Positions 1 to 64,000 of a stretch of 64,000 bases of DNA are shown in pieces; positions within the stretch are counted from its first letter, which is position 1, and each line of letters starts with the position of its first letter. Location: the sequence record OL631481.1; one strand, 5' to 3'. Source of the DNA: Escherichia phage ECML-183-2. Below the pieces are notes generated by a model. It was not told the DNA's origin and did no database searches. It saw only the letters and a program-made list of their open reading frames with translations. The position numbers and the translations under genes are program-made.

Positions 1-422
1 AGGATCTCGTCCGTGTCGTAAGTATAACCTGGAACACCAAGTTCACATTTCTTAAGATAGCTTTCTAACCAGCGGTGATAATTCTTAACCCATTCATACT
101 GTGCTACCTTTTCTTTTACCCAATCTACACGATCTTTATCATAATGTTGAGTGCCAAGGAAAAAACCATTGTGGAAACTTTCCTCACCGAAAGGATAAAT
201 TGGATCTAAACCATCTTCTTCAAATAACATTTTTAATCTGTTTGATGTAGATTTCTTAGTTTCTGAATTGTAGTTTGTGGTTATAAGCCAATCTTCCAAA
301 CAACGACACAAACCTTGACGAGAATCCCAAGGAAAAACACAATCTCCGACAGGAGCTTGTTTCGCCCATTTCAACCAGCCTTTAAAAAAGTTATACAGTA
401 TGTAGTCTTCAGTGTAATACAT
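1..422 (-). CDS. paralog family A protein, partial (continues beyond window start)
   Basis: ATG at 422 preceded by AAAGGAGGAG; frame checked open down to position 3; N-terminus shares W/Y-L-W..AP and GLC..L motifs with five other copies in window. Confidence 0.5.
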   Translation of the reverse strand, partial: MYYTEDYILYNFFKGWLKWAKQAPVGDCVFPWDSRQGLCRCLEDWLITTNYNSETKKSTSNRLKMLFEEDGLDPIYPFGEESFHNGFFLGTQHYDKDRVDWVKEKVAQYEWVKNYHRWLESYLKKCELGVPGYTYDTDEI

Positions 423-473
423 TATCTCCTCCTTTACGTATACAATAACACCCCGAAGAACGGGGTGCAACTG

Positions 474-1085
474 TTATTTAATCTGTTTGAAAATTTCGTT
501 TGGAACGGTACCGTTTAAAATACCTTCTACGATCTCTTGTGCAGATGTGTAAGAGAGTCCAAAAGAAGCTACGCCTAAAATTGCCTCCTTCAAAGGATCT
601 GGCAGGGGTTCAAAATTACCTGCAACAAAGCCACCTGCACAAGCAGCGCCTTCATCATCCCAGAAAACAACTGCTACATCGTTACCATGCGAAGTTGTGC
701 GATGTGCAATAACTTCAACTTCGGTGCCTTCTTTAGGAACAGAATAAGAACTGTCCCAAGAATATCTTTCCAAGTCAGGAACAAAGATAACCTTTTCACC
801 TACTGGCGGCAGTTCACAACGATAATACCAAGAATTTTTTTCGTTCATTGCTTTATTTTCCTCCACGTCTTCAAAAGTAACGATCCAATCGTAGCCGTAA
901 GAAAACGGATATTTTAGATCTAAAGAATAAGTTTGACCTAGATCGTCCTCAACAAGAACCATCCTGTCAAAGTTTGCGATGTTAGGATTATGTTTAATGA
1001 CAGGGTATGTTTCCCCTACAGTAAATTGTCCTAAATGGTAAAGTTCATCTCTCCAAGTAATTTGGACATAAGTGCATTGAATCAT
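474..1085 (-). CDS. hypothetical protein (203 aa)
   Basis: long ORF in minus-strand block; GGGGGTG upstream of ATG. Confidence 0.5.
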   Translation of the reverse strand: MIQCTYVQITWRDELYHLGQFTVGETYPVIKHNPNIANFDRMVLVEDDLGQTYSLDLKYPFSYGYDWIVTFEDVEENKAMNEKNSWYYRCELPPVGEKVIFVPDLERYSWDSSYSVPKEGTEVEVIAHRTTSHGNDVAVVFWDDEGAACAGGFVAGNFEPLPDPLKEAILGVASFGLSYTSAQEIVEGILNGTVPNEIFKQIK

Positions 1086-1089
1086 AAAA

Positions 1090-1362
1090 TCACCCCCAAG
1101 AAATATTTATATATCTTACAATGTTTGCACTGTCTAAAGCCATGTTTGCACCACACCCACGCTCGCGCCAGTAACTAACAATACCTTCACAGATACTCTC
1201 TTGTATCTTCTTATCACTTGGCATTTCTAGTATAAGACTTGGGTTGTGGATGTTTATGTTATAATATCCTTCCTCTGCGGCTTGAGCTACCAATTTACTT
1301 ACTTTTTCAAAGTACGGGGAATTAGTGGCATCTGCTATTGTTTTTAAGGTTTGTCTATCCAT
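1090..1362 (-). CDS. hypothetical protein (90 aa)
   Basis: ORF tightly packed in minus-strand block. Confidence 0.45.
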   Translation of the reverse strand: MDRQTLKTIADATNSPYFEKVSKLVAQAAEEGYYNINIHNPSLILEMPSDKKIQESICEGIVSYWRERGCGANMALDSANIVRYINISWG

Positions 1363-1727
1363 TATTCTGCCTCATCATAGAAGAAATCCAACTCTTGTTC
1401 CAGTTGTTTAACTTGATCCTTAACCCACTGTACACGTTTTTCATTAAACATGCAACGTTTTTCCTTACACTCTTGCTCAAAAGATTTTGCTGTGTTAAAC
1501 GGGAAAGTTGTATCTAAACCAGCATTTTCAAAACTGGCTAATTGCATACCATAAACAGAATATGCTAAAGAATGATCGGCTCGAAATTCATCACTTATAT
1601 ACATACGTAGACCTCGGCATAAGCCAACATCAGCGTAACCACTTTCTCTTGGAAAGAGACGGAGGTGTTCTAACCAATTATTATAGAAATCTAAAAGAAT
1701 CCTCTTACACTTCAAATCGATTGTCAT
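1362..1727 (-). CDS. paralog family A protein
   Basis: start moved to internal ATG (MTIDL) with GAAGGAGA RBS; motifs DFY..WL, GLC..L, FPFN, WVKDQ. Confidence 0.5.
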   Translation of the reverse strand: MTIDLKCKRILLDFYNNWLEHLRLFPRESGYADVGLCRGLRMYISDEFRADHSLAYSVYGMQLASFENAGLDTTFPFNTAKSFEQECKEKRCMFNEKRVQWVKDQVKQLEQELDFFYDEAE

Positions 1728-2127
1728 AAAAAGTTTCTCCTTCATCGAACAAGTTGGCAAGATTGTTCACGGCAATCTGGGTGGAAAGAAGACAACTGTT
1801 TGCAGACACATAAGCACGAGCTATTTTGTAAACATAGGCTTTCGTATTACAATTGTCTAGGATCGGAAGACTTTCGTCGATAGCATCTATAACACTAAAC
1901 ATCACATCTAAAACTTTAATTGTAAGTATTGTATCTATATCTTCGTAACCTTTTTCAATCCGACCTGAATAGAAAGCATAGTCCTCAACAGTTCGTCGTT
2001 TAAACTGGCGCATAAAATCGGAACCATCTGTAGTAGAATTGAACAAATTTTCAAAAAATACCTCCCATCCGGCAAAAAGGGCTGACAGCATGATTAAGTG
2101 ATCTACAGATTCATTTTCTTGTTTCAT
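1705..2127 (-). CDS. hypothetical protein (140 aa)
   Basis: ORF with AGGAGAGG RBS. Confidence 0.5.
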   Translation of the reverse strand: MKQENESVDHLIMLSALFAGWEVFFENLFNSTTDGSDFMRQFKRRTVEDYAFYSGRIEKGYEDIDTILTIKVLDVMFSVIDAIDESLPILDNCNTKAYVYKIARAYVSANSCLLSTQIAVNNLANLFDEGETFYDNRFEV

Positions 2128-2135
2128 ATCCTCTC

Positions 2136-2807
2136 CTATTTAATGTTCAATCTAGCACACAAGCGAGAAACAGTTTTAGCATCCCACTTACCACCACGTG
2201 CTGTTGCGATTTTCTTACTATTGAATTTTTCAGCAATAGTTTTGTAAGGTGTATTTAAATCTCTAAGGATCTCCAAGCGTTCACGAAATGTCTCTGCAAA
2301 AGCGTCTGCTTTAACAGAATTGTATTCCATTTTTCCTTTTCTACGTGCAGCGGCAGTTTTAGGATTAGCACTGCCTAACAAAACACCTTTGCTTTTTGCT
2401 ACAGCAAGACCCTTTTTAATACGATCAGCAATACCTCTAACTTCTTGTTCAGCCAGAACAGACAGAAGCTGTATAACCATTTTATCTGCGTCTGGCATGA
2501 TGGCTATCTTAACATCGATCATTTCTAGAAGAGTTGCTACGGAGGCGTTGTTACGACCCAAGCGGTCAACTTTAGCTACCAATAAAGTTGCTCCGGTAGC
2601 TTTACACATTTCAACCGCTTTAACCAGTTCCTTACGTTGCTTCCAATCGCCCTTACCAGAATAGTATTCAGAAAATTGACCAATAACTTCAGCATCAGGC
2701 ACAGAGTCTAAGAAGTAACGGATATCGTTCTCTTGGCTCTCCATACCATATTGTGCCTCACCTTTTTTCTGTTTAGAAAGACGACTGTAAACAACAAACT
2801 TTTTCAT
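2136..2807 (-). CDS. serine recombinase (resolvase/invertase family)
   Basis: N-terminal YSRLSKQ serine-nucleophile motif, DRLGRN motif, C-terminal HTH-like region; AGGAG RBS before ATG 2807. Confidence 0.7.
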   Translation of the reverse strand: MKKFVVYSRLSKQKKGEAQYGMESQENDIRYFLDSVPDAEVIGQFSEYYSGKGDWKQRKELVKAVEMCKATGATLLVAKVDRLGRNNASVATLLEMIDVKIAIMPDADKMVIQLLSVLAEQEVRGIADRIKKGLAVAKSKGVLLGSANPKTAAARRKGKMEYNSVKADAFAETFRERLEILRDLNTPYKTIAEKFNSKKIATARGGKWDAKTVSRLCARLNIK

Positions 2808-2836
2808 AACCACTCCTAAACCATTGCTGTATTCTC

Positions 2837-2865
2837 ACTTTACAAAACGAATAAACACTTGTCAA
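2837..2865 (-). promoter_or_regulatory. sigma70-like promoter for recombinase gene
   Basis: minus strand TTGACA-N17-TAAAGT. Confidence 0.5.
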
Positions 2866-2877
2866 GGTATTTATTAT

Positions 2878-3090
2878 TTACAGCCATTCTACTTTTAAGC
2901 AGTATTCTTCGACATGTTGTTTACGCTTGTTTTTGTCTATGTAAGTGTATTCAACAAATGTCCCAAGATAATCCTTGTCCACATTGTGTTGGCTATTAAT
3001 TGGACATTTAGTACGACAAACCCGTTGCCACTGACGAAGAATTACGGCTTTGTTTTTAGGATCAAAGGGATGAGGGTAATGTGCCTTCAT
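2878..3090 (-). CDS. hypothetical protein (70 aa)
   Basis: ORF with GGAGG RBS. Confidence 0.4.
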   Translation of the reverse strand: MKAHYPHPFDPKNKAVILRQWQRVCRTKCPINSQHNVDKDYLGTFVEYTYIDKNKRKQHVEEYCLKVEWL

Positions 3091-3414
3091 TCACGCCTCC
3101 TGTTTTAGTCGAAAAATATTTTGAATAACGAGAGATGTATAGTTATCACTTAGTCCCATAAGTTCTACTTCCAAGTTTCGAATATCTTCCACCGTAGGAG
3201 GATATGTTGGTAAAAATGCTTGAGCATTGCCAGATCCAACCTCATTGCTGTAAGCAGTTGTAAAATTGTAAGATACAAAACATGAAACACCTTTTTGTCG
3301 GTACCCGATTAATCGACGAATACACCAGATAAGAGCCAAACCTATGAGAACACCTCCTAAACCAGCTAACAAGAAGGATAAGTTCATAATAGCTTCGTTA
3401 ACAACTGCTTGCAT
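3091..3414 (-). CDS. hypothetical membrane protein (107 aa)
   Basis: hydrophobic N-terminal helix; AAGGAGA RBS. Confidence 0.5.
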   Translation of the reverse strand: MQAVVNEAIMNLSFLLAGLGGVLIGLALIWCIRRLIGYRQKGVSCFVSYNFTTAYSNEVGSGNAQAFLPTYPPTVEDIRNLEVELMGLSDNYTSLVIQNIFRLKQEA

Positions 3415-3424
3415 TCTTTTCTCC

Positions 3425-3724
3425 TTAGTTATGTAAACCCAAATGTGCTACAACTTCTCTACGATAAGATAACTGCATAGCGATTTTATAGCCAGGATGA
3501 AAACCATTTACATCAATGTCATCAAACCAAACCTCAAACGAACCGTGCTTAAGAGTCATTAAGTTGATATACCATTCGATAATATAATGATCGTCAGCAA
3601 TACCTTCGATGTAAAATTCTCGGCAACAGTGAGATAGGTCTTCACTTGTTTCACGTTTCCAGTCTTTGATAGCACCCTTCTCTTTGGCTTTATTCAGAAT
3701 CTTGATCAGGTCTTCAACTTGCAT
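3425..3724 (-). CDS. hypothetical protein (99 aa)
   Basis: ORF with GGAGAGA RBS. Confidence 0.5.
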   Translation of the reverse strand: MQVEDLIKILNKAKEKGAIKDWKRETSEDLSHCCREFYIEGIADDHYIIEWYINLMTLKHGSFEVWFDDIDVNGFHPGYKIAMQLSYRREVVAHLGLHN

Positions 3725-3753
3725 GTTTCTCTCCTTTTGTGGTTAATCTTTAT

Positions 3754-3782
3754 ATTTTAAATATTGTACCGTCTTCTGTCAA
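3754..3782 (-). promoter_or_regulatory. sigma70-like promoter
   Basis: minus strand TTGACA-N17-TAAAAT upstream of 3425-3724. Confidence 0.45.
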
Positions 3783-4192
3783 ATAGCCTCTTTCTCTAAA
3801 ACAACTCTTTGGATCACAACATCTTCAATGTTTGCCAAACAATGACCCAAAGTCAATCCTGCCTTGAAAGGTGCTTGTAGTTTGGATTCGGCTTCTACGC
3901 GAACAGAATGTTCCGCTCCGCACATGGTGTAATCTACACGGTAAACATTTAAACCTAAGAACATAGATTCTTCTTCTTCACAACAAGGATTGAGTTCAGC
4001 CCATTCCCAAGCATCTCCTTCTAAAGCAAATGGAGTGTTGTAATTGAAGAAAGTGCAGCGCGGATATTCCCCGTTGAAAGAATCTTTCAACAGGATATAT
4101 TTCTTACCATTTGCATGGAAGAGTTCTCCTTTGATAACCTTACCTACAAGGATATCACTGTTAGTGGAACGGGTGCAAATAAATTTTTTCAT
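3779..4192 (-). CDS. hypothetical protein (137 aa)
   Basis: ORF with GAGGAGA RBS. Confidence 0.5.
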   Translation of the reverse strand: MKKFICTRSTNSDILVGKVIKGELFHANGKKYILLKDSFNGEYPRCTFFNYNTPFALEGDAWEWAELNPCCEEEESMFLGLNVYRVDYTMCGAEHSVRVEAESKLQAPFKAGLTLGHCLANIEDVVIQRVVLEKEAI

Positions 4193-4221
4193 GATTTTCT
4201 CCTCTCTGTTTCGATGAGATG

Positions 4222-4250
4222 ATTATGACAAAGACAGATCCTTCTGTCAA
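4222..4250 (-). promoter_or_regulatory. sigma70-like promoter
   Basis: minus strand TTGACA-N17-CATAAT upstream of 3779-4192. Confidence 0.4.
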
Positions 4251-4567
4251 CCAATTATTTCTTCTGCTACACGTTCTTTTACCCAGTTCACACGATCCAC
4301 ATTCAAATGACAACGGCTTTTTTCCGCTTCTAAGGTGTACTTTCCAAAATTACTGTTGAAAGGCAACACCATAACCAAACCTTTGAGGTAGAACTGCTCA
4401 TGCATTTCATCCAGTACAGGTTCGTATCGTTCGCTTTCTCCTATGTCGTAAAAATCATAGAGGTTCGTGCACAAACCTGTGCAACGGGTGAACGGTTCAC
4501 CTTCAGGAGCACCAGCTTCCAACCATGCCAAATACGTGCGGTAAAATGTTAATAGTTCTTCGCTCAT
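4247..4567 (-). CDS. paralog family A protein
   Basis: AAGGAGA RBS before ATG 4567; motifs FY..YL.WL..GAP, GLC.NL, PFN, R.NWVK.R. Confidence 0.5.
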   Translation of the reverse strand: MSEELLTFYRTYLAWLEAGAPEGEPFTRCTGLCTNLYDFYDIGESERYEPVLDEMHEQFYLKGLVMVLPFNSNFGKYTLEAEKSRCHLNVDRVNWVKERVAEEIIG

Positions 4568-4776
4568 TTCCACTCTCCTTCGTGATAGTAAACCTCAAAA
4601 GAATAGTAAGTGAACATGCTCATTGTAACACCTGCCATTTCTGGATCAAAGGGGGTGTTGTTATACATGTCAACTACTGCCTGACCCGCTGCTTTGGCAT
4701 GTGCTGCTGAATCACAGGCACAAACATCTTTCTCCCACGGAAACTTGCCATCATACTTAAGACGGACAATCCACAT
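4564..4776 (-). CDS. hypothetical protein (70 aa)
   Basis: ORF with GGAGG RBS. Confidence 0.45.
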   Translation of the reverse strand: MWIVRLKYDGKFPWEKDVCACDSAAHAKAAGQAVVDMYNNTPFDPEMAGVTMSMFTYYSFEVYYHEGEWK

Positions 4777-4778
4777 GC

Positions 4779-5006
4779 TTATTCCTCCATCTCAAACCAT
4801 TCAGGGAACACTTTATGGAAGACACGGGTTGTTTCCAAAAGGAATTCCAATTCTTTTTCCAGATCTGCGTTCCAATCGTGCACTTTAACATTGATTGCCA
4901 ATGCACTTGCACGGCGACTTAATTCTTGACAGATTGGATCACGCAGAACTATTGAGTCGTAAAACTGACAAACAGCTTCAAGTTCATACCAGTTATAATC
5001 CGACAT
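4779..5006 (-). CDS. hypothetical protein (75 aa)
   Basis: ORF with GAGGAGG RBS. Confidence 0.45.
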   Translation of the reverse strand: MSDYNWYELEAVCQFYDSIVLRDPICQELSRRASALAINVKVHDWNADLEKELEFLLETTRVFHKVFPEWFEMEE

Positions 5007-5332
5007 TATTCATCCTCCTCTGCAATACGATCTCTTACCCAATTAATTCTGTCCACGTTCAGGTGACAGGCATCTGCATCTGACTCTAAGACATATGCAT
5101 CGTAGTTCTCATTGAAAGGGAGTTCTTGATTCAACACTTTATGGTAAAACTGTGCGTGCATTTCATCTGACAAGGTTGTTATAATGGGGTTGTAATTACC
5201 TCTGTGCACATAATCGAACAAGTTGGCACACAAACCACAATCCCGCCGAAAAGGTTTACCATCAGGAGCACCAACATCAATCCATGCTAGATAAATTTTA
5301 TAAAACTCCATCAACCTTGCGCTTGTTTTCAT
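5006..5332 (-). CDS. paralog family A protein
   Basis: GAGGTGG RBS; same motif set as other family A copies. Confidence 0.5.
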   Translation of the reverse strand: MKTSARLMEFYKIYLAWIDVGAPDGKPFRRDCGLCANLFDYVHRGNYNPIITTLSDEMHAQFYHKVLNQELPFNENYDAYVLESDADACHLNVDRINWVRDRIAEEDE

Positions 5333-5570
5333 TTAGCCACCTCGTTAGTTTTTCTTGCTCTTTGTTTGCGCGTTCTAAGCTTCTGAACTTTAAACAGAGG
5401 GAACGAGAATCCCTACCCATGCACAAGCTTTCATCTAAGCTGTGCTCCCCAACCAACCAAAGAGAGTATGTTTGAACATCTAACCCATAGTTTCTGTCTT
5501 TCCATAATCTCACCCCAAGAACATCAAAAGGAGCTTCCGCGACTAAAGAAAGGAACCGATCTTTATTCAT
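5298..5570 (-). CDS. hypothetical protein (90 aa)
   Basis: ORF with AAGGTGG RBS. Confidence 0.45.
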   Translation of the reverse strand: MNKDRFLSLVAEAPFDVLGVRLWKDRNYGLDVQTYSLWLVGEHSLDESLCMGRDSRSLCLKFRSLERANKEQEKLTRWLNENKRKVDGVL

Positions 5571-5601
5571 ATTACACCACCTTACTCACGTTGATAATGT
5601 A

Positions 5602-5629
5602 TGTATACCATACATAAAATAAATGTCAA
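5602..5629 (-). promoter_or_regulatory. sigma70-like promoter
   Basis: minus strand TTGACA-N16-TATACA upstream of 5298-5570. Confidence 0.4.
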
Positions 5630-5632
5630 GGC

Positions 5633-5833
5633 TTATCGACACAGATAGTTGTAACGATCTGCTTTATCCTCTGCTTCAGCAAAGTCAGCAATCAAGGAAG
5701 TTTTAAGTTCTTCCAACTCTTTCACCCAAGAGTCGTAATCGTTCTGTGTTTCTCCAATAGTTTGGAGAAAACAATCGTCGTAGCCAATAGACATGGCTAA
5801 CTCGATAATACGTTCCAGTTTTTCTTCCATCAC
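5633..5833 (-). CDS. hypothetical protein (66 aa)
   Basis: ORF with AAGGAGAG RBS. Confidence 0.45.
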   Translation of the reverse strand: MMEEKLERIIELAMSIGYDDCFLQTIGETQNDYDSWVKELEELKTSLIADFAEAEDKADRYNYLCR

Positions 5834-6192
5834 TTCTCTCCTTCTACAGACTTCTGTTTAACATAGAAGTAAGCACCACGAGCAAGATACAAATCATGTT
5901 CAATATCGCTCACAGGAAAACCATTTGGATTTTTAAAACCATCTTCTACAGCCAAAATGAGAGATCGTAAACTGATAGCTAACAACTCCATTTGATCTTG
6001 TAGTTTTCTATTTTCTGCGTAAAGGTTTTTGCATTTTTGTTCTGCATTTTTCCATTGTTCTAATGCATGATCATAGCGGTGCATAAGAATAGCTTTTTCT
6101 TGTTCACGCTTAAAAGTTTCTTCACAAATGAAACCTGTGCCTAAACCAGTTTCTTCGTCTTTGACAAACACTTCAACAAAATCTTTAGACAT
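5830..6192 (-). CDS. hypothetical protein (120 aa)
   Basis: start moved to internal ATG (MSKDF) with AGGAGA RBS, removing overlap with upstream ORF. Confidence 0.45.
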   Translation of the reverse strand: MSKDFVEVFVKDEETGLGTGFICEETFKREQEKAILMHRYDHALEQWKNAEQKCKNLYAENRKLQDQMELLAISLRSLILAVEDGFKNPNGFPVSDIEHDLYLARGAYFYVKQKSVEGEK

Positions 6193-6193
6193 A

Positions 6194-6484
6194 TTATCTC
6201 CTATTTGCTTTCGGATACTCCCAACCCTCTGGGAGATCTTCTTTACACATCCACTCAAAAGGCCAGCGACAATAACTGTGCCACTTTCCATCGAGATACA
6301 AACAATCTTCATCTACTGGTCCACAAGGGTTGATAACTACAACACACCCTTTCGCTCGCCAATATTGAACTATTTCAGGGTAAAAACAAGAAACGTCGGT
6401 CCACTCCCAAATACGTTCATCATTCAGACGGTAGGCTGCTGGTAATGTTTCTTTCATAGTATTAAACCTGAGCCAAGGAGTCAC
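6194..6484 (-). CDS. hypothetical Cys/Trp-rich protein
   Basis: ORF; start codon uncertain (GTG at 6484 or ATG at 6457). Confidence 0.4.
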   Translation of the reverse strand: MTPWLRFNTMKETLPAAYRLNDERIWEWTDVSCFYPEIVQYWRAKGCVVVINPCGPVDEDCLYLDGKWHSYCRWPFEWMCKEDLPEGWEYPKANRR

Positions 6485-6698
6485 GCCAATTACGGCTATC
6501 TCCTTCTCCTAAATACCAGTAATCCGCAGCATTAAAAACTTGATAAGGAATACGCCACGCATAAGCGAAATCTGGAATCTCCGGTTTATGACTGTAACCA
6601 TAACGCTCGCCACTCGAATCTGTTGCAATATAATTAACAAATTCAGGAACCTCTAAAATTTCACCTTGATACTCTACACGCTTGAAGCCATCTTCCAC
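6462..6698 (-). CDS. hypothetical protein (78 aa)
   Basis: GTG start with GGGGGAGG RBS. Confidence 0.45.
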   Translation of the reverse strand: MEDGFKRVEYQGEILEVPEFVNYIATDSSGERYGYSHKPEIPDFAYAWRIPYQVFNAADYWYLGEGDSRNWRDSLAQV

Positions 6699-6918
6699 TT
6701 GTTCCTCCCCCTTCTACCAGAAGGGCAAGAAGTTTGATGTGAGGGCAAGTGAAATCTTGTCCTGGATAACGTGAACGGATATCAGTTAACAATGCGATCA
6801 CAGCATCCGATAACTCTTTATAATCCTCATATCTTACAAATGTGCCTTCTGTCGGATCATCAGGACACAAACGCCAAACATCGTTGCAGTTTACAGCATA
6901 ATGTCGCACTTTAGTCAT
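6661..6918 (-). CDS. hypothetical protein (85 aa)
   Basis: ORF with AAGGGG RBS. Confidence 0.45.
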   Translation of the reverse strand: MTKVRHYAVNCNDVWRLCPDDPTEGTFVRYEDYKELSDAVIALLTDIRSRYPGQDFTCPHIKLLALLVEGGGTSGRWLQACRVSR

Positions 6919-6927
6919 AAATACCCC

Positions 6928-7326
6928 TTATCGTTGCGTACAATCAGCTTCTAGAGTAAGAACATTCGTTATTGTTTTATCATTTTTTAGAAATGCAAAC
7001 CAAGCCAAAGTGTCTCGATACTCTGTGCGCATCATTACTACTTCAGTAGTGCCAATAAATTGTTGTGAACCGTACATAGCACTACCATCTTTACTTTTTT
7101 CTCCTGTGTATTGCAGAATGCCACTCATCAAAGCACCGCCTGAATTTTTAAGGATAAAGGAGTTATCTTTATTAATGACAACAGAAGCCATTTTCTTAGG
7201 ACCAGAAATCACTTCACCTTTCAGATTTTTAACAACCACATCTGACACACACTCATAAACTTGAGACGCACTTGCTGTTCCAAGTGATGCAATGAGTAAC
7301 AACAAACCTACGATGATCTTTTTCAT
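6928..7326 (-). CDS. secreted protein with N-terminal signal peptide (132 aa)
   Basis: MKKIIVGLLLLIASLGTASA signal-like N-terminus; AGAGGAGAG RBS. Confidence 0.5.
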   Translation of the reverse strand: MKKIIVGLLLLIASLGTASASQVYECVSDVVVKNLKGEVISGPKKMASVVINKDNSFILKNSGGALMSGILQYTGEKSKDGSAMYGSQQFIGTTEVVMMRTEYRDTLAWFAFLKNDKTITNVLTLEADCTQR

Positions 7327-7422
7327 ATAAACTCTCCTCTTTGTTTACCCGATGCGCCCCCTGTTGGGCGGAAAGGGTTGTACGCAAAATTTTTAGCTCC
7401 AATCGTCGGGTGTCCCGACTCC

Positions 7423-7629
7423 TTACGCTTTTAATGTTTTAACAGAATGACAAGCTTTGCAAACAATAACCGGAACAAGTTCATCTCCATTATCCGCATA
7501 AATCACTGTTTTCTTCATTCTGCCACCACATGAACAATACTCTGTATGATCCGCTGGAATATTAAATATTCCGTAATCACTTTCATACTGTTTCTTACAT
7601 ATGGACACTGCTTTCGTAAAACAAGACAT
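7423..7629 (-). CDS. small zinc-ribbon-like protein (68 aa)
   Basis: two Cys pairs (C..C.....C..C); GGAGTAGG RBS. Confidence 0.45.
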   Translation of the reverse strand: MSCFTKAVSICKKQYESDYGIFNIPADHTEYCSCGGRMKKTVIYADNGDELVPVIVCKACHSVKTLKA

Positions 7630-7631
7630 GC

Positions 7632-7853
7632 CTACTCCGCAAGAACCTTCACTTCGTCAGAGAAGAATACGTAATCACAACCTTCCCAAACATCTTCTTC
7701 AAACCACTCCCATCCCTCGACTTTGGACATTTCTTCTATCGTAACAAAGAATGTTGTCATATCCTCACTAACAAGATGTGCTTCAACAACAAAAGGAATC
7801 TGAACATTCTCAAAACCAACATAACCCAATACATCACAAACTCTAATTTTCAT
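7632..7853 (-). CDS. paralog family C protein (73 aa)
   Basis: shares W.WFEEDV.EG.DYVFF motif with 11967-12188. Confidence 0.45.
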   Translation of the reverse strand: MKIRVCDVLGYVGFENVQIPFVVEAHLVSEDMTTFFVTIEEMSKVEGWEWFEEDVWEGCDYVFFSDEVKVLAE

Positions 7854-7854
7854 A

Positions 7855-8043
7855 TTATGCTCCTCTGTAGATTATGTTGGTGCGTTCACACTCTGCTACC
7901 AGCAAGCGATTAGCAATGTTATCCATAGGAACATCAATCTCTACACTCCAGGCATTGATACACACTTCTTCAATCTTTGCTCCCAACGTTTGTGCGATCA
8001 GAGCAACAGCCCCAGCATATTCAAGTTTAATCTCAATTACCAT
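7855..8043 (-). CDS. hypothetical protein (62 aa)
   Basis: start moved to ATG with GAGGTG RBS. Confidence 0.4.
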   Translation of the reverse strand: MVIEIKLEYAGAVALIAQTLGAKIEEVCINAWSVEIDVPMDNIANRLLVAECERTNIIYRGA

Positions 8044-8057
8044 TTTGCACCTCAAGG

Positions 8058-8288
8058 TTATTTGTCTTGCTTGTATCTTACAAGGCGATCACACTCCAGG
8101 TCAAGAAATTTCTCCGCATTTCGTTCATGTTTGAGCACAATACATTGTTCTTTCCAGTCTGTAGCTCTTTGCTGCGCTGCTCCTGGGTCAAAATCCCAAA
8201 GCCATGCCGCGAAAAGAACAACTACCCAAAGCCATACCGCGAAAAGAACAACTATAACAATTACTAAGAAACTAAACACTATTGGCAT
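8058..8288 (-). CDS. small membrane protein with internal tandem repeat
   Basis: hydrophobic; AGGAGG RBS before ATG 8288; contains about 30-bp tandem duplication. Confidence 0.4.
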   Translation of the reverse strand: MPIVFSFLVIVIVVLFAVWLWVVVLFAAWLWDFDPGAAQQRATDWKEQCIVLKHERNAEKFLDLECDRLVRYKQDK

Positions 8289-8593
8289 TGCACATCCTCC
8301 TGTGTAGCATGATCTTTTACCCATTTTATACGGGCAGCATTCAAATGCAATAGCCCGTTTCTTTGTGCAAAATCATATTTAAACCAGTCTCCGTCATCAA
8401 ACGGGTATTCTTCAGACAACCCTGCTTCTCGAAATTGCATTTGCATTTCATAATTTAGATCATCGTAACCACCAGTCCAAAGGTAGAGGCAACTGCACAA
8501 ACCTTTATCGTGCCAGAAAGGATTATTATCTGGAGCACCAGCTAACAGCCAATTATGATAGGCTTGATAAAATTCTTTAAGTTCTTCTGACAT
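8279..8593 (-). CDS. paralog family A protein
   Basis: AGGGGGT RBS; motifs FY..Y..WL.AGAP, GLC, PFD, WVKD. Confidence 0.5.
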   Translation of the reverse strand: MSEELKEFYQAYHNWLLAGAPDNNPFWHDKGLCSCLYLWTGGYDDLNYEMQMQFREAGLSEEYPFDDGDWFKYDFAQRNGLLHLNAARIKWVKDHATQEDVQCQ

Positions 8594-8770
8594 TTAACCC
8601 CCTGTGTACAGTGTTGAAAGATACACAGCAAAAGCATTCTCGGCTGTTTTAACCTCCTCTTCAAGATCTTCACGCTCTGTTGGCGTTAGCGCATTTCGCA
8701 CAGCAGCGTCTGCTTCTCGGATTTTTCTTACTAAACGTGAAACATCTTTCAGTTGTTGAAAAGTAGCCAT
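8594..8770 (-). CDS. hypothetical protein (58 aa)
   Basis: start moved to ATG after AAAGGAGG RBS. Confidence 0.4.
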   Translation of the reverse strand: MATFQQLKDVSRLVRKIREADAAVRNALTPTEREDLEEEVKTAENAFAVYLSTLYTGG

Positions 8771-8783
8771 AATCTTCCTCCTT

Positions 8784-9017
8784 TTAGTCAAACCAGTTGT
8801 ATTCGGAAGGGTAACGAGCGTAGTTTGGCTTGTACCCCAGTCTTTTCATCTTAACAGACATACGAGTGAAGCCAAAGGTTGTTTTGCCCTTAGACATAAA
8901 CTTCTTCCCACTCTTCATTGGCTTCTTAGGGTTTTTGATCGTCTGGTGTAACGCTCGCGCAAGCCACAGAGTGTATGCGCTCGGCACTTGATTAACTTTC
9001 ATCTTGTTACCTTTCAT
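8784..9017 (-). CDS. small basic protein (77 aa)
   Basis: start moved to ATG after AAGGAGG RBS; K/R-rich. Confidence 0.4.
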   Translation of the reverse strand: MKGNKMKVNQVPSAYTLWLARALHQTIKNPKKPMKSGKKFMSKGKTTFGFTRMSVKMKRLGYKPNYARYPSEYNWFD

Positions 9018-9027
9018 CGAAACCTCC

Positions 9028-9237
9028 TTAGTGAACTTCGTGCCAAGTGCCAAACTCTTCTGCTGATACTTTAGGAACGGCATGAGTTTCTCGATATTTG
9101 TTTAAAGCTTTCTCAATGGCTGTAGCAAAAACATCTTGTGATTTATAAGGCATATAATAAGAGCGTCCCATGTATGCCACTGCATCACGTAATTCTTCTG
9201 CTTGCTCTTGTGTAACTGTCAATGTGATAGTAACCAT
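9028..9237 (-). CDS. hypothetical protein (69 aa)
   Basis: start moved to ATG after GGAGGTG RBS. Confidence 0.4.
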   Translation of the reverse strand: MVTITLTVTQEQAEELRDAVAYMGRSYYMPYKSQDVFATAIEKALNKYRETHAVPKVSAEEFGTWHEVH

Positions 9238-9536
9238 TATTTCACCTCCGACCAATCAATAGTGATCCACTCGTATGCCCCGTTCAGATCCATTTCTTTA
9301 TAAACAATAAGCCCACGCTCACGAAGAATTGCTACTGCTTCATCCATCCACTTCACCTGATTGTAGATCGCCCCTGGGTGGGTAGGGGAATTATCTAGAC
9401 CAAAATCAGATGGCGTGAAATTTCTTGAAGAGTTTCCCGCTCGTGCTTCAGCAAAACATGTCTCGATCACTTCTTCAACAGGGAAGTTGAAGGAAGCTTC
9501 TTTTGCAATACGGCGTAACTGTTCAGTCAGATTCAT
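9237..9536 (-). CDS. hypothetical protein (99 aa)
   Basis: ORF with AAAGGAGA RBS. Confidence 0.45.
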   Translation of the reverse strand: MNLTEQLRRIAKEASFNFPVEEVIETCFAEARAGNSSRNFTPSDFGLDNSPTHPGAIYNQVKWMDEAVAILRERGLIVYKEMDLNGAYEWITIDWSEVK

Positions 9537-9563
9537 CTTATTCTCCTTTCGTTGTGTGAAACA

Positions 9564-10001
9564 TTACAGCAGATCTAATGCTTTCAACTCTTCTTTCAAT
9601 GATTCAGGCAGGTCACATTCAATGTCAATCAGAGATAACAAGTGACCAACAATGCCTTCCAGATGTTGATACTCACTATAACTTATAAATTCAGAATTGT
9701 AAACAGAAACATCCTTAGTTTCTTTCACAACTTCCCCCGCAGACACACACATAAAAAAGTTACGCTCTCCGCGAGCTAACAATATCTCCCAACTCCTGAA
9801 CGGATACTGTCCAGCTTCAATAATATCTCCGCTGTCCAATAAAGTCAATGAGCAAACAGACCCTGATTCACTAACATCTTCGACGCGGAAACAAGACCCT
9901 TCAATCAAAGCTGCCATTTTGAAATTTTCATCAGAAATCATAGAGAAAGCTTCACATGCAGCTTTGCTTTTGAAACAGTAAACAGCATTAACTTTGAACA
10001 T
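9564..10001 (-). CDS. paralog family B protein (145 aa)
   Basis: N-terminus MFKV..Y.FKS shared with 10011-10796 and 10809-11264; AAGGAG RBS. Confidence 0.5.
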   Translation of the reverse strand: MFKVNAVYCFKSKAACEAFSMISDENFKMAALIEGSCFRVEDVSESGSVCSLTLLDSGDIIEAGQYPFRSWEILLARGERNFFMCVSAGEVVKETKDVSVYNSEFISYSEYQHLEGIVGHLLSLIDIECDLPESLKEELKALDLL

Positions 10002-10010
10002 AATAGCTCC

Positions 10011-10796
10011 TTATTTTATTACCGCAGTAGGCTCAATACTAACAACACCAATACGCTCATAGATCTCAACAGTAGAAATTGGATATTCTTCCTTCATCTT
10101 TTTTGCTTCCGTGGCGATCTCTTCATAAGAATGTGACACCAATTGGACATTCATGCCTTTAACAATAGCATAGTGTTTAAAATTCGCTGCGGATTCCTCT
10201 TGTTTAGGCTCAACAACATCTTTAATATTTTTAAAATAAGGGTTATCGCTTTTGATTAGCAGTGCACAAGCTTCCTTGAACCAGCCTTCACCTGCTACAT
10301 GATTTGTATTACATACAAGCCTACGGATTGCTGTTACATCTTGTCCAACCATCTTTGTGATCACGAAAGGATCATCGCCAATAAGATCGGAAATTTTTCG
10401 GTTTACATTGTTTGTCGTTTGTCCTCCGTCAATATAATTGGCGAAAAGCTTACGATCTTGTTCACTTGCAAACTTATAGACACCACCTTCTACAAAGACA
10501 CAGCCTCCTGTAGGAGAATCTTCATAATCTTCAGGAGTATGTTCTTCAAAACGAGCATAATCCATACAACTTACAAGCTTATAACCTTCAGGGAAAAGCC
10601 CAGAACCAGCTTCGATGATTTTATTTGTGTCTAATACCTTCACCTTAGATACAGAACCAAGAAAATCAACATCCAAAACTTTAAACTTGCTATCTTGAAT
10701 GCAACCTACAAAGAAAGCGTTACCAATACTAGCTTTACCAAAATTCTTTTTGGTATCTTCCGATTTGAAATTATAAATAAAACCTACTTTAAACAT
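10011..10796 (-). CDS. paralog family B protein (261 aa)
   Basis: MFKVGFIYNFKSED N-terminus and IIEAG motif shared with family members; AAGGGG RBS. Confidence 0.5.
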   Translation of the reverse strand: MFKVGFIYNFKSEDTKKNFGKASIGNAFFVGCIQDSKFKVLDVDFLGSVSKVKVLDTNKIIEAGSGLFPEGYKLVSCMDYARFEEHTPEDYEDSPTGGCVFVEGGVYKFASEQDRKLFANYIDGGQTTNNVNRKISDLIGDDPFVITKMVGQDVTAIRRLVCNTNHVAGEGWFKEACALLIKSDNPYFKNIKDVVEPKQEESAANFKHYAIVKGMNVQLVSHSYEEIATEAKKMKEEYPISTVEIYERIGVVSIEPTAVIK

Positions 10797-10808
10797 AACA
10801 TTCCCCTT

Positions 10809-11264
10809 TTAAACAAAAGATACGCCGATGGTAGCAACAACCATACGTTTATAAACTTCAACCTCTTCTGTAGGATTAGCCATTTTATGCTCTGCTGCTT
10901 CTTTCAAAGCTTCTTCATAACTTTCAAATCCAGAAATACAGGTGTCATCAGTCATTACAACATACCACTCTTCTTTTGTTGTATCAACAGGTTCTTCTTG
11001 GGGTTTTCCACGACCACCACGAACACCACCGTCAACAAAATAATCTATATGAGCAGAATTGATTATGTAACGATCCCCATCACTAGCAGTGATAATACCG
11101 TCTCTCCCTATCACAACAATTGACAAGATATTACCATTTGCATCAGTGCTCAACACCTCGAAAAAATTCTCTCCAATGATAGCAGCAATACTGTTATCAA
11201 AGGTAGAATATAATCGCATATAGTCTTCATCCTGGAAACGGTAGACATGACCTTCTTTAAACAT
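10809..11264 (-). CDS. paralog family B protein (151 aa)
   Basis: MFKEGHVYRFQDED N-terminus; AGGAGGAGAG RBS. Confidence 0.5.
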   Translation of the reverse strand: MFKEGHVYRFQDEDYMRLYSTFDNSIAAIIGENFFEVLSTDANGNILSIVVIGRDGIITASDGDRYIINSAHIDYFVDGGVRGGRGKPQEEPVDTTKEEWYVVMTDDTCISGFESYEEALKEAAEHKMANPTEEVEVYKRMVVATIGVSFV

Positions 11265-11718
11265 TGCTCTCTCCTCCTAGTTCATCATACCATTTCAAAG
11301 CGTCTTTTGGAAGCATACCAAAATCTTCTTTTAGTTCTTTTTCAATCTCTTCTTGCATTTCCATCAGCATTTTCAATTGACGAACTTTTTTGTGCATAGC
11401 CACATTTCTTTCATTAAGATTTGTCACTACATTATTTGCACGACTTGGTGGAAATGACAAAGGTTTCACGGGAAGATAATCTTCAATATTATCTAGTGCG
11501 TTACGAAAATTATGATCCAAGAAACGCACATCTACACGATTGTAATCGGCAGCTACAACAGTGAACACTTTAAACGGCACATTGGATAAAGTATGTTGCA
11601 CACAGACAGTACCCATATTACCTTCAATTTTACTGGTAACTTCCAGCAAACCTGTATGAGCACTAACATAATCGTGAACACATTGCACATAAGCTGCCAG
11701 TATAGTGAATTGTCTCAT
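11257..11718 (-). CDS. hypothetical protein (153 aa)
   Basis: ORF with GGGGAGG RBS. Confidence 0.5.
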   Translation of the reverse strand: MRQFTILAAYVQCVHDYVSAHTGLLEVTSKIEGNMGTVCVQHTLSNVPFKVFTVVAADYNRVDVRFLDHNFRNALDNIEDYLPVKPLSFPPSRANNVVTNLNERNVAMHKKVRQLKMLMEMQEEIEKELKEDFGMLPKDALKWYDELGGESNV

Positions 11719-11963
11719 TTTCTACCTCCCCATAATGCTAACATTTTATTGAAAATGGAAACGCGTCGTGCGCGAGATGCCATATCATAATTCATTCTTT
11801 CCGTCTCTGCAAGAAATTGATCTACGGTAATCAACGCTTCTGTCTTCTCTTTCAGAGTTTGCATATTCATCCATTCACATTCAGAGTACCAATTATCGAA
11901 ATACAAACTATCAAGAAGATCCATTGCTGCTTCATTCTGTTGTGGTGTGATCATTGCACACAA
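11715..11963 (-). CDS. hypothetical protein (82 aa)
   Basis: ORF overlapping neighbours by 4 nt. Confidence 0.45.
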   Translation of the reverse strand: MCAMITPQQNEAAMDLLDSLYFDNWYSECEWMNMQTLKEKTEALITVDQFLAETERMNYDMASRARRVSIFNKMLALWGGRK

Positions 11964-11966
11964 CCC

Positions 11967-12188
11967 TTAATAGACAATTTCATATTCGTGAGGAAAGAAA
12001 ACATAATCTTCCCCTTCTCGTGCATCTATCTCGTCCCAAAACCATTCCTGCACTTCCATCATCTTCGAGAATCGCACATGAGCAAGCCCACTGTATTCCA
12101 CAGTAGCTTCCAACACAAGTGGAAATTTTGCATGGACAAGTCCTTTATAACCACCATCATTCTCAATACGAATTTTCATGCGTTTCAT
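11967..12188 (-). CDS. paralog family C protein
   Basis: W.WF..E.D..EGEDYVFF motif shared with 7632-7853; start position approximate. Confidence 0.4.
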   Translation of the reverse strand: MKRMKIRIENDGGYKGLVHAKFPLVLEATVEYSGLAHVRFSKMMEVQEWFWDEIDAREGEDYVFFPHEYEIVY

Positions 12189-12189
12189 G

Positions 12190-12399
12190 TTATGCATCCT
12201 TCAGACCCTTAATAAAGTAACGACCAACCGGATTCCCTCGGAAGTATTCGTTAATGAAATCGATAACACACGTTTCACTGCCTGTCACAACGGACGGCTT
12301 AAAGTTTTGGAATTCTACAGCTACACGGCTGGCTTTAGCCAGTGCTTGCACACGTGTAGGATCAGTCAAGAACATTGTGACAGTTTTCAAATTCTTCAT
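12190..12399 (-). CDS. hypothetical protein (69 aa)
   Basis: ORF with GAGGAGA RBS. Confidence 0.45.
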   Translation of the reverse strand: MKNLKTVTMFLTDPTRVQALAKASRVAVEFQNFKPSVVTGSETCVIDFINEYFRGNPVGRYFIKGLKDA

Positions 12400-12448
12400 T
12401 TCATCTCCTCATTGGCTATCTGTTATGTCGTCCATTATACAAACATCT

Positions 12449-12787
12449 TTATTCAATGCAAGCATTATTTGCATCTTCAATGCGATCTTTCACCCACTGA
12501 AGACGTAACTCGTTGGTATGACACGCTAAACCTATGCACTCTGAAAGGTAATCCATGCAATCTGCATTAAACGGGAAATTGTAATCTAGTCCTGCACCAA
12601 TAAACTGGGATTTCATCTCTTGTTGTAGACGAGGTAACAGTTCATCAGGGTATGTTCCCTCTACATACTTAATCAAACATATGCACAAACCACTCGTTGT
12701 GTGACCTTCTACCTCACCAGCAAGCCAAGCTTTGTAAAACTTCATTAGACGTAAACTACTTAACGGAACATTTTTACTCTCTTGCAT
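12449..12787 (-). CDS. paralog family A protein
   Basis: GAGGAG RBS; motifs FYKAWL, GLC.CL, FPFN, WVKDR. Confidence 0.5.
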   Translation of the reverse strand: MQESKNVPLSSLRLMKFYKAWLAGEVEGHTTSGLCICLIKYVEGTYPDELLPRLQQEMKSQFIGAGLDYNFPFNADCMDYLSECIGLACHTNELRLQWVKDRIEDANNACIE

Positions 12788-13130
12788 GACAATCTCCTCT
12801 CATCGTTAGCCATCTTTCATGGCAATCATCAATCACCAACATCATACGATCAATCTTAAGGAATTACAATCGAATTATCATAGGGGATTCCTATCAATTA
12901 TCCCATATATACCGATTATTTTTGACACCCCATTCTTGTATAAAAAGTAACCCAAAATATCCACGGGGAGAGATTATTTCGACACACCCTGTTTCATGGC
13001 AATCATGGCAAGAATATCTAATAGAATCAATATCATATGGCAAAAATCATGGCGCATACGTAAGAAGTGCTTAACGCGAATTTTCGGGCCGTCAGGTCCA
13101 CGCAGCGACAATTCCCAAATATCATGCGAA

Positions 13131-13149
13131 TGAGAATAATTATCATTCG
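13131..13149. promoter_or_regulatory. Fur-box-like palindromic site
   Basis: GAGAATAATTATCATTCGT, 12 of 19 matches to GATAATGATAATCATTATC. Confidence 0.25.
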
Positions 13150-13310
13150 TATTCAATGACTTATGCAAGGCTCATGCCAACATAGCGACAAGGTGGGCCA
13201 CCTGATTATAAATCACACAAACACTTATTTATCAATGGTTTGGCAACTTCATCATATGACGGAACAATGTCAACTAATCCCGCTCATGACAGACGGACTA
13301 TTATTTATAT

Positions 13311-13329
13311 GAGAATGATTATTATTTAA
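13311..13329. promoter_or_regulatory. Fur-box-like palindromic site
   Basis: GAGAATGATTATTATTTAA. Confidence 0.25.
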
Positions 13330-14363
13330 ACGTTTATTAACATATAAACTAAAATAAATCAAGAATTTTCTGATTTTATTTACGTTTAAGAGAAGGTGCT
13401 CAACATCCTACCGGATCGCCGTTGGCAATCCTCGGATATTTACGCCCCCATGATTAAGGTTTATCTCTTTTATAGCTCAACATTCCCGCCTGTGGCGGTA
13501 ACATTTCGCCCCCAAAATTATTGACTTTTATTCTATTATGTGCATAGTGTGCAATGTATCGGAATGATGATAATCATCCTCCCATTGCCCCCATAATTAT
13601 TGCCATGCTAATTGTTTCATTACGTAATTATTACAATGACTATTGTTATTGCGCTAATGTTATGATCTTGGTAATTACATATAATGCTAATAATAAGCCA
13701 GCGCAATAAGTGTAAGCGTCATTACGCTTGCAATTATTGCAAGCTACGCAGTAACAAGAAATAACCATCACCGATGGTTATGATTGTTGGGGTGTAGTTG
13801 GCTTATTATTAGCTCGCTATGTGTCCGGCATAGCGTGCTAATGATGACTCTGTGAATGATTCGTTTTGTAATGATTTCATTCAGGCACTATTTTGCTAAT
13901 AGTTATTATTTTAATGGTTTCGTTTGTTATTGTTCGTTAGTTGGTTGTTTTGTCGTGTTATCGTTATTTTGCTTAGTATTTATCATGGTTTGATTGTTTG
14001 TCGTTATCAATCATCTTGCTATTATTCCTTTGATTATGATTAGTTTGCTTATTGTTTTATGTTGTTTGTTGGTTAGTTGTTGCGAACTATTATCAACATT
14101 ATAATTATGCGCTTATATTGCATAGATAATCATGGGTAGATGATAATGGTTATCATTGCACTAGAAAGGAGGTAAAAGGGTGTTTTTGATGGTTTGTTGT
14201 TGGTTGTTGATCGATTTTAACCGCTCTAAATAGCTCTCTAACAGCCTGTTGCCCTGGGATGTATGGTTATTCGTTTAATGGTCGATTAGCTCGATACCGT
14301 GATTTATTCAGTTTTGTTCTGTGTCGGTTTTTCATAGGCGAAAGCTATCAACATTGTTCGGGC

Positions 14364-14390
14364 AAAAAGAAAGGGCGCTTTGTGCGCCCT
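14364..14390 (-). terminator. rho-independent terminator closing the minus-strand array
   Basis: hairpin AGGGCGC-tttgt-GCGCCCT followed on the minus strand by TTTCTTTTT. Confidence 0.55.
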
Positions 14391-14405
14391 GGTATGAAAT
14401 GTTAT

Positions 14406-14788
14406 TTACTGATAAGCTGGATCGTTTGTTATATCAATCCAATGAGATAAATTAATTTTATTTTTTGCTTTCATTTTCTCGATCAAACGTTCGGCTAATG
14501 TCTCGGAACGAATATAAACGTTTTCGCTAAAATCTTGCCCCGTTTCTTCGTCGATCATCTCACGATATTCGATTTTTCCGATAAACGCGTGATTCAGCGC
14601 ATAAGTTTTACCCGTGTACCAGTTATGCAAATGGATCTCACATTTATAATCATCGCTATACCCTTCGGTTGTTCTAACTTCAACCAGGTCGCCTTTAAAC
14701 ACTGATAAGCACCACATAGGATCACGGTCTACAGCGCCGTTAAAGTCTTTACCGTTTACAGTCGCTGCCAGGTTGATGATATTGCTCA
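14406..14788 (-). CDS. hypothetical protein (127 aa)
   Basis: start set at ATG downstream of promoter 14822-14864; GAGG RBS. Confidence 0.5.
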
Positions 14789-14821
14789 TGGTGATTCCTC
14801 GTTTACCGTTTAAAATGATTT

Positions 14822-14864
14822 GCCCTACGTGATAAATAATAATGCAAGCGTGATCCGGTGTCAA
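14822..14864 (-). promoter_or_regulatory. early promoter cassette (variant without GC hairpin)
   Basis: minus strand TTGACA-N17-TATTAT then conserved ttatcACGTAGGGC leader. Confidence 0.55.
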
Positions 14865-15038
14865 TAGGTAAAATTGTAAAGATTTGATAGTTTGTTCCTT
14901 TGATGTTTTGTTGTTTGATAGGCGTTAGTTATCAATATATAGCGGGGTCTTCCGGTGATTATCTTCCCCTGCTCCCAGGTGCCGCCCGTTCAATAAGTAT
15001 AACAAAAAATAGGACTATTGCAAGCCCTATTTATTATC

Positions 15039-15173
15039 TTAAAACCAGGTGCCAACCGTTTCCAATAGGTCACTGACTACAAGGACAACACTGATCAGCA
15101 CATGTTCAACCATGAAAGGGATAAGCGCCAGCGTTGCTACTACGATCCCCATTGTGATGATTACCTTTCTCAT
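15039..15173 (-). CDS. small hydrophobic peptide (44 aa)
   Basis: ATGA start/stop overlap with upstream gene; hand-translated, two hydrophobic segments. Confidence 0.3.
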   Translation of the reverse strand: MRKVIITMGIVVATLALIPFMVEHVLISVVLVVSDLLETVGTWF

Positions 15174-15460
15174 TGTTGGCGGTTTACGTAAGCTTTACCG
15201 TTTACGGTCATCGGTATGGCCTCAAGGTCTGGATCTTCCTTAAGGTCGCGTGCAAGCTCACCGCAGCGGATACCCTCGAATCCGTAGTACTCTGTTGTGC
15301 CGTCCTGGAAAGTTTTAGCGGCAAGGCATAGGCGATAATTAACGCCGATCCGGTTTATTGCGTTGATATCGGTTAGCGTGATGGATTCTGGCAACTCATT
15401 AGCCAGTACAGGCGCGTTAATACCAACAACCAGGGCAACTACTGCGATCATCTTTTTCAT
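15170..15460 (-). CDS. secreted protein with signal peptide (96 aa)
   Basis: MKKMIAVVALVVGINAPVLA N-terminus. Confidence 0.5.
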   Translation of the reverse strand: MKKMIAVVALVVGINAPVLANELPESITLTDINAINRIGVNYRLCLAAKTFQDGTTEYYGFEGIRCGELARDLKEDPDLEAIPMTVNGKAYVNRQQ

Positions 15461-15514
15461 GCGTCTATCCTCTTCCTATTGCGTTTAATGGGGCGTTACC
15501 GCCCCGCTTATGGT

Positions 15515-15751
15515 TTATTGATTGATGTTATGATGAAAGTTATTTTCTTCAATAGCTTTTAAAATAAAAGCCGTGATCGCTTTCGTGTCTACTTGTTCGA
15601 ACGTATCAGAATAAGCCCAATAATAATCATCCCCTACTTTCGGCGGGTAAACCTGGACAAGGAGATCGCCACCTGGTTGATCTATAAGCTCAACATGTAA
15701 GCCGGATGATTCAGCGGTTTTAACGGCGTTTAATACTGTTGCAATACTCAT
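15515..15751 (-). CDS. hypothetical protein (78 aa)
   Basis: AAAGGAAAAG RBS; preceded by GC hairpin. Confidence 0.5.
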   Translation of the reverse strand: MSIATVLNAVKTAESSGLHVELIDQPGGDLLVQVYPPKVGDDYYWAYSDTFEQVDTKAITAFILKAIEENNFHHNINQ

Positions 15752-15795
15752 AATCTTTTCCTTTCTGATGTGGGGCGTTGCCGCCCCTTTGTTGA

Positions 15796-16095
15796 TTAGA
15801 TCGCTGTTTCCAGTAGTTCGGCTAACGTCTTACCGCCTGATAGTTGGTCTAACGTTTGCTCTTCTGGCAAGAAATTAGCTGATATTAATCCGACTTGATT
15901 TCCTTTGTGCCAATTAGCTTGACGGATGATTCCATCCTTTAAAGATTTTACCGCCATTGTGCAACCGTCGCCAAATGATTCATTTTTATGATCCATTACT
16001 TCATAAGCGCCCAGCTTGCTGCTGTTAGGCACCATTAACGCGAATACATCACCAACAACCAGCTTTTCTACGGTAACAATAGCGATAGTTTCCAT
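15796..16095 (-). CDS. hypothetical protein (99 aa)
   Basis: first gene downstream of cassette 16115-16170. Confidence 0.5.
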   Translation of the reverse strand: METIAIVTVEKLVVGDVFALMVPNSSKLGAYEVMDHKNESFGDGCTMAVKSLKDGIIRQANWHKGNQVGLISANFLPEEQTLDQLSGGKTLAELLETAI

Positions 16096-16114
16096 TTTAC
16101 TTTCCTCATTATCG

Positions 16115-16170
16115 GCGGCACCATTGCCGCCCTACGCATTAAATATAAGTTATCTAAGAGATTAGATCAA
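16115..16170 (-). promoter_or_regulatory. promoter plus leader-hairpin cassette
   Basis: minus strand TTGATC-N16-TTATAT, leader GCGTAGGG and hairpin GCGGCAATGGTGCCGC. Confidence 0.55.
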
Positions 16171-16173
16171 GGA

Positions 16174-16365
16174 TTATTTTGTAAAGATTACAGCTTCATC
16201 AAAATTTTCAACATAGTAAGCAAGCTCTTCATTTGCTGCAACCATTCCTAAAAGTTGGCTATAAGATAAACCTTTGATCCCTTCCTCGTTGTTTAATGCT
16301 TCGATGATTTCATCAACGGGCGCAAAAAACATGTTATTCGATTCCAGGTAGGAGATGGTTTTCAT
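16174..16365 (-). CDS. hypothetical protein (63 aa)
   Basis: downstream of cassette 16387-16442. Confidence 0.5.
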   Translation of the reverse strand: MKTISYLESNNMFFAPVDEIIEALNNEEGIKGLSYSQLLGMVAANEELAYYVENFDEAVIFTK

Positions 16366-16386
16366 AATGTTTACCTTTTTCGGGGA

Positions 16387-16442
16387 GCGGCACCATTGCC
16401 GCCCTACGTGGTAAATATTAGCACACTGGCGATCTGTGTCAA
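16387..16442 (-). promoter_or_regulatory. promoter plus leader-hairpin cassette
   Basis: TTGACA-N16-TAATAT, ttaccACGTAGGG, hairpin GCGGCAATGGTGCCGC. Confidence 0.6.
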
Positions 16443-16448
16443 TACTTT

Positions 16449-16835
16449 TTATTCAATATAAATCAAATTATCTTCACCAATGTAAGCCGACACGTTCGGC
16501 ATAAACTTAGCTGCATTGGTTAGGCGGTTCGCCGTGTTAGTGGTGTATATTTCAGGGCGATCCCAAAAGCCTACGCCGTGACCGTTACGGGTAAAATGTA
16601 AATCATTCCCGATCTGGTTGGCTGTTGCGCCGTCGCTCATTGCCTCAGAGATAGCGGCAAGATTAGCATTAATAAAGGCTGTTACATCCTGGGCGATCCG
16701 TTGATGGGCTTGATCTGAAAAATCATAATCAGTCATGTCATCTATAAAATTACCTTCATGATCCCTTGCGGATTCAGCAAAAATAAAGGCTTCTTTATAA
16801 CCGTTGATGATTTCAATAATGATTTCTGTTTTCAT
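16449..16835 (-). CDS. hypothetical protein (128 aa)
   Basis: ATGA-coupled to upstream ORF. Confidence 0.5.
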   Translation of the reverse strand: MKTEIIIEIINGYKEAFIFAESARDHEGNFIDDMTDYDFSDQAHQRIAQDVTAFINANLAAISEAMSDGATANQIGNDLHFTRNGHGVGFWDRPEIYTTNTANRLTNAAKFMPNVSAYIGEDNLIYIE

Positions 16836-17056
16836 GCTGTACGCTCGACAATAATAATAGTTTGCGGGATCTCGTTTTCTACTACTAACAAGGCTTTTTT
16901 CTGTGTGATAGATATTTTAACACGTTGTAAAGTAGCGGTGAAATCTTTCATTTCATTATGCGCGGACTTCGTGCAATGCCAGATCTCAGGCTTACCAACT
17001 TGTAAGCCGCGTAAAAATTCCGTTTTGCCTGTTTTGTTCGTGATCATTTGTTTCAC
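16832..17056 (-). CDS. hypothetical protein (74 aa)
   Basis: AAGGTGA RBS. Confidence 0.5.
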   Translation of the reverse strand: MKQMITNKTGKTEFLRGLQVGKPEIWHCTKSAHNEMKDFTATLQRVKISITQKKALLVVENEIPQTIIIVERTA

Positions 17057-17057
17057 C

Positions 17058-17162
17058 TTAACCGATACCGTGGGAAGATAGGATCATGTTAGCCATAGTT
17101 GCAACCACTCCAACCGATAACGCCAGGCCCACTATTACAACCGTGAAAATTTTCTCTAACAT
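17058..17162 (-). CDS. small hydrophobic peptide (34 aa)
   Basis: track ORF trimmed to ATG downstream of the cassette; GAGGG RBS. Confidence 0.35.
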   Translation of the reverse strand: MLEKIFTVVIVGLALSVGVVATMANMILSSHGIG

Positions 17163-17180
17163 GATTCTACCCTCATTAAT

Positions 17181-17242
17181 GGGCGTTGCACCATTGCCCC
17201 GCCCTACGTAATACACTTTACCAGATAACAAATTATTGTCAA
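17181..17242 (-). promoter_or_regulatory. promoter plus leader-hairpin cassette
   Basis: TTGACA-N16-TAAAGT, ACGTAGGG, GC hairpin. Confidence 0.55.
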
Positions 17243-17306
17243 GGTTTATTTTACTTCCCAAACGGAAAATTCACTGCGTGGCGGGAAGTATTCCCCGCCT
17301 TATTAA

Positions 17307-17477
17307 TTACTCTTCATCGTCGCCGTTATAGTATTCAATGCCGTTTTCATCGGTTACGGTGATGTTAACGCCACCGATAGCAACACGATCACGGGCAAAC
17401 GTCATAGCTTCATTTAAATCTTCAGACCAAAAAATATTGTGACCTTTGCGCGATACATAAAACATAGTCGGGATCAT
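17307..17477 (-). CDS. hypothetical protein (56 aa)
   Basis: track ORF trimmed to ATG (MIPTMF) downstream of hairpin. Confidence 0.45.
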   Translation of the reverse strand: MIPTMFYVSRKGHNIFWSEDLNEAMTFARDRVAIGGVNITVTDENGIEYYNGDDEE

Positions 17478-17499
17478 GATTTGTTTCTCTTCTGTTGTG

Positions 17500-17561
17500 A
17501 GCGGTGGACCATTCCGCCGCCCTATGTGGTAAACTTTACTACGTTGTTTGCCTGTTGTCAA
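17500..17561 (-). promoter_or_regulatory. promoter plus leader-hairpin cassette
   Basis: TTGACA-N17-TAAAGT, ttaccACATAGGG, hairpin GGCGGCGGAATGGTCCACCGC. Confidence 0.6.
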
Positions 17562-17562
17562 A

Positions 17563-17847
17563 TTATTTTTTAATGTTTTGCCCTACAAAATTGATCACTT
17601 CCTTAAGCTGTCTCTCTGTCATGATCGTACCTGGTAACTCTTCTTTAATTTCTTCCGGTAAATAGATATTACCGCGCCAGGTTAACAAACAACCGTTTTG
17701 ATCTTCGCAGATAGAATAAGAAAACATCCACTCGCAATCATTTTCAAGCTCCCAAAAACACAAAAAGTCTTCTTTCCCTAAGTTTTCAACGGTTAAACAT
17801 AATCCGCGACGTGCTGCATAATTAGTCAGGCTTTTTGTGATTTTCAT
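17563..17847 (-). CDS. hypothetical Cys-rich protein (94 aa)
   Basis: track ORF trimmed to ATG (MKITKS) downstream of hairpin. Confidence 0.5.
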   Translation of the reverse strand: MKITKSLTNYAARRGLCLTVENLGKEDFLCFWELENDCEWMFSYSICEDQNGCLLTWRGNIYLPEEIKEELPGTIMTERQLKEVINFVGQNIKK

Positions 17848-17869
17848 GATTTTTCTCTCTTCTTGTGAG

Positions 17870-17924
17870 CGGCACCATTGCCGCCCTACAAGATACATAT
17901 TATCAGACTAGGCGGACTTGTCAA
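17870..17924 (-). promoter_or_regulatory. promoter plus leader-hairpin cassette
   Basis: TTGACA-N16-TAATAT, hairpin GCGGCAATGGTGCCGC. Confidence 0.6.
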
Positions 17925-17925
17925 A

Positions 17926-18036
17926 CTATTTTTTCTTTTTCTTTGCTTCCAACCGTCTAAGGTTACGGCTTGACTTATTTCGCAAGGCGCTTAGATCGTC
18001 GTACCCTTTCCATGCTTGCATATCTTTCGGATTCAT
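17926..18036 (-). CDS. small basic protein (36 aa)
   Basis: hand-translated MNPKDMQAWKGYDD...; AAGGGG RBS. Confidence 0.3.
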   Translation of the reverse strand: MNPKDMQAWKGYDDLSALRNKSSRNLRRLEAKKKKK

Positions 18037-18045
18037 GTTATCCCC

Positions 18046-18207
18046 TTACTTGTTAGCCGGATCATATACCAGGACCGCGCCGCTTGCTTTCACGCTTTCC
18101 GCTTCATAGTTGCGCAGATCGTTTTCTGTAAGGTTGAGCGCGATCACTTCCTCGATCTCAACGTCAGCGGCAAGGGCGATCTCTTTGATAATGTCTGTTG
18201 TTTTCAT
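18046..18207 (-). CDS. small protein (53 aa)
   Basis: hand-translated MKTTDIIKEIALAADVE...; AAGGTG RBS. Confidence 0.35.
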   Translation of the reverse strand: MKTTDIIKEIALAADVEIEEVIALNLTENDLRNYEAESVKASGAVLVYDPANK

Positions 18208-18217
18208 AGTACGCACC

Positions 18218-18337
18218 TTATAAGATGATTGATAAGATAGTGATAACGAAAGCGATTATACTGATGGCAAATGTCATCTTTTTACCTTCGGATACTGCCG
18301 GATTTTCTACCGTGTATTCTACTGTGTACTTGCTCAT
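18218..18337 (-). CDS. small membrane-anchored peptide (39 aa)
   Basis: hand-translated; GAGAGG RBS; C-terminal hydrophobic helix. Confidence 0.3.
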   Translation of the reverse strand: MSKYTVEYTVENPAVSEGKKMTFAISIIAFVITILSIIL

Positions 18338-18360
18338 CGTGTAATCCTCTCGTTTGCTTT

Positions 18361-18418
18361 GGGAACTATTCCCGCCGCCTTATGAATTAAATATACACTA
18401 TCTCAAAATGATTGCAAG
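18361..18418 (-). promoter_or_regulatory. promoter plus leader-hairpin cassette
   Basis: TTGCAA-N16-TATATT, hairpin GGCGGCGGGAATAGTTCCC. Confidence 0.5.
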
Positions 18419-18434
18419 CCTTTTTCTAAATTAT

Positions 18435-18719
18435 TTATGCAGTAAACAAACCATCATTTACAACGGCGGCGATGATCTCCCGTGCCATTGATTCAGGGAA
18501 AGGGGCGCTATAGTCCTGGCTTGTCTCATCGGTATCAGTGATCCAATGATAAGCTAACGAGTAAAAGCCTTTACTAACTGTTTTCAGTGAGATGATGATC
18601 ACTCGGTCAAGCTTATTGGTGAATGTTGCCGTTAATGTGTTACCCTCCTGCGTCATGTTGGACAAGTAAGCGGGATCATTAATCAGGGAAAACATTAGCA
18701 CGGTGTTAGCTTTACTCAT
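18435..18719 (-). CDS. hypothetical protein (94 aa)
   Basis: track ORF trimmed to ATG (MSKANTV) downstream of hairpin. Confidence 0.5.
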   Translation of the reverse strand: MSKANTVLMFSLINDPAYLSNMTQEGNTLTATFTNKLDRVIIISLKTVSKGFYSLAYHWITDTDETSQDYSAPFPESMAREIIAAVVNDGLFTA

Positions 18720-18737
18720 GATTGCATCCTCAAAGGG

Positions 18738-18794
18738 GCGCGGCACCATTGCCGCCCTACACGATAACTATAACACAATGTAAAACAGGATCAA
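18738..18794 (-). promoter_or_regulatory. promoter plus leader-hairpin cassette
   Basis: TTGATC-N16-TATAGT, hairpin GCGGCAATGGTGCCGC. Confidence 0.55.
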
Positions 18795-18997
18795 CCTTTA
18801 TTTTTCCACGGTGTCAGCTTGTTAATCATTGGTGATAAATAGCGTTTACCAACGTAAAACAGTACGCCAACTGATGCAACGGCGGCGATCTCATGTAAGG
18901 AGGAAGGTCGCGCGGTGTCATAATAGGTACCAATAATAGCAATAGCGGCTACTGCGGCAATGTCTGTAATAATTTTTTCTTGTTTTGCGGTGATCAT
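18791..18997 (-). CDS. small membrane protein (68 aa)
   Basis: track ORF trimmed to ATG (MITAKQ); two hydrophobic segments. Confidence 0.45.
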   Translation of the reverse strand: MITAKQEKIITDIAAVAAIAIIGTYYDTARPSSLHEIAAVASVGVLFYVGKRYLSPMINKLTPWKNKG

Positions 18998-19019
18998 AAT
19001 ATTTACCTTTTTGTATGGT

Positions 19020-19078
19020 GGGGGAACTATTCCCCGCCTGATGTAATACAGTTTAACAGGTCCGGTTATGGTGTCAAC
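19020..19078 (-). promoter_or_regulatory. promoter plus leader-hairpin cassette
   Basis: TTGACA-N16-TAAACT, hairpin GGCGGGGAATAGTTCCCC. Confidence 0.55.
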
Positions 19079-19083
19079 CACTT

Positions 19084-19269
19084 TTAAAGATATTTTATAT
19101 TGATAACGTTTTCAGGTTTAACCTTGTTGTGATGTGCATCAACATAGATCAAACCATCGTCAGAAAAGCCCAGGATCACGCCCTGCGCAATAAAACCGTA
19201 TTCGTCACGGTAACGCACGGCTATTTTTAACGTTGCGTTGTAGGCTGTTTTAAGCTCGTTTAAAGTCAT
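19084..19269 (-). CDS. hypothetical protein (61 aa)
   Basis: AGAGGA RBS. Confidence 0.45.
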   Translation of the reverse strand: MTLNELKTAYNATLKIAVRYRDEYGFIAQGVILGFSDDGLIYVDAHHNKVKPENVINIKYL

Positions 19270-19290
19270 TTTTGTTTATCCTCTACATGT

Positions 19291-19318
19291 AAAAAGAAAG
19301 GGCGCTTGGTGCGCCCTT
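19291..19318 (-). terminator. intra-array terminator or attenuator hairpin
   Basis: hairpin AAGGGCGC-accaa-GCGCCCTT followed by TTTCTTTTT on the minus strand. Confidence 0.4.
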
Positions 19319-19324
19319 GTTATG

Positions 19325-19471
19325 TTAATCCTCTAAATCCATCCAATTATATTTGTCACTCTTCCCGCGCTTTGTTTTATTACGCTTGTCGCCTTTTCGG
19401 ATCACTTCCTCGTTCCAGGCCTTGCGGATCTTGGAAGATTGAATTTTTTCTGCGCGATTAGATGTATTCAT
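19325..19471 (-). CDS. small basic protein (48 aa)
   Basis: hand-translated MNTSNRAEKIQSSKIRK...; AAGAGGA RBS. Confidence 0.35.
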   Translation of the reverse strand: MNTSNRAEKIQSSKIRKAWNEEVIRKGDKRNKTKRGKSDKYNWMDLED

Positions 19472-19491
19472 TTTGTTTCCTCTTTATATGA

Positions 19492-19544
19492 GCGGCACCA
19501 TTGCCGCTATATTATTAATTTAAACTGTTTTGTAAAATTGTCAA
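19492..19544 (-). promoter_or_regulatory. promoter plus leader-hairpin cassette
   Basis: TTGACA-N16-TAAATT, hairpin GCGGCAATGGTGCCGC. Confidence 0.5.
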
Positions 19545-19550
19545 GGTTTA

Positions 19551-19904
19551 TCATTGATAAGAGCAAGCAAGGATCACGCCTGCAATATAAAGCCAATAAT
19601 TTTCCCTTTCTCGTTGGATTTTATCATCGCTGCTATTCTCTTTAATGTATCCCCAGGATGTTAACAGGCGATCAATTTCCCAATATTCGAAAGCGATATT
19701 GATATCTGATGGCAAGCCTTGTAACCATGATGCAAGTGCTTTAACAATACTATAATTAAAACGTGATTGGTTATCAGGGTACCAGTACTCGGAATTAAAA
19801 CGGTGCATCAATTCCGCGATCTTCTCTTTTTCGGTTGTAATACCGTAATCATTAAAATCGATAGCGGCAAGGATGTACTCTTTAATTGCATTTTGTGCTT
19901 TCAT
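19551..19904 (-). CDS. hypothetical protein (117 aa)
   Basis: AAGAGAGAAAG RBS. Confidence 0.5.
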   Translation of the reverse strand: MKAQNAIKEYILAAIDFNDYGITTEKEKIAELMHRFNSEYWYPDNQSRFNYSIVKALASWLQGLPSDINIAFEYWEIDRLLTSWGYIKENSSDDKIQRERENYWLYIAGVILACSYQ

Positions 19905-19922
19905 GGTCTTTCTCTCTTTTTG

Positions 19923-19979
19923 AGCGGGAACTATTCCCGCCCTACGTGTAACAGTTTACTAAAAATTAAATCCGTGTCA
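19923..19979 (-). promoter_or_regulatory. promoter plus leader-hairpin cassette
   Basis: TTGACA-N16-TAAACT, ACGTAGGG, hairpin GCGGGAATAGTTCCCGC. Confidence 0.6.
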
Positions 19980-19983
19980 AGCT

Positions 19984-20205
19984 TTATTTTGTTACTACCA
20001 TTTGGTACCCTGTTTCAATGTTAGTAAATACTGTTATCCCGTCCTGGCGTTCACTCATTAGCATACAAGGCGCTAACATCCTTTCTACTGCCTTGCACTC
20101 ATTGTAAACGGCGGTTATGTCTCCTGCGGCCTTGTCTTCTGTGGTGAATGTATCGTTTACGTAAACCTGACCAGCGACAACGGCGACAATAGCGAAAGTG
20201 ATCAT
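19984..20205 (-). CDS. hypothetical protein (73 aa)
   Basis: starts MITFA; AAGGAA RBS. Confidence 0.45.
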   Translation of the reverse strand: MITFAIVAVVAGQVYVNDTFTTEDKAAGDITAVYNECKAVERMLAPCMLMSERQDGITVFTNIETGYQMVVTK

Positions 20206-20240
20206 GATGTTTCCTTGTTAGTAGTGGTTTCTCTTCTCTA

Positions 20241-20276
20241 TAGCGCCCATTGTAAGGCGCTATAACGAAAAGTCAA
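20241..20276 (-). promoter_or_regulatory. variant promoter with -10 inside a hairpin
   Basis: TTGACT-N16-TACAAT; hairpin TATAGCGCC....GGCGCTATA. Confidence 0.4.
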
Positions 20277-20279
20277 CGA

Positions 20280-20447
20280 TTATTTTTTAAGGCTTAAAGT
20301 ACCTAACTTGTCAGCATGACGCAGACCAGGGAAGATCCATTTGCCTGATTCATCTTTCACCGGGGCTTTAAGCGTAGCGCCCAGGTTGGCGGCGTTAACT
20401 TTACGTGCAACGTTGCGAGCGGCTTCACGGGTAGCGAAAGTGATCAT
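20280..20447 (-). CDS. small protein (55 aa)
   Basis: hand-translated MITFATREAARNVARK...; AGAGGA RBS. Confidence 0.35.
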   Translation of the reverse strand: MITFATREAARNVARKVNAANLGATLKAPVKDESGKWIFPGLRHADKLGTLSLKK

Positions 20448-20471
20448 GATATTTTCCTCTTCTCTTTGTTA

Positions 20472-20533
20472 GGCGGTGGACCATTCCGCCGCCTTGATGT
20501 AATACAGTTTACTTTATTTTTGCAGTATTGCAA
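20472..20533 (-). promoter_or_regulatory. promoter plus leader-hairpin cassette
   Basis: TTGCAA-N16-TAAACT, hairpin GGCGGCGGAATGGTCCACCGCC. Confidence 0.5.
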
Positions 20534-20539
20534 GCGGTT

Positions 20540-20752
20540 TTATGAAATAATCGTCAAAGTAAAATTGTAATCACCTGATTGATACAATACTTTATCACCG
20601 AACGTTCCAACACGTTTAACATTGCAATATATACCCATAACACTTTTTACATCTTTGATATTCTTCACGCCTGTAATATCTTTATTAAAATGATCGTGAT
20701 CAGAAAATAAAACTTGTTTTGCATTTTTCAACAAGGTGCGGATATTAGCCAT
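20540..20752 (-). CDS. hypothetical protein (70 aa)
   Basis: downstream of cassette. Confidence 0.5.
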   Translation of the reverse strand: MANIRTLLKNAKQVLFSDHDHFNKDITGVKNIKDVKSVMGIYCNVKRVGTFGDKVLYQSGDYNFTLTIIS

Positions 20753-20775
20753 CGTGATAATCTCTCTTCTGTTGT

Positions 20776-20833
20776 GAGCGGCACTATTGCCGCCCTACGT
20801 AATACAGTTTACTCTTTTTCTTTCCCGTGTCAA
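20776..20833 (-). promoter_or_regulatory. promoter plus leader-hairpin cassette
   Basis: TTGACA-N16-TAAACT, ACGTAGGG, hairpin GCGGCAATAGTGCCGC. Confidence 0.6.
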
Positions 20834-20842
20834 CAATCTTTT

Positions 20843-21070
20843 TCAGATTAATTCATCCAGGCATAACAGGCGATCAACGTTGAGATCGGTTAGGCTGATG
20901 GTTGGCACCTGGTAGGATTCGATGTACTCGACGCTCGCATATTCTCCAAAATTAGCAATAGCCCACTTATTCAAGATCTCACATACATCATTAATCTTTT
21001 TGTTTGTTACAACTGCTACAACCTGGGAACTGCCAACGGTGCCGGATACACGAACAATATTGATAGCCAT
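20843..21070 (-). CDS. hypothetical protein (75 aa)
   Basis: downstream of cassette. Confidence 0.5.
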   Translation of the reverse strand: MAINIVRVSGTVGSSQVVAVVTNKKINDVCEILNKWAIANFGEYASVEYIESYQVPTISLTDLNVDRLLCLDELI

Positions 21071-21092
21071 AATCTTTAATCTCTCTGTTGTT

Positions 21093-21152
21093 GGCGGGAA
21101 ACCATTTCCCGCCCTATGTGATACATCTTACACTAATTTTAAACGTTGTCAA
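21093..21152 (-). promoter_or_regulatory. promoter plus leader-hairpin cassette
   Basis: TTGACA-N16-TAAGAT, gtatcACATAGGG, hairpin GGCGGGAAATGGTTTCCCGCC. Confidence 0.6.
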
Positions 21153-21162
21153 CTGTTTTTTA

Positions 21163-21402
21163 TTACATTCCAACCATCGCGGCACGGATCGCAGTAGTGC
21201 TATATTTGAAACCGTCTGGAGTTTTATCTTGTCCAGTTTGTTCCAGAAAAAGCATCATATCCCGCGCCGCATCATTACGATTAGCATTAGCGTTAATAAA
21301 ATCCAAGGCCAACCGATACAATGATTCATCGTTATTAATCCAAAGGCTTACATTCCAATGAGTTTTGTTTTTGTGACCGTTGTACATTTTAGATTTAGCC
21401 AT
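21163..21402 (-). CDS. hypothetical protein (79 aa)
   Basis: downstream of cassette. Confidence 0.5.
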   Translation of the reverse strand: MAKSKMYNGHKNKTHWNVSLWINNDESLYRLALDFINANANRNDAARDMMLFLEQTGQDKTPDGFKYSTTAIRAAMVGM

Positions 21403-21426
21403 GATTTTTCTCTCTTTTTCAGTGAG

Positions 21427-21485
21427 GCGGGAAGTGTTCCCGCTCTCTATGTAATACAGTTTACTCTTTTTATTCGTGCTGTCAA
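21427..21485 (-). promoter_or_regulatory. promoter plus leader-hairpin cassette
   Basis: TTGACA-N16-TAAACT, hairpin GCGGGAACACTTCCCGC. Confidence 0.55.
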
Positions 21486-21491
21486 TGCTTT

Positions 21492-21857
21492 TTATAAATC
21501 TTTTTTACGTTTTACATCGCTTGCATGACTGTATACAGTGATCCCATTGTCACGGCAAAAACGGGAAAGATACGCGCCGCGTGAAAATTCCTTGCCCTCA
21601 AGGTTGATAACCTTGCTAAATTCTTCCAGGGCGACGGTATCAAAATGATCACCATAGCCATATTGAAACGGAACGTTAACCACCTCGATCAGTTTACCGC
21701 CGATCTCAACGTCAACCAGTAAAGAAAAATATGTGTTACCGTAGGACTGTTGAAACCAGCGACGGGCACTAATATGCACCGCCTCAATGCTGGATAATTC
21801 AATTTTAGCCGTGTTAGCCAGGGTAGCATAAGCGGAAACATTGATATTAATAGCCAT
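21492..21857 (-). CDS. hypothetical protein (121 aa)
   Basis: downstream of cassette. Confidence 0.5.
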   Translation of the reverse strand: MAININVSAYATLANTAKIELSSIEAVHISARRWFQQSYGNTYFSLLVDVEIGGKLIEVVNVPFQYGYGDHFDTVALEEFSKVINLEGKEFSRGAYLSRFCRDNGITVYSHASDVKRKKDL

Positions 21858-21883
21858 GGTGTCACTCTCTCTTTTTGGTTAGT

Positions 21884-21935
21884 GGGAAGTATTCCCGATA
21901 AAAGTTATTATGCTTATACTATCACTCATTGTCAA
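21884..21935 (-). promoter_or_regulatory. promoter plus leader-hairpin cassette
   Basis: TTGACA-N17-CATAAT, hairpin GGGAATACTTCCC. Confidence 0.5.
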
Positions 21936-21954
21936 TAGTATAAGACTAAAACTT

Positions 21955-22134
21955 TTAACGATAATCATTATAGGCTTTATTGACCTGGCGAATGTAACAT
22001 TCGAAAGCAAGATCAATGTATTCGTATTCACGCACATAATCACCATAGGTCACTACATACATTTTTAAAGTTTCCTCATAAGCCAGGAGGATCGAATCTA
22101 AACCTATAATCTCAGTTTTTGCAATGATAGCCAT
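21955..22134 (-). CDS. small protein (59 aa)
   Basis: hand-translated MAIIAKTEIIGLDS...; below the 60-aa cutoff of the supplied track. Confidence 0.4.
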   Translation of the reverse strand: MAIIAKTEIIGLDSILLAYEETLKMYVVTYGDYVREYEYIDLAFECYIRQVNKAYNDYR

Positions 22135-22155
22135 GATGTTAACCTTTTATTGTTG

Positions 22156-22211
22156 GCGGCACCATTGCCGCCCTACGTGATAAACTATACCAGAAGTTTA
22201 AACAGTGTCAA
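22156..22211 (-). promoter_or_regulatory. promoter plus leader-hairpin cassette
   Basis: TTGACA-N16-TATAGT, ttatcACGTAGGG, hairpin GCGGCAATGGTGCCGC. Confidence 0.6.
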
Positions 22212-22217
22212 CCGTTT

Positions 22218-22580
22218 TTATTCGTAAATTTTACCGCTTTCGGCCCATACCATAACGCGGCGCATACTATCCCAAGTGTTTTGATCCAGGTTTAAGCCGT
22301 GCAACTCTTCGGTACTTCCCAGACCAGGTACCGCTTTGTTGTAAGTCGCATATAAGCGCCCTTGATACTCATACGCCAGAGTAAGATCCGTTTGAATCAT
22401 CTTTTTAAGCATAGCATTAAGCATCATATTAGCGGCATGTTGATCACGTTTTAGCGGTAACATGTCAATAAGGGCGCGATAAGCTGAAACATGAATATCA
22501 ACCGTTTCACGTGGTAAATTTTTCATATCATCGCGGAAGGACACCAGGTTTAACATGATAGTATTGATTTGCTTGCTCAT
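22218..22580 (-). CDS. hypothetical protein (120 aa)
   Basis: downstream of cassette. Confidence 0.5.
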   Translation of the reverse strand: MSKQINTIMLNLVSFRDDMKNLPRETVDIHVSAYRALIDMLPLKRDQHAANMMLNAMLKKMIQTDLTLAYEYQGRLYATYNKAVPGLGSTEELHGLNLDQNTWDSMRRVMVWAESGKIYE

Positions 22581-22601
22581 TGTGTTACCCTTTTTTGTTT
22601 T

Positions 22602-22662
22602 GGCGGGGAAGTATTCCGCCGCCCTATGTGATACATCTTATCAGATTAAAAAACGTTGTCAA
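22602..22662 (-). promoter_or_regulatory. promoter plus leader-hairpin cassette
   Basis: TTGACA-N16-TAAGAT, gtatcACATAGGG, hairpin GGCGGCGGAATACTTCCCCGCC. Confidence 0.6.
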
Positions 22663-22670
22663 GAATATTT

Positions 22671-22766
22671 TTAGAAAATAATAGCCGCTACTACAATCCA
22701 AAATGGAACGGCTAGAATGATAGCGTTAATCGTTCCAACCGTCAAGCTATTTTCTTTATTAATCAT
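22671..22766 (-). CDS. micro membrane peptide (31 aa) with its own cassette
   Basis: hand-translated MINKENSLTVGTINAIILAVPFWIVVAAIIF; AAGAGG RBS. Confidence 0.25.
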   Translation of the reverse strand: MINKENSLTVGTINAIILAVPFWIVVAAIIF

Positions 22767-22795
22767 TGTAAGCCTCTTGCATAATTTCACTATGA

Positions 22796-22852
22796 GCGGC
22801 ACCATTGCCGCCCTACGTGGTAAATATTATGCCAGTGGCGGCGATATGTCAA
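22796..22852 (-). promoter_or_regulatory. promoter plus leader-hairpin cassette
   Basis: TTGACA-N17-TAATAT, ttaccACGTAGGG, hairpin GCGGCAATGGTGCCGC. Confidence 0.6.
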
Positions 22853-23406
22853 AGACTATTTTCAAAGTTTTCTAGTGCGATCCTTTTTTCTTCCTCTGTC
22901 GGCTGATAATCAGGAAAAGCATCAACACACAACAACGGCGGGATCTCTTCGTACTCTTCCTCTTCCGTTGTCTCCTCGTCTTCCTCCTGGGCTATGGCTG
23001 CAATTTTGGCTAATTTTCTTTCAGCTTGAATCAATTTACCATCAAGTACGTTTTTTGCCATGTTGTAAGCGGTCCAGGTGATGCGCTTACTTTCCAGTGC
23101 TTGATCAAGCGCCGCTATCTTGCTGGGGTATTCATCCAGGACACGAAAAGCCGGATCAACTTTGTACAAAGGATTATCTTTCGCGCCGTCGCTCGCATCT
23201 TCCGCACTGGATAAATCAGCGTTACCATTTGCCAGCCAGCCAGGGCGCACATAACGCGCTTTTACGTTGCCGTTACTACGTGCTAATCTGTTACCTATTT
23301 GCTCACCACTATATCCCGTGGATTCATCGATAAGATGATCGGGAATGATGCGCGGATCATCTGCTTCATGTTTTACCCAAGACTGGATCACATATTCGCG
23401 GCCCAT
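22849..23406 (-). CDS. hypothetical protein with acidic C-terminal tail (185 aa)
   Basis: start moved to ATG (MGREY) after GGTGG RBS. Confidence 0.5.
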   Translation of the reverse strand: MGREYVIQSWVKHEADDPRIIPDHLIDESTGYSGEQIGNRLARSNGNVKARYVRPGWLANGNADLSSAEDASDGAKDNPLYKVDPAFRVLDEYPSKIAALDQALESKRITWTAYNMAKNVLDGKLIQAERKLAKIAAIAQEEDEETTEEEEYEEIPPLLCVDAFPDYQPTEEEKRIALENFENSL

Positions 23407-23407
23407 A

Positions 23408-23665
23408 TTAACCACCTTTTTTCAACAATTGGCATACTTTAAAAAGACTTGCTGAATCCTTGCAAGGGTAGAAAGATGTACGATAATCACGTACGCCAAC
23501 CTTGCGGATCTCGATGTTCTCGCATGTTGTTTGATCAAAGATATTTATTTCATCACGCCCCCTTATATAAACATAGTGGGGATGTATTAACGCATATTTT
23601 GCTAATCTGTAAAAAGCGTTATCTTTGAACGCGATCACGTGACCTTTTAATTTGATGTAAAACAT
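23408..23665 (-). CDS. hypothetical protein (85 aa)
   Basis: GGTGG RBS; downstream of cassette. Confidence 0.5.
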   Translation of the reverse strand: MFYIKLKGHVIAFKDNAFYRLAKYALIHPHYVYIRGRDEINIFDQTTCENIEIRKVGVRDYRTSFYPCKDSASLFKVCQLLKKGG

Positions 23666-23683
23666 TCTACCACCTTACAAATA

Positions 23684-23738
23684 GCGGGAACTATTCCCGC
23701 TTTATGTAACATATTAACAAATTATTCGTTAATGTCAA
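23684..23738 (-). promoter_or_regulatory. promoter plus leader-hairpin cassette
   Basis: TTGACA-N16-TAATAT, hairpin GCGGGAATAGTTCCCGC. Confidence 0.55.
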
Positions 23739-23741
23739 ACC

Positions 23742-24014
23742 TTAAAGCAAAAACGCTACATCTTGCGCTTTTAGTGTAGTATCAACCATTTTCGGGCTTT
23801 TATAATCAACAAAGCGCGCGGTTTTTTCAATAGCGAAACCGAGATAATCTTGTTTATTGAATTTACATTCTTTCTTAAATGTTTCCCGCGCCACGGTGAT
23901 CGCTGCGTCCAGGGATAAACGCCCGTCAATGTTGATATTTGCGAAAGATCCGCCACCGCTCATAGGTTTACCAGTGGTGCCAGCTACGATCATTGTTGCG
24001 CTATATGATGCCAT
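23742..24014 (-). CDS. hypothetical protein (90 aa)
   Basis: track ORF trimmed to ATG (MASYSA) downstream of hairpin. Confidence 0.5.
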   Translation of the reverse strand: MASYSATMIVAGTTGKPMSGGGSFANINIDGRLSLDAAITVARETFKKECKFNKQDYLGFAIEKTARFVDYKSPKMVDTTLKAQDVAFLL

Positions 24015-24038
24015 GATTATAATCTCTCTTCTGTTGTG

Positions 24039-24100
24039 AGCGGCTGGACCATTCCGCCGCCCTATGTGATACATCTTATCAGGTTGTTGTTTGTTGTCAA
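24039..24100 (-). promoter_or_regulatory. promoter plus leader-hairpin cassette
   Basis: TTGACA-N16-TAAGAT, gtatcACATAGGG, hairpin GGCGGCGGAATGGTCCAGCCGC. Confidence 0.6.
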
Positions 24101-24106
24101 TACTTT

Positions 24107-24304
24107 TTATTCTATTCCTGCAATTTGATTAACGCGCTTGCATTTTGTAGCGTGCTGGTCTTCTGTAATGACTCCCATTTCTAACAGGGAATCAATGAAA
24201 GATAAAACCGTTTCATGATCATCCTGGGGATGACTGAACTCAGTAAAACCGTTTACCACGACGCTGATTTGTCCTGCTTTCGCTACTATGTGCAATGTTG
24301 CCAT
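24107..24304 (-). CDS. hypothetical protein (65 aa)
   Basis: track ORF trimmed to ATG (MATLHIV) downstream of hairpin. Confidence 0.5.
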   Translation of the reverse strand: MATLHIVAKAGQISVVVNGFTEFSHPQDDHETVLSFIDSLLEMGVITEDQHATKCKRVNQIAGIE

Positions 24305-24325
24305 GATTTTAACTCCAAATAATGA

Positions 24326-24382
24326 GCGGCACCATTGCCGCCCTACGTGGTAAATATTATGCCGCCACCTGGCGAACGTCAA
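24326..24382 (-). promoter_or_regulatory. promoter plus leader-hairpin cassette (first of array)
   Basis: TTGACG-N17-TAATAT, ttaccACGTAGGG, hairpin GCGGCAATGGTGCCGC. Confidence 0.55.
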
Positions 24383-24491
24383 TCACTTTTTCAATCTTTT
24401 TTATTTTCTTTTTGCTTGCTATATATAAAAGAAAGGGCTATCATCTTTCTACCGCGCCAACCAGGGCGCACATCAAAGAAAGGGCGATACC

Positions 24492-24758
24492 ATGACAAAT
24501 ACTACATTACACCTTATGCACTCATTGGGCTGGCAAGGCGGCACGGTGCACCAGGTAGCAAGCGCAACGGGCTTAAAGGTTGAAACAGTTCTCAACCTGG
24601 GCGATCATAAGGTGGAAGAAATAGATCATTTTGATACGTTCGCAAATGGTTATCTATGGGCTTGCAGTGGCGGCGGGGAAAGCAAGATACCACCAGGGGC
24701 GCGGGGCGATATGTATTTTTGGTTAGGTGTCCTATCCTGGCAAGAAAACAAAAAATAA
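24492..24758 (+). CDS. hypothetical protein (88 aa), possible small DNA-binding regulator
   Basis: only plus-strand ORF at the head of the array; AAGGG RBS; candidate extended -10 (TGcTATATA) upstream. Confidence 0.4.
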   Translation: MTNTTLHLMHSLGWQGGTVHQVASATGLKVETVLNLGDHKVEEIDHFDTFANGYLWACSGGGESKIPPGARGDMYFWLGVLSWQENKK

Positions 24759-24760
24759 TC

Positions 24761-24789
24761 TTGACAAGCCCAGGGATCGGGCTTATACT
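24761..24789 (+). promoter_or_regulatory. sigma70-like promoter with no CDS downstream
   Basis: TTGACA-N17-TATACT on the plus strand. Confidence 0.5.
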
Positions 24790-24795
24790 GTTTTA

Positions 24796-24900
24796 CATAC
24801 AGAAGAGGAAGCGCCACCCCACGGCGTAAAGGCGGGGCTAACATACCAGGGGGGGCACTGGTTGGAAGGTTGATCGCCGGTAGGCTGGGCGCTATATATT
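24796..24900 (+). ncRNA. candidate small structured RNA (GC-rich island)
   Basis: begins after promoter 24761-24789; GC-rich with paired GCGCC / GGCGC ends, followed by TATATATTT; no ORF with RBS. Confidence 0.3.
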
Positions 24901-25023
24901 TGTAAAGAAATGTAAAGATAAAATAATCGCTTGCTTTCCTGGCTGGATCTGTTATTCTTATTACATGGCGAGGGGACACGGGAGCGCGAGACAAACACCG
25001 CCCCTGCGCGTCATTCTCTAAAT

Positions 25024-25042
25024 GAGAATGATTATCATTTAC
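25024..25042. promoter_or_regulatory. Fur-box-like palindromic site
   Basis: GAGAATGATTATCATTTAC, 15 of 19 matches to Fur consensus; flanked by inverted repeat TCATTCTC / GAGAATGA. Confidence 0.3.
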
Positions 25043-25081
25043 CTTATCAAATAAGAATCAATCTCATTTATAAACCTAAAT

Positions 25082-25100
25082 GCGAATCATTATCATTTGC
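25082..25100. promoter_or_regulatory. Fur-box-like palindromic site
   Basis: GCGAATCATTATCATTTGC. Confidence 0.25.
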
Positions 25101-25145
25101 ATTTCCATATGAGAACTCTTCTCATTCCCATCTGCATAAATTTTT

Positions 25146-25328
25146 GTAAACTTTAAATTTTGCTTTTGTACTTTCATTTTTGTAAAAGCAAAAAAACTTT
25201 AAATACTGTGGGCGCGCAAAATTTTTAAAATTTTCCTTGACTTTTGAGTTTTGTTTTGTATCTAACATTTTAAGATAATTTTCCTAAACTTTAAATTTTG
25301 GTTTTCAACTTTCACTTTTGTAAATTCT
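25146..25328. repeat. AT-rich direct repeats (two copies of about 43 bp plus shorter reiterations)
   Basis: aactttaaattttgcttttgtactttcatttttgtaaaa repeated as aactttaaattttggttttcaactttcacttttgtaaat; tttgagata reiterated at 25350-25390. Confidence 0.5.
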
Positions 25329-25566
25329 TAAAAAGTTTAAATAATTTGAGGGATTTTTGAGATAATAGGTAGTGGGAATTTGAGATAACCTTTAATCTTA
25401 TTAGTAGACCTTCAGGAACCCACTCAGATCGAATCCTAGTGATGCAAACTGAAAAAGACAAGGGTTTGTATAGGACAAAATAACAGGCTCTCTACGGTGC
25501 TGTAGGAGCCTTATTTCTGTGCTACAAAGTGACACCTTTGTTCTAAAAATGAAAAAAGTTAAAATA

Positions 25567-26109
25567 TCACAAATATCGTCTTTGCGGTATTTTGTCTGGG
25601 AAAAGTATTTCGATCAGTTTGTTATGATATTTACCTAAAAGATTTTGCCCTTTCCAGTTGACCGGATTTAGCACCCCTGGTTCATACATTCCCATTCCAA
25701 TACCGTAAACCTTATCGTAAGGACTTGCTTCAACAAACGTTTTGTATTGGTAAAGGTGTAAGTCTGCATACAAATCTGGATTCTGTACATATTTCAAGCA
25801 TAAACCTCGCATAACAATACGCTCACGGTTCTCTTCCCATACGTTGTTATCAAAATCCGACACTGCCCTACCCATACGTTTGTAATAAGCTTGAATCTTC
25901 TCATCTTTCCGTATCAAACTATGAGTCAGAATAGCCTGTGCAGTGTTGTGATCATTAAAAAGCAAAGCTTTACGCCACATTATGTATTGTTCGACACAAT
26001 TAAATGTCTGATTGTAACCTGGTTCGGTTTCTGTAAAGGGTGCAATATACCAATTACTAAAAACATCTTTATGTGAAAAGAAGAATACATAATCATCAGT
26101 TATTCGCAT
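25567..26109 (-). CDS. NADAR-domain protein (YbiA-like, DUF1768)
   Basis: YVFFFSHKDVFSNWYIAPF and EQYIMWRKALLF motifs typical of NADAR N-glycosidase domain. Confidence 0.6.
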   Translation of the reverse strand: MRITDDYVFFFSHKDVFSNWYIAPFTETEPGYNQTFNCVEQYIMWRKALLFNDHNTAQAILTHSLIRKDEKIQAYYKRMGRAVSDFDNNVWEENRERIVMRGLCLKYVQNPDLYADLHLYQYKTFVEASPYDKVYGIGMGMYEPGVLNPVNWKGQNLLGKYHNKLIEILFPDKIPQRRYL

Positions 26110-26284
26110 TTTTCATACTCTCCAAAATTTCACGTTGCCCTTGCTGATAGGCTTTCATCAGAACTACTTTAAGGTTTGTCTCCAAGAGGTCTTCATTGTA
26201 ATTATACCGCTCCACAACATATGTCAATTCATCATAAAGATGAAGAACGGGGTAGAATACAGGGTTATCTGCTAAACGTGCCAT
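26096..26284 (-). CDS. hypothetical protein (62 aa)
   Basis: start moved to ATG (MARLAD) after AAAGGAGA RBS. Confidence 0.4.
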   Translation of the reverse strand: MARLADNPVFYPVLHLYDELTYVVERYNYNEDLLETNLKVVLMKAYQQGQREILESMKNANN

Positions 26285-26297
26285 AGTTTCTCCTTTG

Positions 26298-26663
26298 TTA
26301 ATCCATCCACCAGTAGCCATAAACTGCGTCTGCGTCGATGAGTTTGTGTTTGTTGTTCCGCATGTAGTCTAAGATAAGTAGACGTTTATTGTATCTGGAG
26401 AGATTATGACCCTCTTTTCCGCCATAGTCAAAATATTTTGCAAGATCTTTACACTCAAACAAAATCAGTTCGGGAGTTTCTTCACACTGGTCTGTCTGGT
26501 ACACTTGACGAATGATCATGTATACATCGTCGTCTTCCGCTAAATGCTCTACTGGTCCACATCCAGCAGGAACAAATTCATAGTCCCATCTGATCAGATG
26601 TTTCTCTACTGCTTCAAAGAAGTCCATTCTTTCGTTGCGCATAATTTGAACGTCAACTAACAT
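26298..26663 (-). CDS. hypothetical protein (121 aa)
   Basis: AGGAGG RBS. Confidence 0.5.
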   Translation of the reverse strand: MLVDVQIMRNERMDFFEAVEKHLIRWDYEFVPAGCGPVEHLAEDDDVYMIIRQVYQTDQCEETPELILFECKDLAKYFDYGGKEGHNLSRYNKRLLILDYMRNNKHKLIDADAVYGYWWMD

Positions 26664-27841
26664 GTTTCCTCCTGTAATGTTCCACCATAAAGTTTATAAA
26701 TGTTTTGTATTGATGCCATGCAAGATAACTCCGCTGTCTCTGTGTAGCCATCTGGCATAGCATATTTGCTCACTGCTTCCGTGTGAAGGACACGCTTACA
26801 ACGCTTTTCTGCATCTTTGCATTGCTTCACAGTAGGGAAGTGCCACACTTGGCCCTGTTTCATAGTAAACACATTACGACTATTTTGTTCTTTGATACGG
26901 CGATTACTATTATTAGCAATACCAAACTTCAGTGCACAGATAATATCTTGCTCATCGTAAATATAATTAATGTAGGCTTGTTGTTGATTTTTGTTAGCAC
27001 ACTGCGGACAACCTTGTCCTATGTTTAAAAGGTTGTTTGCAGTTCCTTTTTGTTCCCCATGACTCTTACATACGTATTTAAACTTACCTATAGAAGATGG
27101 TTTGGTAATCCATCCTATCCAAACATACCCTTTCTTTTCTATTTTCTTTCTTACTTTATACGTAATCTGTTCCGCTGTATACCTATAAGATGCAGAGCAA
27201 CGGCAGGGTAAGTGTCCATATTTAAGATTGCTACGCGTCATATAAAACTTACCATCACATAGTCCAGCTTTAACATATTCATCATGAGAACAAACAGGAC
27301 ACTGAACCATCCATACTGGATCACACCCTTTACGTTCCCCCGTGTTGGTGAAAATAGTGCCTTCCTTAAACTTCCCTGTAGAAAAGAAATCTGCAATATG
27401 TTGATCGTCGGGTATTGTTTGTGACCTCCTTGTGTTCTCATACCTACATATAAGACAACCACTGCCATGTTTAAAACTATCAAAACTACATGTATTCCAT
27501 TCATGACCATACCTACAACGTAGCATCATTTTCGTACGCGCACCTTTAAACGGTTCTACGATACCTATGATGGTAATCCCCTTAGCTTCCGCTATTGGTT
27601 TACATTCAGTAAGGTATGTTTTTAAATCTTTAATTTGACCTGCACACATAGGACAACCACTACCACGTTTAAAACTGTTAATACTTGTAGTATCCCATTT
27701 ATAACCACAATGACACAACAAATCAAGTTTTGTATTAACCCCTTTCCATTCTCCCGTCCATCCTAAGATTTGGATTTGCTTACTCTCTGCTATTGGTTGA
27801 CACTCTTCTTTATATTGTTCCCATGATTTTGGTGCTGCCAT
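26657..27841 (-). CDS. zinc-finger repeat protein with C-terminal GIY-YIG-like (T5orf172-type) domain
   Basis: three repeats of C.{2,3}G..W.T.S..SFK.GSGCP.C treble-clef-like units; C-terminal YINYIY...KFGIAN...R...E pattern; AGAGGAG RBS. Confidence 0.5.
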   Translation of the reverse strand: MAAPKSWEQYKEECQPIAESKQIQILGWTGEWKGVNTKLDLLCHCGYKWDTTSINSFKRGSGCPMCAGQIKDLKTYLTECKPIAEAKGITIIGIVEPFKGARTKMMLRCRYGHEWNTCSFDSFKHGSGCLICRYENTRRSQTIPDDQHIADFFSTGKFKEGTIFTNTGERKGCDPVWMVQCPVCSHDEYVKAGLCDGKFYMTRSNLKYGHLPCRCSASYRYTAEQITYKVRKKIEKKGYVWIGWITKPSSIGKFKYVCKSHGEQKGTANNLLNIGQGCPQCANKNQQQAYINYIYDEQDIICALKFGIANNSNRRIKEQNSRNVFTMKQGQVWHFPTVKQCKDAEKRCKRVLHTEAVSKYAMPDGYTETAELSCMASIQNIYKLYGGTLQEETC

Positions 27842-27916
27842 CTGTTGCTCCTCTTATTAATCTGATATCCATACAAGAGAAAACCCGCCGAAGCGGGTTT
27901 AATAAATCTCAACTTA

Positions 27917-29056
27917 TTAGAACACGCTACCTAATGTGGTGGAACGTTGTGTTACAGGCTCCAGCACCACTCGCAGAGTGTTTCCTGGTGTAGTGCTCAT
28001 CACCAGGATCTTACCACCTTCAATCAGATCACAAGTTAGACCATCAGCAGTTGCACATAGATCAATATGTGGATCACCATCTTCATCCAGGATAACATAA
28101 CTGTTGGTTTCCATTGCTTCAACTTCATCATCTTTCAAGCTTTGCAGATAGATGTTCAGGGAACAAGCACCCGACAAAAACTTAGTAGGGGTGAAGTCGT
28201 GCCAGTTATTGATCCAATTCACCTTCAGAGTTTTGCCATTAGCTACGATAGAAGCCACATTCCATTTAGCATCATTGCCTAAAGAAATACCCATCATTTC
28301 AAGGCATTCTTTAAAAGTCATTTTTGGATAGAAATTCAATTCTTCTACAATGCCTTGAATAACATCGAAAGACAACTCTGTGCTAACATCCCATAAACGT
28401 TGGAAGTTATCTACGTGTTTTTTATTTACCAAGTTCTTATCCAAGTAATCTAACATAGTTTCACTAGACAGTTTATCGTAATTGAAACTGTAATAGATAC
28501 GACTAGGACGGTTTACAAAATATTCCGAGATATAGCCGCTATTTTTAGTGAGGATGTAAAGTTTATTTCCACTTCCTGTTCCATCCAACAAGGTCAACAG
28601 TGCTTCCTGATCTTCTTTCTTAGCGTACACTTTATCAAATTCGTCAAATAAAACAACAGCACGATCTGTAATTTTACTCATAAATTCTAAGAATCCAGCA
28701 TCTGTGTAAGGCTGTGTCACCAAAATGGTTGGAATACCTAAACCTTCTGTGGACATTAGGGACATGCTAATTAGTTTAGCCAACATCGTCTTACCACTGC
28801 CTTTTGTCCCTGTCAGTAACACCCCAGTATTTTTACCTTCTTTACTACGACGAGCAAATGTTTTAATAACATGTGCGGCGCGATCTTTAGTTTCCCCATA
28901 AAGAGTGTTCGGAAGAGAGAAACTTTCACCACGCACTAAAGAGTAGTTACCGTGCGGATCGCAGTTGACAACCCAAACTCCAGCAGGAAGTTTATTAGCT
29001 TCAACGCCATATTCCTTATTTACAACAGCTACATCTCCAAAAATAGTGTATTTCAT
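27917..29056 (-). CDS. AAA+ family ATPase
   Basis: Walker A GTKGSGKT and Walker B VVLFDEFD. Confidence 0.65.
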   Translation of the reverse strand: MKYTIFGDVAVVNKEYGVEANKLPAGVWVVNCDPHGNYSLVRGESFSLPNTLYGETKDRAAHVIKTFARRSKEGKNTGVLLTGTKGSGKTMLAKLISMSLMSTEGLGIPTILVTQPYTDAGFLEFMSKITDRAVVLFDEFDKVYAKKEDQEALLTLLDGTGSGNKLYILTKNSGYISEYFVNRPSRIYYSFNYDKLSSETMLDYLDKNLVNKKHVDNFQRLWDVSTELSFDVIQGIVEELNFYPKMTFKECLEMMGISLGNDAKWNVASIVANGKTLKVNWINNWHDFTPTKFLSGACSLNIYLQSLKDDEVEAMETNSYVILDEDGDPHIDLCATADGLTCDLIEGGKILVMSTTPGNTLRVVLEPVTQRSTTLGSVF

Positions 29057-29412
29057 TAGAACGTTTCTCCTTTTAAAATAATTACTGTAAACTTTGCAGT
29101 TTTTTCACTCTTAATATTCTTGACTAATAAGTATTCTCCTCCAAGGGCATCTTTGTATTGTTTAATAGCTACTATTTCATTTTTGCAAGTAGCTATAATC
29201 GAATAAAAAGGACGTTCCGTGTTATCTTCTTTTCCTGTATATGCCTCAACATCTTTGCACTCTTCTAGAACACCATTCCCAGGTGTATAGTAAAACTTGT
29301 TGCCTGTGATCACAACATCTTTACCAATATCCGTTTTAACTGCTACAAATTTTTGAGCGTAAGTGGTGAAGCTTACGGTAGCCAGCAATGTGGCTAAGAT
29401 TAATTTTTTCAT
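29056..29412 (-). CDS. secreted protein with signal peptide
   Basis: start at ATG after AGGAGGG RBS; MKKLILATLLATVSFTTYAQ signal-like N-terminus. Confidence 0.5.
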   Translation of the reverse strand: MKKLILATLLATVSFTTYAQKFVAVKTDIGKDVVITGNKFYYTPGNGVLEECKDVEAYTGKEDNTERPFYSIIATCKNEIVAIKQYKDALGGEYLLVKNIKSEKTAKFTVIILKGETF

Positions 29413-29423
29413 AAACTTCCCTC

Positions 29424-29588
29424 CTATTCCCACAACATACAAATCGCAGCGACAAACATATTAGCAATAGCCGCACCAAGAACTATAAACATCGCCAGTT
29501 CAGAACAATATTCACCAACCAGAGGGGATACTATTGCACAAAGTAGTCCCAATGTCAAACACAAATTGATGATGAAGTTTAAAATCAT
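29424..29588 (-). CDS. small membrane protein (54 aa)
   Basis: hand-translated MILNFIINLCLTLGLLCAIV...; AAGGAGAG RBS. Confidence 0.35.
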   Translation of the reverse strand: MILNFIINLCLTLGLLCAIVSPLVGEYCSELAMFIVLGAAIANMFVAAICMLWE

Positions 29589-29597
29589 ATTCTCTCC

Positions 29598-29762
29598 TTA
29601 CAACCAACCCTTTGCCTGGTAGCCTTTAGAAAATCCATCTTCCCATTCTTCGAATTCCTTTTTGTGTGTCATTGGACAATATGGATTTACTTTATTAAAC
29701 ATACCAAACTTGAACCCTGCGGTATACCCCTTCTTAAAAGCTATTGATTCTAAAGAGATCAT
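29598..29762 (-). CDS. hypothetical protein (54 aa)
   Basis: start moved to ATG (MISLES) after AGAGGAGA RBS. Confidence 0.4.
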   Translation of the reverse strand: MISLESIAFKKGYTAGFKFGMFNKVNPYCPMTHKKEFEEWEDGFSKGYQAKGWL

Positions 29763-29775
29763 ATTCTTTCTCCTC

Positions 29776-30027
29776 TTAGAACTCGACAATTATTTTGTCT
29801 AAGTGTTCTGCTTCAACTTGGGATAATGTTAACACCTGCACCAAACCTCTGTCAATGCCTAATTTGATCACTTGCAAATAATCGCCAAAAAGATCAGAGA
29901 TTTCAATCTGGTGTTCAGTAACCACCACGACCTCGTTACCCTTGGTATACTCTCTCCAGATTCGTCCACACTTGTAAATGAAATCTTTCTGGTCTTCACT
30001 GATCATCTTAGGCTTAACGCTTAACAT
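29776..30027 (-). CDS. hypothetical protein (83 aa)
   Basis: TAATG stop-start overlap with upstream gene. Confidence 0.45.
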   Translation of the reverse strand: MLSVKPKMISEDQKDFIYKCGRIWREYTKGNEVVVVTEHQIEISDLFGDYLQVIKLGIDRGLVQVLTLSQVEAEHLDKIIVEF

Positions 30028-30365
30028 TACATACTCCCGTATTCTGGTTCAATATTATGTTTACGACAAATGGTATCCCAACGTTCATTACCAAAACTTC
30101 TTCCATGTAGAGCGTTAAATGCGAAATGCTCTGCCAACCACAATACTACATCATCAGGATCTGTGTCAAGAGGAATTCTAAACTCTCGATCATAACGCAT
30201 ACGCAGAATAAAATCCTTATCATCTTCAAGGAGATACATGTGACTTTTAGCCCGTGATGCCAAATCAAAGAAAGGAGGCTCGTCTTTCCAAACGTGACGC
30301 TCAACTTCAACACCATGATCAACTACCAGAGTAGCGATCACCTCTCTCATTTCTTTACTAAACAT
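30027..30365 (-). CDS. hypothetical protein (112 aa)
   Basis: start moved to ATG (MFSKEM) after GGAGGT RBS. Confidence 0.45.
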   Translation of the reverse strand: MFSKEMREVIATLVVDHGVEVERHVWKDEPPFFDLASRAKSHMYLLEDDKDFILRMRYDREFRIPLDTDPDDVVLWLAEHFAFNALHGRSFGNERWDTICRKHNIEPEYGSM

Positions 30366-30375
30366 ATTACCTCCA

Positions 30376-30552
30376 TTAACCAATTAGTTCAACCGATTTG
30401 CAAATGTAGATCCAAACTGGAGTGAGCATAAGAGTTATACCGAATGCACAATTCCACTTAATTCCCATTTCCTCTATTAGAGACATGATTAAGCCAACAG
30501 CACTAATAATCAGATAAATCCCTAAGAAAGCCATTGTGAAGAATTCAGACAT
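30376..30552 (-). CDS. small membrane protein (58 aa)
   Basis: start moved to ATG (MSEFFT) after GGAG RBS; hydrophobic. Confidence 0.4.
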   Translation of the reverse strand: MSEFFTMAFLGIYLIISAVGLIMSLIEEMGIKWNCAFGITLMLTPVWIYICKSVELIG

Positions 30553-30554
30553 AT

Positions 30555-30911
30555 TTAGCTCCAAAGATTATCAAAATAACTAGCGAATAAAAGACGGCCC
30601 TCTAACCGTGCCTTCCTTTGATCTTCAGCATACACGATTTCTGGATTACCACTATCAATAAAAGCATTCTCCATCTTTTCTAAAATATTTAACCACTCTC
30701 TTCTACCTGTCTCCTCTTCTTCATCTGTATACGGCGCACTTCTATTTGGATACAAAACACGCATCAGTTTAGTGGGGATCATGACAAACGTGCTATTGTT
30801 TGTCTTCTCACGGAAGGCTTTAATTCCTGCATAGATTACCTTCCCCAAAGCTGCATCCAAATCCATCAGGTCACTTTCTTCTATTTGAATTTCATCGTGT
30901 ACAATTTTCAT
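30555..30911 (-). CDS. hypothetical protein (118 aa)
   Basis: GGGAGAAGG RBS. Confidence 0.5.
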   Translation of the reverse strand: MKIVHDEIQIEESDLMDLDAALGKVIYAGIKAFREKTNNSTFVMIPTKLMRVLYPNRSAPYTDEEEETGRREWLNILEKMENAFIDSGNPEIVYAEDQRKARLEGRLLFASYFDNLWS

Positions 30912-31195
30912 CGTGCCTTCTCCCGATCTGCATCTAATTTCAACAAGAAAGCTGTATACTCTTCCGAACCTTGGTGTAAAAACATGTGATAAGAGCTTAC
31001 CAGTTTCTTCGTTGTCGTATAACGTTCCATTTCCCCAACAACACCTCCACCTAGTGTGTAGAGCACAATACCTTCAACTCCAACATGGGTTACTACTTCA
31101 ACCAAATCTCTGTTATCCCAATAGTAGTTAGGTGACACAATAAGATCTCCCACTGCCAGTTTAATGTTTGCTACTTCGTCTTGTGAATAGTACAT
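30908..31195 (-). CDS. hypothetical protein (95 aa)
   Basis: GAGAGGAGA RBS. Confidence 0.5.
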   Translation of the reverse strand: MYYSQDEVANIKLAVGDLIVSPNYYWDNRDLVEVVTHVGVEGIVLYTLGGGVVGEMERYTTTKKLVSSYHMFLHQGSEEYTAFLLKLDADREKAR

Positions 31196-31207
31196 TTTGT
31201 TCTCCTC

Positions 31208-31501
31208 TCACATTAAGACACGTTTTGTATCGATGGGTGCATTATCAAACATGTTAAGAACATTGTCAAGCAGTTTTACTAATTCATTTGTAATTTGTTC
31301 TTTTGAACGGGAGGAAGTGAGCACTTTGCTTTCACCAATGATATGCATAACTTTTATAGGGGCATCTAAAATAATGTTGTGTTGACGATCCTCTTCAAAA
31401 GAAGCCAACCATTTCTCATTGTTACCGTGCAAGGCTACAATCACACCAAAACCGTTAATTGTTTCAGAAATATTCTTAGTTGCTAAAGTAATGTTCATCA
31501 T
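31208..31501 (-). CDS. hypothetical protein (97 aa)
   Basis: AGAGGTAG RBS; first gene of minus-strand operon. Confidence 0.5.
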   Translation of the reverse strand: MMNITLATKNISETINGFGVIVALHGNNEKWLASFEEDRQHNIILDAPIKVMHIIGESKVLTSSRSKEQITNELVKLLDNVLNMFDNAPIDTKRVLM

Positions 31502-31557
31502 CTACCTCTCTTGTTAATGTTCATACATGATACCTGAAAATAATTTCAGATCAAGTA

Positions 31558-31585
31558 TTGACATACTTTTTAATCTTGTTAAGAT
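31558..31585 (+). promoter_or_regulatory. sigma70-like promoter opening the plus-strand module
   Basis: TTGACA-N16-TAAGAT then AAAAGGAG RBS and ATG 31616. Confidence 0.6.
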
Positions 31586-31615
31586 CAACTCCTACCAAAC
31601 AAAAGGAGAAAACAA

Positions 31616-32059
31616 ATGCAAAACATCCAAAACATCAAACTGACTTGGCCCGAAGCTAAAGAAGCAATGAAGGAAGGTAGACGTGTTGAGCACCGCCATT
31701 TTTGTGGTGGCGAATGGTTTGAGATGCGAGATGGTGTTATTCTCGACGAACAAGGTTATAACATGGAAACTTGGTTCAGAGGGGAAGCTTGGCAGGAAGA
31801 GGGTTGGTCTGTAATTGAAAAAGAAGACAGTAAGGAAGAAGGCGTGTTGTCTAATGTAGAACGCGAGATGAGGGAAACAAAGATACCTGCTTTGGATTTT
31901 GTATACCTGGAAGAACTTGTGGCAGCATCTTTTGTAGCAGGAAACCTTTGGAATACACCTGTTAGCCGACTGGAGAACCAAAATAACCCGTCTACTCGTA
32001 ATCACAAGCTTTATAAGGGTAAAGGTCACAACAAATTAAAGAAAGGAAAGAAGAAATGA
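31616..32059 (+). CDS. hypothetical protein with lysine-rich C-terminus (147 aa)
   Basis: first ORF after promoter. Confidence 0.55.
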   Translation: MQNIQNIKLTWPEAKEAMKEGRRVEHRHFCGGEWFEMRDGVILDEQGYNMETWFRGEAWQEEGWSVIEKEDSKEEGVLSNVEREMRETKIPALDFVYLEELVAASFVAGNLWNTPVSRLENQNNPSTRNHKLYKGKGHNKLKKGKKK

Positions 32060-32202
32060 TCTACAAAAACAAGTTCACTGGTTGTCTTCGTAAATTTATC
32101 GATAAGAAAGGGTATGTTTCTCTTGACAACGGGGCTACATGGATAGAGAATGGCGCTTCAGAACAATTGATTAAAGCTTTGCCTTACTACGAGGAGGTTT
32201 AA
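32056..32202 (+). CDS. small protein (48 aa)
   Basis: ATGA overlap with upstream gene; fills gap exactly to next gene. Confidence 0.35.
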   Translation: MIYKNKFTGCLRKFIDKKGYVSLDNGATWIENGASEQLIKALPYYEEV

Positions 32203-32526
32203 ATGTCAAACAGTCTGTTTAGCGTGTCAATTGCACCACGTGTCAATATCCGTTGTCAGTTTGTTACTTTACCTGGTGTAACGCATATCACATTAGAATA
32301 CGATCCTCGCTCACGAGACAACCCAATCACAGGGAAAATTGATTGTGCTTATGGAGACTTTGTTATGGATCACCAAACCCTCTTATGCTGTGTGCAACGC
32401 TTACAGGCAGGATCTTTATACATCTTTAAGAAAACAGTGTTCCAAGAGATTGCTCAAGCAGTTGAAAGCGGTATGGAGACTCTTAACGTTATGATTGAAG
32501 CAGCCAACAAGAAGGAGGTTTTATGA
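32203..32526 (+). CDS. hypothetical protein (107 aa)
   Basis: GAGGAGG RBS. Confidence 0.5.
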   Translation: MSNSLFSVSIAPRVNIRCQFVTLPGVTHITLEYDPRSRDNPITGKIDCAYGDFVMDHQTLLCCVQRLQAGSLYIFKKTVFQEIAQAVESGMETLNVMIEAANKKEVL

Positions 32527-32783
32527 CACTTTATCACGTAACTACAGAAGGCGACTGTGAAGGCCGCACTACAAAAGATTTGGGGTATGTTGAAGCAGAT
32601 TCACCTGAACATGCTATCAAATACCTGCATTCCATCGGGAAGTATGCGGGTTATGAGTATACTATCTACGAGGTTGAAATTATTAACCTTATACAAGTGG
32701 CAACTCCTATGGCAGAGTTGAAACATCTTAAGGCAAAAGTAAGACCTGGTATAGTGTCCGATTACAAAGGGGAAGTAAAGTGA
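32523..32783 (+). CDS. hypothetical protein (86 aa)
   Basis: GAAGGAGG RBS. Confidence 0.5.
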   Translation: MTLYHVTTEGDCEGRTTKDLGYVEADSPEHAIKYLHSIGKYAGYEYTIYEVEIINLIQVATPMAELKHLKAKVRPGIVSDYKGEVK

Positions 32784-32992
32784 GTGGATGGATTAAAGTA
32801 TCTGGTACCGAGGATGTTCCTATCGGAGAGTGGCTTGTAATCATGGCAAACGGCAAGAAGGGATTCTGTGAAGTTAACAAAACACGCAATGGCACGATAG
32901 CTGTTATCAATGGTCATTTTTATTTTGACTTGGCACCTGTGATCGCATACCATGCACTACCAACATATGAAGAGGAGATTAACAATGGCTAA
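32780..32992 (+). CDS. hypothetical protein (70 aa)
   Basis: GTG start after AAAGGGGAAG. Confidence 0.45.
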   Translation: MSGWIKVSGTEDVPIGEWLVIMANGKKGFCEVNKTRNGTIAVINGHFYFDLAPVIAYHALPTYEEEINNG

Positions 32993-33302
32993 CAAAGAAC
33001 CACATGTATATACTGCACTGGTAAAGCACTTGAACAAAGAACGTAACAGGATCATTGCAGATTATCGTAAATTTAAACGTAGTAGTCTAAATCGTAAATA
33101 CATGCCACATGCAGCTTTTGACGCTACACGTGCAGTATTTCGTGCAAAGATTGCGGAAATGGATAATCTGCTTAAGCTTGCACGATTATCTATTCATGCA
33201 TCCAAAGTAACAGGAGTCACTCACTTCTTTGACTTCGATACTAAAGCACTATATGCACCAGAAGCAGGTGAACAATTGATTTATCTACTTACCAAAAAAT
33301 AA
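32985..33302 (+). CDS. hypothetical basic protein (105 aa)
   Basis: start at ATG (MANKEP) after GAAGAGGAG RBS. Confidence 0.5.
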   Translation: MANKEPHVYTALVKHLNKERNRIIADYRKFKRSSLNRKYMPHAAFDATRAVFRAKIAEMDNLLKLARLSIHASKVTGVTHFFDFDTKALYAPEAGEQLIYLLTKK

Positions 33303-33304
33303 GT

Positions 33305-33478
33305 GTTGACTTTTTTCAAAAAATATGCTACCCTAACCCCGAAGGGTCGAGCGATAGCGAGTATAGATTATGTAATAGATTAATCTCTATCGTTAGATGT
33401 TCGAAGAACAGAGATTTAAGTACTTGTTCTTATCGGTAGATGATCGTAAGATCAAGAACAATAATAGGAGAGTGTGTT
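33305..33478 (+). promoter_or_regulatory. candidate promoter plus long structured leader
   Basis: TTGACT-N17-TACCCT; leader has AAGAACA (x3) / TGTTCTT complementary segments and GATCgtaaGATC palindrome. Confidence 0.35.
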
Positions 33479-33676
33479 ATGTTAGTCAGTGAAATACTAC
33501 CTGACTCTAATGGTAATCAGATCACTGTTGATTGGTTTCCTGGTACTGGTACACTAGATCTAACTGCTGAATGGTCTGGTGATATTTATGGAGAAGGTGT
33601 ATTATCATTGTCTACAGAACAAATGATCATCCTTCGTGACTTCTTAATTAGTTTAGATCTAGGAGAAAACAAATGA
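33479..33676 (+). CDS. hypothetical protein (65 aa)
   Basis: start at ATG after AGGAGAG RBS. Confidence 0.45.
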   Translation: MLVSEILPDSNGNQITVDWFPGTGTLDLTAEWSGDIYGEGVLSLSTEQMIILRDFLISLDLGENK

Positions 33677-33942
33677 GTAAAACTTCTGTTGAGTTTATCG
33701 AGAAATCCCCTGTTCCAAAGTTATACCGTTTATCTGAAATTGAACCTATGTCTGTTTTCTACTATTACATTGCAGAAGTAGATGAACAAGAACGGGAATA
33801 CTATTTGGCTACAGATACAGGTGCAGTGTGCTTAACAGGTTCTCGTGCAGGAGAATACATTGTGAATAGTCGTTTTAATGAAGCAGACTCCTGTTGGGCT
33901 AAGGTTGAAACTAAGATTGTCATCAACATCACCAATCATTAA
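33673..33942 (+). CDS. hypothetical protein (89 aa)
   Basis: AGGAGAAAA RBS. Confidence 0.5.
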   Translation: MSKTSVEFIEKSPVPKLYRLSEIEPMSVFYYYIAEVDEQEREYYLATDTGAVCLTGSRAGEYIVNSRFNEADSCWAKVETKIVINITNH

Positions 33943-33964
33943 GACTAATCTGACAAAGAGTTAC

Positions 33965-33994
33965 TTGACATGTGCAAAGCTCTTTGTGTAGAAT
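33965..33994 (+). promoter_or_regulatory. sigma70-like promoter
   Basis: TTGACA-N18-TAGAAT. Confidence 0.5.
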
Positions 33995-34024
33995 AAAGAT
34001 TCACTTACTAAGGAGATTTTATAA

Positions 34025-34222
34025 ATGGCTACAAAGAAACAGAAAATGAAATGTCTTACTCTCACTGAACTGGGTCAAGCTTCCAACTGCGTTACTGTTG
34101 GTAAGATTTATTCTACAGTTCTTGATAAAGACAACAACAGTTTTACTTTCAAAGATGATAACGGAAACCCTCAAGTTGGAATCTACCCTTCCTGTGCTTT
34201 TGGTACTTGGGAAAAAGTTTAA
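34025..34222 (+). CDS. hypothetical protein (65 aa)
   Basis: AAGGAGA RBS. Confidence 0.5.
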   Translation: MATKKQKMKCLTLTELGQASNCVTVGKIYSTVLDKDNNSFTFKDDNGNPQVGIYPSCAFGTWEKV

Positions 34223-34241
34223 TTAACTGATCGGAGGGAGT

Positions 34242-34415
34242 ATGCAAGACAAGAAAAACAATGTTCGTTATGCTTTGTACGGACGTATGGGCGTAGACTG
34301 TGAATGGAGACTTCTGTTACAGCGTATTCCCTCTTATCAAGAAGCTATGACGAAGCGAGAACATTATAAGAAGACGTGGAGACACGTTGTTTGCAAACAT
34401 TACGAGGAGGCATGA
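34242..34415 (+). CDS. small basic protein (57 aa)
   Basis: GGAGGGAG RBS; hand-translated MQDKKNNVRYALYGRMGVDCEWR... Confidence 0.4.
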   Translation: MQDKKNNVRYALYGRMGVDCEWRLLLQRIPSYQEAMTKREHYKKTWRHVVCKHYEEA

Positions 34416-34723
34416 TGAGCACATTATCAACAGCAGTCAAGTTCCACCAGGATTATGAAGAAGCTGTCAAAGATGCTGACAATCCTTCCTCATTAGTGTT
34501 TGAGGATCGTACAGGTTTGAAGTGGGTTAAATCTTTCGATGAGATCTATTTCTGGTATCCGCAGGGAGCCACAAGCGATAGTTCTCTGTATAGCTACGAA
34601 CTGGAATACCGTGGCCCTGTAGACGAAGATGAAAACTTTATCATGTATTTCGTAAATAATGGTTGCGGTGAAACGTTTAATGTTGTATTCTCTAAAGCAG
34701 ATGAGTCTGACGAGGAGGTGTAA
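34412..34723 (+). CDS. tandem-paralog protein 1 (103 aa)
   Basis: GAGGAGG RBS; shares FIM..VN.G.GE...VVF motif with 34723-35028. Confidence 0.5.
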   Translation: MMSTLSTAVKFHQDYEEAVKDADNPSSLVFEDRTGLKWVKSFDEIYFWYPQGATSDSSLYSYELEYRGPVDEDENFIMYFVNNGCGETFNVVFSKADESDEEV

Positions 34724-35028
34724 TGTTGTATAATCCGACTTTAAGCTTGGCAGTTGCAGCCCACATGCTGTACAATGATTCTGTGAAGGATGAGTTGTCG
34801 CCTGTGAGTTTAGCTTTCTATCTGATAGACAGGGATTGGATGTTCTCTGGTGAGGATGAAATCTACTACGTAAATTCACGAGGTTTTATTGAAAGTTTTG
34901 AACTTGAACATCGCGCACCAACAGCAGAAGATGATCGTTTTATTATGTTCTGTGTAAATGATGGTTACGGAGAGGTATATGACGTAGTATTCTTCAAAAA
35001 CCGACAGAAGACTGAAGAGGAATTCTAA
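34723..35028 (+). CDS. tandem-paralog protein 2 (101 aa)
   Basis: TAATG overlap; paralog of 34412-34723. Confidence 0.5.
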   Translation: MLYNPTLSLAVAAHMLYNDSVKDELSPVSLAFYLIDRDWMFSGEDEIYYVNSRGFIESFELEHRAPTAEDDRFIMFCVNDGYGEVYDVVFFKNRQKTEEEF

Positions 35029-35391
35029 ATGAAAAGGCTACTTTGTGTCCTGATGTTGATGATTGCCACCAATGCTACAGCCGCCCGTGATGGTTTCAAG
35101 ATTGGGGTGGAAGGTAGCCAATTCTTCACTTGGTATGGTGGTGAAGCTGTCTACCAGGTGGATGATAAAAAGTATAACTGCAAGTTTGATCGTATAGATC
35201 GTGGAGTGGATAATTGGGGTGACGCTTACAAAGCCACAGGTTTCTATTGCACAAAAGATTTATATATTACAGTCAAAGAACCACAAGACAATAGAAAGGT
35301 GTTGTTCATTGTGGTAAACCCTGCTAAATTTGAAGAACGTAAAGCTTACTATGCAGATATGTTCATTGAATACAAAAAGGAGGAAAAATGA
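35029..35391 (+). CDS. secreted protein with signal peptide (120 aa)
   Basis: MKRLLCVLMLMIATNATAA N-terminus. Confidence 0.5.
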   Translation: MKRLLCVLMLMIATNATAARDGFKIGVEGSQFFTWYGGEAVYQVDDKKYNCKFDRIDRGVDNWGDAYKATGFYCTKDLYITVKEPQDNRKVLFIVVNPAKFEERKAYYADMFIEYKKEEK

Positions 35392-35750
35392 GAGAAACAA
35401 TCGTAGATGTTGTTATTAATGGTCAACGTTATGTGCCTGTTGTAGAGAAAGCTGAACCAGACGCTTTAGATGTTGTTTTTGAAGACGATGATCTTGGAAC
35501 TGTTACTGTGCGTGAATATTTCAGACGACTGCTCTCTACACTTTGGGAAGAAGAAGATAGTTTCAGTGGTAAACGTCCATTCGGTAACTCTTGCTGGCAG
35601 TTTGATTTGATTATCGGTTTGATCGATGCTGGTTATCTGGAGGGTAAAGTTTATCGTGATGAAGATGGTGGTATAGAAGATACCGACTATGATCGTGAAG
35701 AAGCAGATAAACTCATCCAAGGTCTGATCGCACGTATGTGTTTAGGTTAA
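35388..35750 (+). CDS. hypothetical acidic protein (120 aa)
   Basis: AAAAGGAGGAAAA RBS. Confidence 0.5.
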   Translation: MRETIVDVVINGQRYVPVVEKAEPDALDVVFEDDDLGTVTVREYFRRLLSTLWEEEDSFSGKRPFGNSCWQFDLIIGLIDAGYLEGKVYRDEDGGIEDTDYDREEADKLIQGLIARMCLG

Positions 35751-35751
35751 T

Positions 35752-36120
35752 ATGAAGGTATTAAACTTTTACCATTTAGGCAAAACAATCCCAGAAGGTG
35801 CTGTTTATATTGGTAGAGCTATGCCTCACATGGGGCTAAAAGCCTCCAAGTTCGCAAATCCTTTTAAGTTAAAAGAGGATGAACCACGAGGATCAACTAT
35901 ACAAAGGTATAAAGAGTGGTTGTGGGAGCAAATTCGTTGTGGTAAGATCACTCTTGAAGATTTATTAGAGTTAGAAGGGAAAGATTTAGTTTGCTTCTGC
36001 TCACCTCAACCTTGTCATGGAGATGTATTGGTAGCAGCCGTAGCTTGGGCTAGAAAAGAGTGGGACAAAAGGCATCCTACTTATGTAGACAATTATTGGA
36101 TTTGGGAGGAGAATTTTTGA
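35752..36120 (+). CDS. hypothetical protein (122 aa)
   Basis: ORF in operon; no family assigned with confidence. Confidence 0.45.
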   Translation: MKVLNFYHLGKTIPEGAVYIGRAMPHMGLKASKFANPFKLKEDEPRGSTIQRYKEWLWEQIRCGKITLEDLLELEGKDLVCFCSPQPCHGDVLVAAVAWARKEWDKRHPTYVDNYWIWEENF

Positions 36121-36470
36121 AAAATATTATTGATGTAGATGTGTTTGGTATCACAACACTACAAGACAAACAAGCAACATTGTATTATCATAAAAAAGAG
36201 GACCAAGCTTACATCTACATCGGGGCAGAAAAGTTTGGTGTCGGAGATATGGTTTTAAATGTTGAAGGAGATCTTCCTTTAGAACAAAAGTTGAAAGTTT
36301 TTCGTTTCACAGGAGATGTTAAACTAGACGGCGTTATCGCAATCCTACAAGAAGACCATTATTATATGGTAACTTTCGTTACTCCTGCTTTCTCTGGCCT
36401 TAATGGAGAAGACGCTCTTAATGATGTTATTATCTTAAAGATTGGTAATGCTCTAAACGATGTAAACTAA
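36117..36470 (+). CDS. hypothetical protein (118 aa)
   Basis: TTG start after GGGAGGAG RBS, overlapping upstream stop. Confidence 0.4.
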   Translation: MKNIIDVDVFGITTLQDKQATLYYHKKEDQAYIYIGAEKFGVGDMVLNVEGDLPLEQKLKVFRFTGDVKLDGVIAILQEDHYYMVTFVTPAFSGLNGEDALNDVIILKIGNALNDVN

Positions 36471-36483
36471 AGGGGGAGTGAGT

Positions 36484-36993
36484 ATGTTCTTTGATGCAAA
36501 TTCTCTTTTTGTATCTACAGCAGGGCAGTCTGCTGTTAATGCAGAATTTGAGGAAAGAGAAGAATGGATTGATAATCACAACTACGATCCAGGTAATTTA
36601 AACTGGTGCAGTTTGGATGTTGGTAATCTTAGTCGAGATAATGCACTTAGAGCATACTACTCTGTATATACTGTTGACAATCTTTATCAATACTACGTGT
36701 TTCGTAGTCTTATTGTTAATCTTAATTTAGCTGGACGTTTAAAGAACAATAAGGCATTCACATTGGGACATTATATTCCCTTCCGTAAAGGGGGTGTGCA
36801 TTTTCCATGTAATTGGATCATTCAAACACGAAAAGAAAACAGTTTAGCAGGAGACACCATGCCAAGATTTAAAGATAAGTGGACATGGGAAAAACAAATG
36901 GGATACATTAATGCACATTTGCCACCTAATCTAAAAGAACCTTACGCCAGCAGAGCTAAGGAAATGATGAGGATTGTCAAGAGTTTTTATTAA
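36484..36993 (+). CDS. HNH endonuclease
   Basis: GHYIPFRKGGVHFPCNWIIQTRKEN fits the HNH H..P..GG...N....N pattern. Confidence 0.6.
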   Translation: MFFDANSLFVSTAGQSAVNAEFEEREEWIDNHNYDPGNLNWCSLDVGNLSRDNALRAYYSVYTVDNLYQYYVFRSLIVNLNLAGRLKNNKAFTLGHYIPFRKGGVHFPCNWIIQTRKENSLAGDTMPRFKDKWTWEKQMGYINAHLPPNLKEPYASRAKEMMRIVKSFY

Positions 36994-37007
36994 GAGAGGA
37001 GAAATAC

Positions 37008-38600
37008 GTGTCTACACAATTGAGTTTTACACCTACCGATGAACAATACGCTATTGAAAGTGGGTATCAAGAAAATCGTTTCGTTACAATTCAAGCTAAA
37101 TCTGGATCAGGTAAAACGTCAACACTGTATATGTTGGCTAATGGCACAAATGATAGTATTCTATACTTGGCGTTTAACAAAAGTATGGCAGAGGAAGCTC
37201 GACGTAAAATGCCGCCTAATGTTATGTGCCGAACGCTACATTCAATCTGTTACCAGCGTCTTCCACAAAACCTTCGACACAAATTGTCTCGTCCAGAAGG
37301 TCAATATGTTAACGTAGCTGGAACTGGTAGTGAGATTGCCAAAAAATTCAAGATTCAGAATTTGATTGATAAGAATGGTAAAGTGCTACTGACTCGTGCA
37401 ATGATCGGGTTAATGGTAAAACAAACTTTAGCTAAATATGAGTTTTCTGACGATGAACATATTGGACATAAACATTTTCCTAAAGTGCATATGTCAGATC
37501 TTAAACGTAAGAACATCAACGAACAAAAACTTATTAATGAAGTTGTTAAATATGCGAAGCAACTTTGGCGTGAGCGTATTGATCCTAAATCAGAAACCAT
37601 TATGACTCATGACACCTATGTGAAACTCTTTGAATTGAGTAAAGAAGATTTAGGATACGATATTATTTTTGGAGATGAATTCCAGGATGTTAACCCTGCA
37701 TTCCTGTCTATCCTTCGCAATGCTAAATCGGCTAAACGTATTGTTGTTGTGGGTGATGAATTTCAGAGTATTTATCAGTTCCGTGGAAGCCAGAACATGA
37801 TGAAGCAAACGGCTACATATGGGGTTGAGTTGCCTCTGACAGCTTGTTTTCGCTTTGGTCCTAAAGTTGCGGACATTGCCAATGCGATCCTTTCTGATCG
37901 CTCACCTCTGAAGCATCCGCTGGTAGGCAAAGGTTATGATACTGTCACTGGAAGTTTTCATTCTGATGTGGTAGATTATAGTAAACCTTACACCATTATT
38001 TTCCGTAAGAATTTGACCCTGTTGCTCGAAGCTATGGATCGAATCGCTAACGGAGAAGAGATTATTATTAACGTAGATACCAAAGATTTCATTTCTATGG
38101 TTGATAGTGTTAATGCTTTACGTAGAGGTGATTTGGACAAAGTTAAGCATGAGACAGTTCTACCTTACACTTCTTGGGAAGAATTTGTAGAGTGTGCAGA
38201 ATCAGATCCTGATGCAAAACGACTTTTAAACATTGTTGTTTCTGGTAAAGCTAATAATATTGCATACACTTTACGTATGCACCGTAACTCTCCAACGGCT
38301 AAAGTTACTTTAACTACGGCCCATAAATCAAAAGGTTTGGAGTGGGATCAGGTTATTGTTGCAAATGACTTTCCTTCTAATTATGATAAGAAGGGTGAGT
38401 GGGTAGGTCTTGAAGAATCAGAACGAAATCTTCTGTATGTTGCACATACACGTTGTATTAAATGTCTACAATGGAACCGGACTGTTCAAGAGATTCTAGA
38501 CATGCATCGTTTAGGTAAGAGCACGGCTCCTGTATCCGAAGAAGATAAACTTATAGCTGCCCTTGCTCGTAAGATTAATCAAATCAGAGAGGATCGTTAA
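37008..38600 (+). CDS. SF1 DNA helicase (UvrD/Rep-like)
   Basis: GTG start; Walker A GSGKTST, motif II IFGDEFQD, motif III VVGDEFQSIYQFRGS. Confidence 0.75.
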   Translation: MSTQLSFTPTDEQYAIESGYQENRFVTIQAKSGSGKTSTLYMLANGTNDSILYLAFNKSMAEEARRKMPPNVMCRTLHSICYQRLPQNLRHKLSRPEGQYVNVAGTGSEIAKKFKIQNLIDKNGKVLLTRAMIGLMVKQTLAKYEFSDDEHIGHKHFPKVHMSDLKRKNINEQKLINEVVKYAKQLWRERIDPKSETIMTHDTYVKLFELSKEDLGYDIIFGDEFQDVNPAFLSILRNAKSAKRIVVVGDEFQSIYQFRGSQNMMKQTATYGVELPLTACFRFGPKVADIANAILSDRSPLKHPLVGKGYDTVTGSFHSDVVDYSKPYTIIFRKNLTLLLEAMDRIANGEEIIINVDTKDFISMVDSVNALRRGDLDKVKHETVLPYTSWEEFVECAESDPDAKRLLNIVVSGKANNIAYTLRMHRNSPTAKVTLTTAHKSKGLEWDQVIVANDFPSNYDKKGEWVGLEESERNLLYVAHTRCIKCLQWNRTVQEILDMHRLGKSTAPVSEEDKLIAALARKINQIREDR

Positions 38601-38852
38601 ATGGCAGGGTATCACATAACAGACATTAAGAAACAACCTTATGGCAGCATAGAAAAGATTAAAGAGGAAGTAGAAGAACTTTTTGATGCTGTTGAACAGG
38701 ATTGCAAAATAATGCAACTTGTTGAATTATCAGATATTATAGGGGCTGTTGAAGGAGTTTTAGAACAACAGTTCCCAGATATGACTTTACAAGATTTAAT
38801 CATTATGTCCGGCATTACTAAACGCGCTTTCCGCACAGGAGGAAGATCATGA
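38601..38852 (+). CDS. MazG-like nucleotide pyrophosphohydrolase (small all-alpha type)
   Basis: EEVEEL...ELSDIIGAVEGVLEQ pattern; 83 aa. Confidence 0.45.
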   Translation: MAGYHITDIKKQPYGSIEKIKEEVEELFDAVEQDCKIMQLVELSDIIGAVEGVLEQQFPDMTLQDLIIMSGITKRAFRTGGRS

Positions 38853-39403
38853 ACGTAGCTGTTATTGCTCAAGCTATTGATTACTACGGGCGATTTGCGG
38901 AGATGTTGGAAGTCCCTTATCTTGTAGATGCGGATATCCTTGCATATACATTACCAGAAGGTAAAGAGGATCGCCCCTTGGGGCATCCTAATGGTAAGTT
39001 CTACGTAGCCAGTGCAGAGCAGTCTTTCCTCCAGATGGAGAAAGATGGGTTTGAATTTTCAACAGATCATCCTTATATGGCTCTAACACCTTGCTACCGA
39101 ACAGAAGAAGAGTTGGATGATGCTCATTTTAACATTTTCTTAAAGTTGGAAATTATTGAGTTTTATCCAGGAGCGTCCGTCAAAGAATATGCCGAAACTA
39201 TGCGCTATTTCTTTTGGACGTATTACAAAGTTCAAACTCAAATCATAGAGACAGATATTGGTCTTGACGTGGAAGATATGTATGGGTTAGAATTAGGTTC
39301 GTTTGGGATGAGAACTTCTCCACAAGGTCATCCATATTTATACGCCACTGGTATCGCAGAGCCTAGGGCATCTATTGCAATAAAACGAGGAGGGTTATTA
39401 TGA
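38849..39403 (+). CDS. hypothetical protein (184 aa)
   Basis: CAGGAGGAAG RBS. Confidence 0.5.
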   Translation: MNVAVIAQAIDYYGRFAEMLEVPYLVDADILAYTLPEGKEDRPLGHPNGKFYVASAEQSFLQMEKDGFEFSTDHPYMALTPCYRTEEELDDAHFNIFLKLEIIEFYPGASVKEYAETMRYFFWTYYKVQTQIIETDIGLDVEDMYGLELGSFGMRTSPQGHPYLYATGIAEPRASIAIKRGGLL

Positions 39404-40761
39404 ATGTATATGCACATAAGCAAGATTTGGTAACAGCGGCAAACAATCGGGGCTTGTTCGATAGGCTTTGCAAAGCTATTGAGATTGCATATGGTTGGAC
39501 TAAAGAGACAGATCCTAAACTTACAGGACAATATGCTCTTTTACACGGTTGCACAAATTTTCCATACATCTGTCACACAGTCGGGACCGATGAATTTTCT
39601 GGAGAGCCGACAATAGGAGATAATGAACTACGTTTTACAGGAGATGCAATGCTAGATTTAATTTTTAAGAAAACTAAAATGCTAAAAATTGAAGATGTTT
39701 ACACAGACACTAGTAACCTTTCTGAAGAAGAAATTGGAGAAATGATTACTACTTTCAATAATACAACAGGGAAGAGTTTTTGGACTAAAAGCGATGCTTC
39801 CCGTCTTAAACGAGTAGACCCTGCTATTCCAGAAGACGGTAAGAAGTATCGAAAAGTTATCTTTTACGATAAAATGGCAGGTCTGGATGCTCTACATCTT
39901 GAGTGTGGAAGCCTTGTGCCTCCGGCTGTTAGAGAACATGAATTTGCAGTTGAGGTTGAAGCACAGGAGTTTAAAGATATGTTTTATACTAAGCATGTAA
40001 GAAAAGTGGAAGATGTGGAACAACAAAAAGAGACTTTTGAACCAGAAGACACAGAGCCTACCTATATTCCTAATACAGGTGTTATGCCTTCAGAAGATTT
40101 CGTGCAGGTTCGCTTCAACAACGGTAAAACAGAGGTTGCTAAGGGGACAGTATTCAACTGGAGTGTTGACAATAATCACGATCTGGAAGAATGGGCGATT
40201 AAAGAATACTTCATTCTCCCGCGCACGGCAAAATACAACTATCATAATGGTGGACACCGCCCTTGTGGTGGTCACGTAGAAGTTCTCTTCCGTGACGGAA
40301 CTACGGATAGTGGATCGGCTACGCATTTCACTTGGGGTCATCATGAACAGGATCGGGATATTGTTGGTTGGCTTCCAACTAACAACCCTAAACCACGTTA
40401 CCGCAAGCGTCGTCAGAAGCCGCCAGTAGGTAAGAAGAGTGTCGTTCGTGTCCTCTACACTACACAACAGACCTACACATTTAAAAATGTGGTAGACGTG
40501 CAAGTGACTGAGGAGCGAGTTTATATCCAATATGATCGTGAAGTTACAGAGGGTATCAAAGAATCGGTTACTACCGAAATTGAAAATAAGCTTGTTATGG
40601 CGATCATTGTGGAAGAAAGTAAAGTAGAGAACGGTAAAGCCTACACTGTTCGTGATAGCTTCTTGCGTAATATCGATGGAACTTGGGATTATAATGGACA
40701 TGATGGGACCGCTGTAAAGAACGGTAAGATTATGGGAAGACAATTCCTCTCCAAACGATAA
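39400..40761 (+). CDS. hypothetical protein (453 aa)
   Basis: long ORF; GAGGAGGG RBS; no recognised motif. Confidence 0.55.
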   Translation: MNVYAHKQDLVTAANNRGLFDRLCKAIEIAYGWTKETDPKLTGQYALLHGCTNFPYICHTVGTDEFSGEPTIGDNELRFTGDAMLDLIFKKTKMLKIEDVYTDTSNLSEEEIGEMITTFNNTTGKSFWTKSDASRLKRVDPAIPEDGKKYRKVIFYDKMAGLDALHLECGSLVPPAVREHEFAVEVEAQEFKDMFYTKHVRKVEDVEQQKETFEPEDTEPTYIPNTGVMPSEDFVQVRFNNGKTEVAKGTVFNWSVDNNHDLEEWAIKEYFILPRTAKYNYHNGGHRPCGGHVEVLFRDGTTDSGSATHFTWGHHEQDRDIVGWLPTNNPKPRYRKRRQKPPVGKKSVVRVLYTTQQTYTFKNVVDVQVTEERVYIQYDREVTEGIKESVTTEIENKLVMAIIVEESKVENGKAYTVRDSFLRNIDGTWDYNGHDGTAVKNGKIMGRQFLSKR

Positions 40762-40767
40762 AACTTA

Positions 40768-40792
40768 AAGGCGCACTTTGCGCCTTTTTTTG
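40768..40792 (+). terminator. rho-independent terminator
   Basis: GGCGC-acttt-GCGCC hairpin followed by seven T. Confidence 0.7.
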
Positions 40793-40862
40793 ATTTTACT
40801 CAAAGCTTTTTTCGGTTGGAAGAGGTAGAATAATAGTTCTACTCACAAAATAAGGATTAATA

Positions 40863-42677
40863 ATGAAAGATTTGTACCAAGATGTTTTTTCTTTTTTAGA
40901 TCGTACTTCAGAAACATACACTAGAGAGAATGCAAACAAACCTTCCCACCTCGTTAACACGCATAGGGATCTCTTGGCGGGGATTTTAAGCAAACATATG
41001 GCAATGACACAGATACTGCCAAAAAACTTGTCAGAGTGGCATACAGAAGGTTTTGGACATATTCACGACTTGGATTATCTACTCTCTCCTCTTACAAACT
41101 GTTGTCTTGTTAATTATCAAGATATGTTAGAGAATGGTTTTAAGATCGGAGCCGCACAGATAGAAAAACCAAAATCTATTGGGGTAGCTACCACAGTACT
41201 AACTCAAATTATCCAAGCTGTTGCCTCCAGTCAGTATGGAGGTCAGACGTGTGCGCACATTGATAAAGGTCTTAGTCCTTATGTTGAAGCTAGTTTCCTT
41301 AAAAACATGGAGATAACCAAACGTCGCTACGGTTGTTATGCAAGGAAAGAAGCCCTAGAAATGACCGAACAAGATGTATATGATGCTATGCAAACTCTCT
41401 TGTATCAGGTTAATACTTTAATGAGTGTTAATGGACAATCTCCTTTTATTACAATCAGTATGGGTCTGGATACCTCTGTTTTTGGCAGAATGATCACAGC
41501 TAACTATCTTAAAGTGCATAGTAACGGTCTAGGCAAAGATCATGTAACACCTGTATTCCCTAAAGTTATTTTCTTTTTACAAGAAGGTGTTAACATGAAA
41601 CCTAGTGATCCTAATTATGACCTTAAGCAACAAGCTTTGGCATGTTGTGCTGATCGTATTTATCCAGATTTTATTTCTGTTCCTTTGAACAAAGAAGTTA
41701 CGGGATCAGCAGATGGTACTGTTACGAGTATGGGTTGTCGTTCCTTTTTGTCGTACTATGCCACCGAACAAGGAGAAAAATATGATGGACGATTCAACCT
41801 TGGAGTAGTTTCTATCAATTTACCTCTGATGGCTGCGGAAGCGAGAAGTAAAGGAGAATCTTTCACCGACCTCCTTAATAAACATATGGAGATAGCCTAC
41901 GATGCTCACATGTTACGTGTAAACCGTATTAGGCATACCAAAGCATCTGAAAACCCTATTCTTTTCATGGAAGGGGCTTTAGCGCGTTTAAATGCCAATG
42001 ATGAAATTGGTGTTTTGTTTGAAGGTGGTTATGCTTCTATTAGTATTGGTTATGTAGGTCTTGCCGAAGCTTTGGAAATCCTTTATCCAGAAGAAAAAGA
42101 TAAAAAGGAACTTGGTAAAAGCATTCTGCAACATATGAAAGATGTGTGTGCTGTGTTTAAAGAACGATCTAATTTGGCGTTTAGTCTTTATGGAACTCCA
42201 GCAGAATCCTTGTGCTATAAGTTTGCAACAGCTTTAAATGAAAAATACCCAGGTTTGGTAGAAAGAGACTATCTTACCAACTCTTTTCACCAACCTGTAT
42301 GGTTGGTAACAAATCCTTTTGAAAAATGGGATTATGAAGCAGGTTTTGCACAGATTAGCAATGGTGGTAACATAAGTTATGTCGAAACACCAAACTTAAA
42401 GAATAACTTAGAAGCTTTGGAGACTTTAGTGGACTACGCTTATGAACATATTCACTATTTTGGTATTAATCAGCCCGTGGATCAATGCTTTAAGTGTGGT
42501 TTTCATGGAGAATTTAAGGCAACGGCTAAAGGGTTTGAGTGTCCTGATTGTGGCAACCATGAAGAAGAAACTATTTCTGTAGTTAGACGTGTGTCAGGGT
42601 ATCTTTCTGCCCCTAATTCACGCCCTTACAACAAAGGTAAAATGCAGGAAGTTTTGCAAAGGGAGAAACATCTTTGA
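40863..42677 (+). CDS. nrdD: anaerobic ribonucleoside-triphosphate reductase (class III)
   Basis: 604 aa; C-terminal Zn-ribbon CFKCG...CPDCG and glycyl-radical motif RRVSGYLS; followed by activase gene. Confidence 0.8.
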   Translation: MKDLYQDVFSFLDRTSETYTRENANKPSHLVNTHRDLLAGILSKHMAMTQILPKNLSEWHTEGFGHIHDLDYLLSPLTNCCLVNYQDMLENGFKIGAAQIEKPKSIGVATTVLTQIIQAVASSQYGGQTCAHIDKGLSPYVEASFLKNMEITKRRYGCYARKEALEMTEQDVYDAMQTLLYQVNTLMSVNGQSPFITISMGLDTSVFGRMITANYLKVHSNGLGKDHVTPVFPKVIFFLQEGVNMKPSDPNYDLKQQALACCADRIYPDFISVPLNKEVTGSADGTVTSMGCRSFLSYYATEQGEKYDGRFNLGVVSINLPLMAAEARSKGESFTDLLNKHMEIAYDAHMLRVNRIRHTKASENPILFMEGALARLNANDEIGVLFEGGYASISIGYVGLAEALEILYPEEKDKKELGKSILQHMKDVCAVFKERSNLAFSLYGTPAESLCYKFATALNEKYPGLVERDYLTNSFHQPVWLVTNPFEKWDYEAGFAQISNGGNISYVETPNLKNNLEALETLVDYAYEHIHYFGINQPVDQCFKCGFHGEFKATAKGFECPDCGNHEEETISVVRRVSGYLSAPNSRPYNKGKMQEVLQREKHL

Positions 42678-43144
42678 ATTTTGCAGGATATGAACCTGTA
42701 GATCTTATTAATGGTGAGGGAGTTAGGTGCTCCCTCTGGGTTAGTGGTTGTAGCCACGGTTGTCGTGGCTGTTTTAACCAAAAAGCCTGGTCTTATTCTT
42801 ATGGGAAACCGTTTACTGACGAAAATGTAGAGCAAGTTTTAAAAGATTTGTCAAGACCGTTTGTAAAAGGTTTAACAATTTTAGGAGGAGAACCATTAGA
42901 TCCGCAGAATATTCACAATGTTAAAAGCCTTATAGAAAAGGTTAGAGACGTTTATGGGTCAAGCAAAGATATAATGGTGTATACAGGATATACTTTTGAG
43001 GAAGTGCCTTTGTATATTAAAAATCTTGTTGACATTATTGTAGACGGAAAGTACGAAATAAACAATCCAACTACAAAACCTTTCAGAGGGTCAGATAATC
43101 AAAGATTATGGACCAAAACGGCAAGTGGTTGGCAATCAGATTAA
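42674..43144 (+). CDS. nrdG: anaerobic RNR activating protein (radical SAM)
   Basis: CSHGCRGC radical-SAM cysteine motif; TTG start overlapping nrdD stop. Confidence 0.75.
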   Translation: MNFAGYEPVDLINGEGVRCSLWVSGCSHGCRGCFNQKAWSYSYGKPFTDENVEQVLKDLSRPFVKGLTILGGEPLDPQNIHNVKSLIEKVRDVYGSSKDIMVYTGYTFEEVPLYIKNLVDIIVDGKYEINNPTTKPFRGSDNQRLWTKTASGWQSD

Positions 43145-43157
43145 CTTAGGAGGTTTC

Positions 43158-43349
43158 ATGGTTACATATTTTGCTGTAGGAGATAGAGTAGGGACGGCAG
43201 GAGAACTGTTGAAGAACAGTAATCGGGACGTTAAGGAGATTCTTGCAACCCTTGTGGATATTTTACAAAGAAAAGAGTTGCTTTCTGATCGAGATGTTGC
43301 TAAATTACTTGATATCGGAGGAGATGAACTTCAAAGACTTCCATTTTAA
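43158..43349 (+). CDS. hypothetical protein (63 aa)
   Basis: AGGAGG RBS. Confidence 0.45.
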   Translation: MVTYFAVGDRVGTAGELLKNSNRDVKEILATLVDILQRKELLSDRDVAKLLDIGGDELQRLPF

Positions 43350-43364
43350 GTGAGGAGATAAGTA

Positions 43365-43970
43365 ATGCAACATAGTGTAGTAGTCAACATGCCGAACAGC
43401 GGGGATAAATCTTTTGGTGTCCCTGCTAAAAAAGTGTGGAAAGCCCATTTTCATCTTACTTTATCTAACGTTAGTTCTGAAGAGTTGATGAAAGCAGCTA
43501 AGATTATTGGTGCCAAATGCACAACAATTGATTTACATCGGGATACAAAGTCTCAACGTGATCGTATGTTAACAAAGTATCAAAGCGATTTCGACACTAC
43601 TTTAATGTTGCAGTGTGTAGAAAAACTTGAGAATGCAGGTTTCAATGTTGTTCGTTACAAACTGGAACGAATGTTTAAACATGTTGCCTGTGTTCTTTTC
43701 ATGGATCTAAGCAAAGAAAATTATGGAGAAGTTCACATTAAGACTTCAGCAAGTGATCCCGAAGTAGAAACAAACTTCTTCCGTATTTCTTCTAATGCTG
43801 AAGAAATTGATTACCGATTTTATAATGCTCGCTTATATTCCGCAGAAGACAAGTTGCGTTTCAATGAAGCATATGATATGCTCTTGAACAGTGGGATACA
43901 GATAAAAGGCTACCACATAGAACAAGTTGTGGTAGACAGTAATCTTAACTTAGACGCATGGTGGGCTTAA
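43365..43970 (+). CDS. hypothetical protein (201 aa); weak 2H-phosphoesterase-like hint
   Basis: GAGGAGA RBS; single H-x-T-x motif (HFHLTL) only. Confidence 0.5.
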   Translation: MQHSVVVNMPNSGDKSFGVPAKKVWKAHFHLTLSNVSSEELMKAAKIIGAKCTTIDLHRDTKSQRDRMLTKYQSDFDTTLMLQCVEKLENAGFNVVRYKLERMFKHVACVLFMDLSKENYGEVHIKTSASDPEVETNFFRISSNAEEIDYRFYNARLYSAEDKLRFNEAYDMLLNSGIQIKGYHIEQVVVDSNLNLDAWWA

Positions 43971-43971
43971 T

Positions 43972-44628
43972 ATGACTATTAAACATATCTCTTTTGATGT
44001 ATGGAACACACTGATCACAGCAAACTCCAATTACGCAGACATGCGAGCCTGGACTATCGCAAAATATGGAGATATTACGGAAGTGGAAGCAAGAGCAGCT
44101 TATAAGAAGATCAAAAAGGAACTGGATAATGCAGCACTTCAAGGCAAAGCCGAGTGTGCAGCATACGCTTGGGAAAGACTTGGTTCTGAACTTGGGATAA
44201 CGCCTTGGAAGTCTGCAAAACTTCGTTTCGAGTGTGAACAGTGGTTCCTTAAGTTTCCACCACACGTAGCCGTGGATCTGCCGATGTACTTGCTGTATCT
44301 TTCAGGGCGTTATGATTTGAGTATTAAGAGCAATACCAACTTCATATCAGGGGATATCCTGCGTCGTGCTTGTAAGTTTGATAGTTGGAATTGTTTTGAG
44401 TTCACCCATTTCTCGGATGAAGCTTTACTTTGTAAACCAGATCCGCGATTCTTTGCTCGCACGCTCACGTATTCTCCGATCCCTCTGTTAGGGCACGAAG
44501 TATTGCACGTAGGCGATAGTGAAGAATATGATGGAAAATGTGTTGACTTAGGATTTAACTTCTGTCATATTAAGAACCCTAACGACTTACTAGAGAAACT
44601 TAAAAGAGGAGAAATTGTAAATGCGTAA
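43972..44628 (+). CDS. HAD-superfamily hydrolase-like protein
   Basis: motif I-like ISFDVWNTLI, motif III KPDPRFF, motif IV HVGDSEEYDG. Confidence 0.55.
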   Translation: MTIKHISFDVWNTLITANSNYADMRAWTIAKYGDITEVEARAAYKKIKKELDNAALQGKAECAAYAWERLGSELGITPWKSAKLRFECEQWFLKFPPHVAVDLPMYLLYLSGRYDLSIKSNTNFISGDILRRACKFDSWNCFEFTHFSDEALLCKPDPRFFARTLTYSPIPLLGHEVLHVGDSEEYDGKCVDLGFNFCHIKNPNDLLEKLKRGEIVNA

Positions 44629-45448
44629 TCAAACTCAAATTTTTGCAAATAAATTTGATGACCTGGAAACTGCTACTTTTGATATCCAAGATTATTCAAA
44701 ATTGAAATTTGGTAGTAACCAAGCTGCGCGTCGTATGGGTAAAGAATTGGCACTTCAGTTTTTTGCTCAAGTGGCAATGAAACATATTGGGGAACAATTT
44801 GTTATCATCCCTTCTCCTTATAACCATGTGCATAATGCTGCAACAATGATGACAGATCATTTTATTAATTACTTTAATATGTTGCAAGCACAATATGATC
44901 AAGGTCGTTCAGCAGAACTGGATATTATTCATCGTAAAGTTAGCTATATCAACGATTATGGTTTCTTGGATAAAGCTAGTCGTAAGAAACTTATTGATGG
45001 GGATACATTCTACTGCAACAAAGAATTCTGGGGTGATAAGAAGCTTGTGTTCATTGATGATGTAAATATCACCGGAACTCATGAAGACAAACTGATTGAG
45101 ATTCTTGATGAAAATCAAGTTAAAAATGATGTTTACTTCTTGTATTTTGCAAAATATGAAGGTAATCAAGCAGATACTGAAGCTAAACTGAATTTTAACT
45201 ACATCAATACACCAGAAGCGTTTGTTAAAATGATTAATGAAGAACGTGATGCACAGTGTCTTGTTCGTCCTATTAAGTATCTTATGGGCCAAAATCACGA
45301 AGACTTCAAAATCATTCTTAGCCAATTGCCACACTACTATGTAGAGCAACTTTTCTTCGGATGTTTGGGAGAAGGCTATAATCGAATTGCAAAGTATACT
45401 GAAAACTTTGAGTTCTTGGATCGCTACACAAAACAACATATTCTATAA
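44621..45448 (+). CDS. phosphoribosyltransferase (PRTase type I)-like protein
   Basis: KLVFIDDVNITGTH matches the PRPP-binding loop pattern of type I PRTases. Confidence 0.5.
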   Translation: MRNQTQIFANKFDDLETATFDIQDYSKLKFGSNQAARRMGKELALQFFAQVAMKHIGEQFVIIPSPYNHVHNAATMMTDHFINYFNMLQAQYDQGRSAELDIIHRKVSYINDYGFLDKASRKKLIDGDTFYCNKEFWGDKKLVFIDDVNITGTHEDKLIEILDENQVKNDVYFLYFAKYEGNQADTEAKLNFNYINTPEAFVKMINEERDAQCLVRPIKYLMGQNHEDFKIILSQLPHYYVEQLFFGCLGEGYNRIAKYTENFEFLDRYTKQHIL

Positions 45449-45457
45449 GGAGGAAAA

Positions 45458-45940
45458 ATGTTGAAGGTTGTTACTGGGAATCTGATCGATGCAGCGAAGA
45501 ATGGGGAAGTGAACGTTATAGCCCACTGTTGTAACTGTATGTGTAATATGGGTGCAGGGATTGCTCCGCAAATTAAACGAGCATTTCCTTATGCATATGC
45601 AGCCGACTTGGACACATCCGCAGGTGATCAAAGTAAGCTGGGTTCTTTTAGTTTAGGTGTGCCGGAGGAGGTGTCTGGCCCACTGGTTTATAACCTATAC
45701 GGACAGTACCGTTACGGGTATAACGGTAAAGGTCGTCAGTTGGACTATGATGCGCTGTATGATGCTCTTGAGGCTATGGCAAAGGATCTCCACAAATGGG
45801 TGAACACATCTGCCGAACATAAGATTGGTTTACCTATGATCGGAGCAGGGTTGGCAGGAGGTAATTGGGCTATCATCGAAGTGATGATTGAAGAAACTTT
45901 AGTAAAAGCAGGTCACGATGTGACTATTTATAAACTTTAA
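45458..45940 (+). CDS. macro-domain protein (ADP-ribose binding/processing)
   Basis: VNVIAHCCNCMCNMGAGIA and IGLPMIGAGLAGGNW resemble macro-domain ligand-binding loops. Confidence 0.65.
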   Translation: MLKVVTGNLIDAAKNGEVNVIAHCCNCMCNMGAGIAPQIKRAFPYAYAADLDTSAGDQSKLGSFSLGVPEEVSGPLVYNLYGQYRYGYNGKGRQLDYDALYDALEAMAKDLHKWVNTSAEHKIGLPMIGAGLAGGNWAIIEVMIEETLVKAGHDVTIYKL

Positions 45941-45952
45941 GAGGAGATTAGT

Positions 45953-46174
45953 ATGGGTGTTTTTGCAGGTATTGTTGCAGTGGTAAGCTTTTTTGTTATT
46001 GCTTTTATGCTTAGTTTGATTCCAGCTTGGTTACTGTTGCTGGCTTACAACTATGTTGCTGAAGTTATGGGTCATGCAGATATCACTGTCCCAGTAACCT
46101 TCTGGACCGTGGTTTGTGTTTCGTTTATTCTGGCGGTATTACGAGGAATCTTTTCCTCTCATTCAACAAAATAA
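45953..46174 (+). CDS. small membrane protein (73 aa, two TM helices)
   Basis: AAGAGGAGA RBS; hydrophobic. Confidence 0.5.
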   Translation: MGVFAGIVAVVSFFVIAFMLSLIPAWLLLLAYNYVAEVMGHADITVPVTFWTVVCVSFILAVLRGIFSSHSTK

Positions 46175-46177
46175 GTG

Positions 46178-46236
46178 TTGACATAGTTCTTAAAAAGAGT
46201 AAGATATATCACATGAAGCGGGGAATAGTTCCCCGC
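46178..46236 (+). promoter_or_regulatory. promoter plus leader-hairpin cassette (plus-strand copy) in front of TerC gene
   Basis: TTGACA-N16-TAAGAT, atatcACATGAAG, hairpin GCGGGGAATAGTTCCCCGC; same architecture as minus-strand array. Confidence 0.6.
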
Positions 46237-46253
46237 AAAGAGAGGAGAAAAGA

Positions 46254-47228
46254 ATGCAACTTGGTTTCCCAATTATCGATGTAGTTGTTTTAGTTGGTAT
46301 TTTGGCATTGTCTATTGGTATCGATTTCTTTGGTCATAAAGAGAATAAAGAAATTGGAATTAAATCTGCTTTGCTTTGGTCTGTTTTTTGGATTGCTTTA
46401 GCTTTAGGATATTACGCATTCATTTGGGTAGAACATGGTAAAGAGTTTGCCGCGCTTTTCCTAAGTGGCTATGTGTTGGAAAAGAGTCTTTCTGTAGATA
46501 ACCTAATGGTGTTCATGGCAATTTTTGCAAGCTTTGGAATTAAGAGCACACATCTCCAACATAAGATTTTACTTTGGGGTATTGCAGGTGCCATTGTCTT
46601 CCGAGGTGTTTTTGTTGCAGCAGGGACAGCTTTGTTTAACCTGCATTGGTCGGTCCAAGTGTTGTTCGGTTTGATTGTAGCTTGGTCTGCCGTTGCTATT
46701 ATCAAAGGTGGTGACGAAGAAGAGGATATTGATTACTCTAAGCATTGGGCTGTTCGTTTAGTAGGTAAAGTTCTGCCTGTTCACAATGCACTGGATGGGG
46801 AAAAGTTCATCACCATTAAGAATGGTATTAAATATGCAACTCCTGCTCTTCTTTGTGTGTTTGTTATCGAGCTTACAGATATTGTCTTCTCTTTTGATTC
46901 AGTTCCGGCTGTGATCGGTGTGACACAAGAACCTCTGCTAGTTTATTCTGCAATGCTGATGGCTGTTCTTGGTTTACGTGCACTTTTCTTTGTGTTAAGT
47001 GTAGCTGTGAAATATCTGGTTCACTTAGAGAAAGCTGTTGCTGTGGTTCTGGTGTTTGTTGGTGCTAAACTTATGTATCACCCGTTCGGTGAAACACTTC
47101 ATGCCAAGTGGTCATTCCTCCCGCATGATATTTCCCCTAACGTAAGTCTGATGATTGTTCTAGGCACATTAGCTCTTGGTGTTATTGCAAGCTTTATCTT
47201 CCCTGAAAAAGAAGAAGCTGCTGTTTAA
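46254..47228 (+). CDS. TerC-family integral membrane protein
   Basis: multiple TM helices; EKSLSVDN and ELTDIVFSFDSVPAV motifs. Confidence 0.75.
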   Translation: MQLGFPIIDVVVLVGILALSIGIDFFGHKENKEIGIKSALLWSVFWIALALGYYAFIWVEHGKEFAALFLSGYVLEKSLSVDNLMVFMAIFASFGIKSTHLQHKILLWGIAGAIVFRGVFVAAGTALFNLHWSVQVLFGLIVAWSAVAIIKGGDEEEDIDYSKHWAVRLVGKVLPVHNALDGEKFITIKNGIKYATPALLCVFVIELTDIVFSFDSVPAVIGVTQEPLLVYSAMLMAVLGLRALFFVLSVAVKYLVHLEKAVAVVLVFVGAKLMYHPFGETLHAKWSFLPHDISPNVSLMIVLGTLALGVIASFIFPEKEEAAV

Positions 47229-47234
47229 TAGATG

Positions 47235-47259
47235 AGCCTCCTTCGGGAGGCTATTTTAT
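47235..47259 (+). terminator. rho-independent terminator
   Basis: AGCCTCC-ttcg-GGAGGCT hairpin followed by ATTTTAT. Confidence 0.6.
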
Positions 47260-47270
47260 AGGAGAGACTT

Positions 47271-47621
47271 ATGAATAATTTTGATGAAATTCAAGAACTT
47301 GTTTGGGATTTATCTGGTGATGTGGATTACGTTTTAGATTATCTTTCAAAAGTTTACCCTGGGGTAAGCGTTATGATCGTGACCAAAGATCCAATTAATT
47401 TGCCTCCTAATGTTGTAGCTTGTTGTGGAAGTGGTTCAGGAGAAGTAGAGCCTGTATCTCGTTGGGAATTAACTAAAGCTGTTTCAAAACGAAACGGTGA
47501 AGTTTTGAATATTGATATCGAACAAATATGGACTTCTCCAGCAGCCAAATGGAACGATCCAAATGGTTGGGATTTGTTCTTCTGGGATAATGAAACTGAT
47601 GATGAGGTATTTTTAAAATGA
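47271..47621 (+). CDS. hypothetical protein (116 aa)
   Basis: AGGAGAGA RBS. Confidence 0.5.
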   Translation: MNNFDEIQELVWDLSGDVDYVLDYLSKVYPGVSVMIVTKDPINLPPNVVACCGSGSGEVEPVSRWELTKAVSKRNGEVLNIDIEQIWTSPAAKWNDPNGWDLFFWDNETDDEVFLK

Positions 47622-47863
47622 AATACTTGTTGGTTGTGTTTGAAAATATCTGTTTTGCAATAGGGTTGTTTGTTGTAATTTTTGTATTGACAAGCGTAAT
47701 CAACGGCAGTAAAGTGAGTTTATACCGAGATGGAGAGCAACTTTATTGCTTCTCTGGAGATTTCAAACACAGATGTATTAATAGCCAAAACGAGGAAAGC
47801 AAATATGAAAAAACTAGCCCTGATTTTAATTGGTTGTATCTTTTTAACAGCTTGCGAGGATGA
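47618..47863 (+). CDS. small membrane protein (81 aa), overlaps next gene
   Basis: N-terminal TM helix; weak RBS; 59-nt overlap with lipoprotein gene. Confidence 0.3.
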   Translation: MKYLLVVFENICFAIGLFVVIFVLTSVINGSKVSLYRDGEQLYCFSGDFKHRCINSQNEESKYEKTSPDFNWLYLFNSLRG

Positions 47864-48242
47864 AACAAATCCTGCACAATACCAACAACCTCCTCAACAA
47901 TACGCTCAACAAGGATCTGACGGAGATACAACTATTATCAACAATGGTGGCGGTTCTAGTAGTAGCGGTGTTGGTGAGTTTGCTACAGGTATGTTGTTAG
48001 GGCATATGATGAGTGGCGGTAGTAATCGTAGCAGTGGGGATTATAACGATAACAGAACGATTATTAATAAGCATTATAATACACCTAAACCGAAAACTAA
48101 TTTTTATAGTAAGCCTAAACAAGAGATAAAAACTTATGAAAAGCCGAGACAAACTTTTAAAACAAATAGTAGCTATACAACTCGTAAATCTTACAATAGC
48201 CCTTTAAGTAAAAAGAGTTCATCTCGTAGCAAGCGACGTTAA
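47805..48242 (+). CDS. lipoprotein, low-complexity Q/S/G-rich with basic C-terminus
   Basis: MKKLALILIGCIFLTAC signal peptide with lipobox LTAC; GAGGAAAG RBS. Confidence 0.6.
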   Translation: MKKLALILIGCIFLTACEDETNPAQYQQPPQQYAQQGSDGDTTIINNGGGSSSSGVGEFATGMLLGHMMSGGSNRSSGDYNDNRTIINKHYNTPKPKTNFYSKPKQEIKTYEKPRQTFKTNSSYTTRKSYNSPLSKKSSSRSKRR

Positions 48243-48256
48243 TAAGGAGAAAAACA

Positions 48257-48850
48257 ATGACAATTTCTATTCGTACTTCCATTACAGGTGTTAAAAGTTT
48301 GCCTAATGCTTTGCAAATCACACGTGCTTTGAGGGATACGTTCTCTGCTGTGGATGAGCATAAGATGCTCGATAATCTCTCAAATTGGCCCTATTTTCAT
48401 TATTTTAAAAATGAAGACGACGAGTTTATAGACGCTGTTTCTTACGGTTATGATTTCGGTAAGGAGGTTTCTCCTGAAGAATTTGTAGCTACGGTATTTC
48501 CAAACGGTTTGCCTACTCGCAGTAAACGTAAAAAAGGACCAAAAAACAAGAAACGTGCTACTAATAAAGCTACCATTTTCTTTACTGATGGCACACAATA
48601 TACGATTAAAGATTTTGAAGAGGTATCTTATACAGCAGGTGGGAGTCTTTCTTTCTACACCATCAAAAAACAAAACTATACGTTCAGCCATGTTTCTAAC
48701 ATGATTGAAATGTTAGTAGAAGATATTGAAAGCGTGGCTGTGTTAGGTATGCATAAAAGCTTTTTAATTACAAATATTTCAGATTTCAGTGCAAGTTTAT
48801 CTGGCCCTGATTTTGAAGCCACGACCACGTATTTCGCTTTTAAGGTGTAA
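48257..48850 (+). CDS. hypothetical protein (197 aa)
   Basis: AAGGAGAAA RBS. Confidence 0.5.
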   Translation: MTISIRTSITGVKSLPNALQITRALRDTFSAVDEHKMLDNLSNWPYFHYFKNEDDEFIDAVSYGYDFGKEVSPEEFVATVFPNGLPTRSKRKKGPKNKKRATNKATIFFTDGTQYTIKDFEEVSYTAGGSLSFYTIKKQNYTFSHVSNMIEMLVEDIESVAVLGMHKSFLITNISDFSASLSGPDFEATTTYFAFKV

Positions 48851-48853
48851 GTT

Positions 48854-49444
48854 ATGCATACCGAGAGAGACTTGCAACTCTTGTGGTGGGAAGTGATGCA
48901 GGAAATAAAAGAAGATTTTCCTGTTTACTACAACATGTTACGTGAAGCAGGATATAAAGCTTGTGTTAGAAACAAAGTTAATAACTCTTTCGGTTGGTGC
49001 AACTACCGAGATAAAATTGTTGTTGTAAATTGGCACTTGCATAAGAACTCTACAAGAGATATGATCGTGGATACAATGAAGCACGAAATTGCTCATGCTA
49101 TTGATGGTTGTATGGGTAAGTTTAGTCGGCACGGTGCTCATTGGCAAAAACTGGCAGCAGAATTAGGAGCTAATCCTAAAGCCACTTCCAAAGAGCCGTT
49201 GAACCACGAATATAAATATGTTCTTGTTCTGGTAGATAGGTTTGCGACAAGATGTGTTAGAGGTTATAATCGTAAACCTAATCGCATGTACCCAGGCAAG
49301 CAACCTAACATGTGGTTGAAATCAGATAAAGAAGGAACTGAAGGAAAATTATGGTTGTATAAATGGGATGATTGGGTTAAAGTAGCTAAAGAGTACGGTG
49401 TTTCACCATATATAAGAGATGCAGAAGAGGAGAATGAAGAATGA
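48854..49444 (+). CDS. SprT-like zinc metallopeptidase-domain protein
   Basis: HEIAHAI HExxH motif followed by GAHWQKL. Confidence 0.55.
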   Translation: MHTERDLQLLWWEVMQEIKEDFPVYYNMLREAGYKACVRNKVNNSFGWCNYRDKIVVVNWHLHKNSTRDMIVDTMKHEIAHAIDGCMGKFSRHGAHWQKLAAELGANPKATSKEPLNHEYKYVLVLVDRFATRCVRGYNRKPNRMYPGKQPNMWLKSDKEGTEGKLWLYKWDDWVKVAKEYGVSPYIRDAEEENEE

Positions 49445-50553
49445 CAAGTCCATTTTTAAAAGCAGCTACTGGTGGTCAGAAGAAGTCTGAAATGAGTGTA
49501 TTCGCTGCAACAACAGATGCAAGTAAATCTGTATTTGCTCCAAGTGTGTTAGATGCCAGTCCTGTTTATGCACCAGCAGCACCGCAAGAAGTTCCAGTTT
49601 TACCTTCTATGACCCGACAAGAGATCGAAGAGATTGGGGCAGAGGCAGGCACAACCTTGCGTTCCTTGAATGCCGAGGTATTAAAACATCAACGTAGTAA
49701 TCAAGGCGATCAGATGAGTGAACGACTCACAGCTTTGATTAAACAGGCAAAACAACTTGATCCAAACTCTATTAAACAAAGCAAAGGTATTACTAAACTC
49801 ATTAAAAAAGTTATGGGTATGAAAGAAGACCTGTTTGGGGAGTTTGATAATGTTAATAACCGTATTGAAGAGTTGGTAAAGAACCTTCAAATGGATATTC
49901 GCAAAGAAGAAGATTCCTTGGTATATCTTGAAAAACTACATCAAGCTATTGGACAATATGCTGCAAGTTTGAACCGAGATATGCAGCTTCTAACAGCAAC
50001 CTATGAAAAAGAAGAACAAGCTTTAGCTGCTCTTCCAGAAGATGCAGTAGAACAGCGACAAGTGATCCGAGACACTTTGGATCTTCTGGAGATTCGTATT
50101 GCAGATTTAAAGGCATTGCGTCTACTGTGTGTCCAAATGGGACCGCGTGTACAAGGTATGCAAAAAGTTTCTGCAAGCTTAATGCGATCTGCGCGTAACA
50201 TAGTAAATAATGTTATTCCTGCTTACTCTGCTAACTTCTCAATGTATATTGAAAGCTTACGTCAAATGAAAGCCGCAGAGACGCAGAATAACGTTCTTGA
50301 TGAATTTAACCTGGCAATTAAACTGGGTAGCGATCTTGCCACACAGAATCAGATCGAAGCAGCAGCCCTGGCTAACCGTCAAGTGCTCGATATTGAAACT
50401 CTGCGTCACGATCAGGAAAACTTGGTTAAAATGTTGGAAGAAACTAACCGCATCAATACGGAAGCCCGTGCTGCTCGTGTTGATTATATTAATGAAGTTC
50501 AATCTCTGGAAGACGGGATGGTAGCTGCTGTGAAACGAGGGCTTGGTAAATGA
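49441..50553 (+). CDS. TelA-like (toxic anion resistance family) protein
   Basis: 370 aa, all-helical; conserved-looking RQVLDIETLR segment; neighbours TerC/TerD/vWA genes. Confidence 0.5.
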   Translation: MTSPFLKAATGGQKKSEMSVFAATTDASKSVFAPSVLDASPVYAPAAPQEVPVLPSMTRQEIEEIGAEAGTTLRSLNAEVLKHQRSNQGDQMSERLTALIKQAKQLDPNSIKQSKGITKLIKKVMGMKEDLFGEFDNVNNRIEELVKNLQMDIRKEEDSLVYLEKLHQAIGQYAASLNRDMQLLTATYEKEEQALAALPEDAVEQRQVIRDTLDLLEIRIADLKALRLLCVQMGPRVQGMQKVSASLMRSARNIVNNVIPAYSANFSMYIESLRQMKAAETQNNVLDEFNLAIKLGSDLATQNQIEAAALANRQVLDIETLRHDQENLVKMLEETNRINTEARAARVDYINEVQSLEDGMVAAVKRGLGK

Positions 50554-50744
50554 GAATCCGTATCTATATAATTGATGAAGACATTGGTGTCCGTTATGAT
50601 GACGAAAAACGATTCGCACCGATGGGAGGTATATATCCCCCAAGTGTTCTAGCAGTTTGTCGTGATTGTTATATTTATGAAGGTTGTCGTAACTTCCGTA
50701 AATTCCAACTCCTTGCAGATATTGACTTCAATGAGGAGGAGTAA
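50550..50744 (+). CDS. hypothetical Cys-containing protein (64 aa)
   Basis: ORF overlapping neighbours. Confidence 0.45.
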   Translation: MRIRIYIIDEDIGVRYDDEKRFAPMGGIYPPSVLAVCRDCYIYEGCRNFRKFQLLADIDFNEEE

Positions 50745-50917
50745 TGAAAATATTACGAGTGAATATTGAAACTGCTTGGTGTGGATGCAATGAGGTTGTG
50801 GATATCGAAATTGAAGATGATATGTCTCAAGAGGATATAGAAGATCTTGCGCACGAAACCTTTCAGGACTATTGTAATTACGGGTTCCATATTTTAGAGG
50901 AGGAAGAGGATGTTTAA
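50744..50917 (+). CDS. small acidic protein (57 aa)
   Basis: GAGGAGGAG RBS; below the track cutoff. Confidence 0.4.
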   Translation: MKILRVNIETAWCGCNEVVDIEIEDDMSQEDIEDLAHETFQDYCNYGFHILEEEEDV

Positions 50918-51113
50918 CTACGATAACGACCCTAATATTATCCAGTTAACCCGACAAGAACTGATCACAATCATTGAAGATGCTTTTATTGATGGCTGGA
51001 ATACACAAGACAATGATTGGGGTGGACCCGAAGCTTTTCTGGAACATCATAAAGCTTATGGAGAATTTTGTGAAACCACTGTAGCTCTTGATAATCTGAA
51101 GGAGGGTTTGTAA
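50910..51113 (+). CDS. hypothetical protein (67 aa)
   Basis: AGAGGAGGAAGAGG RBS. Confidence 0.5.
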   Translation: MFNYDNDPNIIQLTRQELITIIEDAFIDGWNTQDNDWGGPEAFLEHHKAYGEFCETTVALDNLKEGL

Positions 51114-51676
51114 TGGGTTGTTTTAGTTTTTTGTGCAAAGAATCGGGCAAAGCTGCCCTTTCTACTTCTTTCGACGGATCACCTTGCTACCTCTTTCTTT
51201 TGAAGGACGGTGTTGTTATTGAAGAGATGTATGGCAACTATGATAGTTATGGTTGTGTTTTCTCTGGGAAGGAGGATGAAAATGGTGTTCGTGAACGATT
51301 TGAATGGGCTATGGATTGGAGTAAGGTTTGTGATTTGATGCATTCCTCAAATCCAAGGGACGGTATCGCTATGGTGCTGGAAGAGTACTTTACAGGTGAA
51401 ATCCCTACAGAACAATCTGACGGAGATCCTAACCAAGGTTGGGGTGATGGTGAAGAAGATCCAGATTGTTTTTTCAGCACAGAAAAGAATAAGTTTAAAC
51501 GTGTTGACAACCCTTATCACAAAGTGCATAATACTCTCATTGAAACAGAAGATGACAAGATGGAAATTGAAGAAGATGATCCTCTTGTAACACTTCCTAT
51601 AAGTGAGTTACAAAAGATCACTAAGGAAGCTTACGATTTGGGCTTCAAAATTGGTAGAGGAGGTATGCGTGTTTAG
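51113..51676 (+). CDS. hypothetical acidic protein (187 aa)
   Basis: GAAGGAGGG RBS. Confidence 0.5.
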   Translation: MGCFSFLCKESGKAALSTSFDGSPCYLFLLKDGVVIEEMYGNYDSYGCVFSGKEDENGVRERFEWAMDWSKVCDLMHSSNPRDGIAMVLEEYFTGEIPTEQSDGDPNQGWGDGEEDPDCFFSTEKNKFKRVDNPYHKVHNTLIETEDDKMEIEEDDPLVTLPISELQKITKEAYDLGFKIGRGGMRV

Positions 51677-51947
51677 ATTCAATATTCAAGAAGAAAAAAG
51701 TCAGGATTTACCTATTGCTTTCGAAGATCTTGACGTAGGGGCCACATTTATGTATTATGATGCCTATGAAGACGCAGGGTTGGATACCTACCGTAACTTG
51801 GTGTTCATTAAAAATTCCACAAACAGTGCGATTTGTATTAATGGATCACTAGCACAACGAGGCTATACTCATTGCATCCCACCAGATACAAATATGGTGG
51901 AAGTAGATTTAGAAGTTACCAATATTACACTTAAGAAGGAGAAATAA
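51669..51947 (+). CDS. small paralog protein preceding vWA gene
   Basis: GTG start after AGAGGAGG; shares DLDVG.TF.Y..A..E.GLD motif with 52969-53238. Confidence 0.45.
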   Translation: MFRFNIQEEKSQDLPIAFEDLDVGATFMYYDAYEDAGLDTYRNLVFIKNSTNSAICINGSLAQRGYTHCIPPDTNMVEVDLEVTNITLKKEK

Positions 51948-51948
51948 T

Positions 51949-52743
51949 ATGTCCGAGAAAATCAGCCTGAAAAAACGTCAAGAAAACCTTGCTTTCTCTC
52001 TGAAAAAGAATAAGAACCTGAATGAAGGTAAGATTGTTCTTCGTGTAGCATGTGCTCTAGATATTTCTGGTAGTATGCACGGTCTATATTCTAGTGGGGT
52101 AGTGAGTGATTTTGTAGGTAAACTGCTTCCTTTTGGTATGCTGTTCGACGATAATCAACAAATTGATATGTGGGCCTTCAATACGAGTTCCCAAGAGCTT
52201 ACTCCAGCAACAGCAGACGTTTACGATGACTATGTTGGTAAATGTATGCGTAATGTTCGTATCGGAGGTGGAACAAATTACGCCCCTGTAATGGCAGATA
52301 TCTACGATGAGTATTTTGGCACTGTTACCAAATATATTACCACTAAACAAGTGGTACAAGAGGAGGCTCCAAAGAAAGGCTTCTTTAATCGTCTGCTTGG
52401 TAAAACTGAAACAGTGTCTGTAGAGCGTGAAAAAGTTGTAGCTGTATCTGAACCAGGTGCTGATGTTACCCCTGGTGTTGTATTCTTCCAGACGGATGGT
52501 GAGAATGGTGATCCTAGTGCTGTTCGTCGTCTTATTGAAGAGAATAAGAATAAACCTATTTATTGGTTCATGGTTGGCGTTGGTAATGAGAAGTTTGGCT
52601 TCCTGAAAGAACTGGCAAATGCTTATGATAATGTTGGTTTTATTGGCATTAAAGATTTAGACTTGACAGATTCAGAACTTTATGACAAACTCTTATCTGA
52701 GGAGTTCGGAGAGTGGGTTGTTAAAGTAGGTGCTAAAAAATGA
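51949..52743 (+). CDS. vWA-domain protein (TerY-like)
   Basis: MIDAS motif DISGSM; GGTNYAPVM; sits in ter-like cluster. Confidence 0.65.
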   Translation: MSEKISLKKRQENLAFSLKKNKNLNEGKIVLRVACALDISGSMHGLYSSGVVSDFVGKLLPFGMLFDDNQQIDMWAFNTSSQELTPATADVYDDYVGKCMRNVRIGGGTNYAPVMADIYDEYFGTVTKYITTKQVVQEEAPKKGFFNRLLGKTETVSVEREKVVAVSEPGADVTPGVVFFQTDGENGDPSAVRRLIEENKNKPIYWFMVGVGNEKFGFLKELANAYDNVGFIGIKDLDLTDSELYDKLLSEEFGEWVVKVGAKK

Positions 52744-52988
52744 TCGACGAGCTTGCCTCTCAAGTCGTAGAAAATTATTGGCGCGAGAGAGAAGCTTTCA
52801 TTATGCGCAGTCTCAAAGAGTATTTCATTGGGACTGTGCGAATGGAAGATATTGTAAGTAGAGTAGAGATTCATGTATGGCCCGATTATGAAGAATGGGT
52901 TGACAAAGAAAATGAAAATGCTATAATTCTTCGTATATACAAACCGGAGATAACATTAGGAGGAAGAAGTGTTAAACTTCGAAATTGA
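52740..52988 (+). CDS. hypothetical protein (82 aa)
   Basis: AGGTG RBS. Confidence 0.45.
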   Translation: MIDELASQVVENYWREREAFIMRSLKEYFIGTVRMEDIVSRVEIHVWPDYEEWVDKENENAIILRIYKPEITLGGRSVKLRN

Positions 52989-53238
52989 TGAGCAAAAAGT
53001 AAATAAACGATGCCTTACCATTAAAGATTTGGATGTAGGAGATACTTTCGTCTATGAAAATGCATTTGACGAAAATGGTTTAGACCTTAGTGAAATCATT
53101 GTTTATTTAAAAGTAGATGATGGGGAAAATGATTATTCTGCTGTAGAACTAAACCATCATGCACAATTAGTATCAATCCAAAACACATCTAAGCTTTTGG
53201 AAGTAGAATTGACTGTAACTGGTATTACACTTAAATAA
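52969..53238 (+). CDS. small paralog protein preceding TerD gene
   Basis: GTG start after AGGAGG; paralog of 51669-51947. Confidence 0.45.
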   Translation: MLNFEIDEQKVNKRCLTIKDLDVGDTFVYENAFDENGLDLSEIIVYLKVDDGENDYSAVELNHHAQLVSIQNTSKLLEVELTVTGITLK

Positions 53239-53253
53239 TAGAGGAGACAAAAG

Positions 53254-53856
53254 ATGACTGATAAAATTTCCCTGAAAAAAGGCTCTAGCGAAAAAATTTC
53301 CCTGAAGAAAGTTGCTCCGGCTCTGAAAGAACTGCGCCTGGAATTCTCTTGGAAATCTGATTCTAAACTGGATCTGGATGTAAGTGCACTGGTTTGTCGT
53401 CATAATGCCGCTGGCAATCCTGAAATGCTGTCCGCACGTCATCTGGTTTGCTATGCTAACAAGTTTGATCCTGAACGTTCTACCTTCGCTGGTGACGATG
53501 TTCGTGATGGAACTGGGAGCATGGAGCAGATTGATATTACTCTGGCTAAAATCTCTCCTGATGCACAAGAGATTGCCTTTGTTCTGACCATTGATGATGA
53601 TACAGGTCTGAAACGTTTTGGTCATGCTTCTGAAGGTATGCTTAAAATCTTCGATTCCGAGCGCAATGTGGAAATTCTGGATTTTGACTTCCTGGCTCCT
53701 GAAGTAGCTGGCAACACAATCTGCCACGTGGCTTCCCTGGTTCGTGAAGATGGGGAATGGAAGCTGAAAGCATATGGTGTAGGTAAAGCTGGTCTGGATA
53801 TTTGCGATGTGGTGATGGCCTTCGGTGGTAAAAAAGAATGGTATGAATGTCCATAA
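53254..53856 (+). CDS. TerD-domain protein
   Basis: ISLKK...LDLDVSALV...GDDVRDGTG...FVLTIDD pattern typical of TerD; strongly host-like codon usage (CTG, AAA, GAA). Confidence 0.75.
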   Translation: MTDKISLKKGSSEKISLKKVAPALKELRLEFSWKSDSKLDLDVSALVCRHNAAGNPEMLSARHLVCYANKFDPERSTFAGDDVRDGTGSMEQIDITLAKISPDAQEIAFVLTIDDDTGLKRFGHASEGMLKIFDSERNVEILDFDFLAPEVAGNTICHVASLVREDGEWKLKAYGVGKAGLDICDVVMAFGGKKEWYECP

Positions 53857-53874
53857 TAATTAACAAATGATTTT

Positions 53875-53894
53875 GAGGGGGAGAAATCCCCCTC
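53875..53894 (+). terminator. strong hairpin, probable terminator
   Basis: GAGGGGG-agaaat-CCCCCTC followed by TTGCAAT (imperfect U-tract). Confidence 0.4.
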
Positions 53895-53923
53895 TTGCAA
53901 TAAAGCCTCTATCGTGTTATACT
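53895..53923 (+). promoter_or_regulatory. extended -10 promoter
   Basis: TTGCAA ... TGtTATACT upstream of cell-wall hydrolase gene. Confidence 0.45.
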
Positions 53924-53955
53924 AGAAGTTCGTTAACTTAAAAAGGAGGCAAAAT

Positions 53956-54477
53956 TTGCTGATAAAAAACTTTGTAACAGTTGCGTTACTATCCTTAACT
54001 GCTTTTACATTTACACCTGTTGTGGCGAAAGCCGAAGCTGCAAACGTAAAAACCGCTAAAGTAGTTCACAAATGTACAAAGCAATATAATGATAAAATTC
54101 TATTAGCTTGTGCAATTTACGCAGAAGGTCGTGGTCTGGGTAAAAAAGGAATGAATGCCGTTGGGAATGTGGTAATCAACAGAAGAAATGATGCCTACTT
54201 CCCTAACACAGTCAAGGGAGTCTTGTTCCAGAAAGGGCAATTCTCATATGCGAAAACTTTTAACGTAACAGAGAAAGATAAGTGGCAGGAAGCAAAAGCA
54301 ATAGCGGAGCGTTTACTTTATTTAGAGAAACATTTTCCTGAATTGCGGTCTGTTTTAGATGTTACTAAAGGTGCTCTATACTTCAAGAAACGGAATATAA
54401 GGACACACTGGGAACGTGATATGCGTCTTGTTTATCGAGATAAAGTGCATGGTTTCTATCTACCAAAGGGGAGTTAA
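53956..54477 (+). CDS. secreted cell-wall hydrolase (SleB-like)
   Basis: TTG start after AAGGAGG; signal peptide; CAIYAEGRG...VVINRRND...FQKGQFSY pattern. Confidence 0.6.
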   Translation: MLIKNFVTVALLSLTAFTFTPVVAKAEAANVKTAKVVHKCTKQYNDKILLACAIYAEGRGLGKKGMNAVGNVVINRRNDAYFPNTVKGVLFQKGQFSYAKTFNVTEKDKWQEAKAIAERLLYLEKHFPELRSVLDVTKGALYFKKRNIRTHWERDMRLVYRDKVHGFYLPKGS

Positions 54478-54478
54478 A

Positions 54479-54763
54479 ATGCAAGAAGATAATACTGTTG
54501 TTGTAGCAAGTTACCTGGTTGTCGGTCTTACCGAAGAGGATGTATACTACACCCGTAAGCATTTAGAAGCATACGCTACTTTGTTTATGGAAGATGAAAA
54601 GGATGTAGATAAATATAGCATTGATATGATCAACGACAGTATTTATCCTTGTATGGTTCTTAAAGTAGATGCTGTATTGTGGGAGCGTTTTGCAAGGACT
54701 CATGATGCTGTAGAATGCTCCGCAGTAATGTCTCAAAACAATATTTTAGGGGAGATTCACTGA
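54479..54763 (+). CDS. hypothetical protein (94 aa)
   Basis: start at ATG after AAAGGGGAG RBS. Confidence 0.45.
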   Translation: MQEDNTVVVASYLVVGLTEEDVYYTRKHLEAYATLFMEDEKDVDKYSIDMINDSIYPCMVLKVDAVLWERFARTHDAVECSAVMSQNNILGEIH

Positions 54764-54993
54764 TGGGAGAAGTCATTGAAGTCAATTTTCGCACTAAACA
54801 GAAAGTGCAAAAATATGTCGTTATTAAAAACATTTGCGTTGTCTGCTTCAATACAGTAATATACGATTCACGACGCGGAGAAAACGAAAATGAACCTTAC
54901 ATTGAAATTTCTAAAAACAAAGGTCAATGTATTTGTAAGAACTGTGCAGTAGCTATTAAGGAGGTTGTAAATGAAAACGCTTGGGACCAATGA
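54763..54993 (+). CDS. small zinc-ribbon-like protein (76 aa)
   Basis: ATGA overlap; CVVC ... CKNC pairs. Confidence 0.45.
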   Translation: MGEVIEVNFRTKQKVQKYVVIKNICVVCFNTVIYDSRRGENENEPYIEISKNKGQCICKNCAVAIKEVVNENAWDQ

Positions 54994-55162
54994 AACTGGC
55001 GAAATCTCTCTTCAAGAAGTGACAAACGACAAACTGATTAAGCTACGAGACGTAGCTCGTGACCATCTTCAAGAATCTTTTAAAGAATACATGGAAGCAC
55101 GAGATCGTGTCATCCAGATTCAACAAGAAATGATTAAACGTGGGATTGTAGCCGACAGTTAA
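54971..55162 (+). CDS. hypothetical protein (63 aa)
   Basis: AAGGAGG RBS. Confidence 0.45.
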   Translation: MKTLGTNETGEISLQEVTNDKLIKLRDVARDHLQESFKEYMEARDRVIQIQQEMIKRGIVADS

Positions 55163-55178
55163 TATAACGGAGGGGAGA

Positions 55179-55742
55179 ATGATTTATTATATTACTCCCT
55201 ATCTGACAGGAAATATCGGCAAGGCTATCAATGAAGCCATTGCCGTTCTTCCAGATGATAGTTGGGTGTGTTTAAGAGATACCGATACAATGTTCCTCCT
55301 ACCTGATCAACCATCTATGCTTGAAGAGCTTGTTATGTCAAACCCGCCTTTTGATGTAATAGGTGCAACTTGTAACAGGTTAGGTAGTGGTTATCAGCTT
55401 TTCTCTAACCAAATTAACGATGATCCAGATATTCTAAACCATATAGAATATGCTAAGATTGCAAGAGAATATCATAAAGTGAGTGTTGAAGAAGTTCCTT
55501 TCGGAACACCTCTGGCAGGTTTCTTTTTGCTTTTTAGAAAATCATTGTGGAATGAAATTCCTTTCGAAGAAAAATCTATCCAATTCGACTTAATTTTCTC
55601 TCGCACTTTACATGAAAAAGGAAAGAGGTTAGGATTGATGCGGGGAATGTATCTGTTTCACATTTACAGATTAGGTCAAACAAATCCTCAACGGTCTATA
55701 CATCATTTATTACACTGTCATGATCACAGTAAAACTATTTAG
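55179..55742 (+). CDS. putative glycosyltransferase (GT-A-like)
   Basis: LRDTDTMF DxD-like motif; GGGGAGA RBS. Confidence 0.4.
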   Translation: MIYYITPYLTGNIGKAINEAIAVLPDDSWVCLRDTDTMFLLPDQPSMLEELVMSNPPFDVIGATCNRLGSGYQLFSNQINDDPDILNHIEYAKIAREYHKVSVEEVPFGTPLAGFFLLFRKSLWNEIPFEEKSIQFDLIFSRTLHEKGKRLGLMRGMYLFHIYRLGQTNPQRSIHHLLHCHDHSKTI

Positions 55743-55750
55743 GAGAGAAA

Positions 55751-56434
55751 ATGGAAAATATTAAAATCGGAGTGGGTGTTATCACTGTAGGTGTCCGTCC
55801 GCTTAAAGACTACCTTGTAACAGATCCACGTGCAGATTTTCGAGTATTCAACGATCCAGATCGTAAAGGTGTAGCTTATGCCAGGAATGAACTTATGCAC
55901 CAGTTTTATGAAGAAGGTTATGATTATTGGTTTATTTTTGACGACGATTGCTACCCAGTCATGGAAGGATGGGAAACATACTTTGTAGATCAAGCTGTTT
56001 CTGGAGGATGGGATTTCTTTGGTATGCCGGAGTACTTCAAAGATAAAGTTGTTGGAAGCAAAGGAGAAGTTATTCTCTGGGAACTTGCAATGTGTCAATT
56101 TGCAATGTATTCTCGTGCCGTTGTTGAGAAGATGGGTTATTTCCGCCCTTACACTCACGGTTATGGTTTTGAAGATGCCGAATGGGGACACCGTTTGAAA
56201 GCTGCTGGTTTGAATCATGGTATTCAGGCAACACCTTGTCCGCTTCGTATCATGGCTTATATCCACCCAGACGATGTTTTTGGAAACAATCCTATGCCTT
56301 TTGCTAATCTGACAAAAGAAGAGAAAGAAGCTGCTATTGGGATTAACTGGGAAGAATATAAAGCATCTTTAGAGGATATTAAAAATGGGAAAATCCGAAT
56401 TTCTTATGAGGAGGCACTAGCACATGTCAAATAA
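55751..56434 (+). CDS. glycosyltransferase family 2-like protein
   Basis: FIFDDDCYP (DxD) and GYGFEDAEWGHRL motifs. Confidence 0.6.
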   Translation: MENIKIGVGVITVGVRPLKDYLVTDPRADFRVFNDPDRKGVAYARNELMHQFYEEGYDYWFIFDDDCYPVMEGWETYFVDQAVSGGWDFFGMPEYFKDKVVGSKGEVILWELAMCQFAMYSRAVVEKMGYFRPYTHGYGFEDAEWGHRLKAAGLNHGIQATPCPLRIMAYIHPDDVFGNNPMPFANLTKEEKEAAIGINWEEYKASLEDIKNGKIRISYEEALAHVK

Positions 56435-57371
56435 AAAATGGACTAAACTGAAAATTGATGCAAAACCCCACAGTGGTTGTGATTATCATCGTATTGTTAT
56501 ACCATTTAACAACAATAATTTTCAGCCTAAGAAAGATGTTGTCGTGTTTAACCGTATTCATTCTAAAGGGGCAGAATACGTTCTGTCCCTGAAACGTCAA
56601 GGTGTTAAGATTGTTGTAGATTTAGATGATTTCTACCAACTTAATCCAGAACATTATTTAGCAAGTTTATATGAGTCAAACACTCGTGCTATTGTAGCTA
56701 TGGTTAAGCTTGCCGATGTGGTCATTGTGACTACGGAATATTTGGCATATAAGATCCGTCACTTAAATAGGAATGTTGTTGTAATCCGAAATGCACTTCC
56801 TTTTGATAGCGGACAATTTACTTTGTCAAATGACCGTTCATCCGGTACCCCTATTGTATGGGCTGGAGGTGCTAGTCATGAACCTGATTTACGACTAGTC
56901 TCTAACACTTTTGATGATGAACTTCTTACTATTGCGGGGTATGAAGCTTCGCAGAGTATCACAGGGCAAGAGTGGATTAAGATCCGTAGAAATTTACCAA
57001 ATGCCAAATATAAAGCTGCTGTAAAAGATTTAGATAATTACATGAGTGTTTACGAAAGTCATGCTATTGCTATAGCTCCTTTGGTAGACAATGATTTTAA
57101 TAATTGTAAAAGTAATCTCAAAATCCTTGAAGCTGGGGCAAAAGGTATTCCGATTGTTTGTTCTAAGGTATTACCTTATTTTAACCCTGTAGATGCTCGC
57201 GCTGTTGCTTATGCAGAGAATAAAGCAGAATGGCATTACGAAATTGTTAAGCTTCTTCGCAATCCGAACTATCGGGAAGATCGCGGCTTGTTCTTAGCGG
57301 AACATGTTCGAACACATTATAATCTGGCAGATGCAAACGAATTGCGACGCCAGGTTATTGAAAGTTTGTAG
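56424..57371 (+). CDS. GT-B fold glycosyltransferase (paralog 1)
   Basis: C-terminal NNCKSNLKILEAGAKGIPIV motif; paralog of 57379-58323. Confidence 0.55.
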   Translation: MSNKKWTKLKIDAKPHSGCDYHRIVIPFNNNNFQPKKDVVVFNRIHSKGAEYVLSLKRQGVKIVVDLDDFYQLNPEHYLASLYESNTRAIVAMVKLADVVIVTTEYLAYKIRHLNRNVVVIRNALPFDSGQFTLSNDRSSGTPIVWAGGASHEPDLRLVSNTFDDELLTIAGYEASQSITGQEWIKIRRNLPNAKYKAAVKDLDNYMSVYESHAIAIAPLVDNDFNNCKSNLKILEAGAKGIPIVCSKVLPYFNPVDARAVAYAENKAEWHYEIVKLLRNPNYREDRGLFLAEHVRTHYNLADANELRRQVIESL

Positions 57372-57378
57372 GTGAAGT

Positions 57379-58323
57379 ATGGGACAAATAATTCTTGACA
57401 ATCGTAACGGAATCAATTATAGTGTCTGCGATTTCCATAGGGTATTGCTGCCTTACTCAAGGCAGTTCTCTTCACAACCTAAACACAACGTTTTCGTTTT
57501 TAACGGAGTGCCAACAAAAGGTAAAGAGGGCTTTTTAGCCCTTAAAAACCTAGGTTTTAAAATGGTTATGGATTTGGATGACTCGTTAGTTATTCCAAAA
57601 GGACACATGTTAGAAGGTATTTTTGAATCAGGTATTCGTGAACATTTAAAATGGTTTTTAGAGCACAGCGATCTTGTTACAACTACGACACCTGCTTTGC
57701 AAGTTGAACTTTCACAATACAATGATAATGTGCACATAATCCCTAATGGACTTCCTTACGATGAAGGTCAATTTGTGTTGACCCGTGATCGCTACTCCAA
57801 AACTCCATTAGTCTGGGCTGGAAGTGAAACACATAAACAAGATTTGGCTATCTTGCCCGATTTTGGTAAAGATCTTACAATATGTGGTTTTCGTAGGGAT
57901 TCTGAAGTTTTAAGTAGTCGTGAATGGTCTGTAATCAGAGAAAATGTAGCACCAACTTGTGTTTATGAAGGTGTAAGACCATATGCCAACTACATGGAAT
58001 CTTACGATGGTCATCAAATCAGTCTTGCACCATTGATCGATAACGTGTTTAATAATGCAAAAAGCAATCTTAAAATTCTTGAGGCAGGTGCTAAGGGTTT
58101 ACCTTTAATCTGCTCTCCTCGTGAGAATTATCATACACAAGAGTTTAAAGATTTGTTATTCTTTGCTGAAACACCTTCCGAGTGGAAAGATATTACGGAA
58201 TACTTATTAAGTGCTCCCGATGTTTGCATGGAGAAAGGATTAGCATTAGCTAAGTATGTCAGGACTCATTATCACATTGATGTGTTGAATGAGCGTCGTA
58301 GACTTTTATTTGAGGAGCTATAA
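57379..58323 (+). CDS. GT-B fold glycosyltransferase (paralog 2)
   Basis: NNAKSNLKILEAGAKGLPLI motif; collinear similarity with 56424-57371. Confidence 0.55.
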   Translation: MGQIILDNRNGINYSVCDFHRVLLPYSRQFSSQPKHNVFVFNGVPTKGKEGFLALKNLGFKMVMDLDDSLVIPKGHMLEGIFESGIREHLKWFLEHSDLVTTTTPALQVELSQYNDNVHIIPNGLPYDEGQFVLTRDRYSKTPLVWAGSETHKQDLAILPDFGKDLTICGFRRDSEVLSSREWSVIRENVAPTCVYEGVRPYANYMESYDGHQISLAPLIDNVFNNAKSNLKILEAGAKGLPLICSPRENYHTQEFKDLLFFAETPSEWKDITEYLLSAPDVCMEKGLALAKYVRTHYHIDVLNERRRLLFEEL

Positions 58324-58601
58324 TGATTAACACTTTTGATTTTGAATACACCACTCGTAACGGGAAAGCCTTGGTTGTGGAGGTGGATTACTATTATGAA
58401 GAACCTAATCCACTTTCTCGTGAAAGCGATTGGGATTACCACGGAGGGCTTTTAATTGACGGTATTCGTTTTTATGAAGGATCTACAGAAGTTTTTGAAA
58501 AAGATTTAAATGTAACTGTAGCAGAAATTGCTTTCCAATTTAGAAAGCACATGGAAGAACTAGAAGCAGAATATATGATGGAGACTAACGAACCATTTTA
58601 A
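58323..58601 (+). CDS. hypothetical protein (92 aa)
   Basis: GAGGAG RBS. Confidence 0.5.
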   Translation: MINTFDFEYTTRNGKALVVEVDYYYEEPNPLSRESDWDYHGGLLIDGIRFYEGSTEVFEKDLNVTVAEIAFQFRKHMEELEAEYMMETNEPF

Positions 58602-58613
58602 CAGGAGAACAAA

Positions 58614-60392
58614 GTGTCGCACATTATAACTAAATATGGATTTGATGTTGATCTTAGCAAGGAAGGGCATACAGGTTGTCCGCGCTGCATGAAAAATGGC
58701 AAGGATCGCTCTCGTAATAACCTGATGGTTTATGGATTAGATTCTAATGGAGAGCATAAAGGTGCTAAGTGCTTTGCGTGTGAATACACTATTCCTAGCG
58801 TAGAATGGTTACGAGAAAATGGTGAAGTTTTAGAAGAAGAGGAGGAGATTGTGGGTTCGGAATTTAATAAACAGATTCATCGTAAAATTGTTCAAGAAAC
58901 ATCAACCAACCCACGTGGTTATCGAGGCATTAAAGAAAAAGTTTCATCTTTCTATGGTGTTCGTTATGAATATCGTCAGGAAGGGGATCAGATGGTAGTA
59001 GAAAGTTGTTTATATCCAACTACTATCGGTAAAGAATTGGTTGGTTTTAAGCGTCGTATTCATCCTAAAGATTTCAGTAAACCTATTGGTCAAGTAGGTA
59101 AAGATGTAGATCTTTTTGGACAAATTCGTTTTGCAGACCGTTCTCATACTGTGGTAATTACAGGTGGTGAACACGATGCTCTGGCAGCTTATCAAATGCT
59201 GTCTGAAAACTTGGACAACAAATATGAACTTCCAGCAGTAGTTAGTGGCACAACTGGTGAAACCAGTATGTATAAACAAGTTCAGGCACAATACCCTTTC
59301 TTTGAAAAATTTAAGAAGATTATTGTTTGCATGGATAATGACAAAGCAGGTAATGAGGCATTTGAAAATATTGTTAAGGTGCTGCCTCGTAACAAAGTCT
59401 ACCGTATGCAGATGGATCTTAAGGATGCCAATCAGTATCTGGAAGAAGGTCGTGCAAAAGATTTCGTAAAAGCTTTTTGGAGTGCTCGTCTATACACCCC
59501 AGCAGGTGTTTATGCTTCTAATGTCTTGTATGAAGCTGCATTAGAATGCTTGGAATCCAAGATGATTACCTTGCCTCCTTTTATGCGTGTTGCTGCAAAT
59601 ATGCTGGGTGGTGGTTTAGTAGAGGAAGAGATTACAGTCATCCTGGCAAAGACCAGTATCGGTAAAACTTTGATGGTGAACGAGATCACCAAACATATTA
59701 TCGTTGCACACCCAGAACATACCCTCGGTATTCTGTCATTGGAAGCAACTTATAAGAAATATTCTCGTAACCTGTTGTCCTCGTTCCTGCATATTCCTCT
59801 ACACAGGAAAACACCGGAAGAGAAATTTCAAATCTTGGAAGAGAATAAAGAAAAAATCCTAGATTTTTACGAAAGAGAAGATGGATCACCACGTTTTTAT
59901 GTGTGTGATGATCGTGGAGCAGATGTGGAGTCTATCAAAGAAAAAGTTTTGGAGATGATCATCTATTTTGGAGTAACAATTCTTGTTATCGACCCTTATT
60001 CTGATTTGCTTTCTGGTATGGATGTTCAAGCCCAGGAAGAGTTAGCAACATGGTTGAAGCGCATCATGAAAGAGTATGCTATAACTATTATCGTCATCTC
60101 ACACGTTAAGAAATCGGCTAATGGTGGCAATGAACACTTAACAGAGGACGATGCAATGGGTAGTAGTTTCTTGGCTAAAGGTGCTGGTATTACCTTGGCT
60201 TTGGAACGAGATAAAGCCGCTGAAGACCCTGTAGAACGCAATACGACTCATTGCTTTATCCTAAAAAACCGTGAGTTCTCGGAAACGGGTCCGGCAGGGC
60301 AGTTTTACTATGATATTAGAACTGCAACTCTGCATGACAAAGAGCAGTATTTCAACAATCCTGCTAATTTGCCTACGGATAGCAATTATTAA
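58614..60392 (+). CDS. bifunctional DNA primase-helicase (T7 gp4-like)
   Basis: GTG start; N-terminal CPRC...CFAC zinc ribbon, TOPRIM-like TGGEHDALAA, helicase Walker A AKTSIGKT and Walker B VLVIDPYSD. Confidence 0.8.
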   Translation: MSHIITKYGFDVDLSKEGHTGCPRCMKNGKDRSRNNLMVYGLDSNGEHKGAKCFACEYTIPSVEWLRENGEVLEEEEEIVGSEFNKQIHRKIVQETSTNPRGYRGIKEKVSSFYGVRYEYRQEGDQMVVESCLYPTTIGKELVGFKRRIHPKDFSKPIGQVGKDVDLFGQIRFADRSHTVVITGGEHDALAAYQMLSENLDNKYELPAVVSGTTGETSMYKQVQAQYPFFEKFKKIIVCMDNDKAGNEAFENIVKVLPRNKVYRMQMDLKDANQYLEEGRAKDFVKAFWSARLYTPAGVYASNVLYEAALECLESKMITLPPFMRVAANMLGGGLVEEEITVILAKTSIGKTLMVNEITKHIIVAHPEHTLGILSLEATYKKYSRNLLSSFLHIPLHRKTPEEKFQILEENKEKILDFYEREDGSPRFYVCDDRGADVESIKEKVLEMIIYFGVTILVIDPYSDLLSGMDVQAQEELATWLKRIMKEYAITIIVISHVKKSANGGNEHLTEDDAMGSSFLAKGAGITLALERDKAAEDPVERNTTHCFILKNREFSETGPAGQFYYDIRTATLHDKEQYFNNPANLPTDSNY

Positions 60393-60412
60393 GGGCTTCG
60401 GCCCTTTTATTA
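60392..60412 (+). terminator. rho-independent terminator
   Basis: AAGGGC-ttcg-GCCCTT followed by TTTATT. Confidence 0.6.
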
Positions 60413-60423
60413 AAAAATACCTG

Positions 60424-60452
60424 TTGACAACTTTACGGAAGGGACTTATACT
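60424..60452 (+). promoter_or_regulatory. sigma70-like promoter
   Basis: TTGACA-N17-TATACT. Confidence 0.6.
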
Positions 60453-60485
60453 TGTCTCATCAACCAAACAAGAGGAGAAGTAAAA

Positions 60486-60917
60486 ATGCGTATGACAATC
60501 GATCTGAATGCAAAAGTTAAAGCTGCTGGTGCTCTGGGTGCTGGTGTTATTAAACACAAACAAGCGTTGGCATTTGCCATCCCACATATGATTGTTGAGG
60601 ATCATCCTGAAGAGTTTGCTGTAAAAGTTGTTGAGAACAATGTCTCTGTTATTGAACATCTTCCAACTGGACGTTCTTACCGTGTTGTTTCTTCTAAAGG
60701 TTTCCGTTTCGATGTAAGCCCTTCTTTCACAAAAGGTGCTGGTCGTAGTAAAGTGGGTATTCTTTCTTACAAATATTATATCGATAAAGTTGCAGATGGT
60801 GTTGCATTCTGTCGTGTAAGTGAAGGTAAAGTAGATATCATCTTTAAAAATACCAAAAACATGGTTATTTCTGACGATGGTAAAGTTGACCTCACTATTG
60901 AGTTCGCTAACAACTAA
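60486..60917 (+). CDS. hypothetical protein (143 aa) with host-optimised codon usage, probably abundant
   Basis: dedicated promoter and upstream terminator; AGAGGAGAAG RBS; CTG/GGT/AAA-biased codons. Confidence 0.6.
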   Translation: MRMTIDLNAKVKAAGALGAGVIKHKQALAFAIPHMIVEDHPEEFAVKVVENNVSVIEHLPTGRSYRVVSSKGFRFDVSPSFTKGAGRSKVGILSYKYYIDKVADGVAFCRVSEGKVDIIFKNTKNMVISDDGKVDLTIEFANN

Positions 60918-60926
60918 GGAGGACTA

Positions 60927-61721
60927 TTGAGCAAGTTGAACACACTTGATCAATATTACACTAACCCCGCTTATGCGGGGTTCTTATGTGATAAGATCAA
61001 AGAAATTTTTGGAGAGGAAGCTAACTACGTAGAACCATCTGCGGGAGAAGGAGCTTTCTCTTCTTGTTTTAAAAACATAACTTCTTTTGATATTGACCCT
61101 AAGTTTGAAGATTGTATTGAGGCAGATTTTTTAGCTCAATCTGTTGAGTCTGTTGGTAGTGTAACTGCTTTTGTCGGTAATCCTCCGTTTGGAAAAAATG
61201 CTAGTCTTGCCATTAAGTTCTTTAACCATTGTGCTGAAATGTTGGATAACGAAGGTGGTATTTGTTTTATCTTGCCTCGCACATTTCAAAAAATCTTTTT
61301 TGCACACAAATTAAATCCCCATATGCATCTTCTTTACGAAGAAGAATGTCCAAAAGGATCTTTTATTCTTCATGGAGAACCTTGGGATGTTCCTTGTGTA
61401 TTCCAGATATGGATTAAACGCAATGAGAAGCGTTCTCCTGTTGTTTTAGGAGAGAATCGACTATTCGTATTAGGCAACAGTAAAGACTACGACATAGCCG
61501 TTAGGAGAGCGGGAGCAAGTGCAGGTAAAGTGTTATCAGAAGAAGATTCTTTATCTGAAGCATCTACCTATTTTTTAAAAGCCTTGACTTCTGATCTTAA
61601 AACGCGTATCATTGAGGCTTACCCGTTACTTAAAGCTGAAGCTAGTAAAACTGCGGGAGTAAGAAGTTTAAGTTTAAAAGAACTTCAGTGGGTTCTGGAG
61701 AACATTAGAAAGGAGGAATAG
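60927..61721 (+). CDS. DNA methyltransferase (amino-methyltransferase with NPPF motif, probably N6-adenine)
   Basis: TTG start after AAGGAGG; motif I EPSAGEGAF and motif IV NPPF. Confidence 0.7.
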   Translation: MSKLNTLDQYYTNPAYAGFLCDKIKEIFGEEANYVEPSAGEGAFSSCFKNITSFDIDPKFEDCIEADFLAQSVESVGSVTAFVGNPPFGKNASLAIKFFNHCAEMLDNEGGICFILPRTFQKIFFAHKLNPHMHLLYEEECPKGSFILHGEPWDVPCVFQIWIKRNEKRSPVVLGENRLFVLGNSKDYDIAVRRAGASAGKVLSEEDSLSEASTYFLKALTSDLKTRIIEAYPLLKAEASKTAGVRSLSLKELQWVLENIRKEE

Positions 61722-64000
61722 TGAGTAAGTTTACATGGGATATTGAAGCAAACGGATTGTTGAATAATGACACTATCGATTATTTAGCTAGTCCTTATCG
61801 TCTCAAAGATACATTTCAAATGCACTGTATTGTCTTAGAGAACCATGAAACAGGAGAAATAGTAGCTTTCCACGATGGCCCTAAATACATCTTTGATGGG
61901 CGTCCTTATGAAGAGTCAGATGGTAAATACACATATGTTCTTAAAGAGTATGTGGCGCAGGATTACACGCATTTTCAACTAAAAGATTTCCCAGACTTTA
62001 TTAATCATGAAGGTTATTTTAAAGACAAGCCTGAATATCTGGTTGAAATGGCTGTGGCTCACAACGGTATCAACTACGACTGGTTGGCTACAAAACTGTT
62101 TTATGGATTAGATTACAGTGTTAAATATAATACGTGGGGCAAAAATAAGGTAAAACTTATTGACTCCTTGATTTTGAGTAAAGTGTTAAACCCAGATCGA
62201 AAGATTGAGGGCAAATCAGGACATAGCTTGGCAGCACTTTCTCGAAAAGCAGGTGGTGATGTAAAAATAGATTTCCGTAAAGAGATTCCAGAAGAAGATC
62301 GATTTAAGACTTTTGCTGCGGATATGCTTTATTACTGTATCTATGACAACAAAGCTAATACGAGCGTATATAATTACCTTATGGAAGAATGGGGCGATTA
62401 TCACAAATGGGAAGGTCCATTTGAACTTGAACAACGTGTAGCAGACATTATTACACGCCAGGAACACCGTGGGTTTGCTTTTAACATGAAACAAGCAGAA
62501 GAGAACCTTGCTTTTTTGGATGCAGAAATGGAGCGTCTTCGTTTACTCGTTGAGCCTATTTTGCCACCTAAACCAGCAACAAAAGGTTATCTTAAAGCTT
62601 TTATTCCACCTAAGTTGCAAATTAAAAAGAACTTAGAGCCAACTAACCATATGATCAATTTTGCTAAAAAACATGATGGTCGTTTGGAAGAGAGGGATGG
62701 AGATTGGTGGTTAGTTATGCTGGGGAAAGAGTGGAAACTGCCAGTTGCAGCAGATGAACCTCTATGTGATCCTCACATCCCTGCAACATTGAACGATACA
62801 ACCCATATTAAAAACTGGCTTGTAGGATTAGGTTGGGTACCGTCTGAATATAAAGATAAAGACTTGACTCTTAAATCTGGCACCAAGATTAAAAAGAGCG
62901 AGGAAGAACTTCAGAAAGGTATTCGAGCTTACGTTGAGCAAACTTTATCTTCTAATTTTTGTCAGGACCGTTGTGATCATCTGGAGTGCACACCGGAAAC
63001 CTTGGAAAGGAAGATTCAAGAGCGTATAGCAAAAGGTAAAGGTCGCGGTCTTAAAGTATTGACTAACCCATGTTTTACCAAAGGTCAGGAAAAAGAAATC
63101 TGTCCTAACCTGCAAGCTTTGGGTGAGAAATTCCCTTATGCTACACAGATTGTAGAATACTTAACGTATAAGCATCGTAGGAACTCTATTTTAGGTGGCG
63201 GTGCTGATTGGGAAGAAGATGAAGAAGATCAAGAATACGATAAAGGTTTCTTAGCCGCAGTAAGGGCGGATGGTCGTATTCCTACCCCAGCAGCTACATG
63301 TGATGCTGCAACCTCTCGTATGAAGCATAGGTCTGTAGCTAACATTCCTCGTGTCACATCTTTGTTTGGATGGGAGATGCGTAACTTGTTTGGTGTAGAG
63401 GTTCCTAAATACTTCCAGATCGGCTACGACTTCGACTCTTTGGAAGCAAAAATTGAATCACACTACTGTTGGCGGTACGAGCCGGAGCCACATGAATATT
63501 GTAACGCTCTGTTGTTAGAGAAACCTAACGATGTTCACACAATGATGGCAAAACGTATCACTGAAACTATTGGACGTAAATTTGAACGTAGTCCTGCTAA
63601 ATCTGTTAAGTATGGTATTACCTATGGTGCACAAGCCGACAAGGTTGCTAAAACAATTGGTAGCGATAAGTTTACAGGTCAATTGGTGTTTGATGCTTTC
63701 TGGGAAGCTGCATTCCCACTGGCACGTCTTAAAGAACGTTTAAACGATTTCTGGGTTAAGACTGGTAAACAGTATGTTTTGGGTATTGACGGTCGTAAGG
63801 TTCCTACTCGTTCTGCTCACGCGATTCTTAACTCTCTGTTCCAAAGTGGTGGGGTTATCTGCGCTAAACGTGCAATGGTTATTTATGACGACATGATCGA
63901 AGAAGAAGGGCTAAGTGTTGACTTCTTTAAAGATGACTGGAAGAATAAAGACTTCGTGCAACAAATGATTGCATACCACGATGAAGCCCAGCTTGAAGTT
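61721..64000 (+). CDS. family A DNA polymerase (T7-like), partial, continues beyond window
   Basis: GTG start overlapping methyltransferase stop; exonuclease motif WDIEANGL; motif B-like RSPAKSVKYGITYG; no stop before window end. Confidence 0.8.
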   Translation, partial: MSKFTWDIEANGLLNNDTIDYLASPYRLKDTFQMHCIVLENHETGEIVAFHDGPKYIFDGRPYEESDGKYTYVLKEYVAQDYTHFQLKDFPDFINHEGYFKDKPEYLVEMAVAHNGINYDWLATKLFYGLDYSVKYNTWGKNKVKLIDSLILSKVLNPDRKIEGKSGHSLAALSRKAGGDVKIDFRKEIPEEDRFKTFAADMLYYCIYDNKANTSVYNYLMEEWGDYHKWEGPFELEQRVADIITRQEHRGFAFNMKQAEENLAFLDAEMERLRLLVEPILPPKPATKGYLKAFIPPKLQIKKNLEPTNHMINFAKKHDGRLEERDGDWWLVMLGKEWKLPVAADEPLCDPHIPATLNDTTHIKNWLVGLGWVPSEYKDKDLTLKSGTKIKKSEEELQKGIRAYVEQTLSSNFCQDRCDHLECTPETLERKIQERIAKGKGRGLKVLTNPCFTKGQEKEICPNLQALGEKFPYATQIVEYLTYKHRRNSILGGGADWEEDEEDQEYDKGFLAAVRADGRIPTPAATCDAATSRMKHRSVANIPRVTSLFGWEMRNLFGVEVPKYFQIGYDFDSLEAKIESHYCWRYEPEPHEYCNALLLEKPNDVHTMMAKRITETIGRKFERSPAKSVKYGITYGAQADKVAKTIGSDKFTGQLVFDAFWEAAFPLARLKERLNDFWVKTGKQYVLGIDGRKVPTRSAHAILNSLFQSGGVICAKRAMVIYDDMIEEEGLSVDFFKDDWKNKDFVQQMIAYHDEAQLEV

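What the first reader, a model, noticed from the sequence alone, without database searches (positions are those of the whole stretch)
1..12787. Six-member paralog family of about 105-aa proteins scattered through the left gene block
Seen in sequence: ORFs at 1-422 (partial, longer), 1362-1727, 4247-4567, 5006-5332, 8279-8593 and 12449-12787 share an ordered motif set (FY..YL.WL..GAP.G.PF, GLC..L, PFN, and C-terminal H.N..R..WVK.R) while the intervening residues diverge strongly. I do not recognise the domain. Inference: repeated duplication and divergence of a small early gene is the pattern expected for host-interaction or counter-defence proteins under diversifying selection.
Basis: seen in the sequence. 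Interest (0 to 1): 0.5.

Follow-up and report, generated by a model that had tools for sequence, protein, structure and literature searches.

The report
Six-copy uncharacterised phage early-protein family
A 150-kb E. coli phage (phAPEC8-like) carries six diverged copies of a small helical protein that is widespread in phages, includes the untested phage N4 early protein gp3, and has no known function or solved structural relative.

Summary
Six minus-strand ORFs (1-422, 1362-1727, 4247-4567, 5006-5332, 8279-8593, 12449-12787) are homologous, with collinear motifs. An HMM finds exactly these six in the window (E 1e-29 to 1e-44; next best 0.69).

The window is a Phapecoctavirus (phAPEC8-like E. 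coli myovirus). The family is PHROG phrog_2510, function unknown. It has no Pfam, NCBIfam, PADLOC or PDB match. It is large (1,951 clusters at 50% identity), essentially phage-restricted, and includes phage N4 gp3. AlphaFold2 gives a confident five-helix domain with no solved structural relative.

- Only copies c and d are each other's closest relatives. Every other copy has many foreign homologs closer than its co-resident paralogs.
- Ortholog dN/dS is 0.21-0.41, against 0.14-0.27 for neighbours. This is purifying selection, not gene-wide positive selection.
- Diversification comes from gene gain and loss (5 to at least 9 copies among relatives) and recombination. Copy f is a hybrid of two tandem paralogs joined at the PFN motif.
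- The "longer" copy a is a 1-nt homopolymer deletion that fuses two genes.

Function is untested. My best guess is early host-takeover or counter-defence effectors built around an invariant Cys/Arg polar site.

The parts
1..422 (-). Copy a. The family domain is encoded by about 93-422. The ORF runs off the left end of the window because it is fused in frame to the next small ORF (phrog_19887).
   Evidence: Translation. phrog_2510 E 1.3e-27, with residues 111-140 hitting phrog_19887. HMM E 8e-29.
89..91 (-). G3 run where three relatives have G4. This 1-nt deletion removes the TAA stop of copy a and fuses it to the downstream gene. It could be a real mutation or a homopolymer sequencing error.
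   Evidence: DNA alignment with phAPEC8_ev052, vB_Ec-G1 and ECO340P1.
1362..1727 (-). Copy b (121 aa from the ATG). It scores lowest of the complete copies against the broad family HMM. The usually conserved His is Met here (CMFN).
   Evidence: AF2 model pLDDT 92.8 with the same five-helix order. Ortholog dN/dS 0.04-0.12.
4247..4567 (-). Copy c (106 aa). It is the closest paralog of d (50-52% identity). It is absent from phAPEC8_ev052 and vB_Ec-G1.
5006..5332 (-). Copy d (108 aa). This is the reference copy for residue numbering and for the first AF2 model.
   Evidence: AF2 pLDDT 93.4, pTM 0.86, five helices.
8279..8593 (-). Copy e (104 aa). Its orthologs are 99-100% identical in close relatives. 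Its nearest relatives outside the genus include a protein of an N4-like phage (P0069).
12449..12787 (-). Copy f (112 aa). It is a hybrid gene. The 5' two-thirds match the upstream tandem paralog of relatives and the 3' third matches the downstream one.
   Evidence: Protein alignment. DNA alignment to ECO340P1 shows 98.2% then 92.0% identity with 364 bp missing between the two blocks. Most of the relatives listed carry the 885-bp two-gene form.
12568..12569 (-). Recombination junction inside copy f, directly after the codons for the conserved D-Y-N-F-P-F-N motif.
12973..13002 (-). Sigma-70-like promoter match (10 of 12) upstream of copy f. This is a consensus match only.
448..468 (-). Terminator-like hairpin plus T-run between gene 474-1085 and copy a. 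This is a consensus match only.

Best explanation
Shown: the six genes encode members of a large, phage-restricted, uncharacterised protein family (PHROG phrog_2510, whose named member is phage N4 gp3). Each is one compact, acidic, five-helix domain of about 100 aa with no signal peptide or other domain. The Phapecoctavirus lineage keeps 5 to at least 9 diverged copies, mostly under purifying selection. It reshuffles them by gene gain and loss and by recombination at conserved motifs.

Inferred: they are made early in infection and act in the host cytoplasm as host-takeover or counter-defence effectors. A shared functional site is formed by the conserved loops and polar residues (numbering of copy d): G21-A-P, P27-F-x-R30, G33-L-C35, E57, Q61, P72-F-N74, E83, H90-x-N92, R95 and W98. 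The hypervariable helix 2-helix 3 loop and helix 4 give each copy a different partner specificity. Several copies would therefore cover several variants of a polymorphic host target.
For: Family membership and size:
- 1,951 clusters at E<=1e-3 and 1,057 at E<=1e-10.
- N4 gp3 is a member, with hhalign probability 99.3% and E 2.7e-20.

Early genome position:
- N4 gp3 is the third gene, between the early genes gp2 and gp15 (PMC4496689).
- An N4-like metagenomic contig has a member just downstream of Gp1 and Gp2.
- Homologs sit within the first few kb of N4-like phages and of Ralstonia, Burkholderia and Klebsiella podovirus genomes of about 41-45 kb.
- The window block carries near-consensus sigma-70-like promoters at 14864, 4250 and 3782.

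Phage restriction: 253 phage records hold a match. Only 1 of 72,556 plasmid records does, and that one carries phd/doc and other phage-type genes, which I read as a P1-like phage-plasmid.

Fold: pLDDT 93.4 and 92.8 for copies d and b, with the same five helices.

Conserved site:
- C35 is present in 197 of 199 domains, R95 in 199 of 200, P72-F73 in 200 of 201, and W17 in 197 of 197.
- About eight further polar positions are 70-95% conserved across 200 domains.
- Loops L1 and L3 are among the least variable segments, whereas L2 (3.75 bits, with indels) and helix 4 (3.22 bits) are the most variable.
- Every domain of the tandem 2x and 3x proteins keeps R95 and all but one keep C35; W98 is F or Y in a few.

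Other properties:
- The six copies are acidic, pI 4.5-5.1.
- Copy number varies and copy f is a hybrid.
- Purifying selection on each copy shows that each is functional.
- No conserved partner gene is shared between the N4-like loci examined and this phage, so the protein probably acts alone.
Against: - There is no experimental or homology-based link to any host target or defence system.
- PADLOC and all structure searches were empty.
- Early expression is inferred from gene position and consensus promoters, not measured.
- A single copy at a conserved position in N4-like phages of many hosts fits a general, possibly phage-internal role as well as it fits counter-defence.
- Many invariant polar residues could point to an enzyme or a small-ligand binder rather than a protein binder.
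- I could not inspect the model coordinates, so it is not shown that the conserved polar residues cluster in space.
- Gene-wide dN/dS is below 1.
Confidence: 0.4

Rival explanations
1. The domain is a small enzyme. Invariant Cys35, at the N-terminus of helix 2, would be the nucleophile. His90, Asn92, Arg95 and Glu57 would assist it in covalently modifying or cleaving a host protein, nucleic acid or metabolite early in infection.
For: Cys35 is conserved in 197 of 199 domains although overall identity is about 25-40%. Arg95 is in 199 of 200, Asn92 in 187 of 200, His90 in 160 of 198 and Glu57 in 181 of 198. Loops are more conserved than helices. Thirty domains have only this one Cys, so it is not there for an intramolecular disulfide or a Cys4 metal site.
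Confidence: 0.2
2. The proteins are sponges or sensors for small molecules, for example immune nucleotide signals. This would be analogous to Acb2, Tad1 or Tad2, with different paralogs binding different ligands.
For: The proteins are small, apparently early, phage-restricted, multi-copy and also occur as tandem-domain forms. They have a conserved Arg/aromatic/polar cluster with variable surroundings.
Against: No sequence or structural similarity to solved sponges was found. An invariant Cys is not a feature of the known sponges (from my own knowledge). Oligomeric state and any pocket were not examined.
Confidence: 0.1
3. The family serves the phage's own early programme, for example as a cofactor of transcription, replication or DNA protection, rather than host conflict. 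The extra copies would be partly redundant or stage- or host-specific isoforms.
Confidence: 0.15
4. The similarity arises by chance or the ORFs are not real genes.
For: None.
Against: HMM E-values are 1e-29 to 1e-44 against 0.69 for the next ORF. There are 1,951 homologous clusters. dN/dS is well below 1 for most copies. The AF2 models are confident.
Confidence: 0.01

Closest known systems
Phage N4 gp3 (YP_950481.1, NC_008720 positions 1214-1528) and PHROG families phrog_2510, phrog_6418 and phrog_27059
   Same: Same domain (hhalign probability 99.3%, E 2.7e-20), same length of about 104 aa, and the same motif order: FL..Y..WL..GA, GLC, PFN, CHLN..RI.WI. It is a small gene at the early end of the genome.
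   Different: N4 has one copy, whereas this phage has six and relatives have 5 to at least 9. No function is recorded for gp3, and the PHROGs are labelled 'unknown function'. The literature searches found nothing on its role.
Small phage counter-defence proteins: Ocr and ArdA DNA mimics; Acb2, Tad1 and Tad2 signal sponges
   Same: Small, apparently early, cytoplasmic, acidic phage proteins with patchy copy number. This is a functional analogy only.
   Different: No sequence or structural similarity was found. No defence-related activity was tested. Only 1 of 72,556 plasmid records holds a match, whereas ArdA-type anti-restriction genes are common on conjugative plasmids (from my own knowledge).
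T4 AsiA-type small all-helical early host-takeover proteins
   Same: About 90-110 aa, all-helical and early, acting by binding a host protein. This is an analogy.
   Different: No Pfam or PDB match to AsiA or any other takeover protein was found. The target of this family is unknown.
Atd1, the only anti-defence gene reported for Phapecoctavirus in PMC11724313
   Same: Same phage genus, and an accessory gene.
   Different: Atd1 is a MazG-like (p)ppGpp pyrophosphatase (bioRxiv 10.1101/2022.06.09.495361). The family studied here has no Pfam match of any kind, MazG-type families included.

Membership tests
PHROG phrog_2510 / N4 gp3-like uncharacterised phage protein family | Significant, near full-length profile match. 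| tested here: met
   All six copies hit at E 3e-31 to 3e-25 over about 100 residues. N4 gp3 matches the family profile with probability 99.3%.
PHROG phrog_2510 / N4 gp3-like uncharacterised phage protein family | Collinear signature W17, G33-L-C35, F62, P72-F73, N92, R95, W98 (numbering of copy d). | tested here: met
   The signature is invariant or nearly so in the six copies and in 200 domains from the wider family. Minor departures: copy a has PFG and HYD; copy b has CMFN.
PHROG phrog_2510 / N4 gp3-like uncharacterised phage protein family | Single five-helix domain. | tested here: met
   AF2 models of copies d and b have pLDDT 93.4 and 92.8 with the same helix order. BFVD matches to family members reach TM 0.8-0.87. 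These are predictions only.
Known anti-defence or defence-associated protein families | Sequence or fold similarity to a characterised member. | tested here: not met
Known anti-defence or defence-associated protein families | Demonstrated inhibition of a defence system. | not testable with these tools
   This needs phage knock-outs or co-expression assays.
Lambdoid Ead/Ea22-like proteins (considered because some longer homologs looked like such modular proteins) | Homology to lambda Ea22. | tested here: not met
   Lambda Ea22 has no match to the family HMM (E 0.11, score -0.9) and no BLASTP similarity to the fusion proteins P0148, P0170, P0177 and P0166. Two of those four (P0177, P0166) also hit phrog_60, an unknown-function family.
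T4 GoF-like 'mRNA metabolism modulator' (an annotation seen in relatives of this region) | The annotation applies to these genes. | tested here: not met
   In phAPEC8_ev052 and vB_Ec-G1 the goF label sits on the counterparts of window 9564-11264, a different paralog family. The six genes studied here are all 'hypothetical protein'.
Genes under diversifying (positive) selection | dN/dS above 1, or clearly above the neighbouring genes. | tested here: inconclusive
   Pooled ratios are 0.21-0.41 for the family and 0.14-0.27 for neighbours. One pair (copy d against phAPEC8_ev052) gave 1.65, but on only 9 substitutions. Segment ratios across f-type copies were 0.42-0.58. Site models on many orthologs were not run.

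The most novel reading that the evidence does not exclude
The N4 gp3-like domain is a new protein fold that carries a previously unknown activity centred on an invariant helix-capping Cys with Arg95, His90 and Glu57. The activity would be either catalytic or ligand-binding. Virulent Proteobacteria phages would use it in the first minutes of infection. Phapecoctaviruses would have expanded and recombined it into a 5-9-member arsenal in which each member neutralises a different host immunity or stress pathway.
Probability: 0.2. Interest if true: 0.7.

Novelty: new variant of a known kind. Interest (0 to 1): 0.4.

Why it matters
The family has nearly 2,000 sequence clusters, is absent from Pfam and has no solved structure. 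It sits in the early regions of several model and therapy-relevant phage groups: N4-like phages, small podoviruses of Ralstonia, Burkholderia and Klebsiella, rV5-, phi92- and phAPEC8-like phages, and 45-48-kb phages of Shigella, Salmonella and Klebsiella. If it proves to be a host-takeover or counter-defence module, one experiment on N4 gp3 or on these paralogs would annotate thousands of 'hypothetical' phage genes. It could also help explain host-range differences among phAPEC8-like phages. The hybrid copy f shows directly how such families diversify, by recombination at conserved motifs. If the family is only a dispensable accessory protein, the finding is an ordinary example of paralog families in large phage genomes.

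Tried and rejected
Searches that found nothing relevant:
- Pfam on the six copies, on 10 longer homologs and on 135 diverse members gave no real hits.
- NCBIfam and PADLOC gave none.
- PDB profile searches with 6- and 135-sequence profiles gave nothing significant.
- BFVD returned only 'uncharacterized protein' entries.

- The search for related loci with the broad alignment failed for lack of a conserved 7-10-column stretch.
- A second word-indexed protein search with the broad profile returned only 13 hits and no informative names.

Literature:
- Searches for phrog_2510, N4 gp3 and Phapecoctavirus early, paralog or anti-defence terms found no study of this family.
- 'gp3' in the polyvalent-protein paper refers to gp30 of phage Mu.
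- Atd1 is a MazG-like enzyme, unrelated to this family.

Ideas rejected:
- A Zn site formed by C35, C37, C89 and H90. 74 of 201 domains have neither C37 nor C89, and 30 have a single Cys.
- Ea22 membership.
- goF identity; that label belongs to neighbouring genes.
- A conserved partner gene shared with N4-like loci; none was found.
- A plasmid or leading-region distribution. Only one plasmid record matched, and it carries phd/doc and other phage-type genes.
- dN/dS between paralogs was not attempted, because synonymous sites are saturated at 25-50% amino-acid identity.
Full report
**1. The observation**

I call them a to f:
- a: 1-422, which runs off the window
- b: 1362-1727, 121 aa
- c: 4247-4567, 106 aa
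- d: 5006-5332, 108 aa
- e: 8279-8593, 104 aa
- f: 12449-12787, 112 aa

MAFFT aligns them collinearly with an invariant L, F, G-L-C..L, F, L, P-F and R..W-V. Pairwise BLASTP E-values run from 6e-5 to 2e-39. Copies c and d share 50-52% identity and the other pairs that BLASTP reports share 25-39%. A family HMM, run with filters off against all 666 six-frame ORFs of the 64-kb window, hits exactly these six (E 4e-44 to 8e-29). The next ORF scores E = 0.69.

**2. Where the window comes from**

The first 13 kb are about 96-97% identical to many Escherichia phages of the genus Phapecoctavirus. These are phAPEC8-like myoviruses of about 150 kb in the subfamily Stephanstirmvirinae. In the deposited genomes inspected, the counterparts of the six genes are all 'hypothetical protein'.

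The genes sit in a minus-strand block of small, almost entirely unannotated ORFs. In ECO340P1 this block starts only about 4 kb left of the window. The large plus-strand ORFs begin beyond about 37 kb. The block contains several near-consensus sigma-70-like promoters on the minus strand, at 14864-14836, 4250-4222, 3782-3754, 13002-12973 and 2865-2837. These are consensus matches only.

**3. What the family is**

All six copies match PHROG phrog_2510 (E 1e-25 to 1e-31), and more weakly phrog_6418 and phrog_27059. All three are labelled 'unknown function'. Nothing was found in any of these:
- Pfam: the six copies, 10 longer homologs and 135 diverse members
- NCBIfam
- PADLOC
- PDB sequences, with 6- and 135-sequence profiles

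An exhaustive HMMER search of 1.84 billion representative proteins found 1,951 clusters at E<=1e-3 and 1,057 at E<=1e-10. Most are single domains of 95-125 aa. Some carry two or three tandem domains, and a few are longer modular proteins.

tblastn against 50,697 phage genomes found the family in 253 records. The organism names include:
- N4 and other 70-77-kb phages of Escherichia, Achromobacter, Erwinia, Klebsiella, Delftia and Rhizobium, within the first few kb of the genome
- 41-45-kb phages of Ralstonia, Burkholderia and Klebsiella
- phages of about 45-48 kb infecting Shigella, Salmonella and Klebsiella
- rV5-like and phi92-like phages of about 137-150 kb
- Rhizobium phages of about 46 kb

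Among 72,556 plasmid records only one matched. It carries phd/doc, an S24 peptidase gene and dut, which I read as a P1-like phage-plasmid. The family is therefore essentially phage-restricted.

Phage N4 gp3 (1214-1528) is a clear member, with hhalign probability 99.3% and E 2.7e-20. It lies between gp2 and gp15, both of which are early gene products (PMC4496689). An N4-like metagenomic contig has a member just downstream of Gp1 and Gp2. I found no publication on the function of gp3 or of this family.

**4. Structure**

AlphaFold2 on copy d with a 34-sequence alignment gives pLDDT 93.4 and pTM 0.86. The helices span residues 5-19, 34-43, 50-64, 77-85 and 93-107. Copy b, one of the two most divergent copies, gives the same helix order at pLDDT 92.8.

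**5. Conservation pattern**

Across 200 domains (numbering of copy d):
- Effectively invariant: W17 (197/197), C35 (197/199), P72-F73 (200/201), R95 (199/200), W98 (194/198)
- 90% or more: L7, F10, Y11, G33, L34, E57, F62, N92
- 70-90%: Q61, N74, Y80, E83, H90, V99

The loops L1 (G-A-P...P-F-x-R..G) and L3 (A-G-L...P-F-N) are among the least variable segments. The helix 2-helix 3 loop (3.75 bits, with indels of up to about 20 aa) and helix 4 (3.22 bits) are the most variable.

A Cys/His metal site is unlikely. 74 of 201 domains lack both accessory cysteines and 30 have only Cys35. In the tandem-domain proteins every domain keeps R95 and all but one keep C35. The six window proteins are acidic, with pI 4.5-5.1.

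This many conserved polar residues in conserved loops suggests a shared functional site, and the variable segments are candidates for specificity.

**6. How the copies evolve**

(a) Copy number is polymorphic:
- this window: 6
- ECO340P1: 7
- phAPEC8_ev052: 6 (lacks c, has two f-type genes)
- vB_Ec-G1: 5
- phiWec186: at least 9 in 19 kb
- a related metagenomic contig: 8 genes with 9 domains in 13.6 kb

(b) Only c and d are each other's closest relatives. For a, b, e and f, between 14 and 55 family members from elsewhere score higher than the best co-resident paralog. The set is therefore not a recent burst of duplication. The copies are ancient or were separately acquired.

(c) I computed ortholog dN/dS (Nei-Gojobori) against four relatives. 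Pooled values are 0.21-0.41 for the family and 0.14-0.27 for the roughly 30 neighbouring genes. Copies b and e are at 0.00-0.12. Copies c and d are higher, but on few substitutions: the single value above 1, which is 1.65, rests on 9 changes. Copy f is at 0.19-0.35. Segment ratios across nine f-type genes are 0.42-0.58 everywhere. Selection is purifying, somewhat relaxed, with no gene-wide positive selection.

(d) Recombination between paralogs is directly visible. Copy f is a hybrid. Window 12897-12569 matches the upstream f-type gene of ECO340P1 at 98.2%. Window 12568-12432 matches the downstream f-type gene at 92.0%. 364 bp are missing between them, and the junction falls right after the conserved D-Y-N-F-P-F-N codons. 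phAPEC8 itself and most other relatives listed at full query coverage have the 885-bp two-gene arrangement. Among the listed rows, only BI-EHEC matched the whole query in a single piece.

(e) The 'longer' copy a results from a G4-to-G3 deletion at window 89-91. The deletion removes the TAA stop found in three relatives and fuses the gene to the next 67-aa ORF (residues 111-140 hit phrog_19887). It may be a real mutation or a homopolymer sequencing error.

**7. Mechanism (inference)**

The shown facts are as follows:
- The proteins are small, acidic, single-domain and free-standing.
- No partner gene is shared between the N4-like loci and this phage.
- The family is phage-restricted.
- The genes sit at the early end of several unrelated phage genome types.
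- Multiple retained but shuffled copies share a conserved polar site and have variable loops.

From these I infer early-expressed cytoplasmic effectors for host takeover or counter-defence. The copies would share one site chemistry and differ in partner specificity (confidence about 0.4).

The rivals are:
- a small Cys-dependent enzyme (0.2)
- a phage-internal early cofactor (0.15)
- a small-molecule sponge (0.1)

None can be separated with the present tools. Experiments that would separate them are listed under decisive next steps.

**8. Comparison with known families**

The only family in which membership is met is the uncharacterised phrog_2510 / N4 gp3 family. Membership was tested and not met for:
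- known defence-associated families and solved anti-defence folds
- lambda Ea22
- winged-helix DNA binders
- the goF annotation, which belongs to neighbouring genes

Atd1, the anti-defence gene reported for Phapecoctavirus, is a MazG-like pyrophosphatase and is unrelated.

**9. Verdict**

This is a real and well-defined paralog family. It is catalogued but functionally unknown, has an apparently novel fold, and shows a clear recombination-driven diversification signature. I score interest as moderate (0.4). Multi-copy unknown-function families are common in large phages. However, the size of this family, its absence from Pfam and PDB, the link to N4 gp3 and the invariant Cys/Arg site make it a reasonable target for experiments.

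Noticed in passing
window 9564-10001, 10011-10796, 10809-11264 (minus strand): A second paralog group. The three proteins all start MFK(V/E)...Y.F. 9564-10001 and 10011-10796 share 42% identity over 67 aa. Relatives annotate these genes as 'goF mRNA metabolism modulator' or 'RNA metabolism moderator'. No Pfam match.
   Followed up: partly
window 2136-2813 (minus strand): A 225-aa serine recombinase (Pfam Resolvase, E 5e-18) lies inside the small-gene block. Several GenBank relatives label its counterpart 'methionine ABC transporter ATP-binding protein', which looks like a mis-annotation. Others label it DNA invertase or resolvase.
   Followed up: partly
window 7632-7853 and 11967-12197 (minus strand): These two small ORFs are paralogs (36% identity, E 6e-10). 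Each lies a few hundred bp downstream of a family copy (e and f respectively). This hints at an old segmental duplication of a multi-gene block.
   Followed up: no
window 34370-34720 / 34711-35025; 51603-51944 / 52960-53235; 56421-57368 / 57376-58320 (plus strand): Three further paralog pairs lie on the plus-strand side of the window, at 44%, 34% and 41% identity. The last pair aligns over 303 aa.
   Followed up: no
window about 16177-16452, 17566-17907, 24110-24382, and short ORFs at 20916-24492: Short ORF translations on both strands match each other (55-93% identity over 15-50 aa). This suggests repeated DNA segments between about 16 and 24.5 kb. ARAGORN finds no tRNA genes anywhere in the window.
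   Followed up: no
window 8058-8324 (minus strand): An 88-aa ORF with a long hydrophobic stretch (IVFSFLVIVIVVLFAVWLWVVVLFAAWLW) overlaps the 3' end of family copy e by 46 nt. It is probably a small membrane protein.
   Followed up: no
GenBank relatives: Records named Campylobacter phage B15, Acinetobacter phage vB_AbaM_ABPW7 and Pseudomonas phage PsgM04F are about 150 kb and carry copies of these genes closely resembling those of the E. coli phages (B15: 96% amino-acid identity for copy d; ABPW7: 96% DNA identity over 13 kb). Their host labels look doubtful.
   Followed up: no
f-type genes in relatives and metagenomes (alignment A2): Many f-type variants share near-identical ends (MQESKNVPLSS... 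and ...QWVKDRIEDANNACIE). Their middles are very different and carry insertions of up to about 20 aa. This cassette-like pattern fits repeated recombination at conserved flanks.
   Followed up: partly
window 6462-6698, 11257-11718, 12190-12399 (minus strand): Some non-family genes in the block are also mosaic between genomes that are otherwise about 96-97% identical. Amino-acid identity drops to 56-83% in individual relatives. Module replacement is therefore a property of the whole block, not only of this family.
   Followed up: partly

Follow-up and report, generated by a model that had tools for sequence, protein, structure and literature searches.

Introduction

In the Cre/loxP system of phage P1, a phage-encoded site-specific recombinase cyclizes terminally redundant DNA and resolves dimers. 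In phAPEC8-like phages, a gene for a small serine recombinase is already known and annotated in public genomes, under names that range from hypothetical protein to resolvase, DNA invertase, serine recombinase and recombinase family protein; several records mislabel it as 'methionine ABC transporter ATP-binding protein'. Deposited orthologues include phAPEC8 gp049, phi92 gp052 (to which the annotation of FBKp34 ties the gene), the ESCO13 'resolvase', the Ro121c4YLVW 'serine recombinase' and alia gp178, a 'DNA invertase'. These have the same length and architecture as the protein described here, with no difference of substance.

Our literature search found only passing mentions of the gene. One paper asserts, without data, that concatemers are kept as single genomes by the recombinase (PMC10282059), and the gene was overlooked in another (PMC10269720). 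Direct terminal repeats have been described for this phage type (PMC12695924, PMC12210895).

We analyzed a stretch of 64,000 nucleotides from Escherichia phage ECML-183-2 (OL631481.1), referred to below as the window. What is new here is the ratio of 18 synonymous to 0 non-synonymous codon differences relative to phage DE16, the single-gene cassette with its own promoter, the occurrence of this cassette at two loci, and the likeness of the C-terminal domain to that of another class of serine recombinases.

Results

The recombinase gene and its catalytic domain

The window belongs to Phapecoctavirus (subfamily Stephanstirmvirinae), a genus of phAPEC8-like virulent E. coli myoviruses with genomes of ~150 kb and direct terminal repeats. 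Its first 35 kb form a long array of small genes on the minus strand, and its first 8 kb are 96-98% identical to ~60 phAPEC8-like phages. An earlier note on this DNA had described a virulent-type genome and no visible integrase or repressor in the window; the assignment to a virulent genus bears out the first statement, and the annotation of DE16, the nearest complete genome, is in keeping with the second.

The recombinase gene occupies positions 2136..2807 on the minus strand (ATG at 2807-2805, stop codon at 2138-2136) and encodes 223 aa. In the ORF listing, it is given as 2136..2813 (minus strand) with a GTG start and 225 aa; we favor the ATG two codons downstream, because homologues begin at the equivalent M(K)KF. 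A ribosome-binding site, AGGAG, was read from the sequence at 2813..2817 (minus strand), 5 nt upstream of the ATG. The gene upstream (2878-3090, minus strand) encodes a 70-aa, full-length DUF7202 protein (E 1.8e-37), which is labeled 'putative ABC transporter ATP-binding protein' publicly; a similar wrong name has passed to the recombinase in some records. The early arm also holds a family of paralogous proteins of ~108 aa (VOG7392 in some annotations), encoded at 1362-1727, 4247-4573, 5006-5332 and ~8300-8560, and this family is likewise multi-copy in phiWec181, Tr1 and alia.

The N-terminus of the recombinase reads MKKFVVYSRLSKQ, and KVDRLGRN is also present. A Pfam scan, which the earlier note had proposed as a check, matched residues 5-142 to PF00239 (Resolvase) with an E-value of 5.2e-18 and a score of 66 bits against a cut-off of 23.3. 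The 223-aa ORF with a resolvase/invertase signature is thus real, with both of the motifs that had been quoted for it. Among PHROG families, the protein matched PHROG 125, named 'DNA invertase' (E 2.6e-32), with a weaker match to PHROG 95, 'integrase'; no NCBIfam family scored above its cut-off for this protein. Residues Y7, R9, S11, Q25, R58, D81, R82, R85, E122 and R129 align with the catalytic constellation of γδ resolvase and Hin. All 58 family members compared have the first eight unchanged; E122 and R129 do not vary in a 15-sequence alignment and are conserved in at least 90% of the 58 homologues. Ser11, the predicted catalytic nucleophile (codon at 2775..2777, minus strand), corresponds to Ser10 of γδ resolvase and is unchanged in all of these alignments, so that the catalytic serine, whose loss would have spoken against the earlier assignment, is kept. 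The catalytic domain with its long helix E spans residues 1-142 (2382..2807, minus strand), as delimited by the PF00239 match, the structural model and Foldseek. Membership in the serine recombinase superfamily is indicated by the Pfam score, the active-site constellation and the α/β fold with the long helix E. The N-terminal MerR-like helix-turn-helix (HTH) of IS607-type enzymes is absent, as the catalytic domain begins at residue 1.

Judged from these residues, the protein is a catalytically intact small serine recombinase and apparently active. Because eight of these residues do not vary among 58 homologues, selection appears to act on catalysis itself. The same pattern bears on the idea that the protein has lost recombination and serves as a DNA-binding regulator. 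Autorepression is common among resolvases, and the failure to find a pair of sites (see below) would fit such a regulator as well; nevertheless, eight invariant active-site residues, together with the near-invariant E122 and R129, would be unexpected if catalysis were dispensable, and we consider this explanation very unlikely.

The C-terminal domain

The earlier note had also reported a C-terminal HTH. A single-sequence AlphaFold2 model was unusable (pLDDT 46), but a model built with a 58-sequence alignment had a mean pLDDT of 88.6, with values of 89-94 for residues 171-220. It shows a resolvase-type catalytic domain, helix E at residues 109-139 and then a helical C-terminal domain, with helices at 149-172, 175-183, 188-197 and 210-219. 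The presumed DNA-binding domain, residues 149-223 (2139..2363, minus strand), is supported by these pLDDT values, by a weak match to PF07508 ('Recombinase'; residues 187-216, E 0.003, below the cut-off) and by its alignment with Bxb1 and SPbeta. In the Pfam scan, the C-terminus did not match the HTH family of Hin and resolvases, PF00239 and the weak PF07508 match being the only ones found. The helical C-terminal domain was thus confidently predicted, and the earlier description of it as an HTH holds only in part.

Structural comparisons were in line with this result. The top Foldseek match was the large serine integrase Bxb1, over the full length, followed by the catalytic domains of Sin, γδ and TP901. 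When the family profile was compared with solved structures, Gin (the best match, E 2e-17) and Tn3/γδ resolvase were best for the catalytic part, and only the large serine recombinases Bxb1 and SPbeta aligned out to residues 202-216. In sequence and in the predicted model, the C-terminus resembles the initial helices of the 'recombinase domain' in large serine recombinases, and not the HTH of Hin or resolvases.

Conservation and selection

At least 62 public phage records contain a recombinase protein that is at least 99% identical to this one. At the DNA level, the gene is 95.2-99.1% identical across 64 records, or 97.2-99.1% when Schickermooser is left out. Relative to DE16, 18 codons differ, with 18 synonymous and 0 non-synonymous changes, and relative to tuntematon there are 14 synonymous changes and 1 non-synonymous change. 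In contrast, the synonymous to non-synonymous ratio of most neighboring small genes is near 1:1. These codon comparisons show unusually strong purifying selection on the recombinase in phAPEC8-like phages.

Schickermooser (L021, 401-1050) is the sole Phapecoctavirus record, 1 of 64, in which the gene is broken. Its copy has six small deletions within ~190 nt of the first third, the remainder of the gene being intact, which is either decay or a sequencing error. From this copy, the recombinase may be dispensable in the laboratory.

Promoter and genomic location

A sigma-70-type promoter, TTGACA-N17-TAAAGT, lies at 2837..2865 on the minus strand (TTGACA at 2865-2860, TAAAGT at 2842-2837) and matches the consensus at 10 of 12 positions. 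The pattern alone is not significant, as 22 promoter-like sites occur in the 8-kb region versus 20.7 expected. Support comes from its position inside the 70-nt intergenic gap and from five other lineages (phiWec181, Tr1, alia, Klebsiella phage phi1_175008 and FBKp34): there, the DNA before the orthologue is otherwise unalignable, yet a corresponding TTGAC(A/T)/TTGATC-N17-(-10) box immediately precedes the gene. The promoter proposed in the earlier note is therefore confirmed by its presence at 2865-2837 and by the matching box in these five lineages.

Within the subfamily, the recombinase is 74% identical in the phiWec phages, 67% in Citrobacter phage Tr1, 57% in Justusliebigvirus and 52-55% in Klebsiella phages. 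It is found at two loci. Justusliebigvirus alia and Klebsiella phage phi1_175008 have it in the middle arm (PhoH ... phosphatase), flanked by gp179 and gp177; similarly, in FBKp34 a gp179-type gene lies upstream of it, as in alia. In Phapecoctavirus, the gp179 and gp177 homologues are adjacent, with a terminator-like hairpin between them, and the recombinase lies ~15 kb from them on the opposite strand, after the DUF7202 gene. The DUF7202 gene of alia is located elsewhere, with other genes next to it. A search for a conserved partner gene showed that the flanking genes are not conserved with the recombinase between genera. In all six lineages, a sigma-70-type promoter stands directly upstream of the gene in surrounding DNA that cannot be aligned, and despite the two loci, the recombinase is retained in at least four genus-level lineages of Stephanstirmvirinae.

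It is conceivable that the gene is a selfish or recently transferred single-gene cassette, acquired from a plasmid or prophage and of little importance for replication. The occurrence of an exact promoter-plus-gene unit at two loci in related genera, the lack of conserved neighbors, the abundance of relatives on plasmids and the one broken copy would agree with this. However, the 18:0 ratio and the near-identity of the protein in 62 genomes argue for a selected function, and there is no room for end sites, because only 8 nt separate the recombinase stop codon from the next ATG. The 57% identity between genera is also within the range of flanking, vertically inherited proteins (46-87%), so that an old relocation is as likely as repeated acquisition. 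Overall, we regard a selfish or recently acquired cassette as unlikely.

Relatives in other phages, plasmids and prophages

The recombinase family comprises 2,542 clusters at E ≤1e-10; most of the best 150 are 215-245 aa long and align over their full length. Distant copies, at 30-38% identity, are present in Vibrio and Shewanella myoviruses, including some isolates of ICP1. In Vibrio phage ICP1 isolate 2017_DRC_48 (L003, 4001-4756), the homologue has 252 aa and 30% identity, and it is found in at least two ICP1 isolates. It lies within the gp30-gp41 block, among genes without reference gp numbers, which looks like accessory content.

Many plasmids carry full-length homologues at 35-40% identity, among them plasmids of 5.7-7 kb with 5-6 genes. 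In a 5.8-kb Klebsiella plasmid with a 36% identical full-length homologue, we found a 34-bp dyad, TATCATTTGTTTGCCG-aa-CGGCAAATTTATGATA, which has a 2-bp center and is situated 34 bp upstream of the gene (listed at -65). From its sequence, this dyad looks like a serine recombinase crossover site.

A 43% identical prophage homologue adjoins tail-fiber genes with inverted TTGTTCTTCGAC sites (L022, 1-5800; a Logan ERR14228542 contig, with the same genes in NCBI GCA_049170095.1). The inverted copies of TTGTTCTTCGAC lie inside two of the tail-fiber genes, and a shorter copy, GTTCTTCGA, lies in a third. In a simulated inversion, 333 aa were fused in frame to an alternative C-terminus of 193 aa, giving an ORF of 526 aa. 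This prophage segment is likely, from its sequence, a tail-fiber switch run by a member of this recombinase family. Two further contexts in which homologues lie are the border of a Pseudomonas prophage and that of a small primase/packaging element (36% identity). Thus, relatives at 35-45% identity look resolvase-like in small plasmids and invertase-like in one prophage. Since their contexts differ, homology at this level cannot fix the type of reaction.

Searches for an invertible segment and for integration

The earlier note had suggested that the phage may contain an invertible segment. For a genome-wide search, we used DE16, which is 97% identical and of which 150,000 of 151,363 bp were assembled. 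In a self-comparison of this genome, there was no inverted repeat of at least 20 bp other than bidirectional terminators and the hairpins of repeated promoter cassettes, and perfect inverted repeats of at least 13 nt within 6 kb were near the shuffled expectation. The structural and tail genes of DE16 (56-98.6 kb) are all on one strand, which means that silent, inverted alternative gene ends are absent. In local BLAST, the window was fully collinear with DE16, and the 8 kb and 24 kb around the recombinase each mapped to one uninterrupted, collinear stretch in 60 and 56 public genomes, respectively; in megablast, the window from 8 to 33 kb was too mosaic for inversions to be read. Large deletions or rearrangements from ~15 kb downstream of the recombinase were seen in WPEC1 (L018), WPEC2 and WPEC4. 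These records were excluded; they are 155-161 kb long, have a scrambled module order and come without taxonomy, and are probably assembly artefacts.

One small candidate was a 15-nt perfect inverted repeat flanking 98 nt (13686-13813). It had the same orientation in 132 of 132 records, and compensatory changes show that it is part of a folded element.

A DNA invertase of the Hin/Gin/Cin type, flipping a phage segment such as tail-fiber ends or a promoter, is what the 'DNA invertase' label of PHROG 125 and the Gin match of the family profile would lead one to expect, and the prophage relative with its inverted sites and its in-frame 526-aa product provides an example within the family. Against this, the phage genome has neither the repeats nor the orientation polymorphism in 56-60 genomes that such a switch would leave, its tail genes lie on one strand, and the sole candidate segment never changes orientation. 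Enzymes of the Hin/Gin type normally have a local invertible segment, and the lack of inverted repeats and the collinearity speak against one here. The proposal of an invertible segment is thus not supported, and a phage-segment invertase is quite improbable.

To account for the weaker PHROG 95 'integrase' match and for the homologue at the edge of the primase/packaging element, one could also suppose that the protein is an integrase and gives the phage a concealed temperate or carrier state. For the 2 kb surrounding the recombinase, however, no match was found in 5,426 complete E. coli genomes. Moreover, large serine integrases rely on a zinc ribbon and a coiled coil, neither of which this protein has, and no repressor or other lysogeny gene is annotated in DE16. 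An integrase is accordingly the least probable of the functions weighed here. The recombinase is most probably neither a local DNA invertase nor an integrase.

Genome ends and candidate recombination sites

Between ~12800 and 14300, the window contains a 1.5-kb non-coding region. In phage BME3, a direct terminal repeat of 342 bp is annotated, and its alignment with the window falls at 13063-13164. The first base of several GenBank records corresponds to position 13073, 13081 or 13475, and the ends of many records lie within 0.3-1 kb of the neighboring conserved element that is described next. Together, the repeat alignment, the record starts and the record ends place the termini at ~13.06-13.4 kb, ~10 kb from the recombinase.

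The same region holds an unannotated non-coding element of ~125-190 nt (13680-13870, core 13722-13845), which is 73-83% identical across Stephanstirmvirinae outside Phapecoctavirus, including Klebsiella, Serratia and Salmonella phages. It forms 3-4 hairpins with 11-12 compensatory base-pair changes; the plus strand folds better (-52 versus -39 kcal/mol) and has invariant G-U pairs. An Rfam search of the first 36 kb of the window, which includes this element, found nothing. Possible roles are those of a structured RNA or of a signal for packaging or replication.

The E. coli Fur-box core TGATAATNATTATCA is closely matched at 13131-13145, 13310-13324, 14141-14155, 25023-25037 and 25081-25095, in two non-coding regions, and a sixth match lies at 36675. 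The total of 6 compares with 0.7 expected, and no shuffle reached 6. One of these matches is inside the terminal repeat and is conserved in BME3. The matches hint at iron- or Fur-linked regulation or titration. Beside two of the Fur-box-like palindromes, between gene modules, lies an AT-rich direct repeat of 72 nt (25139-25210 and 25277-25348, 82% identical), which may be an origin or a regulatory region; in alia, repeat regions are annotated at an apparently equivalent place.

The region from 14800 to 24400, which differs between related genomes in a highly mosaic way, contains an intergenic cassette in at least 11 copies, and one inverted copy lies at 46200-46250. On the minus strand, each consists of a TTGACA-N17 promoter, a GC-rich hairpin (GGGCGGCAATGGTGCCGCTC or a variant), a ribosome-binding site and a small gene. 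They resemble the promoter-stem-loop cassettes of T4-type phages.

Several of these elements were considered as sites for the recombinase and rejected. A serine recombinase site needs a 2-bp center. The palindromes at 13124-13152 and 25078-25104, which have a common half-site (ATRCRAATSA), are spaced oddly and unequally, and they match the Fur-box core TGATAATNATTATCA. The promoter-hairpin cassettes at 14.8-24.4 kb were considered as shuffling sites; their stems are only 6-7 bp long with asymmetric flanks, and the repeat is absent from the recombinase cassette. A search for a res-like site gave no dyad of at least 11/14 within 300 bp of the recombinase in any of six phage lineages; degenerate or distant sites would escape this search. 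Dyads across the window occurred at chance frequency. Sequence searches of the genome as a whole, which degenerate sites would likewise escape, revealed no recombination sites, an outcome that the earlier note had named as grounds against its proposal.

The lack of a detectable site in the phage genome raises the question of whether the recombinase acts on non-phage DNA (the host chromosome, plasmids, prophages or satellites) as an early takeover or counter-defense tool. Its host-type promoter and its location in the early arm, among small genes of the host-takeover type, are consistent with this, as is the 30% homologue in at least two ICP1 isolates, in a gene block that suggests an accessory region. 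On the other hand, the hosts of the carrier lineages differ (Escherichia, Klebsiella, Citrobacter), and a conserved host target would be needed. We know of no precedent for a serine recombinase used on foreign DNA in this way, and a foreign target seems improbable to us. That the recombinase has no phage target whatsoever, and is an early weapon that rearranges foreign DNA (host chromosome, plasmids, prophages, satellites), is decidedly improbable. If true, it would explain both the missing phage site and the presence of the ICP1 homologue in an apparent accessory region.

Discussion

As far as its sequence tells, the gene studied here is that of a catalytically intact recombinase, strongly conserved in strictly lytic phages, and is otherwise an ordinary annotated gene. 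Our leading guess, which we infer and hold tentatively, is that the recombinase resolves or cyclizes the phage's own replicating DNA at a distant site; concatemer or dimer resolution was the second role that the earlier note had put forward. According to this model, it would be made early from its own host-type (sigma-70) promoter, in the early-gene arm of a virulent phAPEC8-like phage, and its substrate in conservative site-specific recombination would be the DNA of the phage itself. The enzyme would either cyclize the incoming terminally repetitive genome or resolve circular multimers early in replication, like a plasmid resolvase. The site of action would be distant from the gene and degenerate.

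Several observations favor a role on the phage's own DNA. Across 62 records, protein identity is at least 99% despite DNA differences of 0.9-2.8%, and there are resolvase-type relatives in plasmids, one of them with a dyad upstream of the gene. Furthermore, phages of this type have direct terminal repeats and the termini lie ~10 kb from the recombinase, so a substrate for cyclization exists. Other findings count against it. No candidate site was found, including any dyad within 300 bp at the threshold given above in the six lineages, and the palindromes of the terminal region are oddly spaced and look like Fur boxes or stems of the structured element. The relatives are not uniform either, since the 43% identical one is beside an invertible tail-fiber segment and others are at the edge of a prophage or small element. 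In addition, terminal repeats are also found in phages that do without an enzyme of this kind.

These results have a practical side. Screening tools for phage therapy flag recombinase genes as signs of a temperate phage, and phAPEC8-like phages are frequent therapy candidates. That this recombinase is most probably not an integrase, and that no prophages were found in 5,426 E. coli genomes, is useful for safety screens. Once the site of the recombinase is located, one could tell whether a Cre/lox-like step is part of the life cycle of lytic phages with terminal repeats.

Cre/loxP is a functional analogy to the role proposed above. Cre, however, is a tyrosine recombinase of a temperate phage, P1, and its site, loxP, is known, whereas no site was found here. 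Hin, Gin and Cin have the catalytic domain in common with the phage protein, but the phage gene is without an adjacent invertible segment, inverted repeats or orientation polymorphism in the 56-60 genomes compared.

The γδ/Tn3 resolvases and Sin share the catalytic domain, the active-site residues and the long helix E; they are similar in size, and their promoter is directly upstream of the gene, as in the phage. In contrast to this likeness, the identity is only ~26%, ~10 residues are missing before helix E relative to γδ, and the phage protein lacks the resolvase HTH. Its gene also has neither a three-subsite res nor a single adjoining dyad. The C-terminus instead has its counterpart in large serine integrases (Bxb1, phiC31, SPbeta SprA), where it aligns with the opening helices of the 'recombinase domain'. 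Those proteins have 450-600 aa as compared to 223 aa, and the phage protein has only the first helices of that domain, without the zinc ribbon, the coiled coil or a prophage form.

The small-plasmid 'recombinase family proteins', such as those of Klebsiella pIIIF7SW-P1_2 and Marinovum pMaD11, differ in the DNA before the gene, which is 650-680 bp of non-coding sequence in the plasmids (with the 34-bp dyad in one) and a 70-bp gap without a dyad in the phage. The proteins themselves align with the phage recombinase over their full length at 35-40% identity and have the same two-domain layout.

Follow-up and report, generated by a model that had tools for sequence, protein, structure and literature searches.

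The concatemer junction of phage T7 combines a 160-bp terminal repeat with short-repeat arrays, pac sequences, a hairpin-forming site and the early promoters A1-A3. In phage T5, the inner edge of the ~10-kb terminal repeat is marked by an injection-stop or non-coding repeat region, in which DnaA boxes are said to be present, while phi29 encodes beside its genome end the 174-nt packaging RNA (pRNA), phages of this type having protein-primed ends without a terminal repeat. Few therapeutic coliphages are isolated as often, or used as much, as those of the phAPEC8 and phi92 types. To our knowledge, nothing is known of how their DNA ends are recognised, replicated and first expressed, and we know of no two-step DNA transfer in this phage group.

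The window analysed here, the whole 64-kb stretch of DNA from Escherichia phage ECML-183-2 (OL631481.1), comes from a Phapecoctavirus, a phAPEC8-like myophage of the subfamily Stephanstirmvirinae, and its top matches were Phapecoctavirus genomes at 94-98% identity. Positions 12788-14405 are free of open reading frames (ORFs), the genes on both flanks all lie on the minus strand, and the same gene-free stretch was present in all relatives examined. An earlier note, made from the letters of the window, had seen no credible ORF here and had named a conserved protein gene found by homology as the result that would speak against it. Pfam searches of the stretch gave no match at cut-off, the curated RefSeq records of relatives carry no annotated feature at the homologous place, and each ORF of at least 36 aa, with one exception, was broken by a stop or frameshift in at least one aligned relative; no such gene was found, and the claim was borne out. 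The exception, a 39-codon ORF at 13924-14043 with a TTG start, is open in four phages and lies inside the invariant tract described below, with no ribosome-binding site upstream. It could be supposed that small hidden protein genes fill the stretch, as annotated in the GenBank records ETEC-TG and WPEC1; some records place six to eight 'hypothetical proteins' here, and the 39-codon ORF is uninterrupted. However, the remaining ORFs are interrupted in relatives, Pfam scores stay below cut-off, RefSeq is empty, and the sequence of the 39-codon ORF, which has neither an ATG start nor a ribosome-binding site, is invariant regardless, so that we consider hidden genes extremely improbable. The stretch is without a conserved gene, and small 'hypothetical proteins' should be left unannotated here in assemblies. 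There are no tRNA or tmRNA genes within the 64-kb window, and Chi sites and DnaA boxes are absent from the stretch. One neighbouring gene is T4 gp30.8-like, and was unusable as a guide to the equivalent locus in rV5-type phages, being too widespread.

Comparison with the sequences of relatives indicates that the stretch is very probably a chromosome-end control region, seen here in collapsed form as the concatemer junction, and that the phage packages DNA of unit length ending in short direct terminal repeats. Schickermooser carries an exact 329-bp repeat at its record ends and Mt1B1_P17 an exact 328-bp one, both mapping to 13072/13073-13400; at least six further records terminate at the identical base, and the RefSeq record of phi92 has an annotated 343-bp DTR-L and DTR-R at the homologous place. 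The same sequence thus stands at both ends of the Schickermooser, Mt1B1_P17 and phi92 records, as in T7-type direct terminal repeats (DTRs). The ends of the present genome are placed through relatives, rather than through the isolate's own reads, because the window holds one collapsed copy of the repeat. The 329-base repeat itself was already known from relatives, with a published length of 328 bp (PMC6563267) and, in BME3, a 342-bp repeat assigned as a DTR by PhageTerm (PMC12210895). The termini are fixed and non-permuted, as judged from independent records with the same end base, from the PhageTerm assignment in BME3 and from the borders. In phi92 these read GGTGCT/TAAC and TAGGCT/CAAC (the slash marking the cut). 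At the left border the Schickermooser and phi92 records end exactly after GCT, and the motif is conserved in all genera; at the right border the Schickermooser and Mt1B1_P17 repeats end at GCT, and phi92 DTR-R and the VEcB record at GCT/CAAC. Both borders are one motif, (G)GTGCT/YAAC, of which GCT/YAAC is shared across three genera, and the two copies are 329-344 bp apart in six lineages. The virion ends of relatives map to 13071/13072 and 13400/13401, which agrees with the proposal in the earlier note of a packaging or genome-terminus-proximal region. The analysis places the genome ends of the window via relatives and proposes a terminase cut motif; in practice, assemblies of these phages are best opened at 13072 (GCT/TAAC).

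In such a scheme, terminase would cut concatemers at the two border motifs and the repeat would be regenerated via fill-in synthesis, as in T7-type phages. Going by gene orientation only, cell entry would be led by the 13400 end, behind which the order would be the repeat, leftward early promoters (12915-13002) and small early genes. On the left arm, Justusliebigvirus retains the island 12859-12931, and Paula too has the motif pair. Coordinates of all features are collected in Table 1.

Table 1. Sequence features at the genome-end region of the window (positions are those of the 64-kb window; a slash within a motif marks the presumed terminase cut).
Feature	Position	Strand	Remarks
Left arm, untranslated leader from repeat to first leftward gene	12788-13071	-	Gene presumed early, ATG at 12787
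Motif GATTATTT(T/C)GACAC(A)CCC, two copies	12914-12931, 12972-12989	-	Each gives an AATAAT -10-like hexamer on the minus strand
Promoter-like TTGCCA-18-AATAAT	13002-12973	-	10/12 matches; putative promoter
Left border motif GAAGTGCT/TAAC	13064-13075		Presumed terminase cut 13071/13072
Direct terminal repeat (DTR)	13072-13400		329 bp; single copy in collapsed assembly; expected at both chromosome ends in virion DNA
Fur-like box S1, core TGAGAATAATTATCA at 13131-13145	13124-13152		29-bp palindrome; 59 nt from left end of repeat
Fur-like box S2, TGAGAATGATTATTA	13310-13324		Two mismatches; 76 nt from right end of repeat
Imperfect inverted repeat, 21-nt arms	13345-13388		From repeat search; just within right border
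Right border motif GAAGGTGCT/CAAC	13392-13404		Presumed terminase cut 13400/13401
Two tandem units	13398-13449, 13475-13513	+	GCTCAACAT, short G+C hairpin, T-rich stretch, CGCCCCC
Weak sigma-70-like site TTGACT-16-CATAGT	13521-13548	+	9/12 matches; candidate promoter toward folded element
Folded element, ~150 nt, five helices	13686-13835	+	Covariation; antisense to all neighbouring genes
Helix P1	13686-13699 / 13800-13813	+	In folded element
Helix P2	13703-13718 / 13725-13740	+	In folded element
Helix P3	13742-13749 / 13792-13799	+	In folded element
Helix P4	13761-13769 / 13773-13781	+	In folded element
Helix P5	13815-13822 / 13828-13835	+	In folded element
G+T-rich, C-poor unstructured tract	13850-14135	+	T ~55%, G ~20%, C ~8%
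Operator-like cluster	14083-14155		Degenerate Fur-like half-site, palindrome and box S4
Degenerate Fur-like half-site	14083-14097		In operator-like cluster
Palindrome TATGCG-N7-TGCATA	14105-14125		In operator-like cluster
Fur-like box S4, TGATAATGGTTATCA	14141-14155		One mismatch; invariant in four-phage alignment
Shine-Dalgarno-like GAAAGGAGG and 17-codon GTG ORF	14165-14233	+	SD-like 14165-14173, GTG 14180; no conserved gene
Non-coding block ...GATTAGCTCGATACCGYGATTTATTCA...AAAGCTATCA...	14284-14371		Conserved across genera
Intrinsic terminator AGGGCGC-ACAAA-GCGCCCT then TTCTTTTT	14372-14390	-	Ends leftward operon arriving from the right

The inverted repeat inside the right border forms a block conserved in the four-phage alignment and in Paula. 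The first tandem unit begins at the right cut site, and additional cut-site-like units occur on the flanks of the repeat. A two-copy element bounded by GCTCAACAT and CGCCCCC had already been noticed; it is indeed present twice, as a duplicated unit that starts with the right cut-site motif. The hairpin of the second unit is clear (CCCGCC-TGT-GGCGG, 13485-13498). Copy number in relatives ranges from 1 to 3, the hairpin sequence varying from unit to unit with pairing kept, and in phiWec190 and phi1_175008 the hairpin and T-run of the unit scored as plus-strand terminator-like. At the candidate rightward promoter, TTGAC(A/T) was found at the equivalent place in anhysbys, Paula and arall, with no clear conservation in Justusliebigvirus; promoter-like (sigma-70) sites in the relatives showed no excess over shuffles.

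The locus also contains, beside the repeat, a strongly conserved and previously undescribed five-helix element, in which compensatory changes keep the base pairs intact on the plus strand and on that strand only. Among 13 phages from four lineages, 15 of its 53 pairs showed compensatory changes and 99.9% of cells were paired, a value reached by none of 500 shuffles, while slid controls gave 23-52%. The 66 G·U cells of the plus strand become 66 mismatches if the element is read on the minus strand, and the predicted folding energy was -76.8 kcal/mol (z -7.9) on the plus strand against -60.9 kcal/mol on the minus strand, a difference of 16 kcal/mol. The closing helix is long-range and of 14 bp, and four G·T positions are invariant. 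Pairing of the P1 3' arm with 13837-13847 instead was considered and rejected, a compensatory change in arall favouring P1. The element lies 285-435 nt from the right cut site, in an orientation relative to that site that is fixed in all genera; ten further contigs of ~150-kb-type phages also carry it, and further metagenome variants keep the pairing. It occurs once, with no second copy in the 64-kb window. Rfam gave no family match in 12000-15000, the sole hit at E up to 1 being a chance snoRNA (22.9 bits vs a gathering threshold of 90), and no credible match in 24200-25700. BLAST, a covariance model and motif searches in collections of viral, metagenome and genome sequences found no homologues outside the subfamily; five pattern matches in bacterial genomes were judged to be chance. 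A terminator scan found none on the plus strand downstream of the element, nor any between element and tract, and the literature yielded nothing relevant in the way of published transcriptomes for this subfamily.

Compensatory substitutions and strand specificity are the marks of a structured RNA, the latter fitting single-stranded DNA equally well. The plus-strand signal, G·U in RNA and G·T in DNA, fits RNA and single-stranded DNA alike, and the comparative evidence gives good support to the element as a candidate new motif of RNA or of single-stranded DNA. The earlier suggestion that the minus strand might yield a non-coding RNA, A/C-rich and unstructured, found no support as stated, the sole element with evolutionary single-strand evidence folding on the plus strand.

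Adjoining the folded element is the G+T-rich, C-poor tract. Extreme G+T skew had been claimed for 13560-14240; it is real, 13891-14090 having 75.5% G+T (z ~5), but narrower than supposed, with a skewed core at ~13850-14100, weaker skew onward to ~14330 and only 50-58% G+T at 13560-13850. A skew continuing genome-wide had been named as a result that would speak against the note; the skew is local, this being the top 200-nt value in the 64-kb window and likewise over all 149 kb of the genome of 536P1, a close relative. Another G+T-rich stretch of the window, at 45.7-47.7 kb, is coding. The 'short reiterated motifs' dissolved into low-complexity composition without a periodic repeat: TTGTT occurs 11 times, no period-3 or period-10.5 signal was detected, and a tandem-repeat or iteron array was rejected, the tract being aperiodic and its direct-repeat families 68-74% identical and irregularly spaced. 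Its folding was not in excess of expectation (z -0.1). The homologous tract in other genera (Justusliebigvirus, Klebsiella relatives) is made up of A, T and G with 3-8% C; what is common to the genera is depletion of C on the plus strand and not richness in G+T, the proportions of A, T and G varying by genus.

The tract is 93-97% identical to that of the phiWec phages, and 13700-14400 as a whole is 84-97% identical to phiWec190 and phiWec179, against ~40-88% for the flanking genes (40-88% in the comparison made for the tract). In these alignments constraint is stronger on the right-hand 0.7 kb than on the genes around it, and the DNA beside the repeat is the most constrained sequence of the neighbourhood. 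Justusliebigvirus has the block at 14284-14371 at 82-86% identity, amid DNA that cannot be aligned. Within 14040-14400, secondary structure amounted to the terminator and an invariant palindrome, with no convincing covariation. The terminator was found by terminator scan, is invariant in all genera and is annotated in Schickermooser and Paula. A tiny ORF with a ribosome-binding site had been described at this edge, and it exists, but it is not conserved and was rejected as a gene: phiWec190 and phiWec179 have none of its start codons, and the 27-codon ORF that Paula carries at this place is unrelated.

Fur-box-like palindromes had also been noticed, and these proved non-random, with positions conserved across genera. 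The consensus in Enterobacteriaceae is the 19-bp GATAATGATAATCATTATC, or TGATAATNATTATCA in 7-1-7 form (PMC11353095). A scan with the 7-1-7 pattern TGATAATNATTATCA, allowing up to two mismatches, found six sites in the 64-kb window vs 0.70 expected, none of 100 shuffles reaching six. Three matches lie inside the ORF-free stretch (13131, 13310 and 14141), and an additional site at 13563 lacks conservation in relatives. The whole genome of a relative gave 10 sites vs 1.73 expected, six of the 10 in two non-coding loci. Mismatches to the motif number one in S1, S4 and a box at 25023, and two in S2 and a box at 25081, so that the five conserved sites match 12-13 of 14 specified positions; S1 agrees with the 19-bp box at 15 of 19 positions. 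The S1 15-mer is identical in phiWec190, Paula and arall. S2 is an invariant island between diverged flanks in the four-phage alignment, with equivalents in all genera, the arall site being a perfect 7-1-7 match. The box, palindrome and box layout at 14083-14155 is kept in all genera, the Paula boxes being 58 bp apart.

From their sequence, the Fur-like boxes are putative operators, probably for host Fur, two of them in the repeat and a pair near 14083-14155, and they would couple genome-end transcription to iron status or titrate Fur as phage DNA multiplies. It is possible, though we think it the lesser prospect, that the palindromes are not Fur sites and that the likeness is coincidental, the boxes being operators for a phage-encoded protein or promoter elements (GATAAT resembling a -10). 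The left half-site is always TGAGAAT rather than TGATAAT, several boxes coincide with predicted -10-like hexamers, the boxes are confined to two non-coding loci of the genome, as expected of a dedicated phage regulator, and in a Klebsiella relative one of the adjacent early genes is annotated as an AsnC-type HTH gene. However, well-studied Fur sites, that of the aerobactin promoter for one, contain GAGAAT hexamers too, no recognisable DNA-binding domain was found among the ten genes flanking the stretch in the window, and the extent of the matches to both forms of the consensus speaks for Fur. The five conserved sites agree with the Fur boxes of Enterobacteriaceae promoters at 12-13 of 14 specified positions, and the sites come in pairs in non-coding DNA; unlike those boxes, they belong to a strictly lytic phage, with two inside the terminal repeat, and are not upstream of iron genes. 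The literature on Fur boxes in phages concerned temperate-phage cargo operons, with none found for lytic phages, and no description was found of a link to iron status or of Fur titration by such a phage. If real, Fur-like operators in the terminal repeat of a lytic phage would link infection to host iron, or the phage would titrate Fur.

Taken as a unit, the right arm (13401-14371) may be a cis- or trans-acting non-coding module. The reading we favour, though tentatively and short of calling it probable, is that of a rightward-transcribed non-coding RNA, starting within 13514-13685, with 13686-13835 as its 5' domain and a C-avoiding, Rho-resistant tail of several hundred nt. Such an untranslated, C-poor tail would offer Rho no C-rich loading site, and avoidance of Rho loading would explain why the genera share C-depletion and not G+T richness. 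Against a plus-sense RNA, it would be antisense to every neighbouring gene, it has no clear terminator of its own, and its candidate promoter (13521-13548) is weak. The composition argument, moreover, cuts both ways: a plus strand poor in C means a minus strand poor in G, and this suits Rho loading on a minus-sense RNA as well. The tract could be an insulator, a Rho-loading pad on which leftward transcripts that run past the terminator at 14372-14390, being untranslated, G-poor and unstructured, would be released by Rho before the cut sites and the repeat, the folded element being unrelated to the adjoining tract. This would be the nearest workable form of the minus-strand RNA idea in the earlier note. 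Minus-sense transcription certainly arrives, all flanking genes being on the minus strand, the tract is directly downstream of the terminator of the leftward operon, minus-sense G is 8% here and 3-8% in other genera, C exceeds G, and the tract is unstructured. A minus-sense Rho utilisation site was taken to be at least ~80 nt of unstructured, G-poor, C-rich RNA past the last translated gene; minus-sense C, however, is ~20% here and 14-21% in Justusliebigvirus, which is not C-rich, and selection therefore looks like the removal of one base and not like C enrichment. Rho-loading sites are degenerate, yet the tract is nearly invariant between phages with far more divergent genes, and the plus-strand-specific fold beside it would be left unexplained. 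We regard an insulator as unlikely.

We give no greater weight to a cis-acting DNA function, also unlikely, in which the element would form in displaced or resected plus-strand DNA, or bind the small terminase subunit, and would mark the packaging start or prime repeat regeneration, the tract and GCTAAT repeats being sites of protein assembly. A hairpin intermediate near the T7 concatemer junction has been proposed to prime repeat regeneration. GCTAAT is enriched, with seven copies vs 1.1 expected, five of the seven on one strand and irregularly spaced. The constant placing of the element relative to the right cut site, the extra cut-site-like units flanking the repeat and the tolerance of G·T pairs in DNA hairpins too would all suit such a role, as would the T7-like polymerase and primase-helicase of rV5-type phages (PMC3606486). 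Five helices with a 14-bp long-range closure and four invariant G·T pairs would, however, be unusual for a transient DNA fold-back. A replication origin, listed among the candidates of the earlier note, seems quite improbable. It would consist of a promoter with a structured transcript, or a single-strand priming signal, beside an AT-rich unwinding tract, with GCTAAT as initiator sites. A+T makes up 70-73% of the tract here and 76-82% in Justusliebigvirus, vs 61% overall, GCTAAT is enriched as mentioned above, GC skew shifts from ~-0.2 on the left to ~-0.06 on the right despite minus-strand genes on both sides, and forks moving out to the right would have the plus strand as their lagging-strand template. 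A bacterial-type origin has DnaA boxes beside an AT-rich unwinding element, and of these the AT-rich tract alone is present: there is no TTWTNCACA, and the lone site with at most one mismatch is part of a Fur-like half-site. There is only one IHF-like site, no initiator gene was identified, and genome-wide skew follows gene orientation, the unusual part being the early-gene block and not the junction. Pyrimidine-rich RNA hybridises weakly with DNA, and a plus-sense RNA here would be pyrimidine-rich, which was counted against an origin.

Returning to the rightward non-coding RNA, a stronger version of it, which we consider doubtful, would make the right arm a new kind of phage long non-coding RNA (lncRNA), with a 150-nt five-helix domain and a nearly C-free tail, shielded from Rho and possibly Fur-switched via 14083-14155. 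The host small RNA GcvB binds C/A-rich translation enhancers through G/U-rich stretches; the lncRNA tail could act broadly on host mRNAs, because the Phapecoctavirus tail has GcvB-like G/U-rich runs. On another reading of the same evidence, which would be equally novel, the folded domain might work like the packaging RNA of phi29, in a myovirus that uses a terminase.

Set against the systems described at the outset, the folded element resembles phi29 pRNA in its several helices, its approximate size and its location some hundreds of bases from the end of a chromosome; it has no Rfam match to the pRNA family, however, and nothing ties it to the packaging motor. With T5 the locus shares a long run of gene-free DNA with many direct and inverted repeats at a terminal-repeat boundary, but not DnaA boxes. 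The repeats of phi92, Schickermooser and BME3 are at the homologous locus, in the 328-343 bp class, with the GCT/YAAC border and the same flanking genes. The published descriptions consulted, however, give the existence and length of the repeat only; neither they nor the record annotations mention a motif common to both borders, the folded element, the Fur-like boxes or the conservation of the right arm. As for T7, there is no sequence similarity, the phage here is a myovirus of ~150 kb with one motif at both borders, and the element far exceeds a simple hairpin in size; the absence of a phage RNA polymerase here rules out a processing signal coupled to transcription in the T7 manner. The layout is nevertheless alike: in both, a short terminal repeat is set within ~1-1.6 kb of gene-free DNA, host-type early promoters (putative here) point inward from just past one copy of the repeat, and reiterated or low-complexity sequence and foldable DNA lie beside the other, the T7-like polymerase and primase-helicase of rV5-type phages being a further likeness (PMC3606486).

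The ORF-free region 12788-14405 is best interpreted as a genome terminus. In a BLAST search of GenBank phages, 12700-14450 matched more than 100 records, the top matches (94-98% identity) being Phapecoctavirus, the phAPEC8-like E. coli myoviruses of about 150 kb in the subfamily Stephanstirmvirinae. Many independent GenBank records terminate inside the region at one shared base. The records of Schickermooser and Mt1B1_P17 end in exact repeats of 329 bp and 328 bp, respectively, which map to 13072/13073-13400; a terminal repeat of 328 bp has been described for Schickermooser (Korf et al., PMC6563267). At the homologous place the phi92 RefSeq record carries annotated left and right direct terminal repeats of 343 bp, the repeat of BME3 is 342 bp by PhageTerm (PMC12210895), and Stephanstirmvirinae genomes are stated in a later paper to end in direct terminal repeats (PMC12695924). 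Since the end repeats and record ends of the relatives map inside the region, the window represents the two ends in joined form, and the direct terminal repeat (DTR) is collapsed to one copy. The earlier observation was largely real, and one of its three guesses, a genome-terminus-proximal region, is the best reading. We regard it as firm that the phage has short terminal repeats of the T7 type and that the region is its concatemer junction. This identity is not new, both the repeat and its length having been documented in relatives. rV5-type phages also carry a T7-like polymerase and primase-helicase (PMC3606486). The end at 13400 would enter the cell first, which fits two candidate host-type promoters in the left flank directed into a run of small genes. 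Many records of the group are opened at arbitrary positions, not at the terminal repeat.

The homologous stretch is without annotation in RefSeq relatives, and in anhysbys it forms a gap of 1.6 kb flanked by two blocks of small minus-strand genes. The earlier note saw no credible ORF here, and an ORF check, comparison with relatives and Pfam agreed: every ORF of at least 36 aa is interrupted in at least one of three aligned relatives, except one of 39 codons with a TTG start in invariant sequence, and none of the region's matches reached the Pfam cut-off. No conserved protein gene was thus found. The tiny ORF with a strong Shine-Dalgarno-like sequence exists, but every start codon is lost in phiWec190 and phiWec179. 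Two to eight 'hypothetical proteins' are annotated in the homologous region of OR786310 (ETEC-TG), PV659873/PV691511 (WPEC1/WPEC2) and PP919962 (KP2025), and are probably over-annotation. The last gene before the right arm (13401-14371) is a homologue of T4 gp30.8 (Pfam PF06019, E 2e-28), a family present in about 1000 T4-like and other phage genomes; no domain was recognisable in the other nine flanking genes.

The region is gene-free over 1.6-2.0 kb in every relative examined (Phapecoctavirus, the phiWec group, Justusliebigvirus including phi92, and Klebsiella phages), and the order of its elements is identical in all relatives examined across the subfamily.

Features of the terminus region (numbered in their conserved order) and of a second gene-free region; a slash marks the border
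Feature	Position	Strand	Details
1. Leader			two GACAC(A)CCC / AATAAT motifs
2. Terminal repeat (DTR)	13072-13400
Left border, window			GAAGTGCT/TAAC
Right border, window			GAAGGTGCT/CAAC
Borders, phi92			GGTGCT/TAAC and TAGGCT/CAAC
Fur-like boxes S1, S2	13131-13145, 13310-13324		inside DTR
3. Cut-site units
4. Variable stretch			GCTAAT motifs
GCTAAT copies	13607-13895	plus
GCTAAT copies	13808, 14285	minus
5. Conserved block	13680-13855		contains folded element
Folded element	13686-13835	plus	P1 arms 13686-13699 (5') and 13800-13813 (3')
6. C-poor tract	~13850-14135	plus
7. Box / palindrome / box cluster
8. Conserved 90-nt block
9. Intrinsic terminator	14372-14390	minus	operon arriving from right
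T4 gp30.8 homologue	14406-14864	minus
Second gene-free region	24400-25560
Near-consensus promoter	~24762-24790		TTGACA-17-TATACT; G+C-rich foldable sequence after
Similar second promoter + foldable unit	~24930-25010
Fur-like boxes	25023-25037, 25081-25095		58 bp apart
7-3-7 palindrome	25109-25125		ATGAGAA-CTC-TTCTCAT
Four direct repeats	~25148-25345		ACTTTAAAT(T)TT

Compared with phiWec190 and phiWec179, 13700-14400 is 84-97% identical per 100 nt, whereas the flanking genes are about 40-88% and the repeat 55-79% identical. On these alignments the right arm is under strong constraint, and is the most constrained sequence in the neighbourhood. In 14040-14400 no supported structure was found beyond the terminator and an invariant TATGCA...TGCATA palindrome.

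The two repeat borders share a motif that is a putative terminase cutting site. The VEcB record ends at GCT/CAAC, and the two border motifs are spaced 329-344 bp apart in six lineages, Klebsiella phages included. The two copies of GCTCAACAT...CGCCCCC reported earlier are present, and represent a unit that opens with the right-border motif and continues with a short G+C hairpin, then a T-rich CGCC stretch. This cut-site unit occurs in one to three copies depending on the phage, with a hairpin of different sequence in every copy, and scores as terminator-like on the plus strand in two relatives. Weak copies of both border contexts lie at 14290-14355 and 12870-12897 (ACCGTGATTTATTC resembling AACGCGAATTTTC, and AAAGCTATCAACAT resembling AGGTGCTCAACAT), and may have survived from older borders or be chance likenesses. 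The left and right arms are also linked by a 28-nt match of 75% identity.

The main new result is the folded element on the plus strand. From an alignment of the conserved block in 13 phages of four lineages, RNAalifold predicted five helices (P1-P5) with 53 pairs, 15 of which have changed on both sides with pairing kept; standard pairs occupy 99.9% of alignment cells. None of 500 shuffles reached the alignment's own values for paired fraction, compensatory-pair count or covariation score, and sliding the 3' partners by 1-3 columns reduced pairing to 23-52%. A simple protein-binding palindrome is ruled out because P1, the 14-bp closing helix, pairs segments separated by 100 nt and covaries at four positions. 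All 66 G·U cells on the plus strand become A·C or C·A mismatches on the minus strand, and the folding energy is -76.8 kcal/mol (z -7.9) on the plus strand versus -60.9 kcal/mol on the minus strand. The element lies antisense to all the genes around it. It may act as RNA or as single-stranded DNA, the data fitting both.

A covariance model found the element once in the window. It also detected it in nine contigs from metagenomes and in another viral contig from IMG/VR, where P2 and P4 occur in new, compensated variants; the contigs long enough to judge are about 150 kb. The model found none in bacterial genomes, and the element matched no Rfam family. One GCTAAT copy forms the 5' arm of P1, and in Klebsiella relatives GCTAATAATACC occurs three times just upstream of the element, each time with a separate local partner for pairing. 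The 3' arm of P1 (13800-13813) has an alternative partner, 13837-13847, that would extend hairpin P5, making a two-state switch possible; a compensatory change in phage arall favours P1 over this pairing. P2 and P3 face competition from the invariant hairpin GCTTGCA-N5-TGCAAGC (13727-13745).

The G+T skew is real and a local maximum, but narrower than first described: G+T reaches 75.5% at 13891-14090 (z ~5), the maximum of the 64-kb window, and 13560-13850 is unskewed (50-58%). The homologous tract is the G+T maximum of the entire 149-kb genome of the close relative 536P1, and the skew is therefore local, not genome-wide. The short reiterated motifs do not form a repeat array, a reading rejected as the tract shows neither a period-3 nor a period-10.5 signal and only loose, irregular repeat families; it is low-complexity sequence, and lacks excess folding (z -0.1). 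Its homologue has a composition of A40/T40/G16/C4 in Justusliebigvirus and 4-11% C in Klebsiella phages. G+T richness is confined to one lineage, and the near-absence of plus-strand C is the property common to the genera. The tract belongs to a conserved non-coding module. The second most G+T-rich stretch of the window, 45700-47700 (up to 68% G+T, AT skew -0.22), was rejected as a second copy, being T-rich coding sequence covered by plus-strand ORFs. Left of the repeat (1-13000) the GC skew is about -0.2 and right of it (14400-31000) about -0.06, with minus-strand genes in both blocks, and no block of the whole 536P1 genome is more skewed than the one adjoining the left end; this difference could reflect early-gene composition or a replication effect.

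Quite possibly, though we propose it tentatively, the right arm specifies a rightward non-coding RNA, with the folded element as 5' domain and the C-poor tract as tail. The plus-strand fold, the lack of a terminator between element and tract, and the conservation between genera of C removal in particular argue for such an RNA; a convincing conserved promoter was not found. Because Rho prefers C-rich, G-poor RNA, removal of C suits an untranslated transcript, which would escape Rho through its tail. Alternatively, the tract could be a Rho-loading pad for minus-sense read-through, for which it is well placed and, on minus-sense RNA, G-poor; we consider this unlikely, as the tract is not C-rich and its sequence is too well conserved for a degenerate signal. 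A DNA-level role in packaging or end processing seems similarly doubtful, and a replication origin improbable: position fits both, as does GCTAAT (seven in the region versus 1.1 expected), but a search of the region found no DnaA boxes, and GC skew tracks gene orientation. The likelihoods we attach to these readings exceed unity in total because they are not mutually exclusive.

The E. coli Fur box is GATAATGATAATCATTATC or, alternatively, overlapping 7-1-7 repeats TGATAATNATTATCA (PMC11353095). Fur-box-like palindromes are present as the earlier note described, and the 7-1-7 pattern, with at most two mismatches, occurs six times in the window versus 0.70 expected. The 536P1 genome has ten versus 1.73 expected, six of them at two non-coding loci: the terminus region with four and the second gene-free region with two. 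S1 and S2 lie 59 nt and 76 nt from the repeat ends; three genera share an identical S1, and S2 forms an invariant island. A box pair flanks a conserved palindrome near 14083-14155, with a counterpart pair 58 bp apart in Paula; the Fur-like site at 13563 is not conserved. In sequence the boxes strongly resemble Fur sites and would be candidate sites for Fur binding, with a phage-encoded regulator in place of Fur as a live alternative. Cargo operons of temperate phages were the only place where our literature searches found Fur boxes.

The second gene-free region, which has no Rfam match, could be a small-RNA locus or an origin. In 536P1, the largest stretch without an ORF of at least 70 aa (2.5 kb, rotated coordinates 94109-96600) is presumably the cluster of 10-13 tRNAs reported for the group (PMC6563267); the 64-kb window contains no tRNA genes.

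In the literature and annotations examined, we found no earlier account of the border motif, the variable cut-site units, the conserved Fur-like boxes, the folded element or the right-arm constraint. By function, the closest analogues include the concatemer junction of T7 and the T5 repeat-boundary region, neither of them a sequence relative. The folded element is analogous to the phi29 packaging RNA by position and size only, and likewise not a relative in sequence.
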